Positions 1 through 64,000 of a stretch of 64,000 bases of DNA are shown here, piece by piece. The position numbers were made by a program, and so were the translations under genes. Numbering within the stretch: position 1 is the stretch's first letter; the number at the start of each line of letters is the position of its first letter. Source of the stretch: Candidatus Bathyarchaeota archaeon (GTDB taxonomy: Archaea; Thermoproteota; Bathyarchaeia; 40CM-2-53-6); assembly GCA_005881695.1 (NCBI GenBank), contig VBBT01000104.1, forward strand, positions 14,941 to 78,940, written 5' to 3'. A model generated the notes under the pieces. That model did no database searches. It saw only the letters and a list, made by a program, of their open reading frames with translations, and had not been told where the DNA came from.

Positions 1-515
1 TTCCAGTGCAGCCGTTCGACCTCTGAGAGGTAGGCCTTCTCTCCGCCTTTCATCTCTGACGGCTTTGCTAGGGGCACGTCAGCCTCGTAGCCTCCCACAG
101 CGGCGTCGAGCTTCTTCATGAGGTCGGCCGGATACGTCCAGGCCTTCCCTGGTTGAATGGGGAATCCGGAGACCATGAATCCGTTTAGTGGGTAAGGGGG
201 ATAGGTCCCTGGAACATTAAAGACTCCAACCCTAAGCCCGGCCTGAGAACAAGTGTCCCAGATGCATCCCATTTCTGGTAATGTCTTACCGTGTTTGATT
301 TGTAGGTCCCTGCCGATGTAGATGAAACCCAGATTCCCTATCTTCGCCGGATTCCTTCCAGTCGCAAAACATTGCCACGCCGGGACGCTTGACGGTGGCA
401 CTATGGATTCTAGAACCCCGTGAACTCCTTTCTTGTAGAGACGCTTGAGATTGGGAAGCCTGTCTATCCACTTGTCAATTAGATGGGGAGAAGCAGAATC
501 CAGGCCAATTATCAT
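1..515 (-). CDS. Alkaline-phosphatase superfamily protein (type I phosphodiesterase / nucleotide pyrophosphatase-like). Partial: the 3' end runs off the window.
   Basis: Manual minus-strand translation from ATG at 515: MIIGLDSASPHLIDKWIDRLPNLKRLYKKGVHGVLESIVPPSSVPAWQCFATGRNPAKIG... The G-L-D-S-x-S and P-S-x-T-x-P-A-W N-terminal signature is typical of the AP/PF01663 family. The frame has no stop to position 1. Confidence 0.5.
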   Translation of the reverse strand, partial: MIIGLDSASPHLIDKWIDRLPNLKRLYKKGVHGVLESIVPPSSVPAWQCFATGRNPAKIGNLGFIYIGRDLQIKHGKTLPEMGCIWDTCSQAGLRVGVFNVPGTYPPYPLNGFMVSGFPIQPGKAWTYPADLMKKLDAAVGGYEADVPLAKPSEMKGGEKAYLSEVERLHW

Positions 516-520
516 CGCCT

Positions 521-1162
521 TCAAAGCTGAGCACCTGGACCCGATCTTCCTTGGTTCTGGCGGGAGAATGCGGTTTCGATCTCGTGAAGTATGTAGTTCC
601 ACACAACCTCGGGAGGGTTGTCAGTGCTAACCCTCGTAAGTCCGAAAACGCGAACGAGCTTGTTGTACTGCTGCTTCTCATTCATGATGTACTCCAAAGT
701 ATGCTCAGGCCGATTAGCGAGAATTCTCTTCTCACTCGCATCGAAGACGAAGGAGATGTCGGGCCGAGGAACCAAACGCGAGAGGAGATTTTCCAGAGGC
801 AACCTCATCCCGTTATCCCACGAACCAGCGATGAGGTCGTACAGATACCTGTCCGCTACGGTGTTGTAGCCGAGGAGCCTACGGGCCCTTATTCCGCCCG
901 CTAAAAGGGGGAGATAGACGAATAAATAGTACAAGGAGGAAACGGTGCGTACAGGCTCTATCTTCTCAAAATCGGCGGTGTCCTTGAACCCAAAGACCCT
1001 TGCTGCCCTTCTCAGTACAAAACCTAGCGGGTCCAGCAGATCTTGATGCCGAAGATAGGAGAATCTTAGACCTTGTTTATTCAGAAGGTAGTAGCACTTA
1101 CCAGCGTTTGTGGACTTGCCTGTTCCATGGGTCCCGCTAAGCGTCACCAGCAAGATTCGCAT
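521..1162 (-). CDS. P-loop NTPase, kinase-like (thymidylate/deoxynucleoside-kinase-like fold)
   Basis: Walker A motif LSGTHGTGKST near the N-terminus; 213 aa; lies in the glycan island. Confidence 0.45.
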   Translation of the reverse strand: MRILLVTLSGTHGTGKSTNAGKCYYLLNKQGLRFSYLRHQDLLDPLGFVLRRAARVFGFKDTADFEKIEPVRTVSSLYYLFVYLPLLAGGIRARRLLGYNTVADRYLYDLIAGSWDNGMRLPLENLLSRLVPRPDISFVFDASEKRILANRPEHTLEYIMNEKQQYNKLVRVFGLTRVSTDNPPEVVWNYILHEIETAFSRQNQGRSGPGAQL

Positions 1163-2278
1163 TCACCAGACCTTTTTGAGAAGCCGATCGCTTGAGACTG
1201 CGTTGACAAAGTTCAAGAACACGAGTGGAGGAGCGAGCAAGCATCTAACCGCGCTTCCTATGCGGCCCCTCGCGGTATCGCGACCTGCTTTGAGGAGGAA
1301 TACCATTACGAGCGCAGGGACCGGAATCCGATAGGGTAGAACCAGCCTGTCCCTTCCCAGAAAAGCAAGCCTGTCGCGCCCGAATCTTCTTTCAGCCTCT
1401 CTTTTGAGATTTGTAACGTGTGGAAAATCGACCTCGCACGCTTCTAAGAATCGCTGTATGGTGGAGAGATAGAAGAGGAAAGCCTCCTGGGTCCCGGTTC
1501 TCTCAATCCCCCTGATTATCTCATGACTGGAACATTTGCGGGTCATATTGGCAAAATCGAGGATGTCAGAGAGTTTCAGAAAGTTGTGACGGAACATCGC
1601 GTGGATCACTCTTATCAGAACTCCATCAACGTCAGATGTGAGCCAAACTTCACGACCGTTCAGATTCTCTTTTCGGCGAGTTTTCAGAACGTCTTCCGGT
1701 GCCAGGTATTCTTCTCCGAGCTGGCTGATGGTGGGGTAGATTTCGAAATCATGAACGAACTTCGGTAGGTAGCAACTGAACTTGCCTACAAGCTTGTCGC
1801 AGTGTGTCAGATCTTGCGGGCGTACTTTGTAGTTGGTTACTAGCAGATCCTTCGCTTTGCGAAATTCAGATGGCGAGGGGATTAGAAAGTCTAGGTCATG
1901 GCCGATGTCAGGTAAGGAGTCGAAAGATTTTATCACTACGAAGGGGACTCCTCGCTCCTCCAGGGCGCGGCTCATTTGATCGAACAACTCCCACGCCTCC
2001 ACTGCTTCCACCTTGGCCTGCTCTCGGACTGGAGGAGGAATCTTCAGCTGGGAAGCTGTCCTGAGCACTACCTTATTGAGCCTGGCTAGCTCCACGAATT
2101 TTTCAGAGTTGAAAGGCAGGGGCTCGTTTCGGAGGAGGACCCGAGCCAGGATGATGGAATCGGACTCTTTTCGGGCGGTCTTCACTATCCCCATCGACTC
2201 GAGAAAATCCATCCTCATATGACCAACCCTCTCAAAGTAGCGACCTGTAGGTTTCGAAGGTCTTCTCGGCCACGTCAT
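1163..2278 (-). CDS. Hypothetical protein (possible nucleotidyltransferase-like, motif GHDLDFLIP)
   Basis: 371-aa ORF adjacent to the glycosyltransferases; no strong family signature recognised. Confidence 0.35.
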   Translation of the reverse strand: MTWPRRPSKPTGRYFERVGHMRMDFLESMGIVKTARKESDSIILARVLLRNEPLPFNSEKFVELARLNKVVLRTASQLKIPPPVREQAKVEAVEAWELFDQMSRALEERGVPFVVIKSFDSLPDIGHDLDFLIPSPSEFRKAKDLLVTNYKVRPQDLTHCDKLVGKFSCYLPKFVHDFEIYPTISQLGEEYLAPEDVLKTRRKENLNGREVWLTSDVDGVLIRVIHAMFRHNFLKLSDILDFANMTRKCSSHEIIRGIERTGTQEAFLFYLSTIQRFLEACEVDFPHVTNLKREAERRFGRDRLAFLGRDRLVLPYRIPVPALVMVFLLKAGRDTARGRIGSAVRCLLAPPLVFLNFVNAVSSDRLLKKVW

Positions 2279-3419
2279 CCCACGACAGAATCATATCGGA
2301 GGCCTTGCTCTTGGACGAGAATGATTTTGGGTTCTCCAGAACCAGGGAAATAGCGTCCACCAATTTTTCCGTCTCGACTGGAGGCTCGACAGGAGTAGCC
2401 AGCCCGGCGGTTACAAACTCGGATAGGGCGGAGGAGTTTGCCACTATGGCAGGGGTGCCAACCGCAGCGGCTTCAGCAACTACGATCCCATAAGCTTCAA
2501 GATAAGATGGGAGAACGAACATGGTGCTCGACTCGTAGAGCTGGTACAGCTCCGGTTTCGTCAATCCCTCCAGCCATTCCACGCTCGACCCTAGCTTGAG
2601 TTGCCCTGCTTGGGACAAGAGTTCTTCCTTGACCGGTCCTCTCCCCACTATAGTGAGTTTGAGAGAGGGGTGCTTTGCCTTCAGGACGGCAAACGCCGTC
2701 AAGATCTTGTCCACATTCTTGTACTTCTCCAACCGGCCGACGAAAAGGATCCTGGGAGACGCAGGCGGAGACCATGAATACCGAGAGAGAAGTTCAGAGT
2801 CCACACCGTTAGGTATCACCGTGATCTTGCGCGCCGCACTGGGAAAGGCCTCGCCCATTATTCCCGCTTCGAACTCCGACACGCAAATCAGACAATCCAC
2901 CCGGTCCATGACCATGCCCAACACGGGTCGAGATGCTTCGAAGAACAGCTCTCCAAGGCTAGAACTGAATTTTCCATGAAAATGAGGAGTGAAGACAATG
3001 GAGCTACGACTCTTGCTTTCAAGGATTGCCGCTAGTGGACCTGGAACATCATGTATGCTGTGCAGGTGGAGAATACGCGAACGACACGCTCGAAGAATCT
3101 TGACAAAACTCGCCGACATTGGAAAATGATAGTTTCCCCCCGGTGCGAATGATCTCACTCTGAATATCGTCGAACCGTTCCCTATGCTCTGGGTCGAGGG
3201 AAGGCCCCCTGAGGGGTCTGTGGTCACAACAGAAACCCTGCGAAACCGGCCAGATGCCCTTGCGGTGAGCTCTGAGACATGAGTCTCCACCCCTCCAATA
3301 TACGGAGGATATCGGGGACTCACATACGTTATGCTCTCCATGACACCCTCTGACCCTAAACTAGGTTGAAAGAGGCACAGCGCGTAATAAACTCTGAAGC
3401 TGACGCGAAGCAGAAACAA
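2232..3419 (-). CDS. Glycosyltransferase family 1 (GT4)
   Basis: C-terminal EAYGIVVAEAAAVGTPAIVANSS motif characteristic of glycosyl transferase group 1; 395 aa. Confidence 0.8.
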   Translation of the reverse strand: MFLLRVSFRVYYALCLFQPSLGSEGVMESITYVSPRYPPYIGGVETHVSELTARASGRFRRVSVVTTDPSGGLPSTQSIGNGSTIFRVRSFAPGGNYHFPMSASFVKILRACRSRILHLHSIHDVPGPLAAILESKSRSSIVFTPHFHGKFSSSLGELFFEASRPVLGMVMDRVDCLICVSEFEAGIMGEAFPSAARKITVIPNGVDSELLSRYSWSPPASPRILFVGRLEKYKNVDKILTAFAVLKAKHPSLKLTIVGRGPVKEELLSQAGQLKLGSSVEWLEGLTKPELYQLYESSTMFVLPSYLEAYGIVVAEAAAVGTPAIVANSSALSEFVTAGLATPVEPPVETEKLVDAISLVLENPKSFSSKSKASDMILSWDDVAEKTFETYRSLL

Positions 3420-3537
3420 GACCTAACCAAATAACAATGGGCAGTCATATATCCAAGGATGTATTTAGCAATACGACTAGATTTGAGATAATTCGCCGGC
3501 ACGCAGGAAATACCTAATGCCTGCGCCGATAGATTCA

Positions 3538-4599
3538 TCATAATAACCGGTTCTCCTCTATCTTTTCCCACGTGAGCTGTTTGTTGCCCCGCGCCTCCTG
3601 ATACAGGGCGGCCAGCATTATCACGTTGTTAGTCAGGTAGGTCGCGCCCATCTGCCTTAGACTGGGAACCAAGACTATCACAGCTAGCCCAGCTAGGGCC
3701 AAGTAGAGAAGCAGTGGAAAGATCGCGACTACCCAGATCGTCAACGCGGCAAATGGGACAAAGAGAATCGGGTTGACAGCGTACAGGAAGAACTCCATCG
3801 GAAAGATAATTCCCGCTGGAGTTGAGCGTCTAGTGAACAGGCGTCGATGACCAAGAAATGCCTGGATCACGTGCTGGCCTCGCCTTATCTTCTGCCTGAA
3901 CCGAGCGCCCCAAACGCCGGGGGTGGGCTCGAAGAACACTACGTCCTCTGCACTGATTGCGCGGAGCCCCTTCTCCACCATCGCCAAAGCCGCATCCGTG
4001 TCATCCCCTCCGATCCGAGTGTCGAAACCTGGCAGATCCGCTCGACGAAAGAGCTGGATTTCCCCTTCGGCGACTGGAGTGCTGTGAATCTTGGACTCGC
4101 CAATTCTCACCGCGCGGTAGATCGACCGGTAGGAATTCTCCATGCCAACAGGCAGACTAGACCCCGGCGCCTGGCTAGCATGAACCCCCGAAACAGAGCC
4201 CACCGATGGATCCGAGAGATATTTTACAGCGTTTCGCAGAGTCTCCTTGTTCCACAAACACTCAGCATCACTGATACAGACGAGCTCTCCCGACGCACGC
4301 TTCAAACCTGTGTTGAGCCCGGACGCCTTACCTCTCCGCTCCGTTTCCTCCAGCACAGCTCCCTTGAAGCCCATTTCCTCGAAGGCCCTCCGGGCTTGTC
4401 GAGCGGTCCCGTCAGACGAAGCACTGTCAACCACGATAAGCTCGACCTTCTCTCTTGGATAATCGATCTCGGCGAGGTTGCGGAGCTTCTTCTCTACTAC
4501 CGGGCTCTCGTTGTATGTGGGAACGATGATGCTTACGGTTGGCTCCCATTCCTTGGAGAGGGTTAGGCCATAGCCTCGTGAAGAGGCCAGTCTCCCCAT
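3538..4599 (-). CDS. Glycosyltransferase family 2 with C-terminal transmembrane region
   Basis: SIIVPTYNE N-terminal GT2 motif and a DxD-like region; hydrophobic C-terminus. Confidence 0.8.
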   Translation of the reverse strand: MGRLASSRGYGLTLSKEWEPTVSIIVPTYNESPVVEKKLRNLAEIDYPREKVELIVVDSASSDGTARQARRAFEEMGFKGAVLEETERRGKASGLNTGLKRASGELVCISDAECLWNKETLRNAVKYLSDPSVGSVSGVHASQAPGSSLPVGMENSYRSIYRAVRIGESKIHSTPVAEGEIQLFRRADLPGFDTRIGGDDTDAALAMVEKGLRAISAEDVVFFEPTPGVWGARFRQKIRRGQHVIQAFLGHRRLFTRRSTPAGIIFPMEFFLYAVNPILFVPFAALTIWVVAIFPLLLYLALAGLAVIVLVPSLRQMGATYLTNNVIMLAALYQEARGNKQLTWEKIEENRLL

Positions 4600-4673
4600 T
4601 ACGCCAAAGTATGCGAGAGGAATCCCGATATGGACGAGGCCGATTAGAACCCAGGCAACGAGGACGAGATTGA

Positions 4674-6329
4674 TCAGGAGAACTCTTCCTCCTTGCGAAT
4701 GTCCCCATGTCGCGAGGCGATTGCCGGGCTTTCGAGGCGGGAGACCTTGAATCCATCACGACCGTACCCGGTCACTAGCTCAAGCTTGAGATCGCCTTGC
4801 CGGTCTTTATCCCCATACTGAATGGACACGTTACCGTCGTGCGTCTCGATCCGGGAGTTGGCCCGATGAGTCCACCACTCGGCCAATTCCCCTAGCGTTA
4901 GAATCTCGCACTCGGGATCAGACCTGAACCTGTCGAGAAGACGATAATACTCCTCCGCATTCTCCGGCTGGCCAAACTCGTAGTCCGGGTGAACCAATAG
5001 GACACACGCGCCGCCAACGCCGCGGATCCATCGCGAAACCCGAAAGAGCTCCTCAACAGCCTCCGAAGCGGGGAGACCGCTCACCCTGATGAGCTGGTGG
5101 TCCTGAGGTAGAGAAACCGGAATCTCTAACACCCCTGACACGAAGAATGGGAAGACAGTTCCGACCCCATGCGGCTTGAGGGATGTGGGAGAGAGAGGTT
5201 CCCAGCTCGGCGCGGAAGAATCGTACATGTATCCTGCCTTTCCCAGCGCCCCCAGTAGTTCTCGTCCATGCTGGAGGAGAGGGGACCTGAACCCTCGAAC
5301 CTCTTTTTTGCAGAGGGATTCAAGTCGGGATTTGCACCTGCCAACCCTTTCCACCTTGTTCTCGAAGCTCTCGAAAATCAGCCGGCCATCATGTTTCGTA
5401 TCGTGCGCTCCAACCTCCCCCGCACTTGCCAGGGAGATCAGTAATTGGGATGAAAGGGGATACCGTTCGCTGGGGATATTCCAGGTCGAACGGACCCCGA
5501 GCTTAGACTCTATGCCCGCGCACCTCCCCGCACCCTCCTCGAGGCCCAGTCTTGTCTCCACATCGTGGGTGATCGCCAGCGCATGGGATTTTCCCTTCCT
5601 CCAGAAAGCTATGCGCGGTATTGCAAGTCCCGTTGCAACAACTAGGCTCGCTAGAAAGATCGTTCGTAGGCATTCAACGGGTGAGAGCTTGTCCTCGGTA
5701 AGTTCTGTGACAGCATCGGGGGCCCTGAATGCTCGACTCCTGATGAAAGAAGGGATTGCTCGATAGGAGAATGGAAACTTTGTGACAAGACGGAATTTTC
5801 TGCTCGGAGCTTCCTCTAATCCCCCTGAGACAAGTCTCGCATATTCGGAGACCAGATCCACCGATGATATGTGAATGTGCGCATCTACGAACTTGGAAAG
5901 CACCGCTGTTTCACCATCGCTAATCACAGGCTCGAGGCCGGGTCCTGAGAACTCGTTCACTCTGGTTCTTATTGAAACGGAGACATCGGGACTAACCGGA
6001 AGTCGAAGAAGGGTCTCCCTCGTATGGAGCGTGAGGCCGTATTCTTTCGCAATATCTTTGGAGTCTTCGGGTCCGGTTGGGAACATAATGACCCCTGCAC
6101 TGGTCTTTGCTTGGGTCCGGGGTATCATCCCAGACGAAACGATAATCTGCTTCTCTTCACGGAGGGGACTGGCAACAAATGGTAATTTCCAGAATTCAGC
6201 GTATTCTCGCAGAACTCGAAGGTCTCTATCCTGTCTTCCTCTCAAAACTATGCCTTGGACGATAGCGGGTTCCATGGCTATTTCTTGACCCCGAGTTTCA
6301 ACATGAATACCGGCCCAACTATCTGCCAC
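4674..6329 (-). CDS. Polysaccharide deacetylase (NodB-homology) domain protein
   Basis: HALAITHDVETRLG and other motifs of the carbohydrate esterase 4 (polysaccharide deacetylase) family; 551 aa. Confidence 0.55.
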   Translation of the reverse strand: MADSWAGIHVETRGQEIAMEPAIVQGIVLRGRQDRDLRVLREYAEFWKLPFVASPLREEKQIIVSSGMIPRTQAKTSAGVIMFPTGPEDSKDIAKEYGLTLHTRETLLRLPVSPDVSVSIRTRVNEFSGPGLEPVISDGETAVLSKFVDAHIHISSVDLVSEYARLVSGGLEEAPSRKFRLVTKFPFSYRAIPSFIRSRAFRAPDAVTELTEDKLSPVECLRTIFLASLVVATGLAIPRIAFWRKGKSHALAITHDVETRLGLEEGAGRCAGIESKLGVRSTWNIPSERYPLSSQLLISLASAGEVGAHDTKHDGRLIFESFENKVERVGRCKSRLESLCKKEVRGFRSPLLQHGRELLGALGKAGYMYDSSAPSWEPLSPTSLKPHGVGTVFPFFVSGVLEIPVSLPQDHQLIRVSGLPASEAVEELFRVSRWIRGVGGACVLLVHPDYEFGQPENAEEYYRLLDRFRSDPECEILTLGELAEWWTHRANSRIETHDGNVSIQYGDKDRQGDLKLELVTGYGRDGFKVSRLESPAIASRHGDIRKEEEFS

Positions 6330-7021
6330 CAGTCTTTCAAAGGAGAAATATGTGAGTACTTTCCCTTCCTGATTTCCGTATAGTCTTTTGAGACCGGTCT
6401 TTCTGCAAACTTGTAGCCTAGTGTGAGAGCCTTGTAGTGCAAATAATACTCGAGCTCGTAGTTGTCAAGCCAGTTCTGCCATACGTTGATTCGCGGGTCT
6501 CTTAGAATCGAGGATCTGTAAGCTCTGAATCCGTTGGTAACTTCCGTGCAATGTACACCGGTCATTGAGGTCCAGATGACTGGAAACAGGCGGGTGAAGA
6601 TGCTTCTGAGGAACGGATTCCTTTCTCGTCGTCCACCGGGGAGAAACCGGGATCCTTGGACGTAGTCCATCCCCTCTTTCAGTATCGGTGTGGTCAGCCT
6701 GGGAATTTCCCTAGGATCATCTTTCCCATTCCCAGCCATCACCACAATCAGGTCAAACTTGTTGTCGAGGGCGCGAATGTATCCTTGCCTGATGGCGTAG
6801 CCGATTCCCTTCCTCTCAGGATTATGGATCAAGTATACTGGAACATTGATACGTTGGCGGGCTTCTTCGATCCGCTTCAGCGTCCTGGGCGAAGGGCTGT
6901 CAGCGACTACGCAAATCTCGTCAACGACGCCCGGCTCGAATCTCTCTAGGACCGTTCCTATTGACAGGGCTTCGCTGTAGATCGGAATTATCGCAAGAGT
7001 TTTCGAAAGCGAGTCCCTTAC
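6278..7021 (-). CDS. Glycosyltransferase family 2 (dolichyl-phosphate sugar transferase-like); N-terminus lacks a canonical start codon
   Basis: The ORF track starts at TTG 6832 (MIHNPERKG...). The same frame continues upstream as VRDSLSKTLAIIPIYSEALSIGTVLERFEPGVVDEICVVADSPSPRTLKRIEEARQRINVPVYLIH, which is the conserved GT2 N-terminal beta-strand and DxD region. There is no ATG, GTG or TTG between the upstream stop and IIPIY. GTA overlaps the acetyltransferase TAA stop (GTAA), or ATA may initiate. Confidence 0.55.
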   Translation of the reverse strand, partial: VRDSLSKTLAIIPIYSEALSIGTVLERFEPGVVDEICVVADSPSPRTLKRIEEARQRINVPVYLIHNPERKGIGYAIRQGYIRALDNKFDLIVVMAGNGKDDPREIPRLTTPILKEGMDYVQGSRFLPGGRRERNPFLRSIFTRLFPVIWTSMTGVHCTEVTNGFRAYRSSILRDPRINVWQNWLDNYELEYYLHYKALTLGYKFAERPVSKDYTEIRKGKYSHISPLKDWWQIVGPVFMLKLGVKK

Positions 7022-7482
7022 CTTTGCAGTTCTCTCTGGCCGACGACCCGGGCTGGATTACCAACTGCGACAGCGTTGCTGGGAATATCTTTTGTAACCA
7101 CGGAGCCGGACCCGATGAGGGCATTTTCGCCGATGGTTACTCCCGGATTTATCGTGCACCCCGCTCCTATGGACGCGAATTTTTTGACCCGTGTCTTGAG
7201 CAGGGACCAGTCACCGCGAGACCTAGGATACTTGTCGTTAGTAAAACTGACGTGAGGCCCAATGAAAACGCCGTCCTCGATCGTTACTCCGGTCGGGATG
7301 AAAACAAACGGTCTGACCTTACAATTATCGCCTATCGTGACGCCTTCTTCGATGTAGACGTAAGCGTCTATTTTCGTGTTCTTGCCGATCGTGCAGCCGT
7401 AAAGGTTTACCTGGTCGTAGACTCGGGAACCTTTCCCGATCCTAGATTTCTTGATAACAGAATATTTCGAGCCGCTCCTCAC
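7018..7482 (-). CDS. Hexapeptide-repeat (left-handed beta-helix) sugar N-acetyltransferase, WbpD/PglD-like
   Basis: Tandem hexapeptide repeats: IGKNTKIDAYVYIEEGVTIGDNCKVRPFVFIPTGVTIEDGVFIGPHVSF; 154 aa. Confidence 0.8.
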   Translation of the reverse strand: MRSGSKYSVIKKSRIGKGSRVYDQVNLYGCTIGKNTKIDAYVYIEEGVTIGDNCKVRPFVFIPTGVTIEDGVFIGPHVSFTNDKYPRSRGDWSLLKTRVKKFASIGAGCTINPGVTIGENALIGSGSVVTKDIPSNAVAVGNPARVVGQRELQR

Positions 7483-8483
7483 TTTGCACGGATCTCCTCG
7501 GCAGTAGGCATCTGAATCTGCATCGTGCGCTCCTGACGGATAGATTCACGTGCAGATTCCAAGACGCTGACTACCCGGGCCCCGAGGACCCCGTCTGACT
7601 GGTTGGAGAAGGGCTTGGAGTCTTGATGGCTGGCTATGCAATTCAGGAAGTGTTCGACCTCTTCCCTCAAGGTGTTGCTAGGCGTGATCGATATCTGCTG
7701 GGTACCCTCCGAAGTCCGGAGAACGCCCTTCTGGTCAGAACAATCCAAATACGCCTCCGCCTTACTCCCGACCACCGTTACCTCTCTCCGTTTCTCTCTG
7801 CTCAACCAGCTAACCTCGACCTGCGCGGTTAGATCTCCTGCATGTTCTGCGGTTATGAAAGCCAACTCCTCGTTCTCCTTTGTCCTGTACCCCTTGCCCC
7901 TACAAGTAACCTTGGTCGGCCACTTGTCAAGGAGGAAGTTGCAAATGTCGAACGGATGCGGAGCGAGATCCGTGATAACTTCTCGGAAGCCTTGGGGAGG
8001 CAGAAAACCTGCCCAAACGAATCGGAGATAGTAAAGATCTCCAAGGACGCCGCTGGCGAGGGCTCTTCTCAACTCCCTAACGCCATTGTTGAACCTGTGA
8101 ATATGGCCCGTGCAGATGACGAGATTATTGTCCTTCGCAAGTTGCACGAGCTGGTACGCCTCTTTCGATCGTAGGGTGAGGGGTTTCTCGACTAGAACGT
8201 TCTTTCCAGCCTTGAGGAAATCGGAAGCAACTTCGAAGTGGGTCGCGTTCGGGGAGCAGATGTGAACCCCGGACAGTTTCGGGTCTGTGAGAAGCTCGTG
8301 ATAGTCCAGTTTGTAGTCTAGGGGACCAAACTCGTTCTGGCAGTGGGAGAGCATAGTGGGAGAGTTGTCGACCACTGCGTGAACTTGGACGCGTCCTGTA
8401 GTTCTGCCAACGTCTAGGGTCTCGCGGATTACCTTCTTTCCCCAATAACCCGCGCCGATGACGGCGATTCTGAGAGGTTCCAC
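7479..8483 (-). CDS. Gfo/Idh/MocA-family NAD(P)-dependent sugar oxidoreductase (WbpB-like)
   Basis: Rossmann motif RIAVIGAGYWGKK. The likely start is GTG at 8483, just after the aminotransferase stop. The longer ORF to 8648 overlaps the upstream gene by 143 nt. Confidence 0.75.
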   Translation of the reverse strand: MEPLRIAVIGAGYWGKKVIRETLDVGRTTGRVQVHAVVDNSPTMLSHCQNEFGPLDYKLDYHELLTDPKLSGVHICSPNATHFEVASDFLKAGKNVLVEKPLTLRSKEAYQLVQLAKDNNLVICTGHIHRFNNGVRELRRALASGVLGDLYYLRFVWAGFLPPQGFREVITDLAPHPFDICNFLLDKWPTKVTCRGKGYRTKENEELAFITAEHAGDLTAQVEVSWLSREKRREVTVVGSKAEAYLDCSDQKGVLRTSEGTQQISITPSNTLREEVEHFLNCIASHQDSKPFSNQSDGVLGARVVSVLESARESIRQERTMQIQMPTAEEIRAK

Positions 8484-8505
8484 GCTCCAAGCCTTCCTAG
8501 GGGTT

Positions 8506-9627
8506 TCAGGAGTCCTGATGAATAGCCTCTCGAACTGTTCGAGAGACCAGACTGACCTGTTGTTCTGTGAGCATCGGGTGCATGGGTAGACTGAGGACCT
8601 CTTTCGCAAGCTTCTCTGATACGGGGAAGGAGCCCTCTGAGAATCCATACTGGCGCCGGTAGTGCGCTTGGAGATGGATTGGGATGGGGTAGTGGATGGC
8701 GGATTCTATTCCGTTCTCCTCGAGCCGCTTCGCGATTCCGTCGCGGTGCTCGCTTCTGATCACGAACAAGTGGTACACGGGGACCTCTTTCGAATTCTCT
8801 TCCGGCGGAAGCGTGATTCCTTCTACGCCTTTGAATTCCCGCCTGTAGAGTTTGGCGATTCCCCTTCTAAGGCTGTTCCACTTGTCGAGCTTTCTCAGCT
8901 GGACCCTGCCGATCGCGGCGTTAACAGTATTCAGCCTCGATGTATATCCGACACGGGACATTTCGTATTTCGACGCCCTCCCACAATCTCTGAAGGATCG
9001 AGCAGCATCGGCAAGTTCTTCCTCGTTCGTCGTTATCATGCCACCGTCACCGCCGACGGTCATGTTCTTGCTAGAGTAGAAAGAAAAACATCCCGCTAGA
9101 CCGAGCGACCCAACTTTCTTTCCATCATACTCCGCACCGTGGGCCTGGCAACAATCTTCAACAATACTGATCCCTCGCTCTTCCGCCATTGCTAGGAACT
9201 CGTCCATTCGTGCTGGCTCGCCGTAGAGATGCACCGGCTCAACTGCTTGGGTTTTCGAGGTAATTTTCTTGGACGCCTTTTCAGGATCCAAGTTGAATCC
9301 GGAATTCTCAACGTCCGCAAACCTTGGTTGCGCGCCTGCGTGAATGATTGCGTTAGACGTTGCGAAAAACGAAAAGGGAGTTGTCAAGATCTCATCGTCA
9401 CCGTGGATCCCTATTGACTGGAAGGCAATTTGTAGCGCAGCAGTCCCTGACGCGGTCGAAACCGCGTAACGCGTGCCGCAGTACCGTGCAAACTCTTCCT
9501 CGAACTTGTAGACACTCTCGCCCATAACGAGCCTCTCGTTTCGTAGAGCGGAGATCCCTGCCTCAATCATCTCTTCATCGACAATAGGCCTCATCAACCC
9601 GACATTGAACCCATGTCGTGTTTGCAC
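8506..9627 (-). CDS. DegT/DnrJ/EryC1/StrS-family PLP-dependent sugar aminotransferase (WbpE/ArnB-like)
   Basis: Family motifs include SGTAALQIAFQSIG and DCCQAHGAEYDGKKVGS; 373 aa. Confidence 0.85.
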   Translation of the reverse strand: MQTRHGFNVGLMRPIVDEEMIEAGISALRNERLVMGESVYKFEEEFARYCGTRYAVSTASGTAALQIAFQSIGIHGDDEILTTPFSFFATSNAIIHAGAQPRFADVENSGFNLDPEKASKKITSKTQAVEPVHLYGEPARMDEFLAMAEERGISIVEDCCQAHGAEYDGKKVGSLGLAGCFSFYSSKNMTVGGDGGMITTNEEELADAARSFRDCGRASKYEMSRVGYTSRLNTVNAAIGRVQLRKLDKWNSLRRGIAKLYRREFKGVEGITLPPEENSKEVPVYHLFVIRSEHRDGIAKRLEENGIESAIHYPIPIHLQAHYRRQYGFSEGSFPVSEKLAKEVLSLPMHPMLTEQQVSLVSRTVREAIHQDS

Positions 9628-9955
9628 GATCGCCTGAGCCTGTTCAGTTCTCGCGATGGCTTCTCCGCTCGTATCTAACTCCGCCTTGCGGAGGGCTTGC
9701 AGACTCGCGAGTTTTAACCCTTCCTAAAGGGAACCACCGATATCAACCGTTGTAATGACAAATAAATCTTGAGATATCTTCTGCCCTCATAATAGTCGGA
9801 GACCTAAGATTGAATAAATACTTCGACGCGCAACAGAACCACCAGAAGAAATGAAGCCGCTTCGTCCTGCAGGGGTCTACCTACCACCAGTCATCCGCAA
9901 GAGTTCATCGAGCCAGCTGGAAACCATCATCATGAATCTGGAGGTCAACCTCTAG

Positions 9956-10987
9956 TTGCGAGTGGCGATAAATGGTTTTGGCCGGATAGGAAGATGCTTC
10001 TACCGGGCGCTCTTGGAGAATCAAAACTCTGACTTGGAAGTCGCTGTGATAAACTCGACTTCTCCACCTCGAACACTTGCGCATCTCTTGAGGTACGACT
10101 CAACCTACGGAACGCTCCCACTTGATGTTAACTGGGACTCGGATAGCATTGTGTGCGCAGGGAAGAAGGTACCGTGTCAAAGCGAGACGACACCAGCAAA
10201 GATCGACTGGGAAAAATTCGAAATTGATGCAGTGTTAGAAAGCACCGGACAACCACTTCAGCGCGAAGTACTTGAGACGTACATCTCTAACGGGGCCGGT
10301 ACAGTGTTAGTCAGCGCTCCCTCGGAAGAAGTGGACATCACACTAATACCTGGCTGTAACTTGGAAACATATGACCCGAATCACCACAAGATCATTTCCA
10401 TGGGCTCATGCACCACAAACTGTCTAGCGACTACTCTAAAGATCATGGACGATAATTTCAGGGTCAAACAAGGATTTGCCACGACAATCCACTCCTACAC
10501 TAACGATCAAAGACTGCTCGACGGGTCTCACGATGATCTTCGAAGGGCCCGAGCGGCAGGCCAATCCCTCATACCAACTCGAACGGGCGCCAGCAAGACG
10601 ATAGGCAAGGTCCTCCCTCGACTTAAAGGAAGAATTACCTGCTCGGCAATAAGAGCGCCCACTTCAACGGTCTCGCTTCTAGACCTCGTCGTCGAATGTG
10701 GTAGCGAGTTGAGCAGGAACGAGGTTAACGATGCGTACGAGCATGCGGCGGCTGAAAACTTGAAAGGAATTCTCGCAGTCTCTCACGAGCCGTTAGTGTC
10801 CGTTGATTACAAAAAGGATCCTCATTCCGCGGTTCTAGATGGGCTCTCAACTGAAACTATCGGTGGGATGGTTCGCATCTTAGCATGGTATGACAACGAA
10901 TGGGCATACGCAATGCGTTTGATCGATACACTGCAACGAATCGACCGCTCTCACGTCACCCCGCAAATTCCCTCCAGAAACGCCTGA
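9956..10987 (+). CDS. gap: Glyceraldehyde-3-phosphate dehydrogenase, type I (bacterial/eukaryal type)
   Basis: N-terminal MRVAINGFGRIGR and the active-site SCTTNCLA signature; 343 aa. Confidence 0.85.
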   Translation: MRVAINGFGRIGRCFYRALLENQNSDLEVAVINSTSPPRTLAHLLRYDSTYGTLPLDVNWDSDSIVCAGKKVPCQSETTPAKIDWEKFEIDAVLESTGQPLQREVLETYISNGAGTVLVSAPSEEVDITLIPGCNLETYDPNHHKIISMGSCTTNCLATTLKIMDDNFRVKQGFATTIHSYTNDQRLLDGSHDDLRRARAAGQSLIPTRTGASKTIGKVLPRLKGRITCSAIRAPTSTVSLLDLVVECGSELSRNEVNDAYEHAAAENLKGILAVSHEPLVSVDYKKDPHSAVLDGLSTETIGGMVRILAWYDNEWAYAMRLIDTLQRIDRSHVTPQIPSRNA

Positions 10988-11228
10988 CAAGCCTCTTGGG
11001 CATGCTTCGTCGCTCTAGTTTTCCCAATTTCCACTAAACGCTGGAGTCAATCTGGATATCAAAGCCTCTCGTGATAAATCAAGATCGTCCTTTCCTTTGT
11101 TTCGCAAAAAAAGTACGCGACTCTTAAATCGACGAACCTCCTCGATGTCTTGAGGGTCAAGCGTCACTCCCCCGGTGCTGCAATGTGAAGCCTAACATCG
11201 AACTACACCTACAGTTGAGGAAGATTTC

Positions 11229-11531
11229 TTGTTGAGCCGATGGGAGTGCTTGGCCGGGCACATCTTTGAGGGCAACTTCTTCTCACCACCAATCACACAA
11301 ACCGCAAGCCCTCCGAGGAGCTTCACAGGCTTTGCCTGTCCAGCTTGCGGCGAAGTCATGACCCTGTCAAGAGAGGAAGGGGCTATGGCGCTACTGAAGC
11401 GTATTCGAGAGTTTATCGGAGAGGTATCTAGAGACCCCCAGTACGTAACCGATGGTTCGTTGATTCTCACCGAAATGGGTCGGCTTGAGATTACCATCAA
11501 GAAACTCGCAGAAGAAGCAGCGAGACCGTAA
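11229..11531 (+). CDS. Small hypothetical protein (CPAC-containing)
   Basis: 100-aa ORF in a 650-nt intergenic region. It overlaps an antisense ORF (11192..11500) of similar quality. Its coding status is uncertain. Confidence 0.2.
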   Translation: MLSRWECLAGHIFEGNFFSPPITQTASPPRSFTGFACPACGEVMTLSREEGAMALLKRIREFIGEVSRDPQYVTDGSLILTEMGRLEITIKKLAEEAARP

Positions 11532-11649
11532 GGTCGACTTATCGACTTCTAATTGCGAGCTCATGCTCTTCAGCGCAGATTTTTGTTTCTAGCCTGACCT
11601 TGGATCCCGAAGATTAGTTTAGAAAGCCAAGACTCTAACGAAAAACGTC

Positions 11650-12165
11650 TTGACAAGTTTCCGTCCGTCTCAATCCGACCTTGTTCGCCTAAAGAATCCG
11701 CTAGGAAAACTCCTCACAGGGACACCCGCAGAAACCATGCCCAAGTTGAGGACGCTGATTCAACAGAGCAAACCCCCTAAAATCACTACAGTTGGTGACA
11801 TAGTATCCCGAGAAACACTAGCAACCGGAATACAAGTCAACCTGAGAATAGTAGACCAGATGACCCTCAGAAAGAGCATCAGCCCAGTCGAGATTAAGGC
11901 GGAGCGGGTTTACCGAGTTAGGAATCCCGCAGGGGTCGTGACAAAAGAAGCGTGGGACGCAATCAAAGAGGCCCTGCAACACAGAGAAGCAGTAGTCTAC
12001 GTGGATGGCGAAGAAGACCTGCTGGCCATTCCGGCTATTCTTGAGTCTCCAGACAAAGCCTTCATCGTCTATGGACAACCATCACAGGGAGTTGTCGTGG
12101 TAATGGCCTCACCCGTGATGAAGCATGAGGTCAGAGACCTGATGAACCGAATGACCCAAGAGTAA
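11650..12165 (+). CDS. DUF359-family protein, putative GTP-dependent dephospho-CoA kinase (archaeal CoA biosynthesis)
   Basis: TVGDIVS and VVYVDGEEDLLAIPAIL motifs match the DUF359/COG1909 family known from the Thermococcus dephospho-CoA kinase; 171 aa. Confidence 0.55.
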   Translation: MTSFRPSQSDLVRLKNPLGKLLTGTPAETMPKLRTLIQQSKPPKITTVGDIVSRETLATGIQVNLRIVDQMTLRKSISPVEIKAERVYRVRNPAGVVTKEAWDAIKEALQHREAVVYVDGEEDLLAIPAILESPDKAFIVYGQPSQGVVVVMASPVMKHEVRDLMNRMTQE

Positions 12166-12189
12166 GAACACTTCCGGCAAAATCGCGAT

Positions 12190-13020
12190 TCAGTCTCGGT
12201 GGAAACTTGCGCATACCATTCCATAATATGTTGGGACCTCATATGAAAGTAGGCTTCCCCGCATCTTGACTACTCGTGTTAGACCCGCAAGCATGGCCAT
12301 CTGCCAGAGGCTATCTGGCTTCGCACTTTCGATGAATCGCTTGTTGAGCCGAGAAATGGATTCGATGCGATTCTTTCGGACTGCTTGTGAGACGAGCTCG
12401 TCATACTTTGCAGCGCTCCGATGATATCCATAAGGCCCAAACTTCTTGTGTGCGTGAGCCTGATCAGCGCTTGCAATGAACACGACGCGTTTCTTTCTCT
12501 TCTCGGCCATCTTGGCAATTGTCGTTCCTAGCGCGACATTTTCCTTTAGGGGAATCTCTCTTGACGGTGTGACAATAACCGTCCTAGCTTTGACCCGTTC
12601 TTCCTTGACGACAAACCACATGGGGACAAGGGTCCCCCAATCCATGGGCATGTCTGAAGCGGGTCCTTCAGCGGTTCCGTAGTTGGCGCCTACGACTGGT
12701 AGATGCTTTCGGGTTGATTCTTGGAGGAGATCTTGCGCGAATTCTCGGTCGCACTTTAGGCTCAGGTTGACTTTTTTTCCTCTTGGACCGTTTAGTTGGC
12801 CTGTTGTGTTTTCGGAGGTCACGATCCCGATCTTGTCTTGAAGTCTCAGGTTGTGCGGGCTTGCGATAACGATCGTGTCAGGTCTCACCTCTCTGATATC
12901 TCTCGCAATCTTGCGCACGGATTCTCTTGTCTTCGCGAACAGGTGCTTGGTTTTCCGTGCTGCCAACTGTGGGATAATGTCCCTGCCGTGTGGCATTATG
13001 CAGGCATATTCTAGAGGCAT
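12190..13020 (-). CDS. Class III extradiol dioxygenase family protein (LigB/DODA-like)
   Basis: The pattern IMPHG...TIVIASPHN resembles the HGSP...VVVSAHW motifs of the LigB/YgiD family; 276 aa. Confidence 0.45.
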   Translation of the reverse strand: MPLEYACIMPHGRDIIPQLAARKTKHLFAKTRESVRKIARDIREVRPDTIVIASPHNLRLQDKIGIVTSENTTGQLNGPRGKKVNLSLKCDREFAQDLLQESTRKHLPVVGANYGTAEGPASDMPMDWGTLVPMWFVVKEERVKARTVIVTPSREIPLKENVALGTTIAKMAEKRKKRVVFIASADQAHAHKKFGPYGYHRSAAKYDELVSQAVRKNRIESISRLNKRFIESAKPDSLWQMAMLAGLTRVVKMRGSLLSYEVPTYYGMVCASFHRD

Positions 13021-13072
13021 TATTGGCCGAGATGTCGCATTGAGCTAGCTTCTAGATGATTCTTACGGTTGC

Positions 13073-14233
13073 CTATTGGCGTCTCCGAAGAAGCGTTGAC
13101 GTGGCTAGTATTGAGGGGAACAATATTCCTGCCCCAACGTAAAAGATCATTTGGATTCCCAAAGCGGCGACAAACCCGCCGATGATATTCCCGATAGCTA
13201 GACCGATGCTTAGAACTATGCTGTAGAGCGCGTTCGCCGAGCCCCTCTTGGCTTTGCCCGAGATATCCCCTACGTAGGCGAGTATTGCCGGGGCAATTGC
13301 GGACGCTAAGAAGAACATAGGCCAGAGCAGTAGCTCGTATTTCACAAAGCCGCCGCCCGGAACGGACCACCCGAAGAGGAGTAAGAATCCGAGTTCTCCC
13401 AACGCTCCAACGACCATTATCCTCGTCCTCCCGATCTTATCGGATATGTGGCCGAACACAATAGCCCCGAGTGCGAAGAGGCCGCCGAGAACTCCAAGGA
13501 AGATGAGCGTATCTCGTGTAACCGGGATGCTGGAGCTGGAGTCTCTGAAGGCTTTTGGTAGTAGAAAGTACATTCCTAGTATTACAGTCTGGGCGATCCA
13601 GACAGGGATTACGGGGCGTATCTTGCCTCCGATTCTTCTCTGTCTTATTTTGGGCTGCTTGAGCTCCCAGACCCTGACCGGTTCCACAAGAAACTTGGCC
13701 GCCAATATTCCGGCGAAGAGGAAAAGCCCTGCAGTCACCCAGAAAGCATACGACAGCCGATCCGCGTAGGAGTTGACTAGTAGTCCTCCGACTCCGAACC
13801 CGAGTCCGTAGCCTCCTAGGTTTGCTAGGTCGAATCCTCCCATCTGCTTCCCCCGATTCGTCAGTTTGGTTGCGTCTCCCAAAAGTGTCAGCGAAGTTAC
13901 TGCGGTGATTGCAGCCGAGACTCCCATCATTGCGTGGAGGACGGAGACGTTCAGCAGGTTTCGGGTAAAGCCTATCGCTGCGGTGAGAATTGTGATCAAT
14001 ATCATTCCGATGATGTGGAGTTTCTTGCGGCTGAACCGGTCCGCGAGACGGCCGATAGGCAGAGCTGAGCCTGCTTCGGACATTGGATAGAGTGCGAGTA
14101 TGACCCCGATAACGTAGCTTGGTGCCTGGAGATAGAGCGGGAAGAGGATTGTTATTGATCCGAATCCAATCCTTGTCAGAAAGACTGCTACGTATAGGTA
14201 TAGCACCATTCGTAGCCCGACCTTACGCGGCAA
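13073..14233 (-). CDS. Major facilitator superfamily transporter
   Basis: Twelve predicted TM segments and the MFS-like loop motif GRLADRFSRKK; 386 aa. Confidence 0.75.
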   Translation of the reverse strand: MPRKVGLRMVLYLYVAVFLTRIGFGSITILFPLYLQAPSYVIGVILALYPMSEAGSALPIGRLADRFSRKKLHIIGMILITILTAAIGFTRNLLNVSVLHAMMGVSAAITAVTSLTLLGDATKLTNRGKQMGGFDLANLGGYGLGFGVGGLLVNSYADRLSYAFWVTAGLFLFAGILAAKFLVEPVRVWELKQPKIRQRRIGGKIRPVIPVWIAQTVILGMYFLLPKAFRDSSSSIPVTRDTLIFLGVLGGLFALGAIVFGHISDKIGRTRIMVVGALGELGFLLLFGWSVPGGGFVKYELLLWPMFFLASAIAPAILAYVGDISGKAKRGSANALYSIVLSIGLAIGNIIGGFVAALGIQMIFYVGAGILFPSILATSTLLRRRQ

Positions 14234-14354
14234 TGAGGCACCTATCTTTGGTTCGGGACTGTGTCGAGCGTGTAATAGGCTAAGTGGTCCTGAAGGTACG
14301 ATTATGAAGAAACTGGGATCAAAACCGGGATGAGTGAGACTGACGAGGAACTGG

Positions 14355-14789
14355 CTATATTCTTCGCGCTAGCTGTAGCACATTCAACCCAATCGCTTCA
14401 TCCTTAGCCTTTACCAGTTTCCCTGAGAGTTTCCATAGACCGATCTCTACCATGTTGGCTGCTGACCCTTCATCCAAATGACCGCCAATTACTGAAAAGT
14501 CCCTTCGGCCGAGGGTTACGTGAACATGAGGGAGGGGCCGGCGGTTCATGGTTGATATGTTGCCGGAGAGGTTTAGGATTTCCAGATCATCTTCGAATGT
14601 TTCGTACTTGTATTGTTTTGTCGTGAAGTCGTAGTGGCCGAGCTTGACCTTGCTCAGCGAGCCGATGCCCTCAAGTAGACTTGCGCTCAGCCTCTTCGCC
14701 GTTGCGAATCGTCGGAGGGATTGGAGAATGTCGTCGCCGGATTCGAGCCTCATGACATACTTGTCGCTTCCTAGTTGTGTGTAGATCAT
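14355..14789 (-). CDS. PPC-domain (DUF296) protein
   Basis: The ...LPHVHVTLGRRDFSVIGGHLDEG motif is typical of the DUF296/PPC fold; 144 aa. Confidence 0.55.
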   Translation of the reverse strand: MIYTQLGSDKYVMRLESGDDILQSLRRFATAKRLSASLLEGIGSLSKVKLGHYDFTTKQYKYETFEDDLEILNLSGNISTMNRRPLPHVHVTLGRRDFSVIGGHLDEGSAANMVEIGLWKLSGKLVKAKDEAIGLNVLQLARRI

Positions 14790-14856
14790 AAAAAGTCGGG
14801 CTGGTAGGTTGCGATTAAACCTAGTTGGTCTAGTGCACTGTCGTGGTGGGCTCTTT

Positions 14857-16161
14857 CTATGCGGCTACTGGAACGGTGGATGAGCCGTAGGGAATCACCG
14901 CAACATCCTTCTCGTACAGCTTCTGGTCGAGTGTTCTCAGCGCGTCGTCTATTGATCTGAAGAATTTGATCCTAGTCTTGCCCAAGAACTCCTCAACTGG
15001 GGGAGGCGCTATAGGTGAGACCACGATGAAGTCTGTCTTCTTGTCGTCCAAGGAGAAGCGGTTCGGCTTCTGCGAGGCCTCTGTGACCTTTCCCAGCTTC
15101 GCTCGCTTCTTCAAGTCCTCGATTACCATCTCAGGTTCCATCTTGCCGTAGGTTTCCATCTCGGCCTTGAACGCGTCTCCTCCTATCCCCGTTTCAAGCG
15201 CGGCAAGCAACAATACCGTGGACTTGGGCTGGTGCGAGGGATTCACGAGGCCCGCGCCGAAGGTTGCAGCCTTGAGGGCCTGGTACAGGTTTGTTCCAGC
15301 GGGTCCGTCCGCAACCGAAATTACGAGAGCGGATGGTCGGGAGGTGACAGAATGGGCTCTCCGGGAATAGTTCTCGGCGAGTTGTTGGTGCGCAAGGTTA
15401 GGATCTCCATACGCCGCTTTAACCAGTGTTCCGTCCTGGTTGAGGACGAAATCCAAGATTCGATGCTCTATCTTCATGAACTCGCGAAGAACGTTAGGTA
15501 CCTCGTTCATGTCCTCCCTCGTAGGGTTGCCTTTGATCGCAAGCTCTCTGCAGTTCGGGTTTCCGATTACGTATCCGTGATTGGTGGTGATGGTCTTGAG
15601 TCCTGAGCAGCCGGGAAGGAGCGCCTTCGCCCCTCCCTCGTAGCCCGCGAAGTAGTGTGGTTGAACGTTGAGGGTTGAGATTAGAAGATCTCTGTCGAAC
15701 AATTCCTTGTTCAGCTCGACGGGCGTGCCTCTGCTTGTGACTCCTATCCACTCGTACTTGCTCGAGGGGTTCTTCACCGAGCTTACTCTGATGTTCTTCT
15801 GGTAGCGTTTGTAGATGTCTTCTCCGACTACTTTCTTGATGAAATCTGGCTCAGATGGAACATGGGTTCCGCCCGCGCAGATGATCTTGATATCATCCGT
15901 CTTTGGTTCTATCAAGTTGATGAGTTGTTGGATGAAGGGTGAGTGTTTCCGTGTGAAGTCGGAGAAAATGATGGCGGGGCTCCAGCACTTTTCTCTCTCG
16001 AACGGTTTCGCGCCTATCGGGGCTGCAAGGGCTTCTCGGAAAGCGAGTTCGACCGGCTTCGTTGGGAGGGGTGGTGGTCTTATCCATCGGAGCTTCTCGG
16101 GGGATAGGAGTTTGCTGCCGCCGAACTGGTCTAGAACGGAGAGGCTGACCGTGCTGGTCAA
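14857..16161 (-). CDS. LarA-like (DUF2088) nickel-pincer-dependent racemase family protein
   Basis: 434 aa with the N-terminal DUF2088-like region KIICAGGTHVPSEPD and a Gly-rich central region. The assignment comes from motif memory only. Confidence 0.5.
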   Translation of the reverse strand: MTSTVSLSVLDQFGGSKLLSPEKLRWIRPPPLPTKPVELAFREALAAPIGAKPFEREKCWSPAIIFSDFTRKHSPFIQQLINLIEPKTDDIKIICAGGTHVPSEPDFIKKVVGEDIYKRYQKNIRVSSVKNPSSKYEWIGVTSRGTPVELNKELFDRDLLISTLNVQPHYFAGYEGGAKALLPGCSGLKTITTNHGYVIGNPNCRELAIKGNPTREDMNEVPNVLREFMKIEHRILDFVLNQDGTLVKAAYGDPNLAHQQLAENYSRRAHSVTSRPSALVISVADGPAGTNLYQALKAATFGAGLVNPSHQPKSTVLLLAALETGIGGDAFKAEMETYGKMEPEMVIEDLKKRAKLGKVTEASQKPNRFSLDDKKTDFIVVSPIAPPPVEEFLGKTRIKFFRSIDDALRTLDQKLYEKDVAVIPYGSSTVPVAA

Positions 16162-16279
16162 GGCTAGGGCTGATCTCTGATTGTAGCCGATTTAAGGATT
16201 ATAGAATCTGATCTTGCCTATGGCTGTATTTTTGTAGACAAAGAAAGGGGTCCGCCCTTTGCCTAGGGCGGATTGAAGC

Positions 16280-16633
16280 TTAGCGGCCTGAGGTATTGGA
16301 GGTGGCCACGGACGCACCCTTGAAGGTGTATCCGAGGAATCCTCCGATGAGGCCTAGGATCAATCCGACAAAGTTCAGTGATATTACCGAGAAGACGAGC
16401 ACGAGTATTGACCCTATTTTCCTCTGAGCCGCGTTGTTGTACAGCAGCCAAGATCCGACGAGCGTCAGTATGCCTGCGATGCTTCCCCATACCAGGATCA
16501 TTGTTGAGCTGATTCCTGGTATCAGCAGGGAGCTGACTGTGGTGGCGATGAAGGCACTGATCAGGGTGATTAGCCCTGCGAGCGCTGACAGCGCGAAGGC
16601 TGCTGTAGGCTTTGGTGCAGTGTTTGCTGCCAA
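16280..16633 (-). CDS. Small integral membrane protein
   Basis: 117 aa with 3-4 hydrophobic helices. The overlapping alternative-frame ORF (16263..16772) is Arg/His-rich and judged spurious. Confidence 0.4.
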   Translation of the reverse strand: MAANTAPKPTAAFALSALAGLITLISAFIATTVSSLLIPGISSTMILVWGSIAGILTLVGSWLLYNNAAQRKIGSILVLVFSVISLNFVGLILGLIGGFLGYTFKGASVATSNTSGR

Positions 16634-17153
16634 AGTTCATCCTTACAGGTAACCCACGCTTGTAGACTATCAACGAACTGTAACCCCCGAGCCTGTGCAT
16701 GGCGCACCCCGATGCACAATCACGGCAAAGATTCTGCAAAGCACTTCGGCCCCGCTTACAAAAGGCTCTCATGAGCCTGGAAGGCGCCGGTATTCAATTT
16801 CACCAAGGAAGAACCTCTGGGCAGCGACCTGTGAACGTGGATTTTTTTTGGCGATTTCACGAAGGGCGCGGCGCGGGAAAATCGACCACCCCGGGGGGTC
16901 ACATAATAGTTAGCGAAAAAAGAATAGTTACATAAAAAAAGGAAGATTTGTAACGGGTGAAAATTAGGGGCGACCGACTGTTTGGGAGAGGCATGCCTAT
17001 TCTTGGAAGGAATAGATTGCCGTCAAGATGGTTGCGGCATGTGAACTTTTGTTGCGGGTCGTGGGATGGAACAGATGGCACCATCTCCCATTGTCAGTCT
17101 CATCCAAGGTTAATCTATTGAGCCCCCCGTAGGCCAATCTTGGAAAATACGGG

Positions 17154-18098
17154 ATGAAGTACAGAGTTCTAGGTAAGACAGGCCTAAAGGTCAGCGAGGT
17201 AGGCTTCGGTGCTTGGGCAATTGGAGGCAACGCTCATGGAAACAGTTACGGGCCCACCGACGATAAAAAGTCGCTCGAAGCGATAGGGAAAGCGCTAGAG
17301 CTGGGATGCAATTTCTTCGATACAGCCGATGTCTACGGTCACGGACACAGCGAGGAGCTGCTTGGCCAAGCCCTCAAGGGCCACCGATTAGAGGTCATTA
17401 TCGCAACGAAGGTAGGTGGTGACTTTTATCATGGAACTCCTCGAATGAATTTCAACTCTGACTATCTGGAGTTTGCTCTAGGGAAAAGCTGTGAAAGACT
17501 GGGCACTGACTACATTGACCTCTACCAACTCCACAATCCCCCAATCCAACTGATCAAAGATGGTAGGGTCTTCAAGATCCTTGACAGGCTCAAAGCCTCG
17601 GGAAAAATCAGACACTATGGGATCTCGATTCACGATCCGCAAGAAGGGCTCCTGGCGATGAGAGCGGGCGAACTAGGAGCCATCCAGGTAGCATTCAACA
17701 TCCTACGACAGGAAGCCAAGAACCAACTCTTTCGAGAAGCGACAAAGAACAATGTCGGAATCATCGCACGAGAACCACTAGCGAACGGATTCCTTGCAGG
17801 TAAACTGAAGGCGGAATCCACCTTTCCCCAAGGAGACATCAGGCACAACTTCCCCCCCGACTATATCTCGCAACTCACACTGGCAGCGGATAGGTTGCGG
17901 TTCCTGGAATCGAACAAGCGAACCCTCGCACAGGCAGTCTTAAGGTTCGTCCTTGACCACAAGGACATATCTACGGTGATCCCAGGAACGAAGACTCGAG
18001 AGCAGGTGGATGAAGACTTCGCTTCCTCTGAATCACCTTCACTGACCGGTGAGGAACTTCTTCGTATCAAGTTCCTTCGAGAACAAGCGTTCGCATAG
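17154..18098 (+). CDS. Aldo/keto reductase
   Basis: AKR signatures GFGAWAIGG, DTADVYG and LYQLHNP; 314 aa. Confidence 0.85.
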   Translation: MKYRVLGKTGLKVSEVGFGAWAIGGNAHGNSYGPTDDKKSLEAIGKALELGCNFFDTADVYGHGHSEELLGQALKGHRLEVIIATKVGGDFYHGTPRMNFNSDYLEFALGKSCERLGTDYIDLYQLHNPPIQLIKDGRVFKILDRLKASGKIRHYGISIHDPQEGLLAMRAGELGAIQVAFNILRQEAKNQLFREATKNNVGIIAREPLANGFLAGKLKAESTFPQGDIRHNFPPDYISQLTLAADRLRFLESNKRTLAQAVLRFVLDHKDISTVIPGTKTREQVDEDFASSESPSLTGEELLRIKFLREQAFA

Positions 18099-18125
18099 CA
18101 CGAACCATCCGAGACACGGAGGAGA

Positions 18126-18728
18126 ATGATGAGATATCTCGTGAGGCTGGCTAACAAGCAGGGCTACACGCCCAGAGACGTCAAGCTGCTTCAAGCAAAG
18201 ATTCGAGAATTGCTGGGCTCTGCTGATAAGATCGGCAACCTAAGAATAGGCACGAGCACGATCGAGTTCGACCTCTTCGCAGAGCAAACCGACCTCAACG
18301 GATCCAAGAGTCTCCTAGAGACCAAGATCTCTAAGGTGGTGACACTCAGATCTCTTGAATCTCGTGTCTCGATCGGAGGGAAACAGGAAGCGTTGCGAGA
18401 AGCAATCGATTTGTTCAATCAGGAAAGATTCTGGGAAGCCCACGAGGTCCTTGAAGAGATATGGCATCCCGCAACGGGCGTCGAACGAGACATTATTCAG
18501 GGCCTGATCCTGACTGCTGCAGGGCTCGTTCATTACCAGAAAAACGAAAACGCTGTTTGCGTCTCAATTCTTGGAAGGGCTATGGAAAAGCTGGGCGCTC
18601 TCGACAATTTCAAGGGTCTTGACATCAAACGCCTGAGAGCCGGTATTGAGCAGATCCAGAAAGACAACATGCCCAAGTTGCTCCAGGTCGAGTGGGTCAA
18701 AACGAAAACCCACAAAGAACCCCCGTGA
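18126..18728 (+). CDS. DUF309-domain protein
   Basis: C-terminal LFNQERFWEAHEVLEEIWH matches the DUF309 signature; 200 aa. Confidence 0.55.
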   Translation: MMRYLVRLANKQGYTPRDVKLLQAKIRELLGSADKIGNLRIGTSTIEFDLFAEQTDLNGSKSLLETKISKVVTLRSLESRVSIGGKQEALREAIDLFNQERFWEAHEVLEEIWHPATGVERDIIQGLILTAAGLVHYQKNENAVCVSILGRAMEKLGALDNFKGLDIKRLRAGIEQIQKDNMPKLLQVEWVKTKTHKEPP

Positions 18729-18784
18729 AGAGTATCTGTACCCTTTTAGCGGAAGAATTCAAGCGGAACTAAGGGGACGCTTCC

Positions 18785-19390
18785 ATGGCATTTGTAAACA
18801 TTGACAACAGATACTCCAGCGCCCTAGCTATCGTAGCCGGCGTTATTCTCACATTGACGAGGCCTGTCCTATCGAGCCTGTTGCCAGGCACTGCATCGAA
18901 TCCATGGGCTGCTCTATTTACGAGACTTTCTGCAAACGGGGTAACTGTGTTCTGGGTACTAGCAGGCATTCTCTCGATACTAGTGCAGATCGGGGGAGTC
19001 ACGATCGTTCTGGGGGGTGTGCTCTGTTATGCAAACCATCTGAGGCTAGGAAAGGAACTCGTTGGATTCGGAACAACCTTTGGACTGGTCGACCTTTTGA
19101 CCACAGTACCCGCTCTCGCATCAAGCAGTTATGGACCTCCGCTTTGGATCGCCTGGGTAGGCCTCTTCTTTGCTGTCTTCGCGGATAGACACATCAAAGG
19201 CCCAAAGGACTCCTATGCTGGGGAAGTGAGAAAGCTCTTCGTTTCTCTCCGTTCCCGAATGAGGCGGGAGAGAGTTTCCAAGAAGAAGAGGGAACGACAA
19301 GCAAGGAGATCGAGGGCTAGGAAAAGAGCTGCAAGAGATGCGGGAGCGTCAACGAGACCAGGCAAATTCGGCAGCGACGGCGACGACTAG
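18785..19390 (+). CDS. Membrane protein with a highly basic C-terminal tail
   Basis: 4-5 TM helices followed by RRERVSKKKRERQARRSRARKRAARD; 201 aa. Confidence 0.4.
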   Translation: MAFVNIDNRYSSALAIVAGVILTLTRPVLSSLLPGTASNPWAALFTRLSANGVTVFWVLAGILSILVQIGGVTIVLGGVLCYANHLRLGKELVGFGTTFGLVDLLTTVPALASSSYGPPLWIAWVGLFFAVFADRHIKGPKDSYAGEVRKLFVSLRSRMRRERVSKKKRERQARRSRARKRAARDAGASTRPGKFGSDGDD

Positions 19391-19609
19391 TGCCAGTCCT
19401 CCGCCGAGGAGAATTGCCGGGGTGTGGAGAAGGGCAAAGCCTCCGACAACAACTACGAGTATGACGAGTAGTACTAGAAGATCGGCGATGAGGTTCTTGT
19501 CCACTTGATCCGTAACAACCAATCCTCCGTCCCCTAGGCTCATCTCGCGGAATGTTCAGCGGGCAGCCTGAAACTGTACATAAGCTCTGCTCCGCTTTCC
19601 CAGTTTGGC

Positions 19610-20461
19610 CTAGCCGGTGATGGATCGTATTAGGAGTAGAATGTTCCTCTTTCGCTCGCGCATCCTTCTTTTGCTGTAGTTGTACCATTCTGGTCCATAG
19701 GGAATGTACTCGCTTACCCGATATCCTTCCTCGATCAAAGATGGCTTAATGTCATCCCGAATCCCTTTCAACATCTGAAACTCGAAGTCTCGTTTGTGAT
19801 CTTTCGCCAGGTTTCTAGCTGCATCGATGAGTTTTCCGTCATGCGTCCCGATACCGAAATGGTCTCCGTCCTCGAAGAGCGTCGCCATGAGCTTGAGATA
19901 GTTGGCCTCGACATCGCTTCTCCTCTTGTAAGCTAACTCTGTGTTCTCAGGGTAGGCACCCTTCACCAACCGGACCATTCCTCCTCGGGCAATGATATCT
20001 TTGAGATCAGACTCGGTTCGTTTCATGTTTGCCTGCAGACAAACGCCCAGGCGCCGATGGCTAGGAAGAATTTCTAAGTATGTCCTTACAGTTGCCTCGG
20101 TGTAAGGTGAATTTTCCATATCTATCCAGACAAACTCGCCATAGATTTCAGCCCTATCGATGATGCTCAGGAGATTCGTTTTGTAGAGAGAAGGATTCGC
20201 AGCGAGCCCAATTTGGGATGGTTTTACAGAAATTGTCCCGTCTATTTTCTCTGCTTGTAGCCTATCGAGGAGTTTGAGGTATTCTTCGGTGTAGCTTTGA
20301 ATAAGCTTCTCGTCCGGGGTGTGCTCTCCTAGCCGGTTGAGGATTGCCCTAAGTTTTCTGCTGTTTGCGTTGTGGGCGACTTTGATTGCATCTTCAAGCG
20401 AATATCCTGCGATCCATCTCTTTGCGACACGGTAGAGAAGTCTTTCAGTTAACCCTGGCAT
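19610..20461 (-). CDS. Proline dehydrogenase family protein
   Basis: PRODH-like motifs throughout (VKPSQIGL, MVRLVKGAY); 283 aa. Confidence 0.65.
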   Translation of the reverse strand: MPGLTERLLYRVAKRWIAGYSLEDAIKVAHNANSRKLRAILNRLGEHTPDEKLIQSYTEEYLKLLDRLQAEKIDGTISVKPSQIGLAANPSLYKTNLLSIIDRAEIYGEFVWIDMENSPYTEATVRTYLEILPSHRRLGVCLQANMKRTESDLKDIIARGGMVRLVKGAYPENTELAYKRRSDVEANYLKLMATLFEDGDHFGIGTHDGKLIDAARNLAKDHKRDFEFQMLKGIRDDIKPSLIEEGYRVSEYIPYGPEWYNYSKRRMRERKRNILLLIRSITG

Positions 20462-20542
20462 GACGTAAGGACCTGATATCGTGCAACCTTGGAACCGGAT
20501 TGACGAAATTTCTTGAGGTTAAAGCTTTCATCTTTCTAGCCA

Positions 20543-21649
20543 CTAGAGTATGGCCTCTAGAACGTCTAGTGCCATGGGGTATTCTTCCGGCCCGGAGGCG
20601 TCTCTTGCAATCGACGGTAAGTTCTCTCTTTTGATTCCGTAGTCGCCTAATCTTTTGAAGAGTCCGAGCTCTTTGACTAACTCTTCGACTTGCTCGGCAG
20701 CGGACAGGGCCTGTTTGCTTTCGCTCAGCCCTTTCGAATCTTGTCCTTCTGCTCCAGCGATCAAGGACAGCCTGTGTGGATATTTCCGAGCCTGGTGTCT
20801 CATTACCTCAGCAAGCGTCAGGCATGATGTGATGCCATGAGGTATGTTCCAGGTAGCACCGATCACGCGACCTATCGCGTGGCTCAGCCCGGTCCCGACA
20901 CTTTGGACTCCGGCGAAGGACATCCATGCCGCGGATTGACATGCGAGACGGGGGCCTATTTCGGTGGGATTGTTGGCGGAGAGCTTGAGATTTCGGAAAA
21001 GGAGTCTGATGGATTCGAGCGCAAGAGTGTCAACGTATGGTTGGTGTCTAGGCGAGTAAATGGATTCGACTGCATGGTCGAGACTTCGGATTCCAGTGCA
21101 AGCCCAGAGCCAGGATGGAGTATCACCTGTTATTTTCGGGTCGAGGAAGATGAAGCGTGGAACGAGCCTTGGATCCCGAATCCCGGTTTTTCTTTTCGAG
21201 GTGTCATCTGTCATTCCTGCTGAGTGTGAGAATTCGGCGGCTGAGAGTGTTGTAGGAATCGCGAGATGAGCAATGATGGGCTTAGCGAAGCTTTCTGACA
21301 GCTCCTTGACAGCGATCTTTGTCGAGTCGATAGGGCTACCGCCTCCGAGGCTGATGAGAGAATCAGCTCTTGCCCTTTGTACTTCACTGATTGCTTGTTT
21401 TACGCCACTTATCGGAGCGTGCTGTTTGATGCCCGAGAAGACCCCAACGAGCTTTCGTCCTGATGCCTTCTCGACGGTATCTACAAGTCTTGTCTTCTCG
21501 GCGATGGTTTGTCCTGTTATCACGAATGGACGCTGTGACCTAATTTTGTCAAGCTCTCCGGCTAGCTGAGCGATTGAACTGGGTCCAAAGTGGACCCTCT
21601 CGATGGGCAGGTAGGAGTACTCGCCGCTGACGACTTCCAAATTTGACAC
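20543..21649 (-). CDS. Iron-containing alcohol dehydrogenase family (maleylacetate reductase-like)
   Basis: Fe-ADH family features including the GGGSPIDSTK motif; 368 aa. Confidence 0.75.
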   Translation of the reverse strand: MSNLEVVSGEYSYLPIERVHFGPSSIAQLAGELDKIRSQRPFVITGQTIAEKTRLVDTVEKASGRKLVGVFSGIKQHAPISGVKQAISEVQRARADSLISLGGGSPIDSTKIAVKELSESFAKPIIAHLAIPTTLSAAEFSHSAGMTDDTSKRKTGIRDPRLVPRFIFLDPKITGDTPSWLWACTGIRSLDHAVESIYSPRHQPYVDTLALESIRLLFRNLKLSANNPTEIGPRLACQSAAWMSFAGVQSVGTGLSHAIGRVIGATWNIPHGITSCLTLAEVMRHQARKYPHRLSLIAGAEGQDSKGLSESKQALSAAEQVEELVKELGLFKRLGDYGIKRENLPSIARDASGPEEYPMALDVLEAIL

Positions 21650-21685
21650 GAGTGTCAGCTTCGGATTCGGAAGTGTACGGTCCGT

Positions 21686-22861
21686 CTATTTCTTGGCGGG
21701 TGTCTGCCAGCTGAAGGGATAGTTGGGATCGTCCAGCTTCTCAGCAATAGAGGTCACTTTCAACGGCTTCTTAGTCTCGATCATGATTGCAAGTTCATTG
21801 GTGGAGTCTTTTCCTAAGCTCGCTTCGACGGCCCCTGGCTGGGGTCCGTGGTGTACTCCTCTCCGGTGGAGAGTGAAGGATCCTACTTCGATTCCTCGGC
21901 GGCTGCTGAAGTCTCCGCTGACGTAGTAGAGAACCTCGTCGCTGTCGATGTTGCTGTGGTTATACGGGACGGGAATGGCTTGAGGGTGGTAGTCGAGTTT
22001 TCGCGGAACGAACGATAGCACATCGAACCCCGGTGCTTCGAAAGTCTGATGGATAGGTGGCGGTTGGTGAACGCGGCCGGTTAGGGGCTCGAAATCGTTG
22101 ACATTGAAGATCCAGGGATAGAGATAGCCGTCCCATCCGACAACATCGATTGGGTGATAGTCGAAAACATAGGACATTAGCGAGTTGTCGATCTTGACCC
22201 GGACCTCGAATTCTCCCGAATCGTTGTGTGGGACAAGTTTCTCTGGCCGACGGAAATCTCGGTCCGCGTAAGGTGCCAGTTCTACCAACTGGCCGTAATC
22301 GTTTCTATATCGCTTGGGAATCTCGATGGGCCCCGCGGATTCGGTTATCATGAACCTATTGTCTTTTCCATCTAGGTCTATTCTGTAAGTGGTCCCTCGC
22401 GGGACGACAACGAAGTCCCCCTCGCGGAAGTGTAAGGTCCCGAAGACAGACTCCAAGCTTCCTTTTCCTTCATGGATGAAGTATAGCTCGTCTCCCTGGG
22501 CGTTTCTGAAGAACCAGTCCATGCCATGGGAGGGGCGGACAGTTGAGACGAAAACATCATCATTGTAGAAGAGTGGCTGGCGTCCTTCGACCGGGTCCTT
22601 TGCCAGCTCGGAGTTCTTGGTGCGGACGTGGTGATGACGATGGAGGTCGGGCTGCCAGCGAGTTATCGCGAGCTCTTTCAGTTTCTTGATGTGAGACACT
22701 CTCGTCGGCGGGTTGATGTGGTAGAGGGTTGAGTAGACGCCCGAGAATGCTTCTGTCCCGAAAACCTCTTCCTGATACAATGACCCGTCTGGTTTTCGGA
22801 ACTGTGTATGCCTCTTGGCTGGAAGTTTGCCGAGGCTGTAATAACTAGGCAATTCGGTCAC
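21686..22861 (-). CDS. hmgA: Homogentisate 1,2-dioxygenase
   Basis: Bicupin with motifs FVVVPRGTTYRI, VVGWDGYLYPW, PVPYNHSNIDSDEV and HGPQPG. These parallel the human/bacterial HGD motifs FLIVPQ, VVAWHGNYTPY and PPYYHRNCMSEF. Confidence 0.75.
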   Translation of the reverse strand: MTELPSYYSLGKLPAKRHTQFRKPDGSLYQEEVFGTEAFSGVYSTLYHINPPTRVSHIKKLKELAITRWQPDLHRHHHVRTKNSELAKDPVEGRQPLFYNDDVFVSTVRPSHGMDWFFRNAQGDELYFIHEGKGSLESVFGTLHFREGDFVVVPRGTTYRIDLDGKDNRFMITESAGPIEIPKRYRNDYGQLVELAPYADRDFRRPEKLVPHNDSGEFEVRVKIDNSLMSYVFDYHPIDVVGWDGYLYPWIFNVNDFEPLTGRVHQPPPIHQTFEAPGFDVLSFVPRKLDYHPQAIPVPYNHSNIDSDEVLYYVSGDFSSRRGIEVGSFTLHRRGVHHGPQPGAVEASLGKDSTNELAIMIETKKPLKVTSIAEKLDDPNYPFSWQTPAKK

Positions 22862-23868
22862 TCTGACCTTTTCTCGGGGCGTATAACTTTGTTTCTCAAC
22901 GCTCCAAGTCTTTCGATCTCAAGCTCTACGATATCTCCGGGTTTTAGCCAGGGATGAGCATCCTCTCCGAGTTCCAGCAGGGACCCTGTTCCTACCGTTC
23001 CCGATCCGAACACTTCTCCTGACTGGAGCTGAACAGATTGTGATGCCCGAGCTATCATCTGGGGGAAGGTCCAGTGCATTTTGTCCATGTTTCCCATTGA
23101 CAATTGTTTGCCGTTGACTTTGGCGGTCATCTTGAGGTTGAACTTTCCAGGGCCGGTTTTTCGATCTTGTAGCTCGTCGGGTGTGACGAGCCAGGGTCCG
23201 AGGGACGTGGCGAAGTCCTTGGCCTTAGCTGGGCCGAGACCGATTTTCATCTCGCCCACCTGAACGTCTCGTGCACTCCAGTCGTTCATTATGGTGTAGC
23301 CCACGATGTGGGCTTCAGCTTCTGTCTCGGGTATGTCGATTCCGCCTCGCCCGATTACGCAAGCAACTTCCAGTTCGTAATCGAGAGTCTTAGTGTAAGC
23401 TGGATAGGGCACATTCTCTTCGGGACCGTAGACCACGCGCGGGTTAGAGTAGTAGAAGGCGGGGAACTCGTACCATTCTTGCGGCATCGGAAGGCCTCGT
23501 CGTGCTCGGGCCGACTTGACGTGGTCTTCGAATGCGTAAAAATCTCGTAACGTGGGAGGATCTGGAATCGGAGTCTTGATCCCAGCATCATCAGTCCGAG
23601 TCATGAATCGGTGAACATGCTCAGGCGCGACTCTGTTGAAGATCCGCCACGACACGGATTGAAGGTCATCCAGGAGTTTGGGGTTCCTGGATAGGATCTG
23701 TTTGATGGTGGGTGCTGCGGGTAGGTCTCGAATTGATCGTGGAGCCGGAATCTTCAGCTTCTCAGCTACGCTAGTAACTCGATCGATCTCTAGTATCCAT
23801 TCTCCCCACAGCAACCCAGTACGAGTCTTGTTCGGCGCTTTCTTTGTGCTGTAGGCGACCAGTTTCAT
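22858..23868 (-). CDS. Fumarylacetoacetate hydrolase family protein
   Basis: FAH N-domain plus the catalytic domain (GEMKIGLGPAKAKDF, GEVFGSGTVGTGSLLE); 4-nt overlap with hmgA. Confidence 0.75.
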   Translation of the reverse strand: MKLVAYSTKKAPNKTRTGLLWGEWILEIDRVTSVAEKLKIPAPRSIRDLPAAPTIKQILSRNPKLLDDLQSVSWRIFNRVAPEHVHRFMTRTDDAGIKTPIPDPPTLRDFYAFEDHVKSARARRGLPMPQEWYEFPAFYYSNPRVVYGPEENVPYPAYTKTLDYELEVACVIGRGGIDIPETEAEAHIVGYTIMNDWSARDVQVGEMKIGLGPAKAKDFATSLGPWLVTPDELQDRKTGPGKFNLKMTAKVNGKQLSMGNMDKMHWTFPQMIARASQSVQLQSGEVFGSGTVGTGSLLELGEDAHPWLKPGDIVELEIERLGALRNKVIRPEKRSE

Positions 23869-23874
23869 CTGAGG

Positions 23875-24963
23875 CTAGAGATTTCCCCGTTTCGCCTGCT
23901 CAGCTTCGATGGACTGGAACAGGGCCTTGAAGTTGCCTTTCCCAAACGATTCGCTCCCCTTCCGTTGGATAAGCTCGAAGAACAGTGTGGGCCGGTCTTG
24001 GAGGGGTTTGGTGAATATCTGGAGCATGTAGCCCTTCTCATCCTTGTCCACCAATATGCCAAGGCGTCTTAGATCATCTATCCTCTCCGAGATTCCTCCG
24101 ACGCGTTTAGGAAGCTCCGCATAGTAGCTGTCGGGTGTGCGCAGGAACTCTATTCCCCGCTCGGCCAATCTTGCGACGGTGGCGACGAGGTCTTCGGTGG
24201 AGATGGCGAGGTGTTGTACGCCGGCGCCCTTGAAATAATCTAGGTATTCTTGTATCTGCGATTTTCTCTTTCCCGCGGCGGGCTCGTTGATCGGGAACTT
24301 TACCGTCCCGCTGGGATTGCGCATGACCTTGGAGCGGAGGGCGGAGTATTCGGTGCTGATGTCCTTATCGTCGAAGCTGATGAGCTGGGTGAACCCGAAA
24401 ACGTTGCCGTAGAACTCTACCCAATAGTCCATCTTTCCCTCTTCTACGTTGGCGACCACGTGGTCGACGTGTTTCAGGCCGACAGACTCCTCTTTCCCTG
24501 GGAATGGTGTGTATCCTGGGGCGAATATTCCGCGATAGTCGTGACGTTCAATGAACGTATGCACTGTATCGCCGTAGGCTGCGATGGCGGCGCCTCGGAT
24601 CGTTCCATGGTCGTCTTTGAGTATCTTGGGTGCTTGTATTCCCTTGGCGCCGCGCCGAAGGGCTTCTTTGTATGTCCAGTCGACATCTTTGACTCGCATG
24701 GCAACGTCGGCTACACCGTCTCCGTGGGTGATTACGTACCTAGAGATAGGGTGGTCGGGGATGAGAGAGGAGGTTAGTAGGAGTCGGATGTCGCCTTGCT
24801 GCATGAGATAGGATGTCTTGTCTTTGACTCCTGTCTCAGGTCCGCTGTATGCGACGGGTGAAAAGCCGAACCCGTTTTTGTAAAAGTAGCTTGCCTGCTT
24901 CGCGTTTCCAACGTAGAGCTCGACGTAGTCTATTCCTTCTATGGGCAACGCGTCGTTCTTCAA
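23875..24963 (-). CDS. hppD: 4-hydroxyphenylpyruvate dioxygenase
   Basis: VOC-fold HPPD motifs GIDYVELYVGNAKQASYFY, QQGDIRLLLTS and a C-terminal EFF/QRKG region; 362 aa. Confidence 0.85.
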   Translation of the reverse strand: MKNDALPIEGIDYVELYVGNAKQASYFYKNGFGFSPVAYSGPETGVKDKTSYLMQQGDIRLLLTSSLIPDHPISRYVITHGDGVADVAMRVKDVDWTYKEALRRGAKGIQAPKILKDDHGTIRGAAIAAYGDTVHTFIERHDYRGIFAPGYTPFPGKEESVGLKHVDHVVANVEEGKMDYWVEFYGNVFGFTQLISFDDKDISTEYSALRSKVMRNPSGTVKFPINEPAAGKRKSQIQEYLDYFKGAGVQHLAISTEDLVATVARLAERGIEFLRTPDSYYAELPKRVGGISERIDDLRRLGILVDKDEKGYMLQIFTKPLQDRPTLFFELIQRKGSESFGKGNFKALFQSIEAEQAKRGNL

Positions 24964-25090
24964 TCTGGATCGTCGACCGGTGATCTATGTTGAACCTTTT
25001 AACTTATTTCTTGGCTACGAGATGGAGATACTAGGGTGGCAGTAGGTTTGCCATTCGGCAGTAGTCTCTGTCGAGACATTCTATTCTTGG

Positions 25091-25924
25091 TTAGATGAGG
25101 TTATCAGAGAAGAAGCCTAGTATGAGCTTCTCGACTTCGTCCGGTGCGTCCTCCGGAACGAAGTGGCCTGCCTTTACCTGGGTCAACTTTGCGTTTGGAA
25201 TCATCTTGGATATTCTCTCAGCGTATGTCGGAGGCGATTTTCCTGTTCCCCAGATGATTAGCGTTGGAACCTTCAGCCGAGAGAGACCCTGCTCTATCTC
25301 CTTCATCGGTTTGAAGCTCGGATGCGTGGGCGAGTCTGGGAACATTCTGGGAAATGCTTGGTAGGCTTTCTTCGCCTCGTCGTCCGGGAAAGGTGCCCAG
25401 TAGGCTTCCATGGCGGTCTCGGGGATGTTCTCGGGATGGAGGGATGATTCCTTGATAATCGCGGGAGTGATTTTTGCGGCTACTTGAGGAGGAAGTCGAT
25501 AGTCTGATGTAAGGAAGGTGTTCATGATGACCAGGCCGGCGACGTTTTGCGGGTGTCGTATCACGTACTGCATTGCTAGGGGTCCTCCCCAATCGTGTAG
25601 GATCAGGATTAGATTCCTGAGACCTAGAGATTCGATGTAGCCAGAGACTATCCTTGCATGATGTGGAAAATCATGGAGGTCCGGGTTTGGCTTGTCTGAT
25701 TTTCCGAATCCCATTAGATCGAATGCGAGAGCTCGATGACCGGAGTCGGTGATGGCTGGGACGAGGCGCCTCCACATGTATGACCAGGCTGGGTTTCCGT
25801 GGACCATTACAACTGGACGAGCGCCGGAGCCCTCGTCCACGTAGTGGATTGCGAGCCCGTCTAGGTGAACCCATCTTTCTGGGAAGGGCCATCCGTCAAA
25901 GTATGGCCAGCCTTGTCGGATCAT
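25091..25924 (-). CDS. Alpha/beta hydrolase (haloalkane dehalogenase / epoxide hydrolase-like)
   Basis: HGNPAWSYMWR near the N-terminus, the nucleophile elbow HDWGG, and a C-terminal His; 277 aa. Confidence 0.75.
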   Translation of the reverse strand: MIRQGWPYFDGWPFPERWVHLDGLAIHYVDEGSGARPVVMVHGNPAWSYMWRRLVPAITDSGHRALAFDLMGFGKSDKPNPDLHDFPHHARIVSGYIESLGLRNLILILHDWGGPLAMQYVIRHPQNVAGLVIMNTFLTSDYRLPPQVAAKITPAIIKESSLHPENIPETAMEAYWAPFPDDEAKKAYQAFPRMFPDSPTHPSFKPMKEIEQGLSRLKVPTLIIWGTGKSPPTYAERISKMIPNAKLTQVKAGHFVPEDAPDEVEKLILGFFSDNLI

Positions 25925-26160
25925 CTACAAGCCTCTTGCAAGCAGCCTGTTCGTTGACGAGATGCGCCGCCCCGTTGTGATATAGGGATTTAGTAGCCTC
26001 GGGCCGCCCATTCAGGTATCGAGTTCTTGACTCTGCTCGAAGATTATTTCCTGAGGATTTCACAAACATTCTGACATTTCCTCTGGATAAAGGTCCAGAT
26101 TCCTCGGGCAGAAACTGTAATATCCGGTTGCCGCCGCAACACCGTTTGAGCTGACATATT

Positions 26161-26988
26161 ATGGACTGGGGAATGAAAAACCGGCTTTCAAGAATGATCA
26201 AACCTGAAACCGGAAGAACGGTAATGCTTGCGGTGGACCATGGCTACTTCATGGGTCCCACCCACAAGCTGGAAGAGCCTCGGAAAACGATCGAGCCTCT
26301 TCTGGCATACTCTGATGCGATAATGTGCACGCGTGGGGTTCTCCGGACCTCTATTGACCCGAGATCCAACGTGCCTATTGTCCTTCGGGTTTCAGGTGGA
26401 GCTAGCATTATCGGGGATTCATTGACTAACGAGGCCATCACAACTTCTGTGCGCGATGCTGTTCGGCTTAACGTTGCAGCGATGGCTCTTTCGATCTTTA
26501 TTGGATCTGCTCACGAGCATCAGACCTTGACGAACCTTGGCAGGCTTGTGAATGAGGGCGAGGAGCATGGTATTCCGGTTCTCGCTGTTACGGCGGTGGG
26601 CAAGGAGTTGGAGAAACGAGACGCTCGTTACCTCGCTTTAGCTTGTAGAATCGCTGCGGAGCTGGGGGCGCATTTTGTCAAGACATACTATTGCGAGGAT
26701 TTTGGAAAAGTTGTCAAAGGCTGTCCAGTGCCTTTGGTTGTGGCCGGAGGACCCAAGCTGGCGACAGAACTGGACGCGTTTCAACTCGCCCACGACGCAA
26801 TTCAGGAAGGGGCTGTGGGAGTGGATATGGGCCGGAACATCTGGCAATCAGATCATCCCGTGCCAATGATCAGGGCCATTCGAGAGGTAGTGCACGGAGG
26901 CGCAACTGTAAGGGAAGCCCAGGAAGTATACAACCAGTCAAAGAATACGAAACAGGAAGTAATCGTAAGACCATCTGCTGTACGATAA
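26161..26988 (+). CDS. DhnA-type class I aldolase (archaeal FBP aldolase or ADH synthase family)
   Basis: LAVDHGYFMGP, the Schiff-base Lys region VKTYY and the VVAGGPK motif; 275 aa. Confidence 0.75.
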   Translation: MDWGMKNRLSRMIKPETGRTVMLAVDHGYFMGPTHKLEEPRKTIEPLLAYSDAIMCTRGVLRTSIDPRSNVPIVLRVSGGASIIGDSLTNEAITTSVRDAVRLNVAAMALSIFIGSAHEHQTLTNLGRLVNEGEEHGIPVLAVTAVGKELEKRDARYLALACRIAAELGAHFVKTYYCEDFGKVVKGCPVPLVVAGGPKLATELDAFQLAHDAIQEGAVGVDMGRNIWQSDHPVPMIRAIREVVHGGATVREAQEVYNQSKNTKQEVIVRPSAVR

Positions 26989-27716
26989 TCGTTTGGGGGA
27001 GATTATCGATTACTAGGAAGCTATACTGGGAAGAGCCGTATTCCAAGGATTTCGTCGGGAAGGTAGTTACGGTCGAAGGGCAAGCAGTTGTTCTGGACCA
27101 GACACTCTTCTACCCACGGGGTGGCGGTGTAGCTTGCGACACCGGGACCCTGAACGCGTCAAAGGTCCAAGAGACAACAAAAGCTGACGACAAGATACTC
27201 CACACGATGGAATCCCCTTCATCTTTGAAGGTTGGAGACAAAGTGACAGGACGGGTCGATTGGGAAAGAAGACATACTCTGATGAAGATGCATACTGCGG
27301 GCCACCTTCTCAGCTCCCTGTTCTATTCGAGGGCCAACTGCCGAATAACAGGGAACCAGATCGACGTGGACCGGTCTAGAATGGACTTTAACCTGGAATC
27401 GTTCGATCGGACTCAGATTGAGGGATACGTGACAGAAGCCAATGAACTGATCACAAAAGACGCACCAGTCAAGACCTACTTTCTGGAACGAGGGGAAGCC
27501 CTCAAGCTCCCCGATATGGTGAAGCTCGCAGAGGCTGCGCCACCTGCGGAAGCCCAGCTTAGAATTGTCGAGATCGAAGGCATAGACCGTCAAGCCGACG
27601 GAGGACTACACGTGTCCCATCTCAAAGAGATCGGACAAATACAGCTACTAAAGCTGGAGAACAAGGGAAAAACGAACAGAAGACTATACTACGATACACA
27701 AAACCCCGTCAAGTGA
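26985..27716 (+). CDS. alaX: AlaX-M-type alanyl-tRNA editing protein (AlaRS N-domain plus editing domain); no canonical start
   Basis: LYWEEPYSKDFVGKVVTVEGQAVVLDQTLFYPRGGGVACDTG (AlaRS-like N-domain) followed by HTAGHLLS...C...GGLHV (editing-site zinc motifs). The conserved N-terminus begins right after the aldolase TAA stop. The only candidate initiator is ATA overlapping that stop (ATAA) or a nearby ATT. The first ATG (27205) would delete the conserved N-domain. Confidence 0.6.
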   Translation: MIVWGRLSITRKLYWEEPYSKDFVGKVVTVEGQAVVLDQTLFYPRGGGVACDTGTLNASKVQETTKADDKILHTMESPSSLKVGDKVTGRVDWERRHTLMKMHTAGHLLSSLFYSRANCRITGNQIDVDRSRMDFNLESFDRTQIEGYVTEANELITKDAPVKTYFLERGEALKLPDMVKLAEAAPPAEAQLRIVEIEGIDRQADGGLHVSHLKEIGQIQLLKLENKGKTNRRLYYDTQNPVK

Positions 27717-27833
27717 AAATTATCAATATCTATCACCTAATCAACCTCAAGTCTATCGTCCAACATAACAAAGATCTTCGATCCCGTCTGGACAACATCT
27801 GATTGAATATCTCGACGACAAATCATTTCAACG

Positions 27834-28406
27834 TCACCATTTTTCGTAGTGAACGAAATCTTTCAGAGGTCGTCTTCCACGGTTCAACGACGGCGAGGGA
27901 ACGTTGCTAGCATGGTCTGGGTAACCTAGCGATAGAACTCCGACCGGCTCGTAGTGTTCAGGGATGCCTAGTTCCTTTCTCAGAATTCCTGGTTTGAAGA
28001 TTCCAACGCTGCCCGCGAAAGACGCTGCTAGCCCTTCGTTTGCAGCTGCTAGGAATACTAGCATGCAGCTACATCCGACGTCGAAATACCAGAACGGGAC
28101 GGGCCAGTCGATCTCTTTTCCTCCCGAACGGATCTTATCAGGTTCATGATAGCGATCGTGGACAATCCTCTCGCTGACGCAGGGTATCAGTAGAACAGGG
28201 GCATCGCTTCTCAGGTCCCTTAGCTCCCGTATCCTCTTTCGTCTCGCTTGGTCGGTTACGACTACGAATGCAACCTCCTGGCTGTATCCGGCGCTGGGAT
28301 AATGTTGGGCGATGGAGAGAATCCGTTCGACTTTTTCTTTTGGCACGGGGTCTGGTTTGAAGGCTCGAATCATTCTACGGACTAGAACCGTTCTCGTGAA
28401 GTCCAT
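27834..28406 (-). CDS. Nitroreductase family protein
   Basis: N-terminal RRMIRAFKPDPVPKEKVERIL and the FMN-binding fold pattern; 190 aa. Confidence 0.75.
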   Translation of the reverse strand: MDFTRTVLVRRMIRAFKPDPVPKEKVERILSIAQHYPSAGYSQEVAFVVVTDQARRKRIRELRDLRSDAPVLLIPCVSERIVHDRYHEPDKIRSGGKEIDWPVPFWYFDVGCSCMLVFLAAANEGLAASFAGSVGIFKPGILRKELGIPEHYEPVGVLSLGYPDHASNVPSPSLNRGRRPLKDFVHYEKW

Positions 28407-28539
28407 CTTGGATGGGCCTTGTTCTGGGCCTCTTCAAAAGCGTGTGTGGGCGAGTCGCGGGTTTTTATCCGGCTTCGCTCCGATTCGCTGAGCGAACGGC
28501 TGTACAGGTGTTCCCTGCGGTTTCAGAATTGATGATGGG

Positions 28540-29475
28540 TTGTCCATGATTACATTCGAGAGAACTGGAAAACGATTTGGCGATCTTGACGCTGTCAAAG
28601 ACTTCTCCATTACGATCAAGGATGGAGAGATTCTAGGACTTCTCGGTCCGAACGGTGCTGGAAAGACCACTCTGATGCTTATGATGGGAACGGTATACCG
28701 CCCCACCAGCGGGACGATAACAGTCAACGGCTTTGACGTTGTAAAGCAACCTAACGAAGTTAGGAGACTGATCGGAATCGCTTTCCAGGATCCACGGGTG
28801 GACGGTATTCTGAGCGGGTTCGAGGTGTTGAACTGGCACCTCAAAATGACCACGACCTTCGACAAAGACGAGCGCCGACGTCGTGTGGAAGAGGTCCTGA
28901 AAGCTCTCGACCTCTGGGAGGCACGCAAGAAGCGGACCTGGCTGATGAGTGGAGGTATGAAAAAGAAGGTTGAGGATGCGAAGATACTGGTTCAGCGGCC
29001 GAGCATAGCGGTCTTCGACGAACCCACCGCCTTCCTCGACGTCCCGAGCAGATTGCTGGTCTGGAAGATGATCCGGCAGCTGAGGGACGAGGGATCGACC
29101 GTCATCGTTGCCACGAACATGATGGACGAGGCTGAACGTCTCTCCGAGAGAGTTGCAATAGTCAACAAGGGCAAGCTGGTTGCGAGTGAAACCCCGGAAC
29201 AATTGAAGGGAACCGTAAAGGGCGGAGAAGTGCTAGAGCTTACCGTGAACGATGGGTCCGAATTCAGACCGGACATGTTGACCAAGTACCCAGAGGTCCA
29301 TGATGTCAAGAAACAGGACAACAAGATCCTGGTCTTCCTCAACTCAGGCACACTTCTTCTTCCCAAGATAGTCGACACCCTGAGCACTCAAGGGTTCAAG
29401 ATCGAAAGCGTCAAACTGAAGGAGGTCAGTCTGGAAGATGTCTTCCTCACCTACACCGGCCAACGACTCGAGTAA
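28540..29475 (+). CDS. ABC transporter ATP-binding protein
   Basis: Walker A GPNGAGKTT, signature LSGGMKKK, Walker B IAVFDEPT. Confidence 0.85.
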   Translation: MSMITFERTGKRFGDLDAVKDFSITIKDGEILGLLGPNGAGKTTLMLMMGTVYRPTSGTITVNGFDVVKQPNEVRRLIGIAFQDPRVDGILSGFEVLNWHLKMTTTFDKDERRRRVEEVLKALDLWEARKKRTWLMSGGMKKKVEDAKILVQRPSIAVFDEPTAFLDVPSRLLVWKMIRQLRDEGSTVIVATNMMDEAERLSERVAIVNKGKLVASETPEQLKGTVKGGEVLELTVNDGSEFRPDMLTKYPEVHDVKKQDNKILVFLNSGTLLLPKIVDTLSTQGFKIESVKLKEVSLEDVFLTYTGQRLE

Positions 29476-30250
29476 GACCACAGTAGTCGCAGAATCGCCC
29501 CGGCATCTCATCCTTCAGATGGCTCTCAGAGATGTATCGGTCCTGTTCAGGACCCCATGGATCATCATAACCCGAGCTCTTTCCTTCATCATACAACTCT
29601 TTGTCTTTGCCTTCCTCATTAGTGGACTCATCCATATTCCAGGGCTCAATTTCTTCGAGTACTACGCTGTTGGGAGCGTAGTAGCGACGATCGCTTCCAT
29701 CTCGTTCGTCATCGGCTACGACATCTTCGAAGAAGCAGAAGAGGGAGTACTCGATTATCTGCTAACGCTTCCAATCGCAAGACGGCAGTTTATCGTTGGA
29801 CGAGCGCTTGGCGGGGCTATGAGAGCCATAATCTACACCATACCAATGTTTGTCATCGTCGCCTTTCTCTGGGGGTTCAATCAGCCGCTCTCGATCCTCA
29901 CAGCTCTCGTATCGCTCTTCCTCCTAGCCTTCGGTGTTACTGGCATGTCGATAACCGTGGCCGTGAGCGTGAAGAGCGCTAACAGATTTGACGTGGTTCT
30001 CGCTCTCCTCGAGCTCGCTGTGTCAAGGGGAAGCACGGCTCTCTACCCAATCGCTTTCATGCCGGTCTATGTCTCGTTGTTCGCGCCTTTCTCGCCGGTT
30101 TCGTTTGCCGCTGACACTGCACGCAATTCTCTTGTCGGGTTCACTCTGGACCTTCCCGCGATCGCGGGGCTAGTAGCGTTCGTCGTAATTTTCCTCGGGT
30201 TGGGCGCTGCGTTCTATTTCCGCCGTCTAGAAGGAGGAATCTACGGTTGA
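29438..30250 (+). CDS. ABC-2 type transporter permease
   Basis: Six hydrophobic segments downstream of the ATPase. The true start may be an internal Met near 29519. Confidence 0.6.
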   Translation: MSSSPTPANDSSKTTVVAESPRHLILQMALRDVSVLFRTPWIIITRALSFIIQLFVFAFLISGLIHIPGLNFFEYYAVGSVVATIASISFVIGYDIFEEAEEGVLDYLLTLPIARRQFIVGRALGGAMRAIIYTIPMFVIVAFLWGFNQPLSILTALVSLFLLAFGVTGMSITVAVSVKSANRFDVVLALLELAVSRGSTALYPIAFMPVYVSLFAPFSPVSFAADTARNSLVGFTLDLPAIAGLVAFVVIFLGLGAAFYFRRLEGGIYG

Positions 30251-31014
30251 GCAATACGCGACTCATCCCGCTGATCATCGAGCGAGACGTTCGGATCCTC
30301 TTCTCCGACGCGTTTCTTGTCGCGATAATGTTCGCAAACTTTGCGATCGACCTCTTTGTGACAGCCGCGACCTTCGGCCGGCTCGTTACCGGCCAGGGCG
30401 CGAACTACTTCCTCTTCATCGCGCCCGGTTCGAATCTCATAACGGCGATGGTTGCCGCTTTCCAGTCAGGCAGAGATGTGTGGCGCGAGAAGTACATCAA
30501 AGACCTGACCTCGTACCTTCTGACCCTTCCGGTGCAGAGGCCGGTGCTCGCCTTCTCAAGGGTTCTAGGCGGTGTTGTGAGGAGCGTGATCGCAACTTTT
30601 CCAGGGACCCTTGTCATATGCTACCTCTACGGGATTCTACTGACCCCGAAAATTTTCGTAGCATACTTGATAGTCGGCCTATTCTCATTGGGAATAGTCG
30701 GCCTCTCTATGGCTATTTCCGCCTTTTCTTCGAGCATAGAAATGTGGGTCACTGTCAGAAGCGCCATCCAGCTCTACCTATCCTTTCTCAGCGCCCTATT
30801 CTACCCAGTGAGCGTGTTTCCCACCTTTCTAGCACCGATAGTTTCATCAAACCCTATGACATGGGCTATTCAGGCATTCCGGCAACTGTCGCCAATTTCT
30901 TTCCCACAAGTCCCCGCTGGCGATTCCCTTGGGTCGATACTAATTCTTGCCGGACCCTCACTCACCTTTGCCTTACTCGGAACCATCTGCTACATCTGGT
31001 ACTCGAAACTCTAG
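30247..31014 (+). CDS. ABC-2 type transporter permease (second subunit)
   Basis: Hydrophobic 255-aa ORF with a 4-nt overlap onto the preceding permease. Confidence 0.6.
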   Translation: MSNTRLIPLIIERDVRILFSDAFLVAIMFANFAIDLFVTAATFGRLVTGQGANYFLFIAPGSNLITAMVAAFQSGRDVWREKYIKDLTSYLLTLPVQRPVLAFSRVLGGVVRSVIATFPGTLVICYLYGILLTPKIFVAYLIVGLFSLGIVGLSMAISAFSSSIEMWVTVRSAIQLYLSFLSALFYPVSVFPTFLAPIVSSNPMTWAIQAFRQLSPISFPQVPAGDSLGSILILAGPSLTFALLGTICYIWYSKL

Positions 31015-31080
31015 GGGCTATCCTGACTTAGCTCATGGGCGGTGTTAATCGCTTACAGCCACGTCGTGGCTTCCATCGGG

Positions 31081-31623
31081 TTAGGGGTTCACGTTAATTT
31101 TCCCATTCTGCATGAACACATGGATCGGACAGGAGATGTAACAGTAGACCGTAAACGAGCCTAATTGATTAGCGGTAAACGTCACATCACTACACTTGCC
31201 GGGACCCAGCGCAAATCCGCTGAAGTAGCGCTGTATCGCAAACCCATGAGACTGAATTGTATCATTGTTTATGACATGAATCGTAACGGTTCTCCCCATG
31301 GTAACATTCATTATAGGCCAAGAGCCGCTTTGGAACTTGCTACCGTTGAACCCGACATTCATCCCTTCGTTAGCCATGACGACGACAAAGTAGGTAGAGC
31401 TTGCCGGCACGCTCGCGGGTCGGGCCCAACAGTTGGTTGTCCCGAGACCGAAGAAATGAAACTTATACGCCGCAGCGAAAAACCCGGTGACTGCCACGAC
31501 GATGAGTACGATCACAAGCACCCGTCGCAAAAGTCTTGTTCGCGGGAGTTCTTCCCCGCTTGAGCTCCCAGCTAGCTTTCCGTTACTACTAGTCTCTGAG
31601 TGGACCGGCAAGGTAAGTTGCAT
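31081..31623 (-). CDS. Membrane-anchored blue copper (amicyanin/plastocyanin-like cupredoxin) protein
   Basis: N-terminal TM helix, then a cupredoxin domain. Ligand pattern: ...INNDTIQSHGFAI... and YCYISCPIHVFMQNGKINV. Compare amicyanin YHCTPHPFMRGKVVV, with ligands His, Cys-x2-His-x2-Met. A paralog sits at 38968..39372. Confidence 0.6.
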   Translation of the reverse strand: MQLTLPVHSETSSNGKLAGSSSGEELPRTRLLRRVLVIVLIVVAVTGFFAAAYKFHFFGLGTTNCWARPASVPASSTYFVVVMANEGMNVGFNGSKFQSGSWPIMNVTMGRTVTIHVINNDTIQSHGFAIQRYFSGFALGPGKCSDVTFTANQLGSFTVYCYISCPIHVFMQNGKINVNP

Positions 31624-31800
31624 GGAAACCTAACTACGCTACGAATATGGGAATGTACAGACTGGCGTCCAATGATTAAGAAAGCTATGGCTCAAACTGC
31701 GAACAAGAAACCAGTTAATCCCGCACTCAAAGGATATTCTTTGTCCTGTTCGTAACTTGAGCCAAAAACCCTTAGAACACTCCAGTCGATACATCTGTTC

Positions 31801-32607
31801 ATGCTGGGATTCGCTGAGAGTTTCCTCCCGTGGACTGCATCGACGCTGATTCCCGCGTTTGTAGGGTTACTCCTTATCGTGTTGGTAGGAATGAAATTAC
31901 AGGCAAGATACGTTGCCGCGTTTGCTTTCGGGATTTTGTTCTGGTTTTTCGTGGACACGATAACCGGGGCAGCAAGCCTCGATGTCAACTCGGGTTTCTC
32001 CGGAGGCCTAGGTCAACTTGCAATGATAGGGCTCTTTGTTATCGGCCTGCTCTTCTTCTTTTCAATTGATCGGAATCGAAATATCTTCTCGCCTGAGTTA
32101 GCAATTGGAAAATATGGTTTGGCGATACCCTTGCTAGTTGCGACGGCATTAGGAGTGCACGGGCTCGGCGAGGGCGCAGCCTTCGGGGGAACAGCTGCGC
32201 TGACAACAAGCACGTCCCTTCTCGACACATTCGGCGGCGTTTCCGGCGGAGTAGCGTACGTTCTACACAAGGCACTTGAACCTATGATAATAGGCGCTTG
32301 CTATTGCGCATACTCTATCCAACACGCTAAGACTACTACAGTTCGCCTGAGAGACCTTGCAATTCTGAGCATAATCTTCACGATTCCCTCGCTCATCGGC
32401 GCTGCCAGCGGCTATTACCTAACCTACGACAGCAGCTACTTCTACGCCCTGGGCACCGGAACAGCAATCTATGCCGCGGTGAGGCTCTTTGGACCGATGT
32501 TCAACAAGGCGAACCCTGCAAGCTCGAAGGAATCGATGACGATGGCGGTGCTCATAACCCTTGGACTCCTAACAATCTATTTCGCTGCCTTATTCCATTC
32601 AGGCTAA
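31801..32607 (+). CDS. ZIP-family (ZupT-like) metal cation transporter
   Basis: 8 TM helices; HGLGEGAAFGG and LHKALEP motifs resemble the ZIP TM4/TM5 H-x-x-x-EG signatures. Confidence 0.4.
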   Translation: MLGFAESFLPWTASTLIPAFVGLLLIVLVGMKLQARYVAAFAFGILFWFFVDTITGAASLDVNSGFSGGLGQLAMIGLFVIGLLFFFSIDRNRNIFSPELAIGKYGLAIPLLVATALGVHGLGEGAAFGGTAALTTSTSLLDTFGGVSGGVAYVLHKALEPMIIGACYCAYSIQHAKTTTVRLRDLAILSIIFTIPSLIGAASGYYLTYDSSYFYALGTGTAIYAAVRLFGPMFNKANPASSKESMTMAVLITLGLLTIYFAALFHSG

Positions 32608-32737
32608 TGTCAAGCCGCCATCGCCTTTCTCTCGTCGATTGAGAGCGGCGTGAGTTCGATGGAGGTGTCGGGTTTCAAGGCTCTCCGGAGATCTGAGGCT
32701 CTGATCTCGCTGGTTACCTCTGGACCTTTCGTCGACT

Positions 32738-33124
32738 CTATCGGACCACGAGGAGCCTGACGGTTTTCAGCTTCTTCTCTTTCTGGAAGGCACTAGTCAT
32801 CGAAGCGACCTTCCTCCCTTCCCCCTCTAGGAGAAAGAGTTCGAAGCAATTGTTTTGGCCCATCTTATTGTGAATATGGGTTCGCACAATGTCATCATAG
32901 GCATGTTTCAACCTAGTGATTGGCTCTTCATTCGACTCATCGTGTGTAACTACGAGGATTGCAGCTACTCGGCCGATGAGTGACGCTTTCTCTCTTGAGT
33001 CAGATAGTAGGAGACGTATTGCGGCTCTGACTACGTCAGATCTCCCTGCGTATCCTTGGGATTCCTGAATCGCTGTCATCGAATCGACCAGTTCGTTGGG
33101 TAACGAGACGCTAACGATGGGCAT
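32738..33124 (-). CDS. nikR: Nickel-responsive transcriptional regulator NikR
   Basis: Ribbon-helix-helix N-terminus VSVSLPNELVDSMTAIQESQGYAGRSDVVRAAIRLL plus a C-terminal metal-binding domain with H-x-...-H-I-H-...-C (VTHDES...RTHIHNKMGQNNC); 128 aa. Confidence 0.8.
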   Translation of the reverse strand: MPIVSVSLPNELVDSMTAIQESQGYAGRSDVVRAAIRLLLSDSREKASLIGRVAAILVVTHDESNEEPITRLKHAYDDIVRTHIHNKMGQNNCFELFLLEGEGRKVASMTSAFQKEKKLKTVRLLVVR

Positions 33125-33218
33125 GTGTCTGTGCCATAATAATTTCCAGCTGACTCCTTATATTAGGATTATTAAAATCCGGAAAATACTTAATAATTCC
33201 ATCTCAATCTCGCGTAAC

Positions 33219-34085
33219 GTGATCCCTCTTCTCCCAGAATGGATCGTTCTCTTGCTTGGCTCTCTGGGTCTCGGAATGCTCCACGGGGTCATTCCGGACG
33301 AACACACTTGGCCAATCACTTTCAGCTATTCAGTGGGATCAGCTACAGGGAGAGGAGGAATGCTCTCGGGAACGTTCTTCGCCTCAGCTTTTACACTCCA
33401 ACGCGCAATTATGGCTCAGCTCGTCTACTTCGCCCTCGCTAGTTATCTCGCCTTTGACGAGGGCTTGAACGCGCTTGTCTACGTGGCGGTCGGGATCGCG
33501 ATGTCCCTTGCGGGGTACTTGATATTGTCTGGGAAATTGCCGTCTTGGCATCCCCTTGCTCGATTCCTGCGCACTCATGCTAGAACACATTACGACGAGA
33601 AAGGCATCTCAAGACGAGTTCCCACACACTGGTGTGTAATCCATGGATTCATCGCGGGCTTCGGTGTCGATACAGGCCTCTTCACCACTTTCATCTACTT
33701 GGTCGCTGTTCCAGCGATGCCAGCAGCGTATCTTGGATTCGCACCTGGAGCGGCATTCGGCTTTGGCACACTAATCGTGCTGCTTGCGATTGGTTCAGTG
33801 TTCGGCGGTGTCCTCCAGATCGCGAAGAAGTGGGGTCCGGAGCGAGTCCAGCTCTTCGGCACAAGAGCCGGGGCACGCAGCCTATTTTACGGCGGGATAA
33901 TATTCATCATCGCGGGAATACTCTTCCGAACCGGTATACAAGACACCATTCCGCTGGATTTTGGAAATCTGATTGTCTTAGCGTTTATGATCGGGGTAAT
34001 CGTTCCGGTAATGATCGTCACCTGGAGAGAAGTCAAAACGATCCCTGCGCCTGAAGCATTGACTCATATCGCCAGATCTTCCTGA
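33219..34085 (+). CDS. NicO/RcnA-like nickel/cobalt transporter family membrane protein
   Basis: LHGVIPDEH in TM1 resembles the NiCoT H-x4-D-H signature. It is divergently adjacent to nikR. The proposed start is GTG 33219, because the annotated upstream part of the ORF is AT-rich and promoter-like. Confidence 0.45.
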   Translation: MIPLLPEWIVLLLGSLGLGMLHGVIPDEHTWPITFSYSVGSATGRGGMLSGTFFASAFTLQRAIMAQLVYFALASYLAFDEGLNALVYVAVGIAMSLAGYLILSGKLPSWHPLARFLRTHARTHYDEKGISRRVPTHWCVIHGFIAGFGVDTGLFTTFIYLVAVPAMPAAYLGFAPGAAFGFGTLIVLLAIGSVFGGVLQIAKKWGPERVQLFGTRAGARSLFYGGIIFIIAGILFRTGIQDTIPLDFGNLIVLAFMIGVIVPVMIVTWREVKTIPAPEALTHIARSS

Positions 34086-34380
34086 CCCTGCACGGGCACG
34101 TTTACCCCATCACTATCGGATAAGTTGGGGCGGGAGCGGGATTTGGATACCAGTTTACTGGTACACATAAACGGCTCATGGGCAATCCCTCCCAAGAGTT
34201 CACACACAGTGAGCCACTCTAATTCCAATAATTAACGTTGAACAATGAAACTTTCCGTGAGGTGGGTTTCCAGCCGGACGCAGGTTTCAAGGGATTCAGA
34301 CGCAACACTTTTACTTTTGTAAGGCACAGCGCTTAAGTGGCGCTTTCGAAGCAGGTCACGTGCAGTCTCTTGGAAACTGA

Positions 34381-35137
34381 GAAGTGCTCCTATTGTGGGG
34401 CGTCCGTCAAGAAGGAGAATCTGGGAGGACATGTTGAAAGAGTTCACCCCAAACGGTCTAGGTCGTTCGAGGCCAGGCCTAAGACGGTAAGTAAATCTAT
34501 CAAGACTGGTTCCTCCTTTCGTACCCATCGAAAAAGAAACATCGCGATTCTATCCTTGGTGCTGTTGACAGTTATCGGGATTGCCGTTCTCGCCTTTCCA
34601 GCGCAGAATATGAATATGCCAGGAACAAATCCAGGTCCAGCCTCCCCTGGGTCTATTGAACAGTTCAGTTATTTGAACCAGCAGGTGAGTCGTTGTTTGT
34701 GGGGTGCAAACATGGGAGACGAAATGGGCTACACGAATTGGATTAACGGGTTGGCAGACGATACTTACCTTCAGGGAGCCTGCTGTAACCCTATGGTCGC
34801 AACGGACTACCAGAATCAAATTTCCGAACTTTCGAACTATACGTCTTTGTCTTCGCTGATTGCTAAAGACCCGTATAACATCCCATCTCAGGTTGCAAAG
34901 GCTGATATTGCTGGGGGAAAACTGATTCTCACTAGTGACCAGCAGTCCGTCCTCGCAAATGCCGCAACCTTGTCAAAGGAGAATTGGTGTTGTTGCCAGT
35001 GTTGGAGCTGGTATCAGCACGAAGGACTCGGCAAGATTTTGATTGTCAACTACGGATACTCTGCACAACAGGTCGCTCGTGTCATTGACCTCGAGGCGTG
35101 CTGTGGTACCGGTACCGGCCCTATGAGGATGAATTGA
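34381..35137 (+). CDS. Membrane-tethered protein: N-terminal C2H2-like zinc finger, basic linker, one TM helix, Cys-rich extracytoplasmic domain
   Basis: ETEKCSYCGASVKKENLGGHVERVHPKRS...FRTHRKRNIAILSLVLLTVIGIAV aligns closely with the N-terminus of the 37256..37876 protein. The extracytoplasmic part has CC, CCCQC and CC clusters. The start is proposed at TTG 34381 by analogy with the paralog; the ORF track starts at 34337. Confidence 0.5.
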
Positions 35138-35402
35138 GATGGGCTTGGTGGCTCAATCTATCTCATCCATCTTACCTTTCCCATCGCTCTCCCCTCTGGA
35201 GAATCTGTGACAAGCGGAATCCCTGGCGAAGAAGCTGATAATGCTGTAAGGATACGCCAGTTTCGTCTGACAACATCCTTTGAAGGAAAGTACTCTCCTC
35301 TGCTGTCCACTTCGCCCGTACTGATAATATGGTACGCGGAGCCTAAGCTATTTTCGATGTTAAACTAAGGCCGTGGAGAACTGATTCCGTCGACCCGATA
35401 CT

Positions 35403-35711
35403 TCAGCAGGATCCATTCATGTTGTATTGCTGCATCATCGCCTGGCACTGTGCCATATCATATGACCCCATCATGTTCGCGCATTGAGACATATCATTCG
35501 AACCCATCATGGATTCGCATTCAGTCATATCAGTGTGATCCATCATCGACTGGCACTGAGCCTGTATAGAGCGTGGATTTCCCATCATGTTACTCATCAT
35601 CCCCCAGCCGGTAGGTGAGTGCATAGCCGCCTGCGCATAGACTACCGCACATACAGCAAATAGGGTTACTGAGATGGCGACAATAACTGCTAACCTGCGT
35701 CTTTCTCCCAT
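35403..35711 (-). CDS. Secreted methionine-rich repeat protein (putative Cu(I)-binding, CopM/PcoE-like)
   Basis: Signal/anchor helix, then repeats C-x-SMMGSNDMSQC / ANMMGSYDMAQC / QAMMQQYNM. These are M-x-x-M / MM motifs; 102 aa. Confidence 0.5.
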   Translation of the reverse strand: MGERRRLAVIVAISVTLFAVCAVVYAQAAMHSPTGWGMMSNMMGNPRSIQAQCQSMMDHTDMTECESMMGSNDMSQCANMMGSYDMAQCQAMMQQYNMNGSC

Positions 35712-35882
35712 TCCTTAGGTCACATCCGCGTCTTTCCACACTGAGACGGTCACAGGACATAGTTAGCCCTTTCCGCATCAAAAGAGGAAAGATCTCATGC
35801 CTACAGACGGTAATATCGTCCAGTGGAAATTAGTAATCGACTGACTTTCCCTTTGTTCCCTTATCGGGGCCAAACCTAGGCG

Positions 35883-36161
35883 CTAGCTCGTTGTTCTTCT
35901 CAGTGCGTATTTTCTGAGAAAGTGGGTGTAGGTCTCCTCGCTGCAGACGAATGGAATGTCCGGCCGCCCTTCGATCTTGACCTCAGCGTCAATTACCACA
36001 GTCGGGACCACCGTCACCCCGTACTTCTTCGCCAGGTCCATGTTCTCGGACACGTCGTGGATTGTCAGCTGGCAACCGTTGCATTTGCCTGCCTCAATCT
36101 CGTTCACGAACTCGACGCAGAGTGGGCATCCCGCGGAGAATACTTCGATTTTGTGCGGCAT
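35883..36161 (-). CDS. Small thioredoxin-fold protein (CxxC)
   Basis: VFSAGCPLCVEF redox motif plus a second CNGC; 92 aa. Typical of the Thioredoxin_3 / small glutaredoxin-like family. Confidence 0.55.
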   Translation of the reverse strand: MPHKIEVFSAGCPLCVEFVNEIEAGKCNGCQLTIHDVSENMDLAKKYGVTVVPTVVIDAEVKIEGRPDIPFVCSEETYTHFLRKYALRRTTS

Positions 36162-36236
36162 AGACCTTACCCTCTCTGGAGGAGATATTAATACTTCAAC
36201 GTTCCAAGCCTATGTCCCAATTCAAGCTGTACACCT

Positions 36237-36971
36237 ATGGCATTTGGAGTATCTTCTTCATTAGCATGCGTGACCTGCGGTTGTAGAGAAACCTCATGTG
36301 AAGGCTGCCATACCCCCTCGGACTGCTCCAACTGTGCGTCATGCTGCTGCAATACCTCTCATCAGTCATGGAGACAAGCGAGAATCAGGAATGGAATCAA
36401 GATCGAATACATCAGCTCGGGATGGATGACGGTTGAGGTTTTGGGGTCGATTGGATTTGGAGTGGTTGCCGGAAGTTTCGCCCTATTGGCGTTCGGGGGC
36501 GATAGTCTGATTGAACTGATTTCTGGCATCGCAGTCTTGACAAACTTGCGAAAGGACTCCAGTAGCAATACCGGTAATGGAATGTACGGCAAGAGGACGG
36601 AACAATTCACGAGCGCGCTGCTCTTCGCTCTTATTCCCGTCATTGGGTTAGGCATGGTTTATTCGTACTTTTCGGGGTTGAAGCCAGAGGGATCGGTACT
36701 GGGGATCGCGATAGCTATCGGAGCGGTTATCGTGATGCCTTATCTGTACGTTGAGAAGAAAAAGATAGGGAGAGAGACTCGGTCGCTGCCTCTCTCGATT
36801 GATGCTATAGAGTCGGTGACCTGCATTTTCATGGCCGTAGCTCTCCTCGGTGGCCTTCTTGCAGAATATTTCTTGGGGATCTGGTGGGCTGACTATCTAG
36901 CGACTGGTGTCATACTCGCATTCGTGGCGAAAGAAGCTGTTGAATCATACGGCGAAATCCGTGAAGAATGA
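36237..36971 (+). CDS. Cation diffusion facilitator-like metal efflux protein with Cys-rich N-terminus
   Basis: N-terminal CVTCGCRETSCEGCHTPSDCSNCASCCC, then TM helices with FALLAFGGDSLIELISGIAV, which resembles the CDF motif ALLADAGHMLTD. 244 aa, shorter than typical CDF proteins. Confidence 0.5.
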   Translation: MAFGVSSSLACVTCGCRETSCEGCHTPSDCSNCASCCCNTSHQSWRQARIRNGIKIEYISSGWMTVEVLGSIGFGVVAGSFALLAFGGDSLIELISGIAVLTNLRKDSSSNTGNGMYGKRTEQFTSALLFALIPVIGLGMVYSYFSGLKPEGSVLGIAIAIGAVIVMPYLYVEKKKIGRETRSLPLSIDAIESVTCIFMAVALLGGLLAEYFLGIWWADYLATGVILAFVAKEAVESYGEIREE

Positions 36972-36998
36972 AGAGCCGCCTTTCTCTCTTCAGGTAAA

Positions 36999-37179
36999 TG
37001 GTGCGGGGGGTGGGATTCGAACCCACGAAGGCCTACGCCACGGGATAGCACACCCGCGCTTCGCGAGGGCATTGATCGTTCCTAAGCCCTCGCGGAATTG
37101 GGTCTTGAGTGTAGCGCGCGCATGCCAAGCGCGACCCGCCCATTTAGTCAGATGTTTGACCTGACTCTGGTACCCCCGC
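36999..37179 (-). tRNA. tRNA gene with a large intron or introns (anticodon unresolved)
   Basis: Minus-strand sense 3' end: gtgggTTCGAATcccac-cccccgc-a-CCA, giving T-arm, 7-nt acceptor strand, discriminator and CCA. The complementary 5' acceptor strand gcggggg is 181 nt upstream (rc of 37173..37179). The roughly 105 extra nt include a perfect 9-bp hairpin, cgcgagggc...gccctcgcg, consistent with one or more introns. Confidence 0.5.
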
Positions 37180-37255
37180 TAGTTAGATGCGGGCTAGTCA
37201 TCTCAAATATGCCTTCGGGAAAGGTCATCGGCAAGTGGTTTAGGAACAACAGGCG

Positions 37256-37876
37256 CTAAGTTGCGAGCGTCATCACAATCTGCTGCGGCTTGTCCCTAAG
37301 CACTACGTCTTGTGTGGCCGAAGGTAGGACTTGCCCGTCGACGCTGACGGATGAGACGGGATGCCCGTTGATGCTGCTTCCATCGGAGGGTTGTCCCCAG
37401 ATGGCCAGGAACTGGTGCAGTGTAAAGTCTCTAACTGTATTCGATTCAACGTGGATAAGCCCGCTAGTGTCGTGGGTGTGTATTGGTGCCAAGCCGCTCA
37501 AACCATATTGATCTAGAGAATGGTCCTTCCATAGACTTGGATCAATCCCGATTTGGGCGGGGACCTGCACTGGGCTACCGTTCAAGGTTATGGAGAGTTG
37601 CGGATGGATATGCATGCGCAGAGTGTTGGCTGCAACAAACTCTACAGCAACAATTGAAACTCCCATAACAGCAAGCACAATGAGTGAAAGAAGTAGCATG
37701 TTTTTCTTCTTGTGGCTTCGGAAGGCTGAAGGGGCTCTGGCCAGGGGCACCGTCTTGGGTTGAACGAGGGACCCGGCTCGTCTTGGGTGCACCTTTGCGT
37801 AGTGAGACTTCAGATTCTCTTTTTTAACTGGGCTCCCGCAGACGGGACATTTCTCAGATTCCAATAACAGTATCAT
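37256..37876 (-). CDS. Membrane-tethered protein: N-terminal C2H2-like zinc finger, TM helix, extracytoplasmic HTHD-motif domain
   Basis: MILLLESEKCPVCGSPVKKENLKSHYAKVHPRR (C-x2-C-x11-H-x4-H), a basic linker, a TM helix, then ...LAPIHTHDTSGLIHVESNTVRDFTLHQFLAIWGQ. It is a paralog of 34381..35137 at the N-terminus and of 38091..38702 in the extracytoplasmic domain. Confidence 0.5.
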   Translation of the reverse strand: MILLLESEKCPVCGSPVKKENLKSHYAKVHPRRAGSLVQPKTVPLARAPSAFRSHKKKNMLLLSLIVLAVMGVSIVAVEFVAANTLRMHIHPQLSITLNGSPVQVPAQIGIDPSLWKDHSLDQYGLSGLAPIHTHDTSGLIHVESNTVRDFTLHQFLAIWGQPSDGSSINGHPVSSVSVDGQVLPSATQDVVLRDKPQQIVMTLAT

Positions 37877-38090
37877 ACCACAGCTGAAAGCTAAGAACTT
37901 GTCCCTATTGGAGTCATTATCCGCCGTTAGTCAGAGAGAGAATTTGTCTTGACCACCTTGAGGCTTCCTTCACAGCTAAGACGGTTCTCTTGATCGTTCG
38001 CGCCACGTCCGGTAAGTTAGAAGGGAATGCAGCTAGGCAACCTGCAGTCGCGCTGAGCAGACGGAAAGTATTATTGGACGCAGACATTTC

Positions 38091-38702
38091 TTGGATGCCT
38101 TCGGAGGCGGGCGCTTGGCGAAGACGAGCAGGAAGCAGAGGATTTTACAAGATGTCCAGAGAAAGCGCCGCCAGAGAGCAGTAGTAACAGCGATCATAGC
38201 GGCAATCCTTATCGCTGTGATAGTCGGAGGCATTTATGCGCTCATCCTACCCAAAAACGAGCAGACTATACTCATACCAGCTAATATCGGGTTTGACAGC
38301 AGTTGTGCAAGGCCGCTGCACACCCATGACGTCTCCGGAACAATTCATGTTGAAACAAATGTAAATCAGAACTATTCAATCGCCGATTTCTTTCTGATCT
38401 GGGGAAAAGTTTTCAATAGCAGCGGAATATTTCAGTCGAACCAGCCCTTACCTTCCTACTTGAACTGCATAACAGGTACTCTGCTTTACCACTCCCATCC
38501 AACACTGACCATCATATACAAGAAAGACTTCCCAACTCAGATCAACATGACCGTCAACGGCACACCGGTGTCACCTAACCCAAATCCGAACCTTCAACTG
38601 CCCCGAAACGCTGCAACCCCGAGTGCACCCTGCACCCCAGGACCATGCGAGGCTTTCAGTATCGTCATAACGTATGGTCCAGGCATACCAGCTAGCTTCT
38701 AG
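38091..38702 (+). CDS. Membrane-anchored HTHD-motif domain protein (paralog of 37256..37876, lacking the zinc finger)
   Basis: Basic N-terminus, a TM helix, ARPLHTHDVSGTIHVETNVNQNYSIADFFLIWGK, and a C-terminal Pro/Cys-rich tail PCTPGPCEAF. Confidence 0.5.
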   Translation: MDAFGGGRLAKTSRKQRILQDVQRKRRQRAVVTAIIAAILIAVIVGGIYALILPKNEQTILIPANIGFDSSCARPLHTHDVSGTIHVETNVNQNYSIADFFLIWGKVFNSSGIFQSNQPLPSYLNCITGTLLYHSHPTLTIIYKKDFPTQINMTVNGTPVSPNPNPNLQLPRNAATPSAPCTPGPCEAFSIVITYGPGIPASF

Positions 38703-38967
38703 TAAAAGCCGCAGCGGCTTGAAAGGAGAGTGCCTGCTCCAGCGTATCTCCTCCGAATCCGTTCAGAGGACGTCTCCTCGCGTCTTTCGGGGGTAACTTT
38801 TTGCCCAAACCACTTGAATGCTCCGAATTGCGCTTACTGAATTCCCACACTGAATGACACGGACCATATGTGCCAAGACTCTTTTAGTTGGTTTCCTGTA
38901 CGGTAAATCCGCCTGGCTACTCCACCCCAAGACAGGTTTCGAGAGCAAACTATTGAGAACTAGCGAG

Positions 38968-39372
38968 ATGGTCGTAATCGCGCTCGTTGCCGCATCTCTC
39001 GCAGCAGGCGGAGTGTTCGCAGTAGTACTCAGCCCTCCCCCGTCTCCTTGCTCGGGAGCGACAGGAGCGATTCGGTCCTTTACAATTATGGTAGATTTGA
39101 CAGGTTACAACGGGAGCCAATCTCACAACGGTTCTTGGCCTGTCGTTTCGGTTCAGCGTTGTGACAATGTGGTTTTCACAGTTATCAATAACGACACCCA
39201 ATCTCATGGGTTCGCAGTGACCTATTACTCCAACGCCGGTTTGGAGCTTGTAGGAGGTGCACGCCAGACGCTGAAGTTTCAAGCTACAAGGACTGGAGAG
39301 TTCCAGATATATTGCACGATCAAGTGCTCGGTTCACTACCTAATGCAAAATGGTCTTCTAAACGTAACCTAA
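38968..39372 (+). CDS. Membrane-anchored blue copper (amicyanin/plastocyanin-like) protein, paralog of 31081..31623
   Basis: INNDTQSHGFAV and YCTIKCSVHYLMQNGLLNV match the same His / Cys-x2-His-x2-Met pattern as the paralog. The start is proposed at ATG 38968, just before the TM helix. Confidence 0.6.
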   Translation: MVVIALVAASLAAGGVFAVVLSPPPSPCSGATGAIRSFTIMVDLTGYNGSQSHNGSWPVVSVQRCDNVVFTVINNDTQSHGFAVTYYSNAGLELVGGARQTLKFQATRTGEFQIYCTIKCSVHYLMQNGLLNVT

Positions 39373-39395
39373 GCATCCCTGGCGAACAAACAATC

Positions 39396-40916
39396 ATGCG
39401 ACTATCATACGCGATCGCGCCAATCCTGATCCTCATTTTCTTCTCCACACCAGCGTCCTACGCAACTCCCCTCACTCGTGCAGTTAGCCAGCCAGATATT
39501 GTTCAATCCAGTCCTCAATCCTACGTAACTTTCATGCAGAAACCTCTAGATTCGAGCCCCAGCCCATGGGTCCTTTATCCAACAGACACGGTCGTGTGGG
39601 TCGCAGGAATATCCTCAGGAACGCCGCCGACCTCTCAGATCCGGGAATACTTCATAGTGAATGGAACTTCGAAACCCGTAGCCAATCTCCCGAACGTAAT
39701 AGTCAGCTCCTTGGTTGCTGATTCTCTGGGCCGAGTTTGGTTCACCGACAATTCGACACTTGCATACTACGACAGCCAACGCCTGACCGTGAATAAGACG
39801 ATAACTTTTCCTAACCAAAACCTAGAGTACTTGGCGCTAGATCATCAGGAGAGAATATGGATGACAGTGTTGGGACCTAATGGCGCCAGCAACGTCGTCA
39901 TGTTCGATCCCACTAATAGTTTGAACCGGACCTATCTGGTTCCGACCACCAACGCGTTCATTCAAGGAATAACCGCAGCTCCAGACAATACAGTATGGTT
40001 CGCAGAAGCCGGGTCGATGAAGCTTGGTCATCTTGCCTGTGACAGCTGCGACATCACCGAGTTTCCTTCACCTTCGTCTCTCAATCTAGCAGCGCTTTCA
40101 CAGGTGGCGGTTGATAGATCAGGCAACATTTGGTTCACCGATCATGCGGGCGACAACCAATTTGGAGTGTTTGACTCACATGCCAATACTTGGAAGATTT
40201 TCCCTATCGGTTATTGTCCAGATGCTTGTGTTTCCGGCCTTCCCAACGCCATTTTTGTTGACGCATACAACAAGATCTGGTTCTCGGAACACATTGCTGG
40301 TAGAGTAGGACGCTATGACCCCTCTACTGGTGTCTTGACAGAATATGTTGTCTCTCTCACTCCCAACGCTTTCCCATTGATCTGGTGGGCAAGCCCTGGG
40401 CCCAACAATCTCGTATGGTTTGTTGCAAACGGACTCGGCGAGGTAGGCTACATCAACGCGAGCCTACCCCTTCCGCTGACCCTTACTGGACCTTCAGGGG
40501 AGGTTGCAATCCAAAAAGGAACCACATTGAACATTTCTGTCATCGTAGACTCTCAAGCCCTACAAACCCTGTCCTTCGGCGTTTCTCCGTTGACTCAAGA
40601 CCAAGAGTCTTCGAACTCTCCTGCCCAATTGTACGGGTCTGGGCCTTCAGACATCGGGCCGAACAATAATCCTCAGGCGGTCAACATCGGCATTTCTGCG
40701 GCCTGGAGTGCGATCTCTGGGGCCCGGTACGTAGCTCTCACCGCCACTGAGGGCAACGTCGCAGTAACCATTCATGTCAAAGTAGTAGTTGTTGAGAGTT
40801 CGGTGCCTTTTGTCGCTTTAGGTTTCTCATCCTCGATCGTTCTTGGAGGTTTCGCAATCTACTTGCGAAGGCCTAGGAAACCTAAGCTCCAGCCCTTGAA
40901 AAAAGTCAGAAGGTAG
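39396..40916 (+). CDS. Secreted beta-propeller protein with WF(T/S)(D/E) blade repeats and a C-terminal TM anchor with basic tail
   Basis: Signal peptide MRLSYAIAPILILIFFSTPASYA. At least six repeats: RVWFTDNS, RIWMTVLG, TVWFAEAG, NIWFTDHAG, KIWFSEHIAG, LVWFVANG, reminiscent of Vgb-lyase / NHL-like propeller blades. The C-terminus VPFVALGFSSSIVLGGFAIYLRRPRKPK resembles archaeosortase-type sorting signals. Confidence 0.5.
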   Translation: MRLSYAIAPILILIFFSTPASYATPLTRAVSQPDIVQSSPQSYVTFMQKPLDSSPSPWVLYPTDTVVWVAGISSGTPPTSQIREYFIVNGTSKPVANLPNVIVSSLVADSLGRVWFTDNSTLAYYDSQRLTVNKTITFPNQNLEYLALDHQERIWMTVLGPNGASNVVMFDPTNSLNRTYLVPTTNAFIQGITAAPDNTVWFAEAGSMKLGHLACDSCDITEFPSPSSLNLAALSQVAVDRSGNIWFTDHAGDNQFGVFDSHANTWKIFPIGYCPDACVSGLPNAIFVDAYNKIWFSEHIAGRVGRYDPSTGVLTEYVVSLTPNAFPLIWWASPGPNNLVWFVANGLGEVGYINASLPLPLTLTGPSGEVAIQKGTTLNISVIVDSQALQTLSFGVSPLTQDQESSNSPAQLYGSGPSDIGPNNNPQAVNIGISAAWSAISGARYVALTATEGNVAVTIHVKVVVVESSVPFVALGFSSSIVLGGFAIYLRRPRKPKLQPLKKVRR

Positions 40917-40924
40917 ATTCTGGG

Positions 40925-41233
40925 TCAAAGAAGTTCTATTTCGATAAAAACATCGTCAGGCGCTCTTATCCTCATCAATCTCTTCAAAAATCGTTCATTC
41001 GGGTCCACGTCAATGAGGCGTTTGTGAATCCTCATCTCCCACTTGTCGAACGTGTGTGTTCCTTGTCCTGCTGGCGATTTTCTTGATGGGACGATGAGCT
41101 TCTTGGTTGGCAGGGGTATGGGTCCTTTCAGCTTGACGCCTGTCTTGTCAGCTATGTCTCGGATCTCTGTGCAAATCGTATTGATGTCCTGAGGGTCAGT
41201 GCTGGAGAGGCGAATTCTAGCTTTGGAAACCAA
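40925..41233 (-). CDS. rps10: 30S ribosomal protein S10 (uS10)
   Basis: [46 protein letters not shown]...; 102 aa. Confidence 0.9.
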
Positions 41234-41638
41234 CCCAAGACACCTTCATTGTCCACCTTTGTAGCGAAAGGTTAGGGCGGGTCCGGTGCTGTTAAAAACC
41301 TTGGTGTAAACTCGCGGAGACCCGAGAAACCGAAAAGATTGCGATAGATGTGAGAGTATCCTGCCAGTGAGTCCCGGTTGGCGACAGGTTGAGGGCGGGC
41401 TTACTTGACGCCTAGTCTAAGTTTCGAGGCCCGCATACATCTTTGCTTCTCGCTGTACGCGAAGCGGGCTAGGATGAGGAGTGTTCCCAGAGATAGAAGC
41501 ACCAGGTGCATATGCCGCGGTAACTTTTCTTCCCGAGAAAAACCTATCGGTTAAGCATGCGAGCGAGACCAACAATTCATGGACCCTTGTTTTGGGTCCG
41601 GGGTTACCCTTTCCGGGAAGGAGACGAATTGCGTGAGG

Positions 41639-42937
41639 TTAGCCTTTCGTGATGATCTCTTTGACTACGCCGACGCCGACGGTGCTGCCCATGTCCCGGA
41701 TAGCAAACCTCCCGAGTTCTGGAATGTCCGAGAACGCTTCCAAGACCATGTTGTGCAAGGGCTTCATCTTCACTAGGGCACTGTCGCCGACCTTGAGGAA
41801 ACTAGGCTTCTCTTCAACCACCTGACCTGTTCGTGGGTCGATTTTCTTGATAAGTTCCTCGAAGGTCACTCCGACCGTCGCTGTGTGCGCGTGCAACACT
41901 GGGGTGTATCCTGCGGCGATGGCAGTTGGGTGGTAGATGATAATGATCTGTCCAATGAACTCTTTCGCGATCGTCGGTGGCTTGTCCGTGTGGCCCATGA
42001 CCTCTCCCCGTCCGATCTCGTTCTTTGCAACGCCTCTGATGTTGAAGCCGATATTGTCTCCAGGCTCAGCCTTCGCCATCCGTACGTGATGGGTCTCGAT
42101 CGATTTTACCTCACCGAGCTTTCCGGAGGGATTGAAGATGACCTTGTCACCATCTTTCACAACACCCGTCTCGACACGTCCCACCGGGACGGTGCCAACA
42201 CCAGTAATGGTGTACACGTCCTGAATCGGAACGCGAAGAGGCTTGTCCAAGGGCTTCGGTGGCGGAATGAAATCGTTGAGCGCATCGTATACTGTAACTC
42301 CCTTGTACCACGGTGTGTTCGTACTCTTCTTCGATAGGTTGTCACCAAGCCATCCGCTGGTCGGGACGAACGGGACCTTCGAAACGTCAAAGCCCACAGT
42401 CTTCAGCAATCCTTCCAGCTCTTTCCGGCACTCCTTGTACCGTTCCTCAGAATATTTGACCGTCTGATCATCCATCTTGTTGATGGCTACGACCAAGTTC
42501 TTCACTCCGAGAGTTCTTGCAAGGTAGGCGTGTTCTCTCGCTTGTCCTCCAGGTCCCACGGCGACTTCGAATTCGCCCTTTTTACCGGAGACGACAAGGA
42601 TTGCGACGTCTGCCTGGCTTGCACCGGTGATCATGTTCTTGATGAAGTCCCGGTGTCCGGGCGCGTCGATGATCGTGTAGAAATTCTTCGGTGTCTCAAA
42701 CTTTTGGAAAGAGAGATCGATCGTGACTCCTCTCTCCCTCTCTTCCTTGATCGTGTCTAGGACCCAGGCGTACTTGAAAGTATCACCTGCTCCTGTCTTT
42801 TCAGATTCTTTCGCGTACTGCTCGATTGTCTTCTGGTCAATGTATCCTGCGTCGAACAGAAGGTGACCTGTCAGCGTACTCTTTCCATGGTCAACATGAC
42901 CCATCACTATCAGGTTCAGATGGGGCTTTGCGGACAT
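41639..42937 (-). CDS. tuf: Translation elongation factor 1-alpha (aEF-1alpha)
   Basis: GHVDHGKSTL, DAPGH, NKMD, and full-length similarity to archaeal EF-1alpha; 432 aa. Confidence 0.95.
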   Translation of the reverse strand: MSAKPHLNLIVMGHVDHGKSTLTGHLLFDAGYIDQKTIEQYAKESEKTGAGDTFKYAWVLDTIKEERERGVTIDLSFQKFETPKNFYTIIDAPGHRDFIKNMITGASQADVAILVVSGKKGEFEVAVGPGGQAREHAYLARTLGVKNLVVAINKMDDQTVKYSEERYKECRKELEGLLKTVGFDVSKVPFVPTSGWLGDNLSKKSTNTPWYKGVTVYDALNDFIPPPKPLDKPLRVPIQDVYTITGVGTVPVGRVETGVVKDGDKVIFNPSGKLGEVKSIETHHVRMAKAEPGDNIGFNIRGVAKNEIGRGEVMGHTDKPPTIAKEFIGQIIIIYHPTAIAAGYTPVLHAHTATVGVTFEELIKKIDPRTGQVVEEKPSFLKVGDSALVKMKPLHNMVLEAFSDIPELGRFAIRDMGSTVGVGVVKEIITKG

Positions 42938-42988
42938 TGTCTTAGTTCAAACTCCTTTCTCGAAACGGAGAGAGAAAACACCTCGGTT

Positions 42989-43008
42989 CTTTATAAAAAG
43001 GCTCGTGT
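42989..43008 (+). promoter_or_regulatory. BRE/TATA-like promoter element upstream of the GC-rich oxidoreductase gene. It shares an extended motif with the gdh upstream region.
   Basis: ctTTATAAAAAGGCTcGTgt at 42989 and ttTcATAAAAAGGCTtGTcc at 44487. Both sit about 70-130 nt upstream of plus-strand ORF starts. Confidence 0.4.
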
Positions 43009-43122
43009 GAGAGCCTGACACTTCTCATACCCGGATACCCACAGCCAAACTACTTTTCTGTGCTGACTGGTTCAACAGTTGAAGGCGTACTTGTCGCTTT
43101 CCACGGATCCGCCGCGTACAAT

Positions 43123-44259
43123 TTTTTAGGAGAGAAAGATGTGAAGACCGCTATGAGCAAGGGTGCAACCAGGATTCGTGTCGGCATCATCGGTGCCAAC
43201 CCGGATCGCGGATGGGCGGCGCAAGCACACATTCCTGCTTTGAAGTCGCTCTCGGATGACTTCGAGATCACTGCGCTGTCCACCAGCCGACGCGAATCTG
43301 CCGACGCCGCCAGCAAGCTCTTTGGAGTGCCTGTCGCGTTCGACAACCATCAAGACCTCGTGAACAGCGCTGCCGTTGACGTCGTCGCCGTCACCGTGAA
43401 AGTGCCGTATCACCTCGAACTAGCGTCTGCAGCGCTTGTCGCCGGCAAGGCTGTGTACTGCGAATGGCCGCTCGGTAACGGCTTGAGTGAGGCGCGGATC
43501 TTGGCCGCACTGGCGAAGAAGAAGGGCGTCCTAGCGGTGGTGGGACTGCAGGCCCGTTCTGCGCCGTCGGTGGCTTACACGCATGACCTGATCAGGCAAG
43601 GTTACGTCGGTGAGGTGCTCTCCACAACGTTGATCGGTTCAGGAATGGGCTGGGGACCAACGGTAGAGCCGTACAACGCCTACCTCAACGACAAGAAAAA
43701 CGGCGCGACGATGCTCTCGATCGCGCTCGGCCACGCGGCGGACGCGCTGTGTCACTGCCTCGGCGAAGTGCGAGAACTCTCGGCCACCATGACAGTGCGC
43801 CGAAAGTCCTTCACGATCACGCAGACGGGCGAAAGCAAGCCCATGACCGCGGAGGATCAGGTGTGCGTCACCGGACTGCTCGAAGGCGGGGCCGCGCTCT
43901 CGATCCACTATCGCGGCGGCGTTTCGCGCGGCACCAACCTGCTCTGGGAGATCAACGGCACCGAGGGCGATCTGCAGCTCACCGCCGCAGGCGGCCAAGC
44001 CCAGATCTTCGAGATGACGGTACACGGTGGCAAGGGCGCACAGTCCTCCCTCGAGGTCCTGCCCGTGCCGGAGCAGTATCGGTGGTCGCCGCCGCAAGGC
44101 CCTTCCACCAACGTCGCCCAAGCGTACGCGCGTTTCGCCCGCGACTATCGAGAGGGGACGCATTTCTGCCCCACGTTCGACGACGCGGTCACGCGCCATC
44201 GCATGCTGAACGCGATCGAGACGGCCGCGGCAACCGGTCAGCGTCAAACGCTCGGTTGA
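43123..44259 (+). CDS. Gfo/Idh/MocA-family oxidoreductase on a GC-rich segment
   Basis: IRVGIIGANPDRGWAAQAHIPAL NAD-binding N-terminus. Local GC is about 65-70% against about 50% for the neighbours. Antisense ORFs in the same region are GC artefacts. The ORF track starts at 43060; the Met at 43123 immediately precedes the Rossmann fold. Confidence 0.7.
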   Translation, partial: FLGEKDVKTAMSKGATRIRVGIIGANPDRGWAAQAHIPALKSLSDDFEITALSTSRRESADAASKLFGVPVAFDNHQDLVNSAAVDVVAVTVKVPYHLELASAALVAGKAVYCEWPLGNGLSEARILAALAKKKGVLAVVGLQARSAPSVAYTHDLIRQGYVGEVLSTTLIGSGMGWGPTVEPYNAYLNDKKNGATMLSIALGHAADALCHCLGEVRELSATMTVRRKSFTITQTGESKPMTAEDQVCVTGLLEGGAALSIHYRGGVSRGTNLLWEINGTEGDLQLTAAGGQAQIFEMTVHGGKGAQSSLEVLPVPEQYRWSPPQGPSTNVAQAYARFARDYREGTHFCPTFDDAVTRHRMLNAIETAAATGQRQTLG

Positions 44260-44622
44260 TCCGGCGAGAAGCATTCCCTAAGAGGGAGTAGGGAGCCAAC
44301 CGCCGACGGAGTGCATCCTTCCCAAGACAGTTGGTGAAGTAGCCCGGAAGACATGATCTATAGTAGCGGGCGGTTCGCTATTGCCATGCGTGTTCCCCCA
44401 GGAAAAATGGGGAGGGCTTGAGCTACGGGTTTGTGTAACGAAAATACCGTGATATGGGCTAACGAAGAGTGAGGGTTTTCCCTGTTTTTTCATAAAAAGG
44501 CTTGTCCCTCAGTTTCCACTCTTCCCACTCGATGAAAATTTAGAACTAGGTTTTTCCCTGAATTATGAAGAAAGGTCTAAATGGGAAGTTTCTCGCCGCT
44601 TTCCGATTCGAAGGCATATTGA

Positions 44623-45912
44623 TTGCTAGAGACCACTTCTAAGCACGAAGCTGCTCCTTCAAGCCTCGGCATGCAGAAAACCCAGTACGACATTGCTGTG
44701 GAACAGTTCCAGCGGGCAGCTGACCTGATGAAGCTGGACCAGAACGTTCAGGAGATTCTTCGAAAGCCTCGAAGAATTCTCAGCATAAACTTCCCTGTCA
44801 AAATGGACGATGGCAGAATCCTTCTCTATCAAGGATTCAGAAGCCAGCACAACAACGCCCTGGGACCTTACAAGGGCGGAATCAGATACCACCCCAACGT
44901 CACCATCGAAGAAGTAAAGGCGTTATCCATGTGGATGACATGGAAGTGCGCGGTCGCAGGCATTCCATTCGGGGGCGCGAAAGGAGGCGTCACAGTTAAC
45001 CCGAAACTCCTGTCCAAACACGAACTGGAGAGGCTTTCCAGAACGTTCTTCTCGCTCATAAGCGAAATCGTGGGTCCATTCCGCGACATACCTGCGCCTG
45101 ACGTGTACACCGATTCTCAAACGATGGCGTGGTTCATGGATGAGTATAGCAAGATCGATCGGAACAATGCCAACGCGGTCGTTACTGGTAAGCCGCTGAT
45201 AATAGGAGGCTCCCTCGGAAGAGATTCGGCCACCGGGAAGGGAGTCGCGGTCAGTGTTGAGGAAGCTGCGAGACATCTCAAGATTGACCTGAAGAAGGCA
45301 ACCTGCGCGATCCAAGGCTGGGGAAACGTAGGCTCATTCGCCCACATGTTTCTTGAAGAAGCCGGAGTCAAAGTTGTCGCCGTCTCCGACTCGAAGGGAG
45401 GGATTCACAAGAAAACAGGCCTCTGGTTCAACGAGGTCGCGGCTTACAAGAAGAAGAATACGAGCATGGCGAACTTGCCCTCGTCCGAGAACATTTCGAA
45501 TGAAGAACTCCTCGAACTAGATGTAGACATACTAGTACCAGCAGCACTAGAAGACGTCATCACTGACACTAATGCTCGAAACATTAAGGCAAAGCTAGTC
45601 GCTGAAGGCGCGAACGGACCGACGACACCGGAGGCAGATGACATACTCTTCAAGGAAGGCATCACCCTGATCCCCGACATCCTAGCAAACTCTGGGGGAG
45701 TAAGCACGAGCTACCTGGAATGGGTGCAGAATCTCCAACACCTCTGGTGGACCGCTGAGGAAGTAGACCATCGTCTGACAGCTATAATGAAGAAGGCCTT
45801 TGCTGAGGTCTGGAAGACCAGCCAAGAACAGAATGTGAACATGCGTACCGGCGCCTACGTTTACGCAATCGGCAAGGTTCAGGACGCTATGCAGATCCGA
45901 GGATGGGTCTAG
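44623..45912 (+). CDS. gdhA: Glutamate dehydrogenase (Glu/Leu/Phe/Val dehydrogenase family)
   Basis: GGAKGG catalytic Gly-rich motif (FGGAKGGV) and NAD(P)-binding GWGNVG; 429 aa. An alternative start is at 44671. Confidence 0.9.
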   Translation: MLETTSKHEAAPSSLGMQKTQYDIAVEQFQRAADLMKLDQNVQEILRKPRRILSINFPVKMDDGRILLYQGFRSQHNNALGPYKGGIRYHPNVTIEEVKALSMWMTWKCAVAGIPFGGAKGGVTVNPKLLSKHELERLSRTFFSLISEIVGPFRDIPAPDVYTDSQTMAWFMDEYSKIDRNNANAVVTGKPLIIGGSLGRDSATGKGVAVSVEEAARHLKIDLKKATCAIQGWGNVGSFAHMFLEEAGVKVVAVSDSKGGIHKKTGLWFNEVAAYKKKNTSMANLPSSENISNEELLELDVDILVPAALEDVITDTNARNIKAKLVAEGANGPTTPEADDILFKEGITLIPDILANSGGVSTSYLEWVQNLQHLWWTAEEVDHRLTAIMKKAFAEVWKTSQEQNVNMRTGAYVYAIGKVQDAMQIRGWV

Positions 45913-45927
45913 AAGACCTCTAGGCAG

Positions 45928-46398
45928 TCAGTCTAGCAACGCGGTAAGCTTCCGTTCCTCGCGTGCCTCATCCGCCATAGCATCCATCGCCATCTTGTGA
46001 GTAACCATGTCGGTATCTCGAGTCTTGCTGGCGAGTCTCTGGTAGAATTCGAGCGAGGATCTTTCAAGTTTCAGGCTTTCCTTGATCATCGCTTTCAGAT
46101 CATTTCCCCTTCGCGGCGGGTCCGAATAAGAAAAGAAAGCTTTCTTTTCCCACTCTACTGGTTTTGATATGGGGACTCCTCCGAGCTGTATGATTCTCTC
46201 CATGAATCTTGAGGCGTGGTCCCATTCTCCGTCAGCCATCTCCTTGAAGAGCTTCGAGAGAGGTAGAGAGCTTATTCCGCTAGCGATCTTGCTCAAGTAG
46301 AGGTATCGAAAGGCAGCCAAGGTTTCTCCGGCAAGAGCTTGGTTGAGGTCATCGAGAAGCGTCGGTTCCCTCTTGACTGACAAGACTGGTCGAACCAT
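45928..46398 (-). CDS. Ferritin-like diiron-domain protein
   Basis: AGETLAAFRYLYLSK ... EWDHASRF ... four-helix-bundle E/H pattern. The start is proposed at the internal Met MVRPVL. Confidence 0.45.
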   Translation of the reverse strand: MVRPVLSVKREPTLLDDLNQALAGETLAAFRYLYLSKIASGISSLPLSKLFKEMADGEWDHASRFMERIIQLGGVPISKPVEWEKKAFFSYSDPPRRGNDLKAMIKESLKLERSSLEFYQRLASKTRDTDMVTHKMAMDAMADEAREERKLTALLD

Positions 46399-46520
46399 TG
46401 CATAGCCTCCGGGAGTCTTTTTAGCCTTATTCCAACAGCCAGATGTTGTGGAAATCACAAAGCCGAGCACGATTGACGGACGGGGCCCTGAAAGTGTCTA
46501 GCCGCGCAACCTCAACTCAC

Positions 46521-47363
46521 TTGACCTCCTACCTGACGCTGATACGACCCCCAAATACCATCATGATCGGGCTTGGAGTGGTCATTGGCGAAGCGATAGG
46601 TCTCGGCAAGCTCCCTGGACTTCGAGAGGCCGTTTTCGGGTTCCTGACCGCATCACTGATGATGGCCGGGACAATGGTGGCCAATGACGTTTACGACGTT
46701 GAAATTGACAGGGTCAACAGCCCGCAGCGACCTCTCCCTTCCGGAACGGTAAAGACCAGAGACGCCGTCGTATTGGCAGTAGCACTTTCAGTGGCTGCGA
46801 TAGGGTTCTCCGCGCTTCTCGGTCTATGGACGTTTCTAACTGCACTTCTCGCCCTTGCTCTGATGGTTTACTATAACACGAGGGGAAAGAAGACTGGCCT
46901 GATAGGAAATGCGGTTGTAAGCTTCAACGTCGCCCTGCCTTTCTTCTACGGAGGGCTCGCCGTGGGTAATTCGATCCGGCCCCTACTGTTCATCTTCTCC
47001 GTTGTCGCATTTCTCGCGAACTTTGCCCGAGAGGTTGCGAAGGGAATCGCTGACGTGAAAGGCGACAGCCTCCGTCAAGTCCGGACCCTGGCCGTGGTTA
47101 GGGGAACCAAGGTTGCAGCACTAGCATCTGCGGGACTGTTTATCGTCGCGGTTCTGCTGAGTTTCCTCCCGCCGTTTCTCGAGACAATCTCCTGGCTGTA
47201 TTTTCCTCCCGTGATAGTAGCCGACGTTGGCTTTCTGTATTCAGCGTACAGGTTGATGGGCAATCAGACGCCTGAGAATGTTCGAGCAGTCAAACGACAT
47301 GTTCTGCTATGGATGCTGTTAGGCCTTGTGGGTTTTCTTTTGGGCGGCGCCGCTCTCCTTTGA
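46521..47363 (+). CDS. UbiA-family prenyltransferase, probable (S)-2,3-di-O-geranylgeranylglyceryl phosphate synthase
   Basis: NDVYDVEIDRVNSPQRPLPSG, the Asp-rich UbiA motif, plus 8 TM helices. It neighbours the mevalonate-pathway genes. The TTG start at 46521 retains the conserved LIRPPN segment. Confidence 0.65.
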   Translation: MTSYLTLIRPPNTIMIGLGVVIGEAIGLGKLPGLREAVFGFLTASLMMAGTMVANDVYDVEIDRVNSPQRPLPSGTVKTRDAVVLAVALSVAAIGFSALLGLWTFLTALLALALMVYYNTRGKKTGLIGNAVVSFNVALPFFYGGLAVGNSIRPLLFIFSVVAFLANFAREVAKGIADVKGDSLRQVRTLAVVRGTKVAALASAGLFIVAVLLSFLPPFLETISWLYFPPVIVADVGFLYSAYRLMGNQTPENVRAVKRHVLLWMLLGLVGFLLGGAALL

Positions 47364-48638
47364 CCTGGACATATCGAGCAGAATTTCCCTAGCCCTATCC
47401 AGGCGGATCTTCCGCTCGACGACCATCTTGTCCGCCACCAGGTCGATTAGATCGCTTTGAGCTCCAGCCATTGCGGCAATATTTCTAGCGTGAAGAGACA
47501 TGTGTCCCTTCTGAATTCCCTCTGCTGCCAAGGCTCGTAGTGCGGCCATGTTCTGAGCCAAGCCCACTGCTGCCATGACCTCGCCAAGTTCGCGGGCCGT
47601 CTTCACGCCGAGGATCTTTAGGCATATCTTCGCCATGGGGTGGACGGCGGTGACTCCGCCGATGATTCCGACGGCGGCTGGGATCTCGATCGTCCCGACT
47701 AGGTTTCCGTTGGAGTCTTTCTTCCATGTTGTGAGGGGAGAGTAATGTCCAGTTCGTGCAGCGTAAGCATGGGCCCCTGCCTCTATTGCACGAGTGTCAT
47801 TCCCGGTCGCTAGGCAGACGGCGGTTACGCCGTTCATGACTCCCTTGTTATGGGTCGCACATCTGTACGGGTCAGCGGCGGCAAACGCGTACGCCTCCAC
47901 AATGCCATCGACGATGTCTTCGCCACCGAGGGCTTCTTTCGAAACTGTCGTTGTGGCCTTGGCAACCCTTCTATCTGCTAGATTTGAAATGATCCGCAGT
48001 CGGGCTTGACCCTTGGAAATCTTCTCAACCATAGGTGCTACAGCTTCGGCCATCGTGTTGACGACATTGGCCCCCATGGCGTCGCGGCAGTCAACCAGAA
48101 GCTCAACAATAACCAATGTTCCAACTTGGCTCGGTAGGATCCTGACGCGGAGATCTTTTGCCCCTCCGCCCATCGAGAGTAGTGTTGGGTCCTGCTGGTT
48201 GGCTTTTTCGATGATCTCTTTTCTTGCCGAGAGAATTTCCTTTTCAGCATCTTTCGGCGAGGGGCATTTCACTATCTGGATCTGGCTGATCATCACAGGC
48301 TCGGTGCTGGTGGCTGTGAAGCCGCCTGTTGGTCTTGCCATCTTGGCCGCGTTGCTTGCCGCTGCGACTACTGATGGCTCTTCTATGGCCATCGGCACTA
48401 AGTAGTCTCTACCGTTAATCAGAAAGTTGGTAGCGATTCCGAGAGGGATCGGGAACATGCTGATGACGTTCTCGATCATTCGTTGCGCAGTCGCACTCGG
48501 CATTGTTCCGTTGGCTAGGGTCTGAGCCTCCTCGGAAGTTAGACCTGCGAACTCTTTGACGATTCTGAGCCTCTCTTCCAAGGGAAGCTTGTAGAACGAA
48601 GCAATGGTTGAGCTTCTGTTTAGAACCGACGTTTCCAA
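47319..48638 (-). CDS. hmgA: Hydroxymethylglutaryl-CoA reductase (class I, archaeal type)
   Basis: DAMGANVVNTMAE, GTIEIPAAVGIIGG and other HMGR signatures; 439 aa. Confidence 0.9.
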   Translation of the reverse strand: METSVLNRSSTIASFYKLPLEERLRIVKEFAGLTSEEAQTLANGTMPSATAQRMIENVISMFPIPLGIATNFLINGRDYLVPMAIEEPSVVAAASNAAKMARPTGGFTATSTEPVMISQIQIVKCPSPKDAEKEILSARKEIIEKANQQDPTLLSMGGGAKDLRVRILPSQVGTLVIVELLVDCRDAMGANVVNTMAEAVAPMVEKISKGQARLRIISNLADRRVAKATTTVSKEALGGEDIVDGIVEAYAFAAADPYRCATHNKGVMNGVTAVCLATGNDTRAIEAGAHAYAARTGHYSPLTTWKKDSNGNLVGTIEIPAAVGIIGGVTAVHPMAKICLKILGVKTARELGEVMAAVGLAQNMAALRALAAEGIQKGHMSLHARNIAAMAGAQSDLIDLVADKMVVERKIRLDRAREILLDMSRSKESGAAQKKTHKA

Positions 48639-48640
48639 AT

Positions 48641-49174
48641 CTAGGCCTCTGGCAGACCTAGGTTTTCCTTTCTCAATTTGCGAAATGCGATCGGAAACCA
48701 GGGAGTGTATTTCTCTGGATTCTCGTCCACATCATTTTGGAGCTCGGTGAGGGTGATCCATTTCCAGTCGTCTACCTCTTCAGGATTCGGTTTCGGGTCT
48801 CTATCATATTGACCGACAAAGACATGATCGAACTCGTGTTCTGTCAAGCCGCTCTTCTGGTCGGTAGCCTTGTACACGAAGCTGAAGGTCTCCTTCAGCG
48901 GGGTATCAAAGCCCAACTCCTGCTTCAGCTTTCTATGGACTGCAGCCTCCAGTTTCTCACCCTTTGTTGGATGACTGCAACACGGGTTACTCCATAAGCT
49001 CTGAAAGTGGTGTTTTGCTTTCGACCTAAGTTGGAGAAGCGCCTCGTTCTTGGAATTGAAGATGAAGATGGAAAAGGCTCTGTGCAGTTTCCCGCCATCG
49101 CGATGAGCTGCTAGCTTTTCTTCGTATCCGATTGGATTGTCTTTCTCATCAACTAGGACAATGATTTCAGGCAT
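48641..49174 (-). CDS. idi: Isopentenyl-diphosphate delta-isomerase, type 1 (Nudix)
   Basis: HRAFSIFIFNSKNEALLQLRSKAKHHFQSLWSNPCCSHP, the Cys/Glu catalytic region, within a Nudix fold; 177 aa. Confidence 0.8.
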   Translation of the reverse strand: MPEIIVLVDEKDNPIGYEEKLAAHRDGGKLHRAFSIFIFNSKNEALLQLRSKAKHHFQSLWSNPCCSHPTKGEKLEAAVHRKLKQELGFDTPLKETFSFVYKATDQKSGLTEHEFDHVFVGQYDRDPKPNPEEVDDWKWITLTELQNDVDENPEKYTPWFPIAFRKLRKENLGLPEA

Positions 49175-49242
49175 TTTCTTTCTCTGTTTGTCGAGGTAGG
49201 AACCGCTCTTTTTCTGCCTTTCCGACTGGAGTCATTCGAGGA

Positions 49243-50235
49243 TTAGTCGACTCCTCGCACGTCAAGGGACACGTTGTAAATCGTTCCTCCACGCGTTCGT
49301 AATTCCCTCGCAATCCTCGATCGAGCCTTTTTGTCCGCGCACAGCGCTATGATACATCCGCCGCCTCCGGCGCCCGTGAGTTTGGCTCCGAGAGCTCCTC
49401 CTTTCCTGGCCGCAGCCACAAGTCTATTTAGCATGGGTGTTGAAACGCCAATCTGACGGAGTAATTCGTGGTTTCTGTTCATCAAGGACCCCAGCTCGTT
49501 GTCGTCTTCGCTCTGTAGAGCCTTGACCACGGCGTTCGACAATGTATTGATCTCCTCTAGATGAGTTTGAAACCCTTCTGTTTGTTCCCGGGACCTTTTG
49601 ACTACCGACCCTACCAAAGCTTTTGTTGACCGGTGAATTCCCGAGTCACATACAAGAATCATTGGTGGTCGTTTGACGTTGACCGACTTGATCTTTGAGG
49701 GTTTTCTGAACTGAATGATTCCGCCATATGTGCAAGTTGCCTGGTCGACCCCCGAAGGGTGTCCGTGAAGATAGTTCTCTGGAATGAAAGCGAGCTTGAA
49801 AATTTCTCGTCGGTCGAGTCGCGTTCCTCTCGATTTGGCTACTGCGGAGATGGTTGCGACCGTAGTAGAGGCAGAGGAGCCGAGGCCTGCGCCGATAGGA
49901 ATCTGGCAATTGGCATCTACATGGACGCTTCGTTCTTCGGTTCCTAGGTGGTCGAGTGTAGCACTCGCTGCGAGGCGTAGTGGTTCTAGAAGCTCTTGAT
50001 TCTCGGCAGAGGACGATCGTTTGTCGGCGTCGCCGACTAGATGAAGCGGAATGTCAGCAGTTACTTCAATTCTGCCACTCTGAGATGGCCTTACGTCTAT
50101 CTTTGAGTAGAGATTGACAGCCATCGCGACAGCTGGTGCGCCGAGGACGACGAATTGTTCTCCTGACAATATGATTTTTCCAGGCGCTCTGGACGAGATG
50201 GTCGATAGAGAAGTTGATGGCGAGGACGAGCTCAC
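49243..50235 (-). CDS. mvk: Mevalonate kinase (GHMP kinase)
   Basis: APGKIILSGEQFVVLGAPAVA, GLGSSAS GHMP motif. The start is proposed at GTG 50235, overlapping the upstream TGA stop (GTGA). The longer annotated N-terminus of about 50 aa is unsupported. Confidence 0.8.
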   Translation of the reverse strand: MSSSSPSTSLSTISSRAPGKIILSGEQFVVLGAPAVAMAVNLYSKIDVRPSQSGRIEVTADIPLHLVGDADKRSSSAENQELLEPLRLAASATLDHLGTEERSVHVDANCQIPIGAGLGSSASTTVATISAVAKSRGTRLDRREIFKLAFIPENYLHGHPSGVDQATCTYGGIIQFRKPSKIKSVNVKRPPMILVCDSGIHRSTKALVGSVVKRSREQTEGFQTHLEEINTLSNAVVKALQSEDDNELGSLMNRNHELLRQIGVSTPMLNRLVAAARKGGALGAKLTGAGGGGCIIALCADKKARSRIARELRTRGGTIYNVSLDVRGVD

Positions 50236-51080
50236 TTCGTAAATGCGATCGCCGCGTAACCAACTACTGAACGCTTGTCCCCTGCCGTGTCTCCACTCGT
50301 CTGGTATGATAGCAACTTGGCCTGTTTCGCGCCAAGGATCTTGGACGCGTGTATGACAGCCGTGACGGGGCCGTATCCGCATGCTGACACGTGGTTTTCT
50401 TCGATCATGTCCTGGAATTTTTTCTCGTCCATTTCGAGAACCGCCTGGAGGGCTTCCATGTCCTTTTTCTTCGCCGCTTCGTGGGATTCGTAGTGGGTCC
50501 AGTCTGATGAGGCGATAAGCATCGCTCCTGTCCCAGTGGAGGCTTTGGCGATAGCGTTGCCTATTTCCATGCTCGTTTCAAGGTCTTGAAGCATCATGCA
50601 GATCGGCACGAACTGGAAACGTCTTGGATAGATGAATTGTAGGAAGGGAAGTTGGACTTCTATCGAGTGTTCTCTCTTGTGAGCTTCCTCTTCGACATCG
50701 ATTAAACCCGATAATCTCGTAATGGAGGAAGCTAGCAAGCTGTTGACAGGAACCTCACCGAGCGGAGTTGCCCATTGCCCCTCAGTCATTGTTGAGACGC
50801 CGCTTCCGTAGCCGGTATGGTTCGGCCCCAGGATTATCACGGACTTTCTCAAGCCTGAAGTGGCCAAGCGATAGTAGCTGTTTGCAGCGACGGGTCCAGA
50901 GTAATCGTAACCCGCGTGTGGAACAACGATCGCCACAAGCTGGTCGTCAGGTATGGCGGGAACGGATGGAATAGATCTTGGTCCGAGAGGATGCAGGAAA
51001 CAGTTGTGTATCTGGGTCCGAAGCGCGCCTTCAGTATCAGGGTAGAAGGTGCCTGCTTGTGCTGGAGGGCGTGTTTTCAC
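50232..51080 (-). CDS. Memo-like protein (AmmeMemoRadiSam system protein B family)
   Basis: AGTFYPDTEGALRTQI ... VVPHAGYDYSGPVAA ... ILGPNHTG. GTG start overlaps the rps2 stop (GTGA). Confidence 0.75.
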   Translation of the reverse strand: MKTRPPAQAGTFYPDTEGALRTQIHNCFLHPLGPRSIPSVPAIPDDQLVAIVVPHAGYDYSGPVAANSYYRLATSGLRKSVIILGPNHTGYGSGVSTMTEGQWATPLGEVPVNSLLASSITRLSGLIDVEEEAHKREHSIEVQLPFLQFIYPRRFQFVPICMMLQDLETSMEIGNAIAKASTGTGAMLIASSDWTHYESHEAAKKKDMEALQAVLEMDEKKFQDMIEENHVSACGYGPVTAVIHASKILGAKQAKLLSYQTSGDTAGDKRSVVGYAAIAFTK

Positions 51081-51757
51081 GCCTCTCCACCGGAAGCTCG
51101 TCCCATGGGCATGGCGGCAAGCTTCGTTTCAAAATCATCCACCGTCAGCGGAATCGTTCCATCTTGAGGGAGCTCTCCTCTTTCGCGGAGCACCTGTCTG
51201 GCAAGTAGCCAGTAGACAACAGCTAGGGCTCTCCTGCCCTTGTTGTTTACCGGAATCACGAAATCAACACCAGCAAAGACGTTGTCAGTGTCGCATAGGG
51301 CTATGACGGGCACGCCGACGGATGTGGCTTCTTTGATCGCTTGCCAGTCAGCTCGAGGATCAGTGACCAGAACCACCTGCGGCTCGGCGTGATGAGGCTG
51401 TAAAGGATTCGATATCAACCCTGGCATGAATCGGCCTACAATCGGAACCGTTCTCGTTATCTCCGCGAACCTTTCCACGGGGGTCTTACCGTAAAGTCTG
51501 GAGGATACTGCCAGCACTCTGCCAGGATCGAATCGGCCCATGAACCTCGCGGCGATTTTTATCTTCTCGTTAGTATCGCCAATGTTGAGGATGAACAGGC
51601 CGTCGGGGCGGACTCTGAAAATGTACCTTTCCATGTCCACGGTCTTGATTCGTGTGCCTATGTGGAGGCCGGCTGCCAAGAGCTCTTCGAGGGAGAGGAG
51701 GAGATTTTCTGCTCTCGGTATCGCTTCCCTATCCTCGATGTCTTGGCTTTCCAACAT
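51077..51757 (-). CDS. rps2: 30S ribosomal protein S2 (uS2)
   Basis: AAGLHIGTRIKTVDMERYIFRVRPDGLFILNIGDT...; 226 aa. Confidence 0.9.
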   Translation of the reverse strand: MLESQDIEDREAIPRAENLLLSLEELLAAGLHIGTRIKTVDMERYIFRVRPDGLFILNIGDTNEKIKIAARFMGRFDPGRVLAVSSRLYGKTPVERFAEITRTVPIVGRFMPGLISNPLQPHHAEPQVVLVTDPRADWQAIKEATSVGVPVIALCDTDNVFAGVDFVIPVNNKGRRALAVVYWLLARQVLRERGELPQDGTIPLTVDDFETKLAAMPMGRASGGEA

Positions 51758-51767
51758 GGTTCCTCGT

Positions 51768-51992
51768 CTATATGATCTCGGCTCGCTTCTTGGCGGAGAC
51801 TTGGGGGTACTTTAGGAACTCGTCGATTATTTCGACGTGAGTTATGAGCATTCTTCGACAGCAGTATCGTCGGATCCCTAGCTCGTCCAGCACCTTGATG
51901 GGCCTGTCGCCAGCCCTGACTCGAAGGCTGAACGTTTCCCATTTGTCAGCTATCTGCTTGCCGCAGGTGAAGCATCTTACCGGGATGATCAT
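51768..51992 (-). CDS. rpoN: DNA-directed RNA polymerase subunit N (Rpb10 homolog)
   Basis: [21 protein letters not shown]...[17 protein letters not shown] zinc-binding CxxC...CC motif. The start is proposed at the internal Met (51992). Confidence 0.85.
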
Positions 51993-51999
51993 TTCATTC

Positions 52000-52410
52000 T
52001 TACCTGTACGATTTCTGTTTTCTCCGTCGTGCACTTGGCCCGCCGAACTTTTTCGGTTCGGTTACTCGTTGATCCCCAGCCAGCATTACCCTGTCGAAGG
52101 CGATGAAGTTCTTTCTCAGCTCGCTGCTCTTTGTCCACGAGGCAAGTGATCGCGCGATCGCAATTCTGGCCGCCTCAGCTTGGCCCATGAAACCTCCACC
52201 ATTAACGGATACGCGGATGTCCACTCCTTTGGCTCGTTCCCCAGCTATGATGAGCGGTTCTTGGATCTTCATCCGGACGACCTCGGGACTAACATAGTCG
52301 AGAGAATGATCGTTAAAGTAGATTCGACCTTTTCCAGGTTTCACGACAGCGCGGGCTATCGCGGTCTTTCGCTTACCCGTTTCGAGAACAGGTTTCTTCT
52401 TCTCACTCAG
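52000..52410 (-). CDS. rps9: 30S ribosomal protein S9 (uS9); apparent CTG start overlapping the rpl13 stop
   Basis: (M)[36 protein letters not shown]...[19 protein letters not shown]...RRKQKSYR. The only in-frame initiator-like codon between the rpl13 stop (52407..52409) and the conserved [11 protein letters not shown] is CTG at 52410..52408 (CTGA overlap). The ORF-track N-terminal extension lies inside rpl13. Confidence 0.8.
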
Positions 52411-52868
52411 GCGGGAATGCCTCCAATCTCTTCCGCTAGCTGAGCAACAGTGATGAAGGGAACTCTCAGCTTTGACGCGTTCGCATGAGACACAGTGTTG
52501 TAGGTTTTTCCTTCGTACTCCTTTGGAATCCCAATGTAGACCATGACTCGGTGGAAAGCCTCCTTTCCATGCGTCTTCTTCCAAGGGAGCATTCCTCTGA
52601 TAACTCTCCGGACGTAGTTGTCAGGCCTTCTAGGATGAGTTGGAGCCTTATCCTGGCTACCGAGCGTTCGCGTTTTCAGTTTTGTCTTCGCCCGCGCGAC
52701 AACTCGGGCCTTTGTCCCAGAGATGATCGCACGTTCAGCATTCAACACGACCATCTTCTTCCCCTCCAAGGCTTGCTTCGCAACGTAACTCGCCATTCTT
52801 CCCAAAATCAGATTAGATGCGTCAACAACTTCCTCTTCCGGCGAGAGGCTTGCAACCATTTTTTTCAA
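52407..52868 (-). CDS. rpl13: 50S ribosomal protein L13 (uL13)
   Basis: MKKMVASLSPEEEVVDASNLILGRMASYVAKQALEGKKMVVLNAE...; ATGA overlap with rpoD. Confidence 0.9.
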   Translation of the reverse strand: MKKMVASLSPEEEVVDASNLILGRMASYVAKQALEGKKMVVLNAERAIISGTKARVVARAKTKLKTRTLGSQDKAPTHPRRPDNYVRRVIRGMLPWKKTHGKEAFHRVMVYIGIPKEYEGKTYNTVSHANASKLRVPFITVAQLAEEIGGIPA

Positions 52869-53500
52869 CTTTCAGTCATTCCTCCAAGTCCTTCTCCGAA
52901 GCCTACGGATTTTGCGTTAATGATCCGTGCTGCCTCGAGGACAATCTTTTCGGGAGGCATAGTTCCAGTCGACTCGACAAGGAACGTGAAAGTTCGAGCT
53001 TTCTCGTCATAGTTGTAGGTCGCGGCTGAGACAGATTGCCATTTCGCGTGGACATTTCCTCTCCCCAACCGGGCGTATGCTTCGAGCTTGATCCTTTGGC
53101 CTGCAGTGAGTTTCACTATAGGGATCTTGTCCGAGACCGGCTTGACCTCCGGATTCTCAGGCTTAAGCTGGGAGGAGTATACCACCTCAATTGGTTCAGA
53201 GGCTTCTATCTCTAGCGAAAATGACGCCCGGCATTTCTCGCAGCCCAACTCGCTCTTACAGGTGCATTCTTCCGGTAGATTGTAAGAGCCGTCAGTTGTG
53301 ACAGGAACCAGTCCGAGTCGGTGCGCAAGAATCTCATCATACATAACGGAGTTATTCTCAAGGATCATGACGTCGTCAATCGCCATCACCGGAATCTCTG
53401 AAATCATTATCCGGCGTAGCGCGTTGGCAAAGGCTGGCGATACGTCTGAAAGCACGAAGCGGAGGGTCTCTTGTTCCTTGCTCAGGAGTTTAATGTCCAT
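52865..53500 (-). CDS. rpoD: DNA-directed RNA polymerase subunit D (Rpb3 homolog)
   Basis: LRFVLSDVSPAFANALRRIMISEIPVMAIDDVMILENNSVMYDEILAHRLGLVPV; 211 aa. Confidence 0.9.
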   Translation of the reverse strand: MDIKLLSKEQETLRFVLSDVSPAFANALRRIMISEIPVMAIDDVMILENNSVMYDEILAHRLGLVPVTTDGSYNLPEECTCKSELGCEKCRASFSLEIEASEPIEVVYSSQLKPENPEVKPVSDKIPIVKLTAGQRIKLEAYARLGRGNVHAKWQSVSAATYNYDEKARTFTFLVESTGTMPPEKIVLEAARIINAKSVGFGEGLGGMTES

Positions 53501-53645
53501 CTAGCTATCATACTTCCAGGATGAAGGTGACCCGGGCAAGCGGTCCGGACTTTATTTAAAGCTGACGAGAAAATGAGCCCGAAAAACCAGAACAGCCACG
53601 GAAACAGCCCCGCAGGTGGGCATTGTTATCGTAGGTAGTGAGTTG

Positions 53646-54188
53646 CTAGATCGAGAAGAAGAGGATTCCAAAGTAGATATTGACCAGCCCGATCGCGATA
53701 GCGATCGGTGGAAAGGCTAGCACTGAGCCTACGAACTCAAAAATGTCCTCGACGAACCTCAGCAAGACGTAGATTGCGAGAGTTGCAATGAGGAAGACAA
53801 CCACGAGAACGGTGGTGCTTGTAAATATGGATGGGAGAAATGTTCTGAGAAAGTATGCTATCAGCAACCCCAACGCGAGGGAGAGGAGAGAGGCCCAACG
53901 AACGTTTCGAATGGGACGTGAGATAAGAAGAATCCCGAGTAGAATCATCGCCGGCAAGAAATACTTCAGATAGGGCGAACTTGTCGACGATGCAACAGCG
54001 TCAGAAATTGCGCCCGAGAGAAATCCGAGGCTGAGGGCATAGTCAACTGCGACTATGAGCACTAGTATGCCGACAGCGAACCCTAGAACGGATAGCGCGC
54101 GTCCGAGCGCCTGAGAGACGCGTTTGAAGAGGGGGGCGCAGGCACAGATTCCTCCTGCAACTAGTATTATGCCTGCCGAGAAGACCAT
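53646..54188 (-). CDS. Hypothetical integral membrane protein (occupies the position where rps11 is usually found)
   Basis: 180 aa, 5-6 TM helices, no recognisable family. Confidence 0.4.
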   Translation of the reverse strand: MVFSAGIILVAGGICACAPLFKRVSQALGRALSVLGFAVGILVLIVAVDYALSLGFLSGAISDAVASSTSSPYLKYFLPAMILLGILLISRPIRNVRWASLLSLALGLLIAYFLRTFLPSIFTSTTVLVVVFLIATLAIYVLLRFVEDIFEFVGSVLAFPPIAIAIGLVNIYFGILFFSI

Positions 54189-54236
54189 GATCTGTGCTAG
54201 TCTCGGATGGAGTAAGTGCTCAGTTTAAGTGGCTTG

Positions 54237-54923
54237 CTACTTTTTCTCTGGTTCGGGCTCAGCTGCCAGTTCTTCCTCTGGCTCGACAAGTACCAAAGGC
54301 TGCTCCGCCTGAACTTCTTCTTTGACCTCCGGCGGAACCGCTGGGAGACCAGTTATGGCGGGCACTGCGATAGGCGCCTCCTCTATGACCCTGGCAAGTC
54401 TCTTGCCTCCGGGCGCCGCTCGCGCAGGGTGCTGCGCATTCGTCAGTGGGCTTCTCTGGTTGAAGGCTATTCTTGACTCTTCATCTCGCTTGACAATGTA
54501 ACTTGGCACTGACACAATCTCGTTTGCGATGCTGATGTGTCCATGACTGACGAACTGACGTGCCTGGTGAATACTCCTCGCCAGTCCCGACCGGTAAACG
54601 ATTGTTTGGAGACGCCTCTCCATCAAATCCTTGACATTGAGATCGAGGATATTATCGACACTGGCAGATTCCGGTAAGATTCCAAGCCGAGCGAGACGTC
54701 TAAGGTACTGGGTTTCAATCTGGGATTTTTGTTCTTCTGATCCGCCGAGGAGAGATCTTGCTATCCCGCGAATCTTCGATAGCATCGTCTCGTGACGCCT
54801 GAGTTCCCGCTTGTTTCTGAGGCCATACTCACCAAGGAGATGGAGTTCGGCTTCGAGTTGTTCCTTTCGCCATGGATGGCGAGGAGTCTCGTATGTCTTT
54901 CTCGGCTTTCTCGGATCTCCCAA
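54237..54923 (-). CDS. rps4: 30S ribosomal protein S4 (uS4) with an acidic/Pro-rich C-terminal extension
   Basis: MGDPRKPRKTYETPRHPWRKEQLEAELHLLGEYGLRNKRELRRHETMLSKIR... plus an S4 RNA-binding domain. The extra C-terminal 45 aa are rich in E/P/A/V. Confidence 0.85.
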   Translation of the reverse strand: MGDPRKPRKTYETPRHPWRKEQLEAELHLLGEYGLRNKRELRRHETMLSKIRGIARSLLGGSEEQKSQIETQYLRRLARLGILPESASVDNILDLNVKDLMERRLQTIVYRSGLARSIHQARQFVSHGHISIANEIVSVPSYIVKRDEESRIAFNQRSPLTNAQHPARAAPGGKRLARVIEEAPIAVPAITGLPAVPPEVKEEVQAEQPLVLVEPEEELAAEPEPEKK

Positions 54924-54926
54924 GTA

Positions 54927-55427
54927 TTAGTCCTTCTTCTCTTCCTTCTTCCCTGTCGCTGCCGCTCGTGCCGCTTCCATGAGGACCTTCTTCTTGACTC
55001 CCACTGCCTTTCCGGAACGCCCTGTAGTTCTTGTTCGCTGGCCTCTCACTTTCAATCCAAGGGAGTGTCGGATCCCCTTCCAGCTCTTGATATCCTTCAT
55101 CAGATCGATATCGGCCTTGTTTCTGAGAGCGAGATCCGGGCCAACAAGGTGCATGTCCCGCCCACTCTCGATATCCTTTCTGCGATTGAACAATCGTGAG
55201 GGTATCCCATGCTTCGCCGGATCCTTGATGACGTCCTCTAATCTTGCAATCTCCGTCTCGCTGAGACTCCCTATCCTCGCCTCAGGGCTGATCCGGGCTA
55301 CTTTCACGACAGCTTGGGCGAAATTCGGCCCAACTCCTCGTATCCTGCTCAGCCCGAACGGCACCTTCTTGGTCCCATCCACATCCGCTCCGAGTACACG
55401 GAGGATGAGCCTAAACTCTCTTGACAT
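54927..55427 (-). CDS. rps13: 30S ribosomal protein S13 (uS13)
   Basis: LRVLGADVDGTKKVPFGLSRIRGVGPNFAQAV...; 166 aa. Confidence 0.9.
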   Translation of the reverse strand: MSREFRLILRVLGADVDGTKKVPFGLSRIRGVGPNFAQAVVKVARISPEARIGSLSETEIARLEDVIKDPAKHGIPSRLFNRRKDIESGRDMHLVGPDLALRNKADIDLMKDIKSWKGIRHSLGLKVRGQRTRTTGRSGKAVGVKKKVLMEAARAAATGKKEEKKD

Positions 55428-55600
55428 CGCGCTTACACGAGGAAGAGGAAGCCTACCTCATCGCTTAATTTAACGTTTCGACTTTGCGACAGCTTTGCGC
55501 CTCACGAAACAAACGCTTAGCAAGTTTATGTCTGATCCGTTTTGGATCTCCCAAAGTGATCTTGTTTTCTCAACTCCAAGTTTCCGTTTCGGTTGCAAAC

Positions 55601-55675
55601 TTTTTTCTCCGGTGAAAAAGTTCGTACAACGAAAATTTTCTACGACAGCAGATTTTTTTCTCACCGGAAAAATTT
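55601..55675. promoter_or_regulatory. Two near-palindromic TTTTTC-N-CCGG-N-GAAAAA elements in the rps13/speH divergent intergenic region. A third copy lies at 56215..56234, after the speH stop.
   Basis: 55601 ttttttctccggtgaaaaag; 55653 tttttttctcaccggaaaaattt; 56215 ctttttcaccgggaatacgg. The first is an 18-nt near-perfect inverted repeat centred on CCGG. Confidence 0.45.
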
Positions 55676-55779
55676 ACCGACGAACTCGGTCTATGTGTAA
55701 ACAATTCTTAAATACGTCACGCGCCTTGTTGGCCATTCATCCGAAAAAAATTCGCGAGAAAGAGAAATCAACTCCAGAA

Positions 55780-56202
55780 ATGTTCGGACCTCATCTTACA
55801 CTGGATTTGTCGGAGTGTAATCCTGAAAAGCTCTCCGACCTTTCTTACATCTACAATCTCCTAGATGAGCTTCCGGATGTTATCGACATGCACAAGATCA
55901 CCGCGCCATACGTGTTCGTCTACAAACCGAAAGGGAATCCAACAGAGTGGGGGATCAGTGGCTTCGTGATCATTGCCGAGAGCCACATCAGTATTCACAC
56001 TTTCCCAGACAACAAGCATGCGTTCATGGACATTTTCAGCTGCAAACAATTCGACATTCACACGGCTGTCAACTACATCACATCCAAACTTGAGGCCCAG
56101 AAGGCGGACAAGAGACTCTCGGGAAGAGGAAAAGAGTATCCGCGCCAGGTCATCGCCGCAAGAGAAATCGTGGCAAGGTCCCGCCCAACGCTCAAGCACT
56201 AG
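55780..56202 (+). CDS. speH: S-adenosylmethionine decarboxylase proenzyme (pyruvoyl-dependent, SpeH type)
   Basis: MFGPHLTLDLSECNPEKL...GISGFVIIAESHISIHTFPDNKHAFMDIFSCKQFD. The ES/HIS processing site and the FSC motif are present. The ORF-track 5' extension (55495..55779) is AT-rich, repeat-containing non-coding sequence. Confidence 0.8.
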   Translation: MFGPHLTLDLSECNPEKLSDLSYIYNLLDELPDVIDMHKITAPYVFVYKPKGNPTEWGISGFVIIAESHISIHTFPDNKHAFMDIFSCKQFDIHTAVNYITSKLEAQKADKRLSGRGKEYPRQVIAAREIVARSRPTLKH

Positions 56203-56321
56203 ACGCAGAGAACACTTTTTCACCGGGAATACGGATGGATCCGCTGGCCGGAGTACGCATCACAACGAAACCTTAAATGACGTATTCCATCGGCGAGTGA
56301 CAAAGCTCCAGAAGTGAGACT

Positions 56322-56618
56322 GTGCCAACCATAGAAGTCGGACGCGTCTGCGTCAAACTCAATGGGAGAGAGGCCGGCCGCAAATGCGTCATAGTCGACG
56401 TTATCGACAAGAACTTTGTTCTCATCACGGGACCCAAGAAAGTGAACGGAGTCCGTCGTCGTCGAACCAACGTCAAACATGTTGAACCGACCCCGGAGAC
56501 CATCGAGATCAAGAAGGGCGCAGCTGACGAGGACGTCGCCAAAGTAGCTGAAAAGGCGAAGAAGACAGACTATCTGAAAGAGATAGTCACAATCAAAGAG
56601 ATCAGCGTAGCAGCCTAG
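56322..56618 (+). CDS. rpl14e: 50S ribosomal protein L14e
   Basis: MPTIEVGRVCVKLNGREAGRKCVIVDVIDKNFVLITGPKKVNGVRRRR. KOW-like. Confidence 0.85.
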   Translation: MPTIEVGRVCVKLNGREAGRKCVIVDVIDKNFVLITGPKKVNGVRRRRTNVKHVEPTPETIEIKKGAADEDVAKVAEKAKKTDYLKEIVTIKEISVAA

Positions 56619-56715
56619 TAAAAGACCAGACTGCGATCAGCGAATCCTAATCCAACCTAGATTGTGGACAACCACATCGTCTACGACAGTTTAAGAATCA
56701 GAAATCGCTCCATCC

Positions 56716-57776
56716 GTGGTGGAGAAAAGTCGGTTGTCACAACAGGCTCCCTGGAATAAGTCACAGAAATTGCTCGTCAAGCTCGACGAGGAGACAGACC
56801 CGGCGTTAGGCTGTCCGCCAGAGAAGAGGACGATTGATCAGCACATCCGGTTCGGTCTGATCAACCTGGATAAGCCCTCAGGCCCATCAAGCCACGAAGT
56901 CGTCGCTTGGGTCAAACGTCTCCTTCGGTTGAACCACGCTGGCCACGGTGGAACTCTAGAGGTCCCCTTCGGGGCCGGAGTAATCCGATGGTCACCGGCG
57001 TTCTTCCGCTCGCCCTAGAAGACGCTACCAAGACGATCCAGGCATTCCTCCTCACCGGGAAGGAGTACGTCTGCCTAATGACAATGCACGGCGACGTCGA
57101 CCAGACCAAACTCCGCGGTGTACTGGAGGAATTTGTCGGCGACATATTCCAGAAACCCCCAGTGAGAGCCGCGGTCAAGAGGGAAGTCCGGAAAAGAACA
57201 ATCTACTCGATCGACGACGTAGAAATTGATGGCAGACAGGTTCTATTCCGCGTCGCCTGTCAGGCAGGAACCTACATCCGGAAACTAGTTTACGATGTCG
57301 GAGAAGTTCTCGAAGTAGGCGCTCATATGCGAGAACTCCGCAGAACGAGATCCGGATCCTTCACCGAAAGGGACGTACATTCACTCTACGATATACTCAA
57401 ACTCTCTCAGGCCTCTTCGGACGACAGGGAAGGGATGGTCCGGCAAATCATCAGACCGATGGAAGACGCGTTCGACTATGTTCCGCGAATCTACATTCGC
57501 GACTCTGCCGTTAGCTCAATATGCCACGGGGCAGATCTTGCTGTTCCTGGGATAGTCAAGCTAAGCGAGGGGATACGTCCCAAGACCGCGATCGCGCTTT
57601 TTACGCTCAAAGGAGAACTCGTCGCATTATCAAGAGCCCTTATCGGAACCGAACAGATGATGAAGGACGAGCGCGGGCTCGCTGCTAAGACGGTTAGAGT
57701 GATCATGCCGACTGACACCTATCCCAAGCTGTGGAAACCGAAGCACCGTCGTTCCGTGGTAACCCAGTTCAATTGA
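56716..57776 (+). CDS. cbf5: tRNA/rRNA pseudouridine synthase Cbf5 (H/ACA RNP catalytic subunit); interrupted by a 23-nt intron at 56961..56983
   Basis: Exon 1 (frame 1) ...LINLDKPSGPSSHEVVAWVKRLLRLNHAGHGGTL and exon 2 (frame 2) PMVTGVLPLALEDATKTIQAFLLTGKEYVCLMTMHGD... Removing ggtccccttcggggccggagtaa joins cta-ga|t-ccg, giving GHGGTL-D-PMVTG. That is the universal TruB/Cbf5 catalytic motif GTLDPxVTG, with the Asp codon split by the intron. The intron folds into a cCCC-UUC-GGGg hairpin. Confidence 0.8.
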
Positions 57777-57781
57777 CAAGC

Positions 57782-57946
57782 TTGAGCACGAACAAGGTCA
57801 CGTTCGTCTGCAATTGTGGAGATGAGATTACGGTCGAGGTTAATCCTGATCAAGAAAACGAGGTTGTGTGTCTAAAGTGTGGCCAGCAATATCGGTTCTT
57901 TGGACAGAGTGTTCTGAGATGGGGCGGCAGTTCAGGTGAAGAATAA
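57782..57946 (+). CDS. Small zinc-ribbon protein
   Basis: (M)STNKVTFVCNCGDEITVEVNPDQENEVVCLKCGQQYRFF. A C-x-C...C-x2-C ribbon; TTG start just after the cbf5 stop. Confidence 0.4.
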   Translation: MSTNKVTFVCNCGDEITVEVNPDQENEVVCLKCGQQYRFFGQSVLRWGGSSGEE

Positions 57947-58777
57947 CACTGAGATTGCGACCAGTGTCCAAAGCGGGATGGCGACAGCCGCCCAGATCTT
58001 TCGATCCCACGTGTAGACCTTCTGTCCATCTAGTATGAAGAAGGGTATCATGTTGAACGCGCCAAGCCAGATATTGATCTGAACTCCCACTCGGAGGAAG
58101 TGGAAAGCGTTGCCGACTACCAAGTCCCCAAAGCCTAGAGCAGTGGAGCCCGCCAGAGCGATGGCGAAGATCGCGGCGGCTGCGATGTTGACCATGGGTC
58201 CGACGAGAGAGATTACTCCATTGGCCTTCCGATCGATTCCCTCGCCAAAATAACTCGAGCGTGAGGCGATGTATACGGCTCCGGGGGCGGCGAAGATGAA
58301 GGTGCCTTGTGAGATTACTGCGAACAAGAGGGCCATGATTGCGCCTACTGTCCAGAGTTTGAATTCTGCCCAACATCCATAACGTTGGGCGCTGAACTTG
58401 TGCGCCAACTCGTGCCCCAGGAATCCCGTTCCGATAACTAAGAGCGTTAACAGAAAGACCTCCAATACCTCTAGGGGTCTTAGGCCACTGAACACGTATC
58501 TCATCGAGAAACTGAGACCAAGGACGAGGAGAGCAGCGCTGAGCGCGTAGAGTTCTCGGCTTGATATTGAGGAGAGCTTTGGCGCTCTGATAAGTCTCAG
58601 GTTTGTCCCGGTTGAGCGCCGTTCGACTCGGATGATGGGCTTTGGGGCTCGTGCTTGCTGGATGTTGGGGCATTCGTGGTTTTCGGGGAGTCGGTGGTAG
58701 ACGCAGTGAACACGGCCGCAGTATCTGCATACGTAGGGGATGAATTCTTCCGCCCCGCAGACGGCGCAGCGTTCCAT
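57932..58777 (-). CDS. AN1-type zinc finger fused to a site-2-protease-like (M50 family) intramembrane metalloprotease
   Basis: N-terminal CAVCGAEEFIPYVCRYCGRVHCVYHRLPENHEC (AN1-type C6H2 pattern). The membrane domain has HELAHKF (HExxH) and ...AFNMIPFFILDGQKV (the LDG motif of M50/S2P). The overlapping 57840..58730 alternative-frame ORF is Arg-rich and judged spurious. Confidence 0.6.
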   Translation of the reverse strand: MERCAVCGAEEFIPYVCRYCGRVHCVYHRLPENHECPNIQQARAPKPIIRVERRSTGTNLRLIRAPKLSSISSRELYALSAALLVLGLSFSMRYVFSGLRPLEVLEVFLLTLLVIGTGFLGHELAHKFSAQRYGCWAEFKLWTVGAIMALLFAVISQGTFIFAAPGAVYIASRSSYFGEGIDRKANGVISLVGPMVNIAAAAIFAIALAGSTALGFGDLVVGNAFHFLRVGVQINIWLGAFNMIPFFILDGQKVYTWDRKIWAAVAIPLWTLVAISVLFFT

Positions 58778-59077
58778 GATTGTTCAGTGATTGTCTGCTT
58801 GCCCACTTAAAATCGTGCCTGCGAGGGGGATACTTCGTAGTAACGACCGTGTGTGTTGGTCGGTTACGCGAGGCTTAGAATCGTATCTCACGACTTGGCC
58901 GATTCAAGGGTGGCGTCCCCCGGGCGCGGACACTGCCATTCGCCCGTTAAGGGTTGACGGCTGGCCCGCACCCACCGCCACTCTAGTTCTTACTTCTCGA
59001 ACGGTCGAAGTTTCAGCAGCTGTTTTGGGTTTCTTTCCCAAAGGGGAAAATAGTTCCTCGTAAACGGGCTTAGGCTG

Positions 59078-59195
59078 GGCCGGGATTCCTGAGCCTGGTA
59101 CAGGGCAGTCCACTAGAACCGTGTGGGCCAAAGCCTGGAAAAATGGGCTCCTGTCAGCCTGTGGTCCTTGCGGGCCGCGTGGGTTCAAATCCCAC
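59078..59195 (+). tRNA. tRNA gene, probably containing an intron (anticodon unresolved; D-arm and T-arm are canonical)
   Basis: gccggga-tt-cctg-agcctggta-cagg ... gtggg-TTCAAAT-cccac-tcccggc-g-CCA. The 7-bp acceptor stem, D-arm, T-arm and encoded CCA are all present. About 40 extra nt lie between the D-arm and T-arm, so a canonical anticodon arm cannot be drawn without removing an intron. A possible class II variable hairpin is ggtcc-ttgc-gggcc. Confidence 0.5.
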
Positions 59196-59335
59196 TCCCG
59201 GCGCCAACCTAAGAATCAGCTGTGACGAGCATGTTTTCTTCGGTGTGTTTGGTGCATCTCTTTCGGCCCGAGTCTTCGTATTGCTCTCTTGTGAATATAC
59301 TTGTTGAGAGGATTTAGTCCTAGGGTTTTTGAGAA

Positions 59336-59686
59336 ATGTCGGATCCCCCGTATGATGTCGAGAAAGATCCGTATCCATTGATGTCTAAGTGGCGCCAGTC
59401 CGAGAGGCATAGTATGATCGCGGCGTTAAGGGATCTGATCGACGAGGCTTCCAGGATGTCAAAGTCCAAGCGCGCTCCAGCAAGCGAGAGGATCAGGTGG
59501 ACCCGTCTTGCAGGCCAGTTGATCTGGTACAAGGACGCAATTCTGAGGAGTATGAGCCTTGAATCCATGGAGAATGAAATGTTCGTTATCAAGAAACAAG
59601 TCTTCGAAAAGAAACCGGAACAAAAACCTCCACCAGGCTACATGTACCCAACCTTCGCTGAGCCCGCCAAGAGATCAGAAACCTAA
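59336..59686 (+). CDS. Hypothetical protein
   Basis: 116-aa ORF with ordinary composition between the tRNA genes; no family recognised. Confidence 0.35.
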   Translation: MSDPPYDVEKDPYPLMSKWRQSERHSMIAALRDLIDEASRMSKSKRAPASERIRWTRLAGQLIWYKDAILRSMSLESMENEMFVIKKQVFEKKPEQKPPPGYMYPTFAEPAKRSET

Positions 59687-59998
59687 GAGCAGGGATAAAG
59701 TCCACGAATTTCGGGCGTATCAGCTAAGATGAGCCGATAATCAGCCCAGAACTCGATTCCAAGCAGGCGATTTTGAGAGCATAGATTTCCACGCTTGTCA
59801 CTCGGGGATTCCACGGGGATCAAGAAATCCTGGATAAGCCGATAACGAATCCGTCTCGAAAAAACAAGCCCAGAATCCCACCCGGACAGAAAGAGGATCC
59901 CGAAAATAAATTTGTATAACTTTTGCAGAGTCCCCGTGTGCCAGAGTGGGAGAGACAAAAGCCCGAAGGGAACGAAAGCCGTTGTTTGATTGTGAGTT

Positions 59999-60112
59999 TG
60001 GTGCGGGAGGTGGGATTCGAACCCACGAACCCCTACGGGACAGGCGCCTCAGGCCTGCGCTTACACGACCCTTGATCGAAGGGTCTCTTTGACCTGGCTT
60101 GGCAACTCCCGC
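59999..60112 (-). tRNA. tRNA gene with extra sequence (intron), possibly class II tRNA-Leu(GAG)
   Basis: Minus-strand sense: gcgggag-tt-...-caggc-cTGAGgc-gcctg-tcccgtaggggttc-gtggg-TTCGAAT-cccac-ctcccgc-a-CCA. Acceptor, T-arm and CCA are clear. There is a 5-bp stem with a 7-nt loop, cUGAGgc (U33, GAG, G37), followed by a 14-nt variable arm. About 28 extra nt in the D-region include the hairpin gaccctt-cgatc-aagggtc. Confidence 0.45.
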
Positions 60113-60299
60113 ATACCAAGTCTATTCCCGTATCGCAATGGAACAGATGCAAGCCCCTAATTGGCTTTCCCCGCTCCATCCAAATCGGGTCTGGATCAAG
60201 AGTACTGGAAAAACGTTTAATTCCGCCGCGACCGGTTCCCACAAACGCTCAGACTAGAGCATGCTCTAGCAGCTAAGATCACACACGTGAACCCCTGCC

Positions 60300-60746
60300 A
60301 TGACCACCGCAAAGAGAAAGACAAGGAAGCTCAGAGGGTCTAGATGCCACGGGTGGGGACGCTCGGGCCAACACCGAGACTCCGGAATGCTCGGCGGTCA
60401 TGGTAATGCGGGCTGGAAACGCCACAAATGGTCCGCAGTCATACGTTACAACCTGGAGATGGGAAGCAGAGGATTCCACCCCGTTAGGCAGAAGATAACC
60501 AACGCGATCAACGTAGGAGACCTGGTCCTACAACTAGACCGGCTGATAGAAGAGGGCTCCGCGAAACAAGCCGGCAACATCGTCGAGGTTGACCTTGGAA
60601 AGGCCGGCTACCAGAAACTGCTGGGAAACGGCAGGATAAGCCAGCCGCTAAGAATAATTGTTGCGAAGACCTCCGAACGTGCCCAAGAGAAGATCGGAAA
60701 AGCAGGCGGAGAAATCGTTCTCCCAACAAAGAACAAACAGGACTGA
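60300..60746 (+). CDS. rpl15: 50S ribosomal protein L15 (uL15)
   Basis: MTTAKRKTRKLRGSRCHGWGRSGQHRDSGMLGGHGNAGWKRHKW...; 148 aa. Confidence 0.9.
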   Translation: MTTAKRKTRKLRGSRCHGWGRSGQHRDSGMLGGHGNAGWKRHKWSAVIRYNLEMGSRGFHPVRQKITNAINVGDLVLQLDRLIEEGSAKQAGNIVEVDLGKAGYQKLLGNGRISQPLRIIVAKTSERAQEKIGKAGGEIVLPTKNKQD

Positions 60747-60764
60747 TCACTAACGGTCAGGTTC

Positions 60765-62252
60765 ATAGAGCTATTCCAACCCCTGACCAGAATTCTCCCC
60801 GGAGTCAAATCGCCCCAGAGAGAAGTCGGCTTCACCGAGAAGCTGATCTGGACAGCGGTCACACTAGTTGTCTATCTGATAATGTCAGAGACTCCTATCT
60901 ACGGAATCACGCATAGCGGGGCGGGCATAAACGATCAGTTCGGCCCTCTACGAGTCATCTTCGCATCCAACCGCGGAACACTAGTCGAACTCGGAATTGG
61001 ACCAATAGTCACAGCCGGACTAATCCTCCAAGTGCTCTCCGGCTCCAAGATGATCAACGTCGACTTCACAAACCCAGCTGACAGAGCGCTGTTCACAGGC
61101 GCAAGCAAGGTACTCTCGGTGTTCATGACTATCTTCGAGGGAATAGCCTTCCTGATAGGAGGAGCGTACAACGTACAAAACTCAGCGGGCCAACTTATCA
61201 CGCCCAGTCTACAATCTCAATTCCTAATTCTCGTCCAGCTCGTAGTCGCAGGAGTAGTGATCATACTTCTGGACGAGATGCTTCAGAAAAACTGGGGCTT
61301 CGGCAGCGGAATCAGCCTCTTCATAGCCGCAGGAGTCTGCCTCTCCATAGTATGGAGTACACTCGGGCCAATATCACCGGTCGCAGATGGGAAATACTTC
61401 GGCGCGATCTTCGCCTTCGCCCAGTCGATCGGGCCAGTACTCTCAAACCCGGGAAGCTTCTCCGCCTGGCAAAGCGCGCTCTACAGAGGCGGAAGCGGGC
61501 TCCCCGACATGGTCGGACTATTCACAACCCTCGGCGTGTTCATCCTCATAATCTACCTGAACGGCCTACGAGTCGAGGTCCCGGTCTCATACGCCAGATA
61601 CCGAGGCTTCCGAGGACGCTTCCCAATCAAGTTCTTCTACGTATCCAACATACCCGTCATCTTCGCCGCCGCCCTATTCGGAAACATCTTTTTCATCGGA
61701 CAACTCCTCTTCCAAAGATACAATCCCACGTGCTCCAGCACAGGCCTGAACTTCTGGCTCAGCCTATTCCCCGGCTGCTTCGTACCCACCAGCTCAACCA
61801 ACGCCCAACTCGTCCCCAGCAAAGGACTGGCATACTACACATTCGCCCCAAGATCCATCACCGTCGTCCTTCAAGACCCCATCAGAGCCGCAGTATACAT
61901 GGGAATCTTCGTACTCGCCTGCGTCTTCTTCGCCGTCACATGGGTGGAGGTAGGCGGAATGGATTCGAAGACAGTCGCAAAACAACTGATCGACTCTGGA
62001 ATGCAAGTAGAGGGATTCAGACGTTCTGGCACTACGATAAGACAAATCCTCGACCGCTACATACCGACCGTGACCATCATCGGAGGAATTGTCATAGGAA
62101 CCATAGCGGCAGGCGCTGACTTCCTCGGCGCCTTCGGCACCGGAACAGGGATTCTACTAACAGTAGGCATCATCGAACAATACTACGAGATACTAGTCAA
62201 GGAAAGAATCACGGAAATATACCCTGGAGTCAAGGGATTCCTCGGACAGTGA
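60765..62252 (+). CDS. secY: Preprotein translocase subunit SecY; conserved N-terminus lacks a canonical start codon
   Basis: The ORF track starts at ATG 60882 (MSETPIYGI). The same frame is open back to the rpl15 TGA stop and encodes FIELFQPLTRILPGVKSPQREVGFTEKLIWTAVTLVVYLIM. Compare M. jannaschii SecY ...LIPILEKIPEVELPVKEITFKEKLKWTGIVLVLYFIM (TM1). No in-frame ATG, GTG or TTG is present. Candidate initiators are ATA 60765 and CTG 60783. Coordinates around here may be off by one in my reading. Confidence 0.85.
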   Translation: MELFQPLTRILPGVKSPQREVGFTEKLIWTAVTLVVYLIMSETPIYGITHSGAGINDQFGPLRVIFASNRGTLVELGIGPIVTAGLILQVLSGSKMINVDFTNPADRALFTGASKVLSVFMTIFEGIAFLIGGAYNVQNSAGQLITPSLQSQFLILVQLVVAGVVIILLDEMLQKNWGFGSGISLFIAAGVCLSIVWSTLGPISPVADGKYFGAIFAFAQSIGPVLSNPGSFSAWQSALYRGGSGLPDMVGLFTTLGVFILIIYLNGLRVEVPVSYARYRGFRGRFPIKFFYVSNIPVIFAAALFGNIFFIGQLLFQRYNPTCSSTGLNFWLSLFPGCFVPTSSTNAQLVPSKGLAYYTFAPRSITVVLQDPIRAAVYMGIFVLACVFFAVTWVEVGGMDSKTVAKQLIDSGMQVEGFRRSGTTIRQILDRYIPTVTIIGGIVIGTIAAGADFLGAFGTGTGILLTVGIIEQYYEILVKERITEIYPGVKGFLGQ

Positions 62253-62261
62253 GCCAAGAAC

Positions 62262-62852
62262 GTGTCGCACACCATCATAGTAGCAGGCATACCAGGGGTT
62301 GGCAAGACCACTGTTCTCCAAGAACTGGAAACAGTTGCGCGCGAGAAGAGCATTCCGCTGAAGATAGTGAACTTTGGAAACGTGATGAACGAACTGTTCA
62401 AGAAACGTGGAAAGACCGTTCATCGAGACCACATGCGCCGCCAAGACCTTGAGCTCCAAGCCAAGGTCCAGGAGCAAGCCGCGCGCGAGATCGGAAAAAC
62501 CGCCGGCAAATCAGCCCTCGTGGTTGACACTCACATGTTCATCAGAACTAAAGACGGAATCTGGCCTGGAACGCCGCGAAGAGTCCTGGAGCAACTCCAT
62601 CCGGGACTGATCATTCTGATCGAAGCGGATCCCGAGGATATTGCGAGGAGAAGGAATGCGGACAGAACGCGCGAGAGAGACAGCAAGACAGTAGACGAGG
62701 CCCGGACCGATCTAGAATGGTCAAGATACATGGCAAGCGCCAATGCAGTTCTTGCGGGTGCTCCCATCCAGATTGTCCTGAATCCTGATGGGCATCAGAG
62801 AAGAGCGGCGGAGGACCTATTAGCGCTGATCCAGAAGCGGACCCTGCAATGA
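62262..62852 (+). CDS. adkA: Adenylate kinase, archaeal type
   Basis: IIVAGIPGVGKTTVLQEL P-loop, in the archaeal AdkA arrangement after secY; 196 aa. Confidence 0.9.
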   Translation: MSHTIIVAGIPGVGKTTVLQELETVAREKSIPLKIVNFGNVMNELFKKRGKTVHRDHMRRQDLELQAKVQEQAAREIGKTAGKSALVVDTHMFIRTKDGIWPGTPRRVLEQLHPGLIILIEADPEDIARRRNADRTRERDSKTVDEARTDLEWSRYMASANAVLAGAPIQIVLNPDGHQRRAAEDLLALIQKRTLQ

Positions 62853-63403
62853 GCTTCATCGACGACATTCTCAACACGCTAGCAGCCCCTCTTCGTCAAT
62901 ATAGTCATCCACCCTCTGCGACACTCCTAGTGCTGGGTGCGGCGATCGTTCTCTCGCTCATCACAATGTCCGCCAACAGGTTCCTTGTTAACTACAAGAT
63001 GATTGCAAACTCGAGACGTGAATACATGGCTTGGACGAGTGCAGTGCGCAAGGCCAAGAAAGACGGAGACGAGAAGGCGCTTGAGAAGCTTATGAGACGT
63101 CAGTCGGCTATGATGAAGATGAGCTCGCGCTCGACCTTCGAGCAGTTTAAGACATACCCAATCACGATCATCCCTTTTCTCTTGATCTACTACACGGTAG
63201 TCAGGGCGATCGGCTCGATCCCAGTAGCGTACGCACCGTTCCTCCTCCCATTCACCACAGCGACGGCCAACGGCATGTTTTCAGTACTGTCCCTGTTCTA
63301 CTGGTATCTTATCTGCTCGTTTACCCTGAGCATTCCACTTTCAAGGCTATTTGGAGTCCAATCTTCGTTCTCGATGACTCCAGCAACGGGAGATTCTAGT
63401 TGA
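62849..63403 (+). CDS. DUF106-family membrane protein (archaeal Oxa1/EMC3/TMCO1-superfamily insertase homolog)
   Basis: Conserved position after adk. Three TM helices with a coiled-coil insert; YPITIIPFLLIYYTVVRAIGSIPVAYAPFLLPF; 184 aa. Confidence 0.7.
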   Translation: MSFIDDILNTLAAPLRQYSHPPSATLLVLGAAIVLSLITMSANRFLVNYKMIANSRREYMAWTSAVRKAKKDGDEKALEKLMRRQSAMMKMSSRSTFEQFKTYPITIIPFLLIYYTVVRAIGSIPVAYAPFLLPFTTATANGMFSVLSLFYWYLICSFTLSIPLSRLFGVQSSFSMTPATGDSS

Positions 63404-63672
63404 CGCGCCCATCGCAGAGGACTAGCGGACGCCGAAAGAAAGTGCTCACTCTACCGTCTGGAATTCGGTCTATCCACTTTGAAGCCAAGGCGCACAGCAG
63501 CGCGCAATGCTCGCGATGCGGAGCAGAGTTACATGGAGTAGTGACGGGGAGACCGGTGGGCGTGGCAAAGAGCTCGCGTGTTCCCTCGCGTCCGTTTGGT
63601 GGAGTACTGTGCGGGAACTGTTTGGCATTTGAGATTAGACGAGTTGCTCGCGCGTCAGGTCCCATCGATTGA
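63400..63672 (+). CDS. rpl34e: 50S ribosomal protein L34e
   Basis: ...CSRCGAELHGVVTGRPV...GGVLCGNC. C4 zinc motif and basic composition typical of L34e; 90 aa. Confidence 0.8.
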   Translation: MTRPSQRTSGRRKKVLTLPSGIRSIHFEAKAHSSAQCSRCGAELHGVVTGRPVGVAKSSRVPSRPFGGVLCGNCLAFEIRRVARASGPID

Positions 63673-64000
63673 TTGTGACCGTTAGCGGGCCGCACGGGTC
63701 TGGTAAGTCTACATACGCGGCGAAGCTGGCCGGATCACTTGGTCTCCGCCACGTGTCGGCTGGGTTAATGTTCAGAAGGCTGGCAGAGGAGCGACAGGTC
63801 CTGCTGGAAAAATTTCAGGAACTGGCTGCCACGGATCCGAGTATCGACCGGTTGGTAGACGAAAGAACGATGGCAGAGGCGGAAAGGGGGGATGTCGTGG
63901 TCGATGGGCAACTCGCCGGGTGGGTTTTGAAAGAGATCTCTGATCTGAGAGTCCTATTGACTGCACCTTTAGTGGTGAGGCTGGAGAGGATTGCGGCACG
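63669..64000 (+). CDS. cmk: Cytidylate kinase, archaeal type. Partial: the 3' end runs off the window.
   Basis: (M)IVTVSGPHGSGKSTYAAKLAGSLGLRHVSAGLMFRRLAEE. P-loop GPHGSGKST; TTG start overlapping the rpl34e TGA (TTGA). Confidence 0.8.
   Translation, partial: MIVTVSGPHGSGKSTYAAKLAGSLGLRHVSAGLMFRRLAEERQVLLEKFQELAATDPSIDRLVDERTMAEAERGDVVVDGQLAGWVLKEISDLRVLLTAPLVVRLERIAA

Follow-up and report, generated by a model that had tools for sequence, protein, structure and literature searches.

Near-cognate codons as probable start codons of conserved, operon-internal genes in Bathyarchaeia

Archaeal start codons are given in a review as AUG, GUG, and UUG only (PMC7531240), and start selection depends on the eukaryote-type factors aIF1, aIF1A, and aIF2 (PMC6237735). 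Near-cognate codons made up approximately 30% of the putative alternative initiation sites in ribosome profiling of Haloferax and were set aside (PMC7261190). In E. coli, initiation at ACG and further non-canonical codons is measurable, and the N-terminal residue is methionine (bioRxiv 10.1101/063800). The literature searched contained no specific account of ACG or CTG as start codons in archaea or Bathyarchaeota. Among the alternatives to the three standard codons, translation table 11 allows CUG, AUC, and AUA as starts, and ACG is not included.

The window, that is, the whole 64,000-nt stretch of DNA that was analyzed, originates from a soil member of Bathyarchaeia. An earlier note on this DNA had pointed to four genes without a canonical start codon (ATG, GTG, or TTG) at the N terminus fixed by homology, namely, rps9 (ribosomal protein S9), secY, alaX, and a GT2 glycosyltransferase gene, and this was confirmed for all four by reading the frames and aligning them with relatives (∼170 related DNA stretches, labeled L002, etc.). 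At the homologous start position, the codon is one base from AUG in rps9 (CTG), secY (ACG), and alaX (ATT) and two bases from AUG in GT2 (TCG). The stop codon of a co-directional upstream gene is located ≤20 nt before the start in 4/4 genes, with the end of the upstream gene at −4 (rps9), +6 (secY), +11 (GT2), and +20 nt (alaX) relative to the start. The predicted pairing with the anti-Shine-Dalgarno (anti-SD) sequence, assumed here to be the general archaeal one rather than taken from this organism's 16S rRNA, is −9.5 kcal/mol for secY, −9.3 for rps9 (approximately the top 5% of the background), −11.4 for alaX (approximately the top 1%), and −6.5 for GT2, compared to a background median of −4.0 and a 5% quantile of −9.1 kcal/mol.

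These four genes resemble several described systems in part. As in eukaryotic near-cognate initiation, where CUG and ACG lead, these two codons recur here in several gene families. However, they would be the sole starts of conserved housekeeping genes rather than those of upstream open reading frames (ORFs) or alternative isoforms, and positioning would be by SD pairing or operon coupling rather than by scanning. The rare bacterial starts (AUU of infC; CUG, AUC, and AUA) are single-mismatch and SD-led, and the alaX ATT and rps9 CTG are of the same type, although the autoregulatory logic of infC is not evident here. Finally, the NTGA overlap of rpl13 and rps9 is like the −4/−1 overlaps at which termination-reinitiation has been described (Huber et al. 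2019, PMC6728339; PMC10666635). The gene pairs in those studies have canonical starts, and coupling in Haloferax is weak or lost at the distances seen for alaX (+20 nt) and GT2 (+11 nt) (PMC10666635).

The features at the rps9 start are as follows.

52408 to 52410, reverse strand: CTG, proposed rps9 start, aligned with the GTG/TTG of relatives and forming CTGA with the rpl13 stop
52000 to 52410, reverse strand: rps9 coding sequence, 136 codons plus stop (Pfam Ribosomal_S9)
52407 to 52409, reverse strand: rpl13 stop TGA (ORF 52407 to 52868; Pfam Ribosomal_L13)
52420 to 52424, reverse strand: GGAGG SD motif, 9 nt 5′ of the rps9 CTG (sequence read directly), the site of the predicted rps9 pairing

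The proposal that rps9 starts at CTG 52410, overlapping the rpl13 TGA, is borne out by the relatives, which carry GTG (L009, L010, L012, L013, L015, L016, and L060) or TTG (L004) at the same codon. CTG is shared by the window, L002, L007, and L028, a small sample (4 sequences) for assessing selection. The 4-nt overlap of rpl13 and rps9 is kept in all relatives, as GTGA, TTGA, or CTGA. Because the C of the CTG is the synonymous third base of the last Ala codon of rpl13, that gene places no constraint on it. The rps9 product matches Pfam Ribosomal_S9 across the full profile (E = 7e-37, residues 12 to 136). Only two in-frame canonical codons are found near rps9: TTG 52584, which is 58 codons 5′ of the CTG and within rpl13, and GTG 52344, which is 3′ of the conserved N-terminal motif.

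At secY, three features bear on the start.

60753 to 60755, forward strand: ACG, proposed secY start, aligned with the ATG/TTG/GTG (MVRFIELF) of relatives
60753 to 62252, forward strand: secY coding sequence, 499 codons plus stop (Pfam Plug_translocon and SecY)
60744 to 60749, forward strand: rpl15 stop TGA as part of TGATCA, which resembles an SD motif and matches the 3′ end of 16S rRNA (predicted duplex), the site of the predicted secY pairing

The secY frame opens at the rpl15 TGA (60744 to 60746), and its first canonical codon, ATG 60882, is codon 44. A start at ATA 60765 or CTG 60783 had been proposed, but the starts of the relatives align with ACG 60753, which is most likely the secY start. 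A canonical ATG, TTG, or GTG occupies this position in 47/55 of the evaluated relatives, at approximately 60% identity, and ACG is present in all 22 genomes of the clade (76 to 99% amino acid identity). On comparison of these 22 genomes, nucleotide-level selection evidently acts on the ACG itself, the only invariant codon among the 144 amino-acid-conserved four-fold columns of secY. In codons 2 to 43, nucleotide differences occur in 40 of the 42 columns, and the amino acid is retained in 25 of these 40; because nucleotide change mostly leaves the amino acid unchanged, these codons are evidently translated. TGATC or TGATT before the ACG is kept by most clade members, and the secY of L042 has CTG at the start position. 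The N-terminal peptide predicted from the ACG is (M/T)VRFIELFQPLTR.

The corresponding features of alaX are listed below.

27009 to 27011, forward strand: ATT, proposed alaX start, aligned with homologue N termini and with the ATG of L164 and L166
27009 to 27716, forward strand: alaX coding sequence, 235 codons plus stop (Pfam tRNA-synt_2c, C-terminal part, and tRNA_SAD)
26995 to 27001, forward strand: GGGGGAG SD motif, 7 nt 5′ of the alaX ATT (predicted duplex), the site of the predicted alaX pairing
26986 to 26988, forward strand: stop TAA of an aldolase (DeoC family) gene, 20 nt 5′ of the ATT (ORF 26161 to 26988; Pfam DeoC)

The alaX homologues are named AlaX or misacylated tRNA(Ala) deacylase by their sources. 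The start had been placed at ATA 26985, a codon that is CTA in L161, L164, and L166; the starts of the relatives align instead with ATT 27009, which is the most likely start on this evidence. MTRK or LTRK is found at this position in most of the 60 protein homologues with N termini listed. The nearest relatives, L164 and L166, read gggggagattatcg ATG acg, with the same leader as the window, and TTA 27003 and TCG 27006 were rejected as starts because this leader precedes ATG in both. The codon is ATT in the window, L160 to L163, and L165, again a small sample (6 sequences) for assessing selection. No canonical codon is present in the alaX frame between the aldolase stop and ATG 27207. The predicted N-terminal peptide from the ATT is (M/I)TRKLYWEEPYSK. 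Coupling is doubtful for alaX because the start is 20 nt from the stop and reinitiation in Haloferax is nearly abolished at ∼22 nt (PMC10666635).

For GT2, the candidate starts and their surroundings are as follows.

7004 to 7006, reverse strand: TCG, codon homologous to the TTG/ATG start of relatives and candidate GT2 start (alignment)
6278 to 7006, reverse strand: GT2 coding sequence from the homologous start position (Pfam Glycos_transf_2)
7001 to 7024, reverse strand: near-invariant 24-nt block aggtaagggactcgcttTCGaaa, comprising the acetyltransferase stop TAA (7020 to 7018) and the SD-like AGGTAAGG (25 sequences)
6988 to 6993, reverse strand: ATA ATT, encoding Ile-Ile of the IIPIY strand, further near-cognate candidates for the GT2 start (read directly)

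The GT2 frame contains no canonical codon between TAA 7060 to 7058 and TTG 6832. The start was previously suggested to be GTA 7021, but those of the relatives align with TCG 7006, where sequences of 73 to 77% identity read TTG/ATG aag acg ata gca ata att (MKTIAIIPVY). TCG is found in all ∼44 GT2 loci of the window's clade (25 to 27 unique sequences), an invariance that is not significant alone, as 5/68 four-fold columns are invariant in GT2. Within the 24-nt block, 0 to 2 of the 25 unique sequences differ per position, one position excepted, and the coding sequence on either side varies at third positions in the usual way, the variation resuming immediately after TCG AAA. The product, of which the homologues are named dolichol-phosphate mannosyltransferase by their sources, matches Pfam Glycos_transf_2 at residues 6 to 169 (profile positions 3 to 165), and its predicted N-terminal peptide from the TCG is (M/S)KTLAIIPIYSEALSIGTVLER. 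A fusion of the acetyltransferase and GT2 by programmed frameshifting was rejected on inspection, as the overlap lacks a slippery sequence and the +1 frame soon meets a stop.

GT2 would also start non-canonically within 7006 to 6988, with TCG 7006 as the homologous position and ATA 6991 and ATT 6988 as alternatives. To our knowledge, TCG has not been described as a start codon, and it is two positions off AUG. A start of GT2 at another near-cognate codon instead (AGG 7018, GTA 7021, or ATA/ATT 6991/6988) is a possibility that we take seriously without favoring it. A single base separates AGG, ATA, and ATT from AUG, the AGG overlaps the acetyltransferase stop by 1 nt (TAAGG), and the ATA is invariant in the clade; however, initiation at AGG is very inefficient in the systems known, and neither ATA nor ATT is preceded by an SD motif (−0.3 and −1.5 kcal/mol) or lies closer than 24 nt to the upstream stop. 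Sub-lineages have regained canonical codons beside the Ile-Ile, GTG at −1 in L109 to L111 and TTG at −2 in L116, which shows that GT2 tolerates a very short N terminus. Nevertheless, coding-type third-position variation is found only after TCG AAA, and the block 5′ of it is near-invariant in nucleotides, which speaks against these other codons.

The 4-nt strings CTGA, ATAA, and GTAA, at which the earlier note had seen initiators overlapping the upstream stops, are all present where it had placed them. Considering the starts proposed above, the overlap holds for rps9 (CTGA) but not for alaX (ATAA) or GT2 (GTAA), and the proposed secY start is 6 nt after the stop. The rpoD/rpl13 overlap, previously described as ATGA, reads TTGA.

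To survey the start codons of Bathyarchaeia more broadly, curated gene starts were projected onto each locus, yielding ∼750 conserved positions from 25 families of genes; this comparison with relatives covered the window outside positions 11 to 50 kb. A curated list was used instead of a window-wide tblastn census of all ORFs, which was too noisy due to near-identical DNA matches in every frame. No non-standard codon apart from CTG and ACG occurs in more than a single family, and these two have about ten separate origins. Among the 455 conserved starts of the 18 secY-locus families, 235 are ATG, 117 TTG, 36 GTG, 25 ACG, and 16 CTG, and the remaining few are alignment artefacts. The GT2 loci hold further CTG and ACG starts. 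Among the separate origins are ACG at the start position of rpl15 in L036, L038, L064, and L065 (with a stop 1 to 2 codons upstream) and CTG at that of adk in 10 to 12 genomes (with a stop 1 codon upstream), and CTG starts are also found in Memo, cbf5, g62849, and g2218; in several relatives, a stop is located 0 to 2 codons 5′ of the CTG or ACG.

The median predicted anti-SD pairing is −9.0 kcal/mol at CTG/ACG starts and −6.4 at canonical starts (Mann-Whitney p = 3e-14), and it is stronger at CTG/ACG starts than in canonical orthologues in 7/8 of the gene families holding both classes. The stop of the upstream gene is within 20 nt at 44/46 CTG/ACG sites, versus 343/597 canonical sites, although such per-site counts overstate independence because the surveyed genomes are related; counted as independent events, the enrichment is weak, at 8/9 versus a 57% baseline (p ∼0.05, binomial). 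Most CTG/ACG starts are ≤6 nt after the upstream stop. This enrichment of nearby upstream stops would fit translational coupling.

Several other ORFs of the window with a late first canonical codon were considered and rejected. In eight of them (3541 to 4755, 4677 to 6464, 13076 to 14368, 30115 to 31011, 39192 to 40913, 47322 to 48731, 49246 to 50577, and 8509 to 9723), a canonical start precedes the domain, as judged from Pfam and relatives; that of ORF 4677 to 6464 is ATG 6275. ORF 57843 to 58874 is spurious, as it represents another frame of the true gene at 57935 to 58777. A search for tRNA and Rfam families within the 64,000-nt window found none.

Near-cognate initiators, the explanation offered by the earlier note, are the best one. 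It is likely, in our view, that operon-internal genes of this lineage lost ATG, GTG, or TTG and are still translated at the same position from a near-cognate codon. Under this premise, the start would have been lost by a single base change in several such genes, leaving CUG in rps9 (52410), ACG in secY (60753), and AUU in alaX (27009). The ordinary initiator tRNA would pair with the near-cognate codon with one mismatch, and the weak codon would be offset by unusually strong SD/anti-SD pairing, by ribosomes arriving from the upstream gene, or by both. We infer initiation on these codons, the insertion of methionine there, and the respective shares of SD-led initiation and termination-reinitiation from the comparative data. 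Bathyarchaeia may also possess an intrinsically relaxed, eukaryote-like start hierarchy, with CUG and ACG in routine use, a view that is largely the same as the explanation given here.

C-to-U editing of the mRNA, which would restore ACG to AUG, CUG to UUG, and UCG to UUG, is very unlikely by comparison. ACG, CTG, and TCG, the codons recurrent at conserved starts, are three of the four that are one C-to-U change from ATG, GTG, or TTG, and no other model offered explains why GT2 has an invariant TCG. Plant organelles create AUG starts from ACG by C-to-U RNA editing, and there, as here, the genomic ACG sits at a conserved ATG start position. However, the alaX ATT is beyond the reach of this mechanism, which cannot repair it, and the TCG beside that ATT is also present in relatives with ATG. 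The stronger SD pairing at CTG and ACG sites would be expected of codons that remain weak but is not required by edited ones; CUG and ACG are, moreover, among the best near-cognates known from eukaryotes. We know of no mRNA C-to-U editing described in archaea.

Shorter proteins made from the next canonical codon (SecY from ATG 60882, GT2 from TTG 6832, S9 from GTG 52344, and AlaX from ATG 27207) are just as improbable, even though public gene calls make this assumption: 8 public contigs are annotated with a truncated 456-amino-acid SecY, and close GT2 homologues are called as proteins of 223 to 229 amino acids. Protein sequence is conserved across the skipped stretches, where most changes are synonymous, and these stretches carry Pfam-matched or family-conserved parts, such as the first residues of the S9 domain and the LYWEEPY segment of AlaX. 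The first strand of GT2, IIPIY, is also in the skipped stretch and is matched from Pfam profile position 3, and the stretch skipped in SecY is presumably transmembrane helix 1, going by SecY/Sec61 structures. In addition, SD motifs are absent before the downstream canonical codons (−2.3 and −1.9 kcal/mol).

Readthrough of the rpl15 TGA had been suggested for secY, with SecY made as an L15 fusion or by reinitiation without any start codon, and it is contradicted by the diversity of frames and stops among the relatives. The TGA is in frame with secY, two codons 5′ of the ACG, in the window and most close relatives, but the rpl15 stop is out of frame in L016 and doubled (TGA and then TAG) in L013, and TAG or TAA adjoins the ACG in L013, L017, and L019, with one codon between in L018. 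As the two residues between the stop and the ACG also vary (SL, SI, SQ, FQ, or absent) and protein conservation begins exactly at the ACG, we give readthrough almost no credence.

Sequencing or assembly errors or decaying pseudogenes, such that the real starts are canonical or the genes are dead, are a scarcely credible explanation, although all of the sequences are short-read metagenome assemblies and the secY of one relative (L028) is broken by a stop at codon 143, because the same non-canonical codons are found in independent assemblies from different samples and projects (22 genomes for secY, ∼44 loci for GT2, 6 sequences for alaX, and 4 for rps9), the frames are uninterrupted, protein-level constraint is seen in the evolution of the N-terminal regions, and secY and rps9 are essential. 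The view that the missing starts are real biology, rather than annotation noise or indels, is upheld by their recurrence across separate samples and projects. Canonical starts in close relatives had been regarded as a sign of error; more distant relatives do have them, but the non-canonical state is common to whole clades and is thus inherited rather than a sequencing error.

Standard gene finders accept only ATG, GTG, and TTG and miss these starts. As a result, the SecY called for the clade on at least 8 public contigs lacks 43 residues, leaving a false intergenic gap of 135 nt; calls of GT2 lack 13 to 19 residues, and those of AlaX vary between extended and truncated forms. Such miscalled starts touch the protein catalogues, alignments, and structure predictions derived from thousands of metagenome-assembled Bathyarchaeia genomes. 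Near-cognate initiation itself is already known; its form here, in housekeeping genes of Bathyarchaeia, would be new. The pairing of a strengthened SD motif with a weak codon would provide a concrete, testable rule for tolerance. If the reading is true, a selected, clade-wide ACG start in essential genes (secY, with rpl15 in another lineage) and the repeated use of CUG would mean that the archaeal initiation apparatus accepts the near-cognate codons of eukaryotes.

We read the junctions of rps9 (ribosomal protein S9), secY, alaX, and the glycosyltransferase gene GT2 directly and listed their stop-to-stop frames with the first canonical codon (ATG, GTG, or TTG) of each. The earlier note had reported that all four genes lack a canonical start, and this is real. 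The secY frame opens at the rpl15 TGA (60744-46) and reaches its first canonical codon at ATG 60882; past the aldolase TAA (26986-88), the alaX frame likewise lacks one until ATG 27207, and the GT2 frame lacks one from TAA 7060-58 until TTG 6832. The only canonical codons in the rps9 frame are TTG 52584, 58 codons upstream and inside rpl13, and GTG 52344, downstream of the conserved 10-residue N-terminal motif. Sequencing error was ruled out because the same noncanonical codons recur across independent assemblies. The remaining window genes that could be evaluated against Pfam or, outside 11-50 kb, against relatives have a canonical codon at the conserved position. The rpoD/rpl13 overlap, given previously as ATGA, reads TTGA (52865-52868, -); a TTG start at 52868 is served by a Shine-Dalgarno (SD) site of -9.5 kcal/mol, and an in-frame ATG follows at 52859.

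Relatives of the window (G+C, ∼52%; 0 ambiguous bases) were collected with the SecY translation as the query, which recovered 79 loci among species-representative genomes (loci here and below carry L numbers). The top matches, at 96-99% amino acid identity, are grassland-soil Bathyarchaeota metagenome assemblies (VBBD, VBBR, VBBQ, MNGO, and others), and the relatives form a graded series descending to ∼60% identity. Six Bathyarchaeia-type secY loci (L011, L016, L026, L030, L073, and L074) lie on contigs whose database entries carry bacterial or other names (Dormiibacterota, "bacterium," Acidiferrales, Methylomirabilota, Thorarchaeota, and Acidoferrum), which suggests wrong genome assignment in those assemblies.

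The proposed rps9 start, CTG 52410, is upheld by the relatives, which place GTG (seven relatives) or TTG (L004) at the same codon. The CTG (52410-52408) overlaps the rpl13 TGA and is common to the window, L002, L007, and L028, and the NTGA overlap is retained throughout the relatives. The junction in L018 is a variant with TTA at the start position and GTG two codons upstream.

For secY, relatives of ∼60% identity begin MVRFIELF from ATG, TTG, or GTG, and the aligned window codon is neither of the previously proposed starts (ATA 60765 or CTG 60783) but ACG 60753-55, giving TVRFIELF. This ACG is present in 22/22 other members of the window clade (76-99% identity) and is the one invariant codon among 144 conserved-amino-acid columns with a four-fold degenerate third base in 22 secY sequences. 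In codons 2-43, which precede the first ATG, 40 of 42 columns differ at the nucleotide level and the amino acid is unchanged in 25, so this segment is translated. Readthrough of the rpl15 stop, also suggested earlier, is contradicted by frame and stop diversity: L016 has an out-of-frame rpl15 stop, L013 has two stops (TGA then TAG), TAG or TAA directly adjoins the ACG in L013, L017, and L019, and the codons between stop and ACG are not conserved. Eight independent public contigs call SecY as 456 aa from ATG 60882, and such calls leave a false 135-nt gap after rpl15 (window 60747-60881, +; loci L167-L170). In the 96% identical close relative L028 (VBBS01000026.1), secY stops prematurely at codon 143; misassembly or a frameshift in that genome is the probable cause.

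The alaX and GT2 starts had been placed at ATA 26985 and GTA 7021, and the alignments support neither. Most of 60 listed N termini of AlaX homologs begin MTRKLYWEEPYS or LTRK, and in DNA compared from seven loci the closest relatives, L164 and L166, carry gggggagattatcg ATG acg. Their start aligns with codon 27009, which is ATT in the window, L160-L163, and L165; the codon at 26985 is CTA in L161, L164, and L166. Metagenomes yielded 80 GT2 loci. In relatives at 73-77% identity the gene begins TTG/ATG aag acg ata gca ata att (MKTIAIIPVY), and the homologous position is TCG (7006-7004) in all ∼44 window-clade loci. A 24-nt block, aggtaagggactcgctt TCG aaa, is almost unchanged across 25 unique sequences, and the usual third-position variation resumes directly after it, so the block looks like an initiation region centered on TCG. 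The invariance of TCG alone carries no significance (5/68 four-fold columns are invariant), and TCG is two mismatches from AUG; the candidate GT2 starts are TCG 7006, AGG 7018, and ATA/ATT 6991/6988. Some GT2 sublineages have regained a nearby canonical codon, GTG at -1 (L109-L111) or TTG at -2 (L116). Gains in the alaX clade that lost the ancestral start occur in L162, L163, and L165. Across both genes, the gains lie 1-8 codons away (e.g., gcg to GTG, ctt to TTG, and tta to TTG). These gains look like start-codon turnover in progress.

Pairing of the 22 nt upstream of each start position with the assumed archaeal anti-SD sequence, GAUCACCUCCU, was predicted. For alaX, GT2, and secY, each alternative site proposed earlier has weaker pairing than that gene's homologous site.

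Predicted anti-SD pairing (kcal/mol)
secY ACG 60753: -9.5
rps9 CTG 52410: -9.3
alaX ATT 27009: -11.4
GT2 TCG 7006: -6.5
alaX ATA 26985 (proposed earlier): -0.7
GT2 GTA 7021 (proposed earlier): -3.3
secY ATA 60765 (proposed earlier): -5.8
secY CTG 60783 (proposed earlier): -2.2
Background: median -4.0, 5% quantile -9.1

To survey start codons across Bathyarchaeia, 18 well-defined gene starts around secY were projected onto the 79 loci, yielding 455 conserved start positions.

Codons at conserved start positions
ATG: 235/455
TTG: 117/455
GTG: 36/455
Canonical codon within a few codons: 20/455
ACG: 25/455
CTG: 16/455
Other: 6/455

The six "other" starts are alignment artifacts or single uncertain cases, one of which conceals a CTG start (secY of L042). 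Seven more families around GT2 contributed one CTG case (g2218 of L134-L136), and an eighth, g8648, a less certain, possible ACG start. Besides the single-family TCG (GT2) and ATT (alaX), CTG and ACG are the only recurring nonstandard codons. They have roughly ten separate origins: ACG in secY of the window clade and rpl15 of L036, L038, L064, and L065, and CTG in rps9, adk (10-12 genomes), Memo, cbf5, g62849, g2218, and secY of L042. In many of these, a stop lies 0-2 codons upstream, and an upstream canonical start is therefore excluded there. Median anti-SD pairing is stronger at CTG/ACG than at canonical starts (-9.0 versus -6.4; p = 3e-14), as it is in 7/8 gene families holding both classes. 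The upstream gene's stop lies within 20 nt at 44/46 CTG/ACG sites versus 343/597 canonical sites; taken as independent events, the CTG/ACG sites give only 8/9 (p ∼0.05 by our own arithmetic).

The pseudouridine synthase gene cbf5 (56734-57776, +) is split across two frames by a 23-nt insert, ggtccccttcggggccggagtaa (56961-56983), whose removal restores GHGGTL-DPMVTGVLP and an intact ORF of ∼340 codons. Inserts of 19-23 nt occupy the same place in ∼40 Bathyarchaeia relatives, with compensatory changes in the hairpin stem of the insert. The insert looks like the small intron that the tRNA-splicing endonuclease removes from crenarchaeal cbf5 mRNA. ORFs 57840-58874 and 57932-58783 (-) overlap almost completely in different frames of the same strand; zf-AN1 and Peptidase_M50 Pfam domains and a conserved ATG occur only in 57935-58777, and the 344-codon ORF (57840-58874, -) appears spurious.

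The best-supported reading of these comparisons is near-cognate initiation, at a codon one base away from AUG, at the ancestral start position. The proposed acceptance of CUG and ACG in Bathyarchaeia matches the eukaryotic near-cognate hierarchy. A strong SD site could make a weak codon workable, and in tightly packed operons ribosomes coming from the upstream gene may also help. Reinitiation is plausible at rps9 (-4 overlap) and secY (+6 nt). In Haloferax, coupling dropped by ∼60% with a 13-nt distance and disappeared with 22 nt (PMC10666635), data that argue against reinitiation at alaX (+20 nt). The alaX and GT2 genes look like cases of start-codon turnover, in which the ancestral ATG or TTG disappeared, the gene kept its function, and some lineages later acquired a new canonical codon a few codons away.

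The start codons listed in an archaeal review are AUG, GUG, and UUG only (PMC7531240), and our literature searches turned up no Bathyarchaeota gene described as starting at ACG or CTG. Ribosome profiling in Haloferax placed near-cognate sites among putative alternative starts and left them out of analysis (PMC7261190); Escherichia coli initiates measurably at ACG and other codons, with an N-terminal Met (10.1101/063800). The putative CTG and ACG starts of Bathyarchaeia are of moderate mechanistic interest and have practical consequences for annotation.

Follow-up and report, generated by a model that had tools for sequence, protein, structure and literature searches.

The cbf5 gene in the window, that is, the whole 64,000-nucleotide stretch of Candidatus Bathyarchaeota DNA analyzed here, is interrupted by 23 nt that, judging from the sequence of the gene and of its relatives, very probably form an archaeal bulge-helix-bulge (BHB) pre-mRNA intron, located where Sulfolobales and Desulfurococcales carry their cbf5 intron and spliced by the tRNA splicing endonuclease. 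To our knowledge, the splicing of an archaeal mRNA by the tRNA splicing machinery has been documented in only two cases, one being cbf5. Introns of cbf5 have been described as restricted to Sulfolobales and Desulfurococcales (PMC2738675; PMC7714728; PMC10485636), and a 2023 review confined them to one small set of related archaea (PMC10485636). Comparison with related genomes indicates that the window intron belongs to this known family of elements in a new lineage, and that the cbf5 intron is far more widespread than the searched literature says.

The frame break in cbf5

The first-pass annotation of the window reported that cbf5 changes frame after GHGGTL, a change that is visible both in the raw sequence and in the two open reading frames (ORFs) that it contains. 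The parts of the gene are as follows:

56716..57776, + strand: cbf5; the frame shifts after GHGGTL, leaving two ORFs in the raw sequence
56716..56959, + strand: cbf5 exon 1, coding for DKCLD and the start of TruB_N; 3′ end ...GGA ACT CTA G (G-T-L and base 1 of the Asp codon)
56960..56982, + strand: predicted intron of 23 nt, AGGUCCCCUUCGGGGCCGGAGUA, with borders placed by the BHB cut rule; its removal gives the same product as that of 56961..56983
56983..57776, + strand: cbf5 exon 2; its first two bases, AT, complete GAT (Asp) and are followed by PMVTGVLPLA...; codes for the remainder of TruB_N and for TruB_C_2 and PUA
57774..57776, + strand: cbf5 stop codon

Translation of the ORF 56716..57018 ends in ...AGHGGTLEVPFGAGVIRWSPAFFRSP (also written ...HAGHGGTLEVPFGAGVIRWSPAFFRSP), and the second frame, bearing ...NPMVTGVLPLALEDA..., continues to the stop at 57776. 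Around the break, positions 56940..56990 read GGC CAC GGT GGA ACT CTA GA ggtccccttcggggccggagtaa T CCG ATG GTC ACC. The start codon of exon 1 is uncertain: following a stop, the earliest start is GTG at 56716, and alignment with P0041, an intron-less Cbf5 from Bathyarchaeota, opens at residue 12.

When every frame-restoring deletion length within 14–39 nt was tried from starts at 56951..56972, the motif GHGGTL-D-PMVTG and a single terminal stop were regained by two deletions only, 56961..56983 and 56960..56982 (both 23 nt), which give an identical product because an A stands at each border. The resulting protein of 345 aa contains the Pfam domains DKCLD, TruB_N, TruB_C_2 and PUA and is 59% identical to P0041, with an ungapped junction (AGHGGTLDPMVTGVLP in the window, AGHGGTLDPKVTGVLP in P0041). 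The deletion scan, the domains and this alignment thus bear out the earlier statement that removing 23 nt restores the active-site motif of TruB/Cbf5 with the Asp codon lying across the junction. Unspliced, the gene has no Asp codon at the catalytic position and its translation would stop 19 codons past GHGGTL. Since the codon of the catalytic aspartate exists only after cutting and rejoining, an active pseudouridine synthase would be made from spliced mRNA only.

The bulge-helix-bulge motif and its conservation

The splicing endonuclease cuts between the second and third residues of each bulge of a BHB (PMC2738675). When the 76 nt of 56935..57010 were scanned for a 4-bp helix and 3-nt bulges under this rule, eight candidates emerged, of which only the 23-nt segment 56960..56982 equals a frame-restoring deletion; its predicted junction, CUAG|AUCC, corresponds to CTA GAT CCG, or L-D-P. 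The predicted elements of the motif are:

56954..56957, + strand: 5′ strand of the central helix, CUCU (Thr codon positions 2–3 and Leu codon positions 1–2); partner 56977..56980
56977..56980, + strand: 3′ strand of the central helix, GGAG, within the intron
56958..56960, + strand: 5′ bulge, AGA; predicted cut G56959|A56960, after the second bulge nucleotide
56981..56983, + strand: 3′ bulge, UAA; predicted cut A56982|A56983
56961..56976, + strand: inner helix h′ of 6 bp, GGUCCC (56961..56966) with GGGGCC (56971..56976); loop CUUC (56967..56970)
56950..56952, + strand: 5′ strand of the outer helix h, GGA (Gly codon); partner UCC 56984..56986, with A56953 unpaired

In a fold of the 76-nt stretch, pair probabilities reach 0.97–1.0 in the central helix and are at least 0.95 in the inner hairpin, GGUCCC-CUUC-GGGGCC, so the hairpin announced for the excised segment does form with high probability. 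The outer GGA/UCC helix has a pair probability of ~0.33 in the single sequence and is chosen by the RNAalifold consensus; read in the strict register, the outer helix is A-U, A.C, G-C, G.G, with A56953-U56984 as the only pair next to the bulge. The motif therefore has two 3-nt bulges parted by exactly 4 bp, as in a strict BHB, and lacks the outer helix of at least two Watson-Crick pairs abutting the 3′ bulge that defines a strict hBHBh′. Because the strict outer helix is poor and the 3-bp helix needs A56953 unpaired, we class the motif as a relaxed, HBh′-like BHB, like that described for most crenarchaeal cbf5 introns (PMC2738675). The minimum free energy fold gains a fifth pair, A56953-U56981, and the strict BHB is 1.6 kcal/mol costlier. 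As for the borders first proposed, the idea of a BHB-type intron holds in that a relaxed BHB gives the in-frame junction, but its cuts fall one nucleotide upstream of those implied by an intron at 56961..56983.

A group I or group II self-splicing intron was rejected as a candidate, given that its ribozyme core would run to hundreds of nucleotides and the insert has only 23, and no Rfam family matched in the whole window at the gathering threshold. The GGAG at 56977..56980 also resembles a Shine-Dalgarno sequence, 7 nt upstream of an ATG at 56988, as far as can be told from sequence alone.

The fold of the single sequence is unexceptional (z-score of −1.5), and BHB-like patterns occur 335 times in the whole window vs. 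287–310 times in block shuffles. With a match count this near the shuffled level, a window-wide pattern scan proved useless as a finder of further introns; by inspection, no second mRNA intron is evident among the adjacent same-strand ORF pairs of the window. What places the element beyond chance is the position of the frame break, exactly in the Asp codon, together with the covariation among 47 homologs and the occurrence of the intron in 48 independent metagenome contigs.

The covariation alignment comprises 46 intron-bearing loci from relatives and the window (47 sequences, 44 of them distinct). Across the 44 distinct sequences, the central helix is 99.4% paired, with exchanges between CG, UA and AU: pair 2, which joins the third position of the Thr codon to its intron partner, is C-G in 21, U-A in 20 and A-U in 3, and pair 3 switches between C-G and U-A. 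The inner helix is 93% paired and shows compensatory double changes at all four pairs tested, and the strict-register outer helix is 68% paired in the 47-sequence alignment. The covariation score of 0.378 was reached by none of 500 shuffles (0.147 ± 0.013), and slid registers scored 0.14 or less each. RNAalifold independently gives the same h-B-H-B-h′ layout, with compensatory changes at 7 of 11 pairs. The 5′ bulge conforms to NGA in 46 of 47, the exception being L034 with AGT. In five loci (L026-28, L037, and L059), the inner helix is almost absent and the outer helix has 6 bp; a weak outer helix goes with a strong inner one, a trade-off that would fit an enzyme needing one flanking helix.

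The intron varies from 16 to 35 nt over the 47 loci at a constant site, a feature that bears on translational recoding, in which the ribosome, by shifting frame or by bypassing the hairpin, would restore the frame without splicing. A stable hairpin does stand just past the break, as might suit such an event. Recoding could not, however, restore the aspartate, because the unspliced sequence holds no GAY codon to decode at the catalytic position, and a frameshift would add ~8 residues to the active-site loop. Moreover, all nine introns of a length divisible by three (21, 27, or 30 nt) contain stop codons, and no slippery or take-off and landing codons are conserved. Recoding is hardly credible on this evidence.

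Both exons are under purifying selection, with dN/dS values against relatives of ~0.07–0.24 for exon 1 and, where dS is estimable, ~0.04–0.05 for exon 2. In an exact-pattern scan, 48 metagenome contigs carry the clade's form of the intron, and none carries an intron-less junction with the same flanking exon bases. At first sight, 23 extra nucleotides that break the frame of an essential gene resemble an assembly or sequencing indel, or the decay of a pseudogene. Yet the insert recurs in 47 loci of independent assemblies in addition to these contigs, its helices show compensatory changes, and dN/dS is far below 1 on either side of it, which leaves next to no chance of an error or a decaying gene.

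Distribution and origin of the intron

The nearest genomic relatives of the window are metagenome-assembled genomes (MAGs) of soil Bathyarchaeia, namely L001 (VBBD01000025), 97% identical in amino acids, and then L002-L009 and L015. Among database proteins, nearly all of the ~75 closest (72–92% identity) are ~260–290 aa long, start just past the break and cover ~75% of the query; hence, gene callers hit the same break throughout the clade. Full-length Cbf5 proteins of ~335 aa are found in the database only at 55–63% identity.

An insert of 16–35 nt after GA and before the Y of the GAY Asp codon occurs in 46 of 77 scorable loci from related genomes. Comparison with cbf5 of relatives, as suggested earlier, shows that most of the Bathyarchaeia sampled share both the intron and its codon; all scorable Bathyarchaeia loci of the 77-locus sample but one (L036) carry it. 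It is also present in 4 of 4 Culexarchaeia loci, in three loci that cluster with Culexarchaeia (L050, with the record name Methanomethylicota, and L046 and L048, both Nitrososphaerota), in Candidatus Pelearchaeum, a genus of Caldarchaeales (Aigarchaeota), and in two Jordarchaeia (Asgard) MAGs as well as L035, which clusters with them. The intron is absent from all Euryarchaeota, Hod-, Thor- and Wukongarchaeota and Methanomethylicaceae sampled, from the Bathyarchaeia L036, P0041 and P0089, and from one Desulfurococcales MAG (L049). A rough neighbor-joining (NJ) tree places all the intron-bearing genes among Cbf5 branches of the TACK (Thermoproteati) type, which do not form one clade. Jordarchaeia cbf5 groups with these branches, apart from that of other Asgard archaea, and a transfer is therefore possible.

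The idea that the transcript remains unspliced, and yields either two polypeptides or only a 262-aa product from the ATG at 56988, draws on the soil clade. A K-to-M change specific to that clade makes this ATG 7 nt behind the Shine-Dalgarno-like GGAG, and ~30 close database proteins are entries of ~262 aa starting with MVTGV. Such entries are nonetheless gene-caller output and not evidence of expression, and in most other intron-bearing lineages no start codon follows the intron (PKVTG, PPATG), yet the structure is kept. Furthermore, without the catalytic Asp, which both pieces lack, the enzyme would be inactive; purifying selection acts on exon 1; and the covariation between exon and intron is unexplained if the RNA structure is unused. 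Taken together, these points make an unspliced transcript very improbable and favor the spliced cbf5 intron.

The known introns with which the window element invites comparison are those of Sulfolobales and Desulfurococcales, which measure 16–44 bp and break the codon that specifies the catalytic residue (Yokobori 2009, PMC2738675). Their BHBs are mostly unconventional and are cut between the second and third bulge residues, with splice borders confirmed by cDNA in several species (PMC2738675). The intron is lacking in Thermoproteales, Cenarchaeum, Nitrosopumilus and Korarchaeum, its precise loss has been documented, and in 2009 it was inferred to have arisen in the ancestor of Sulfolobales and Desulfurococcales (PMC2738675). 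In Staphylothermus marinus F1 (L081), cbf5 is annotated as two ORFs and is interrupted at exactly the same GA|C by an insert of 36 nt, the published length of the intron of this species (PMC2738675). The S. marinus intron, read by hand, misfits the strict BHB register with 2 of 4 central pairs, in agreement with the unconventional BHBs described for these archaea (PMC2738675). L083, a metagenomic locus of crenarchaeal type, contains a 31-nt insert with a CCCU/GGGG helix and an AGA bulge. In both S. marinus F1 and the window, the L14e gene (56322..56618 in the window) precedes cbf5.

The window intron and the crenarchaeal ones thus share the gene and the catalytic Asp codon GA|Y (by way of S. 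marinus), the range of length, the lack of an ORF, a relaxed BHB with cuts after the second bulge nucleotide, and the L14e-cbf5 gene order. The kinship proposed at first with archaeal cbf5 introns has therefore turned out closer than claimed, the codon being the same as in the crenarchaeal intron. The two differ in their hosts, mesophilic soil Bathyarchaeia on the one hand and hyperthermophiles on the other, and in that crenarchaeal splicing was demonstrated by cDNA and in vitro cleavage, whereas the window intron is known from its sequence. The crenarchaeal cbf5 pre-mRNA intron was reportedly described by Watanabe in 2002 and by Yoshinari in 2006.

Could the Bathyarchaeia intron, while being an EndA-spliced BHB, have been gained independently at the same codon and thus be convergent with that of Sulfolobales and Desulfurococcales? 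The distribution is patchy, with L036, P0041, P0089, Methanomethylicaceae and L049 devoid of the intron, as are Thermoproteales, Nitrosopumilus, Cenarchaeum and Korarchaeum (Yokobori 2009, PMC2738675). The conserved intron bases, GGNG and NNA, are set by pairing with conserved codons, which is why similarity between introns is no proof of common descent. Against convergence, the phase GA|Y is identical in every lineage, the intron-bearing genes all sit among TACK-type branches (by the rough NJ tree, and not as one clade) with none in Euryarchaeota or other Asgard archaea, and precise loss is documented (PMC2738675). For insertion to strike one phosphodiester bond repeatedly, a targeting mechanism would also be needed, and none is known. 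Independent gain is accordingly unlikely, and the simplest reading would be an old intron with repeated precise losses. More tentatively, the intron might be an ancient feature of TACK (Thermoproteati) and not a product of the Sulfolobales-Desulfurococcales ancestor, possibly shared with Jordarchaeia and kept over very long times at a single bond of the catalytic codon, in mesophiles and thermophiles alike, because it gates the production of active Cbf5, and the soil-clade ATG might give a catalytically dead, PUA-containing product of 262 aa from unspliced mRNA; we regard this extended scenario as conceivable rather than probable.

The searchable full text, which most subscription journals fall outside, yielded no description of a cbf5 intron from Bathyarchaeota, Aigarchaeota, Asgard archaea or any other lineage beyond Crenarchaeota. 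Because reports are restricted to Sulfolobales and Desulfurococcales, the Bathyarchaeia intron is new for this lineage so far as the searched literature shows. To that extent the first suggestion that it could be new for this lineage stands; the intron is not peculiar to the genome, being carried by most Bathyarchaeia loci sampled and by several other lineages. Its presence at the same bond in soil Bathyarchaeia, Culexarchaeia, Caldarchaeales and Jordarchaeia would turn a local crenarchaeal oddity into an old and widely retained feature, and such wide retention re-opens the question of the purpose of the cbf5 intron. Explanations based on high temperature are weakened, since the intron is present in mesophiles. 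In practice, Cbf5 is miscalled in these lineages as a protein of ~262 aa devoid of the catalytic Asp, an error that can distort both annotation and sets of marker genes. Archaeal phylogenomics uses Cbf5 as a marker.

Proposed splicing enzymes and comparable introns

In the proposed mechanism, cbf5 would be transcribed with the 23-nt insert, and the exon CUCU (Thr and Leu codons) would pair with the intron GGAG into the 4-bp central helix, flanked by the bulges AGA and UAA, with the 6-bp intron hairpin inside and the weak GGA/UCC helix outside. The tRNA splicing endonuclease EndA would cut at G56959|A56960 and A56982|A56983, and an RtcB-type ligase would join the exons to create the GAU codon of the catalytic aspartate. 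EndA cleavage, RtcB ligation and any regulatory role are what we infer. In archaeal tRNA splicing, EndA cleavage leaves a 2′,3′-cyclic phosphate and a 5′-OH, and RtcB ligates the exons. The spliced junction is predicted to read ...GGAACTCTAG|ATCCGATGGTC (clade variant ATCCAATGG); this pattern had no match in the metagenome contigs, a collection that possibly holds DNA only. Neither endA nor rtcB was found among the ~70 Pfam-scanned ORFs of the window, a set that leaves aside the ORF 47319..48638.

The type of EndA matters for a relaxed motif. Homotetrameric or homodimeric enzymes were reported unable to cut relaxed motifs, and HBh′ motifs in tRNAs are cut only by (αβ)2 or ε2 EndA; the (αβ)2 type is widely conserved in TACK (PMC5829648). 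The archaeal tRNA introns with a canonical hBHBh′ resemble the window intron in their two 3-nt bulges, 4-bp helix and closing helix within the intron, and presumably share its enzyme and cut positions; the window substrate differs as an mRNA with a relaxed HBh′ and no tRNA body. The canonical hBHBh′ of archaeal tRNA introns is said to have been described by Marck and Grosjean in 2003 and by Thompson and Daniels in 1990.

Other mRNAs offer further points of comparison. In Haloferax volcanii, the HVO_1309 mRNA contains an EndA-dependent BHB intron in its 5′ UTR (PMC7714728). Like window cbf5, it is an mRNA with a BHB element, but its intron lies in a UTR, interrupts no codon and belongs to a euryarchaeon with a homodimeric enzyme, whereas the cbf5 intron splits the catalytic codon and its splicing would therefore be obligatory for function. 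The eukaryotic HAC1/XBP1 system (Ire1 with a tRNA ligase or RtcB) is alike in having a short, non-spliceosomal mRNA intron, joining by a ligase and a change of frame; it differs in that Ire1 reads stem-loops and acts as a stress-regulated switch, in contrast to the BHB of the cbf5 intron.

The window also bears on which introns its host can splice:

59999..60112, − strand: tRNA-Leu(GAG) gene; its D-arm contains a 26-nt intron (60061..60086), the removal of which leaves a perfect 88-nt tRNA

This intron is conserved in relatives, where changes in its hairpin seem to keep pairing (judged by eye and uncounted). Given its place in the D-arm, the organism must be able to splice introns that lie at non-canonical positions and have relaxed motifs, an ability that goes with (αβ)2-type EndA (PMC5829648). 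Default ARAGORN and a whole-window Rfam search at the gathering threshold had found nothing. These null results misled, since two intron-bearing tRNA genes in the window were recovered by a local Rfam run and by ARAGORN when set to allow introns. A tRNA-like gene lies at 59079..59206.

Distribution and geometry of the cbf5 intron

Across an alignment of 47 cbf5 loci (the window and 46 intron-bearing relatives), the inner and outer helices of the BHB (bulge-helix-bulge) structure trade off against each other. Introns with 0–1 inner pairs possess a 6-bp exonic outer helix, GGGGGA/UCCUCC (e.g., loci L026-L028, L037 and L059), whereas those with 5–10 inner pairs, such as the introns of the window and of L001-L009 from its nearest soil relatives, have a poor outer helix. 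Inserts in the same cbf5 codon, which encodes the catalytic Asp, were found in the following loci:

L044, L053, L054, L078: Culexarchaeia
L059: Ca. Pelearchaeum (Caldarchaeales; a genus of Aigarchaeota)
L033, 2451-2500: 30-nt insert
L047, 1145-1199: 35-nt insert
L035, 2454-2500: 27-nt insert

The Culexarchaeia and Ca. Pelearchaeum inserts are 20–29 nt long with full BHB geometry, as are those of L046, L048 and L050, whose records are named Nitrososphaerota or Methanomethylicota, yet whose Cbf5 clusters with that of Culexarchaeia. L033, L047 and L035 represent two Jordarchaeia (Asgard) MAGs and one “Thermoproteota” MAG (L035) that clusters with them; in all three, the central helix is a compensated CACU/GGUG. 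Since a rough NJ tree placed the Cbf5 of these three among TACK-type branches, apart from other Asgard sequences, these intron-bearing genes could possibly reflect transfer or mis-binning. Within Bathyarchaeia, locus L036 and the database proteins P0041 and P0089 correspond to intron-less cbf5 with a continuous CTA GAC CCA, a pattern consistent with clean loss of the intron inside this group.

A candidate start codon downstream of the intron

In the soil clade only, Met replaces the usual Lys after the Asp-Pro of Cbf5 (window 56977..56990), and an ATG therefore lies 7 nt 3′ of the intron GGAG, which, judged from sequence, would be an SD-like element ahead of this candidate start. The appearance of this ATG just after the intron accounts for database “Cbf5” proteins of ~262 aa that begin with MVTGV and lack the catalytic Asp.

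Neighboring tRNA genes

59079..59206, + strand: tRNA-like gene with a long variable arm of Ser type; its anticodon region holds ~40 additional nt
59999..60112, − strand: gene for tRNA-Leu(GAG), interrupted in the D-arm, a non-canonical position, by a 26-nt intron (60061..60086)

The tRNA-Leu(GAG) gene went undetected by default ARAGORN and by the Rfam gathering run on the window; once AGACCCTTCGATCAAGGGTCGTGTAA is taken out, what remains is a perfect tRNA of 88 nt that has its CCA encoded. The intron borders, read by hand, form a relaxed BHB with a 7-bp inner helix, AGA/AAG bulges and 2/4 central pairs. This intron is also kept in L004, L005 and L008, and substitutions in its hairpin among relatives apparently preserve pairing (by eye, uncounted).

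The tRNA-like gene, syntenic and conserved across L001-L015, scored 31.5 bits against the Rfam tRNA model, in local search only. With introns allowed, ARAGORN called its relatives Pro, Thr or Ser, differing by relative. Its conserved CUGGAA stretch is possibly a Ser GGA anticodon loop, and the gene may contain two introns.

Other genes of the window

− strand: ribosomal cluster S13-S4-(S11)-RpoD-L13-S9-RpoN-S2, with S4 at 54237..54923 and RpoD at 52865..53500
53646..54188: very hydrophobic 180-aa ORF
21686..24963, − strand: cluster of HPPD-type and homogentisate dioxygenase family matches and a fumarylacetoacetate hydrolase match

The S11 gene is absent between S4 and RpoD, and the gap (53501..54236) contains the 180-aa ORF, which has no Pfam match. 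The clustering of HPPD-type, homogentisate dioxygenase and fumarylacetoacetate hydrolase matches points to predicted tyrosine/homogentisate breakdown in a soil member of the Bathyarchaeia; proline dehydrogenase and Fe-alcohol dehydrogenase genes adjoin this cluster.
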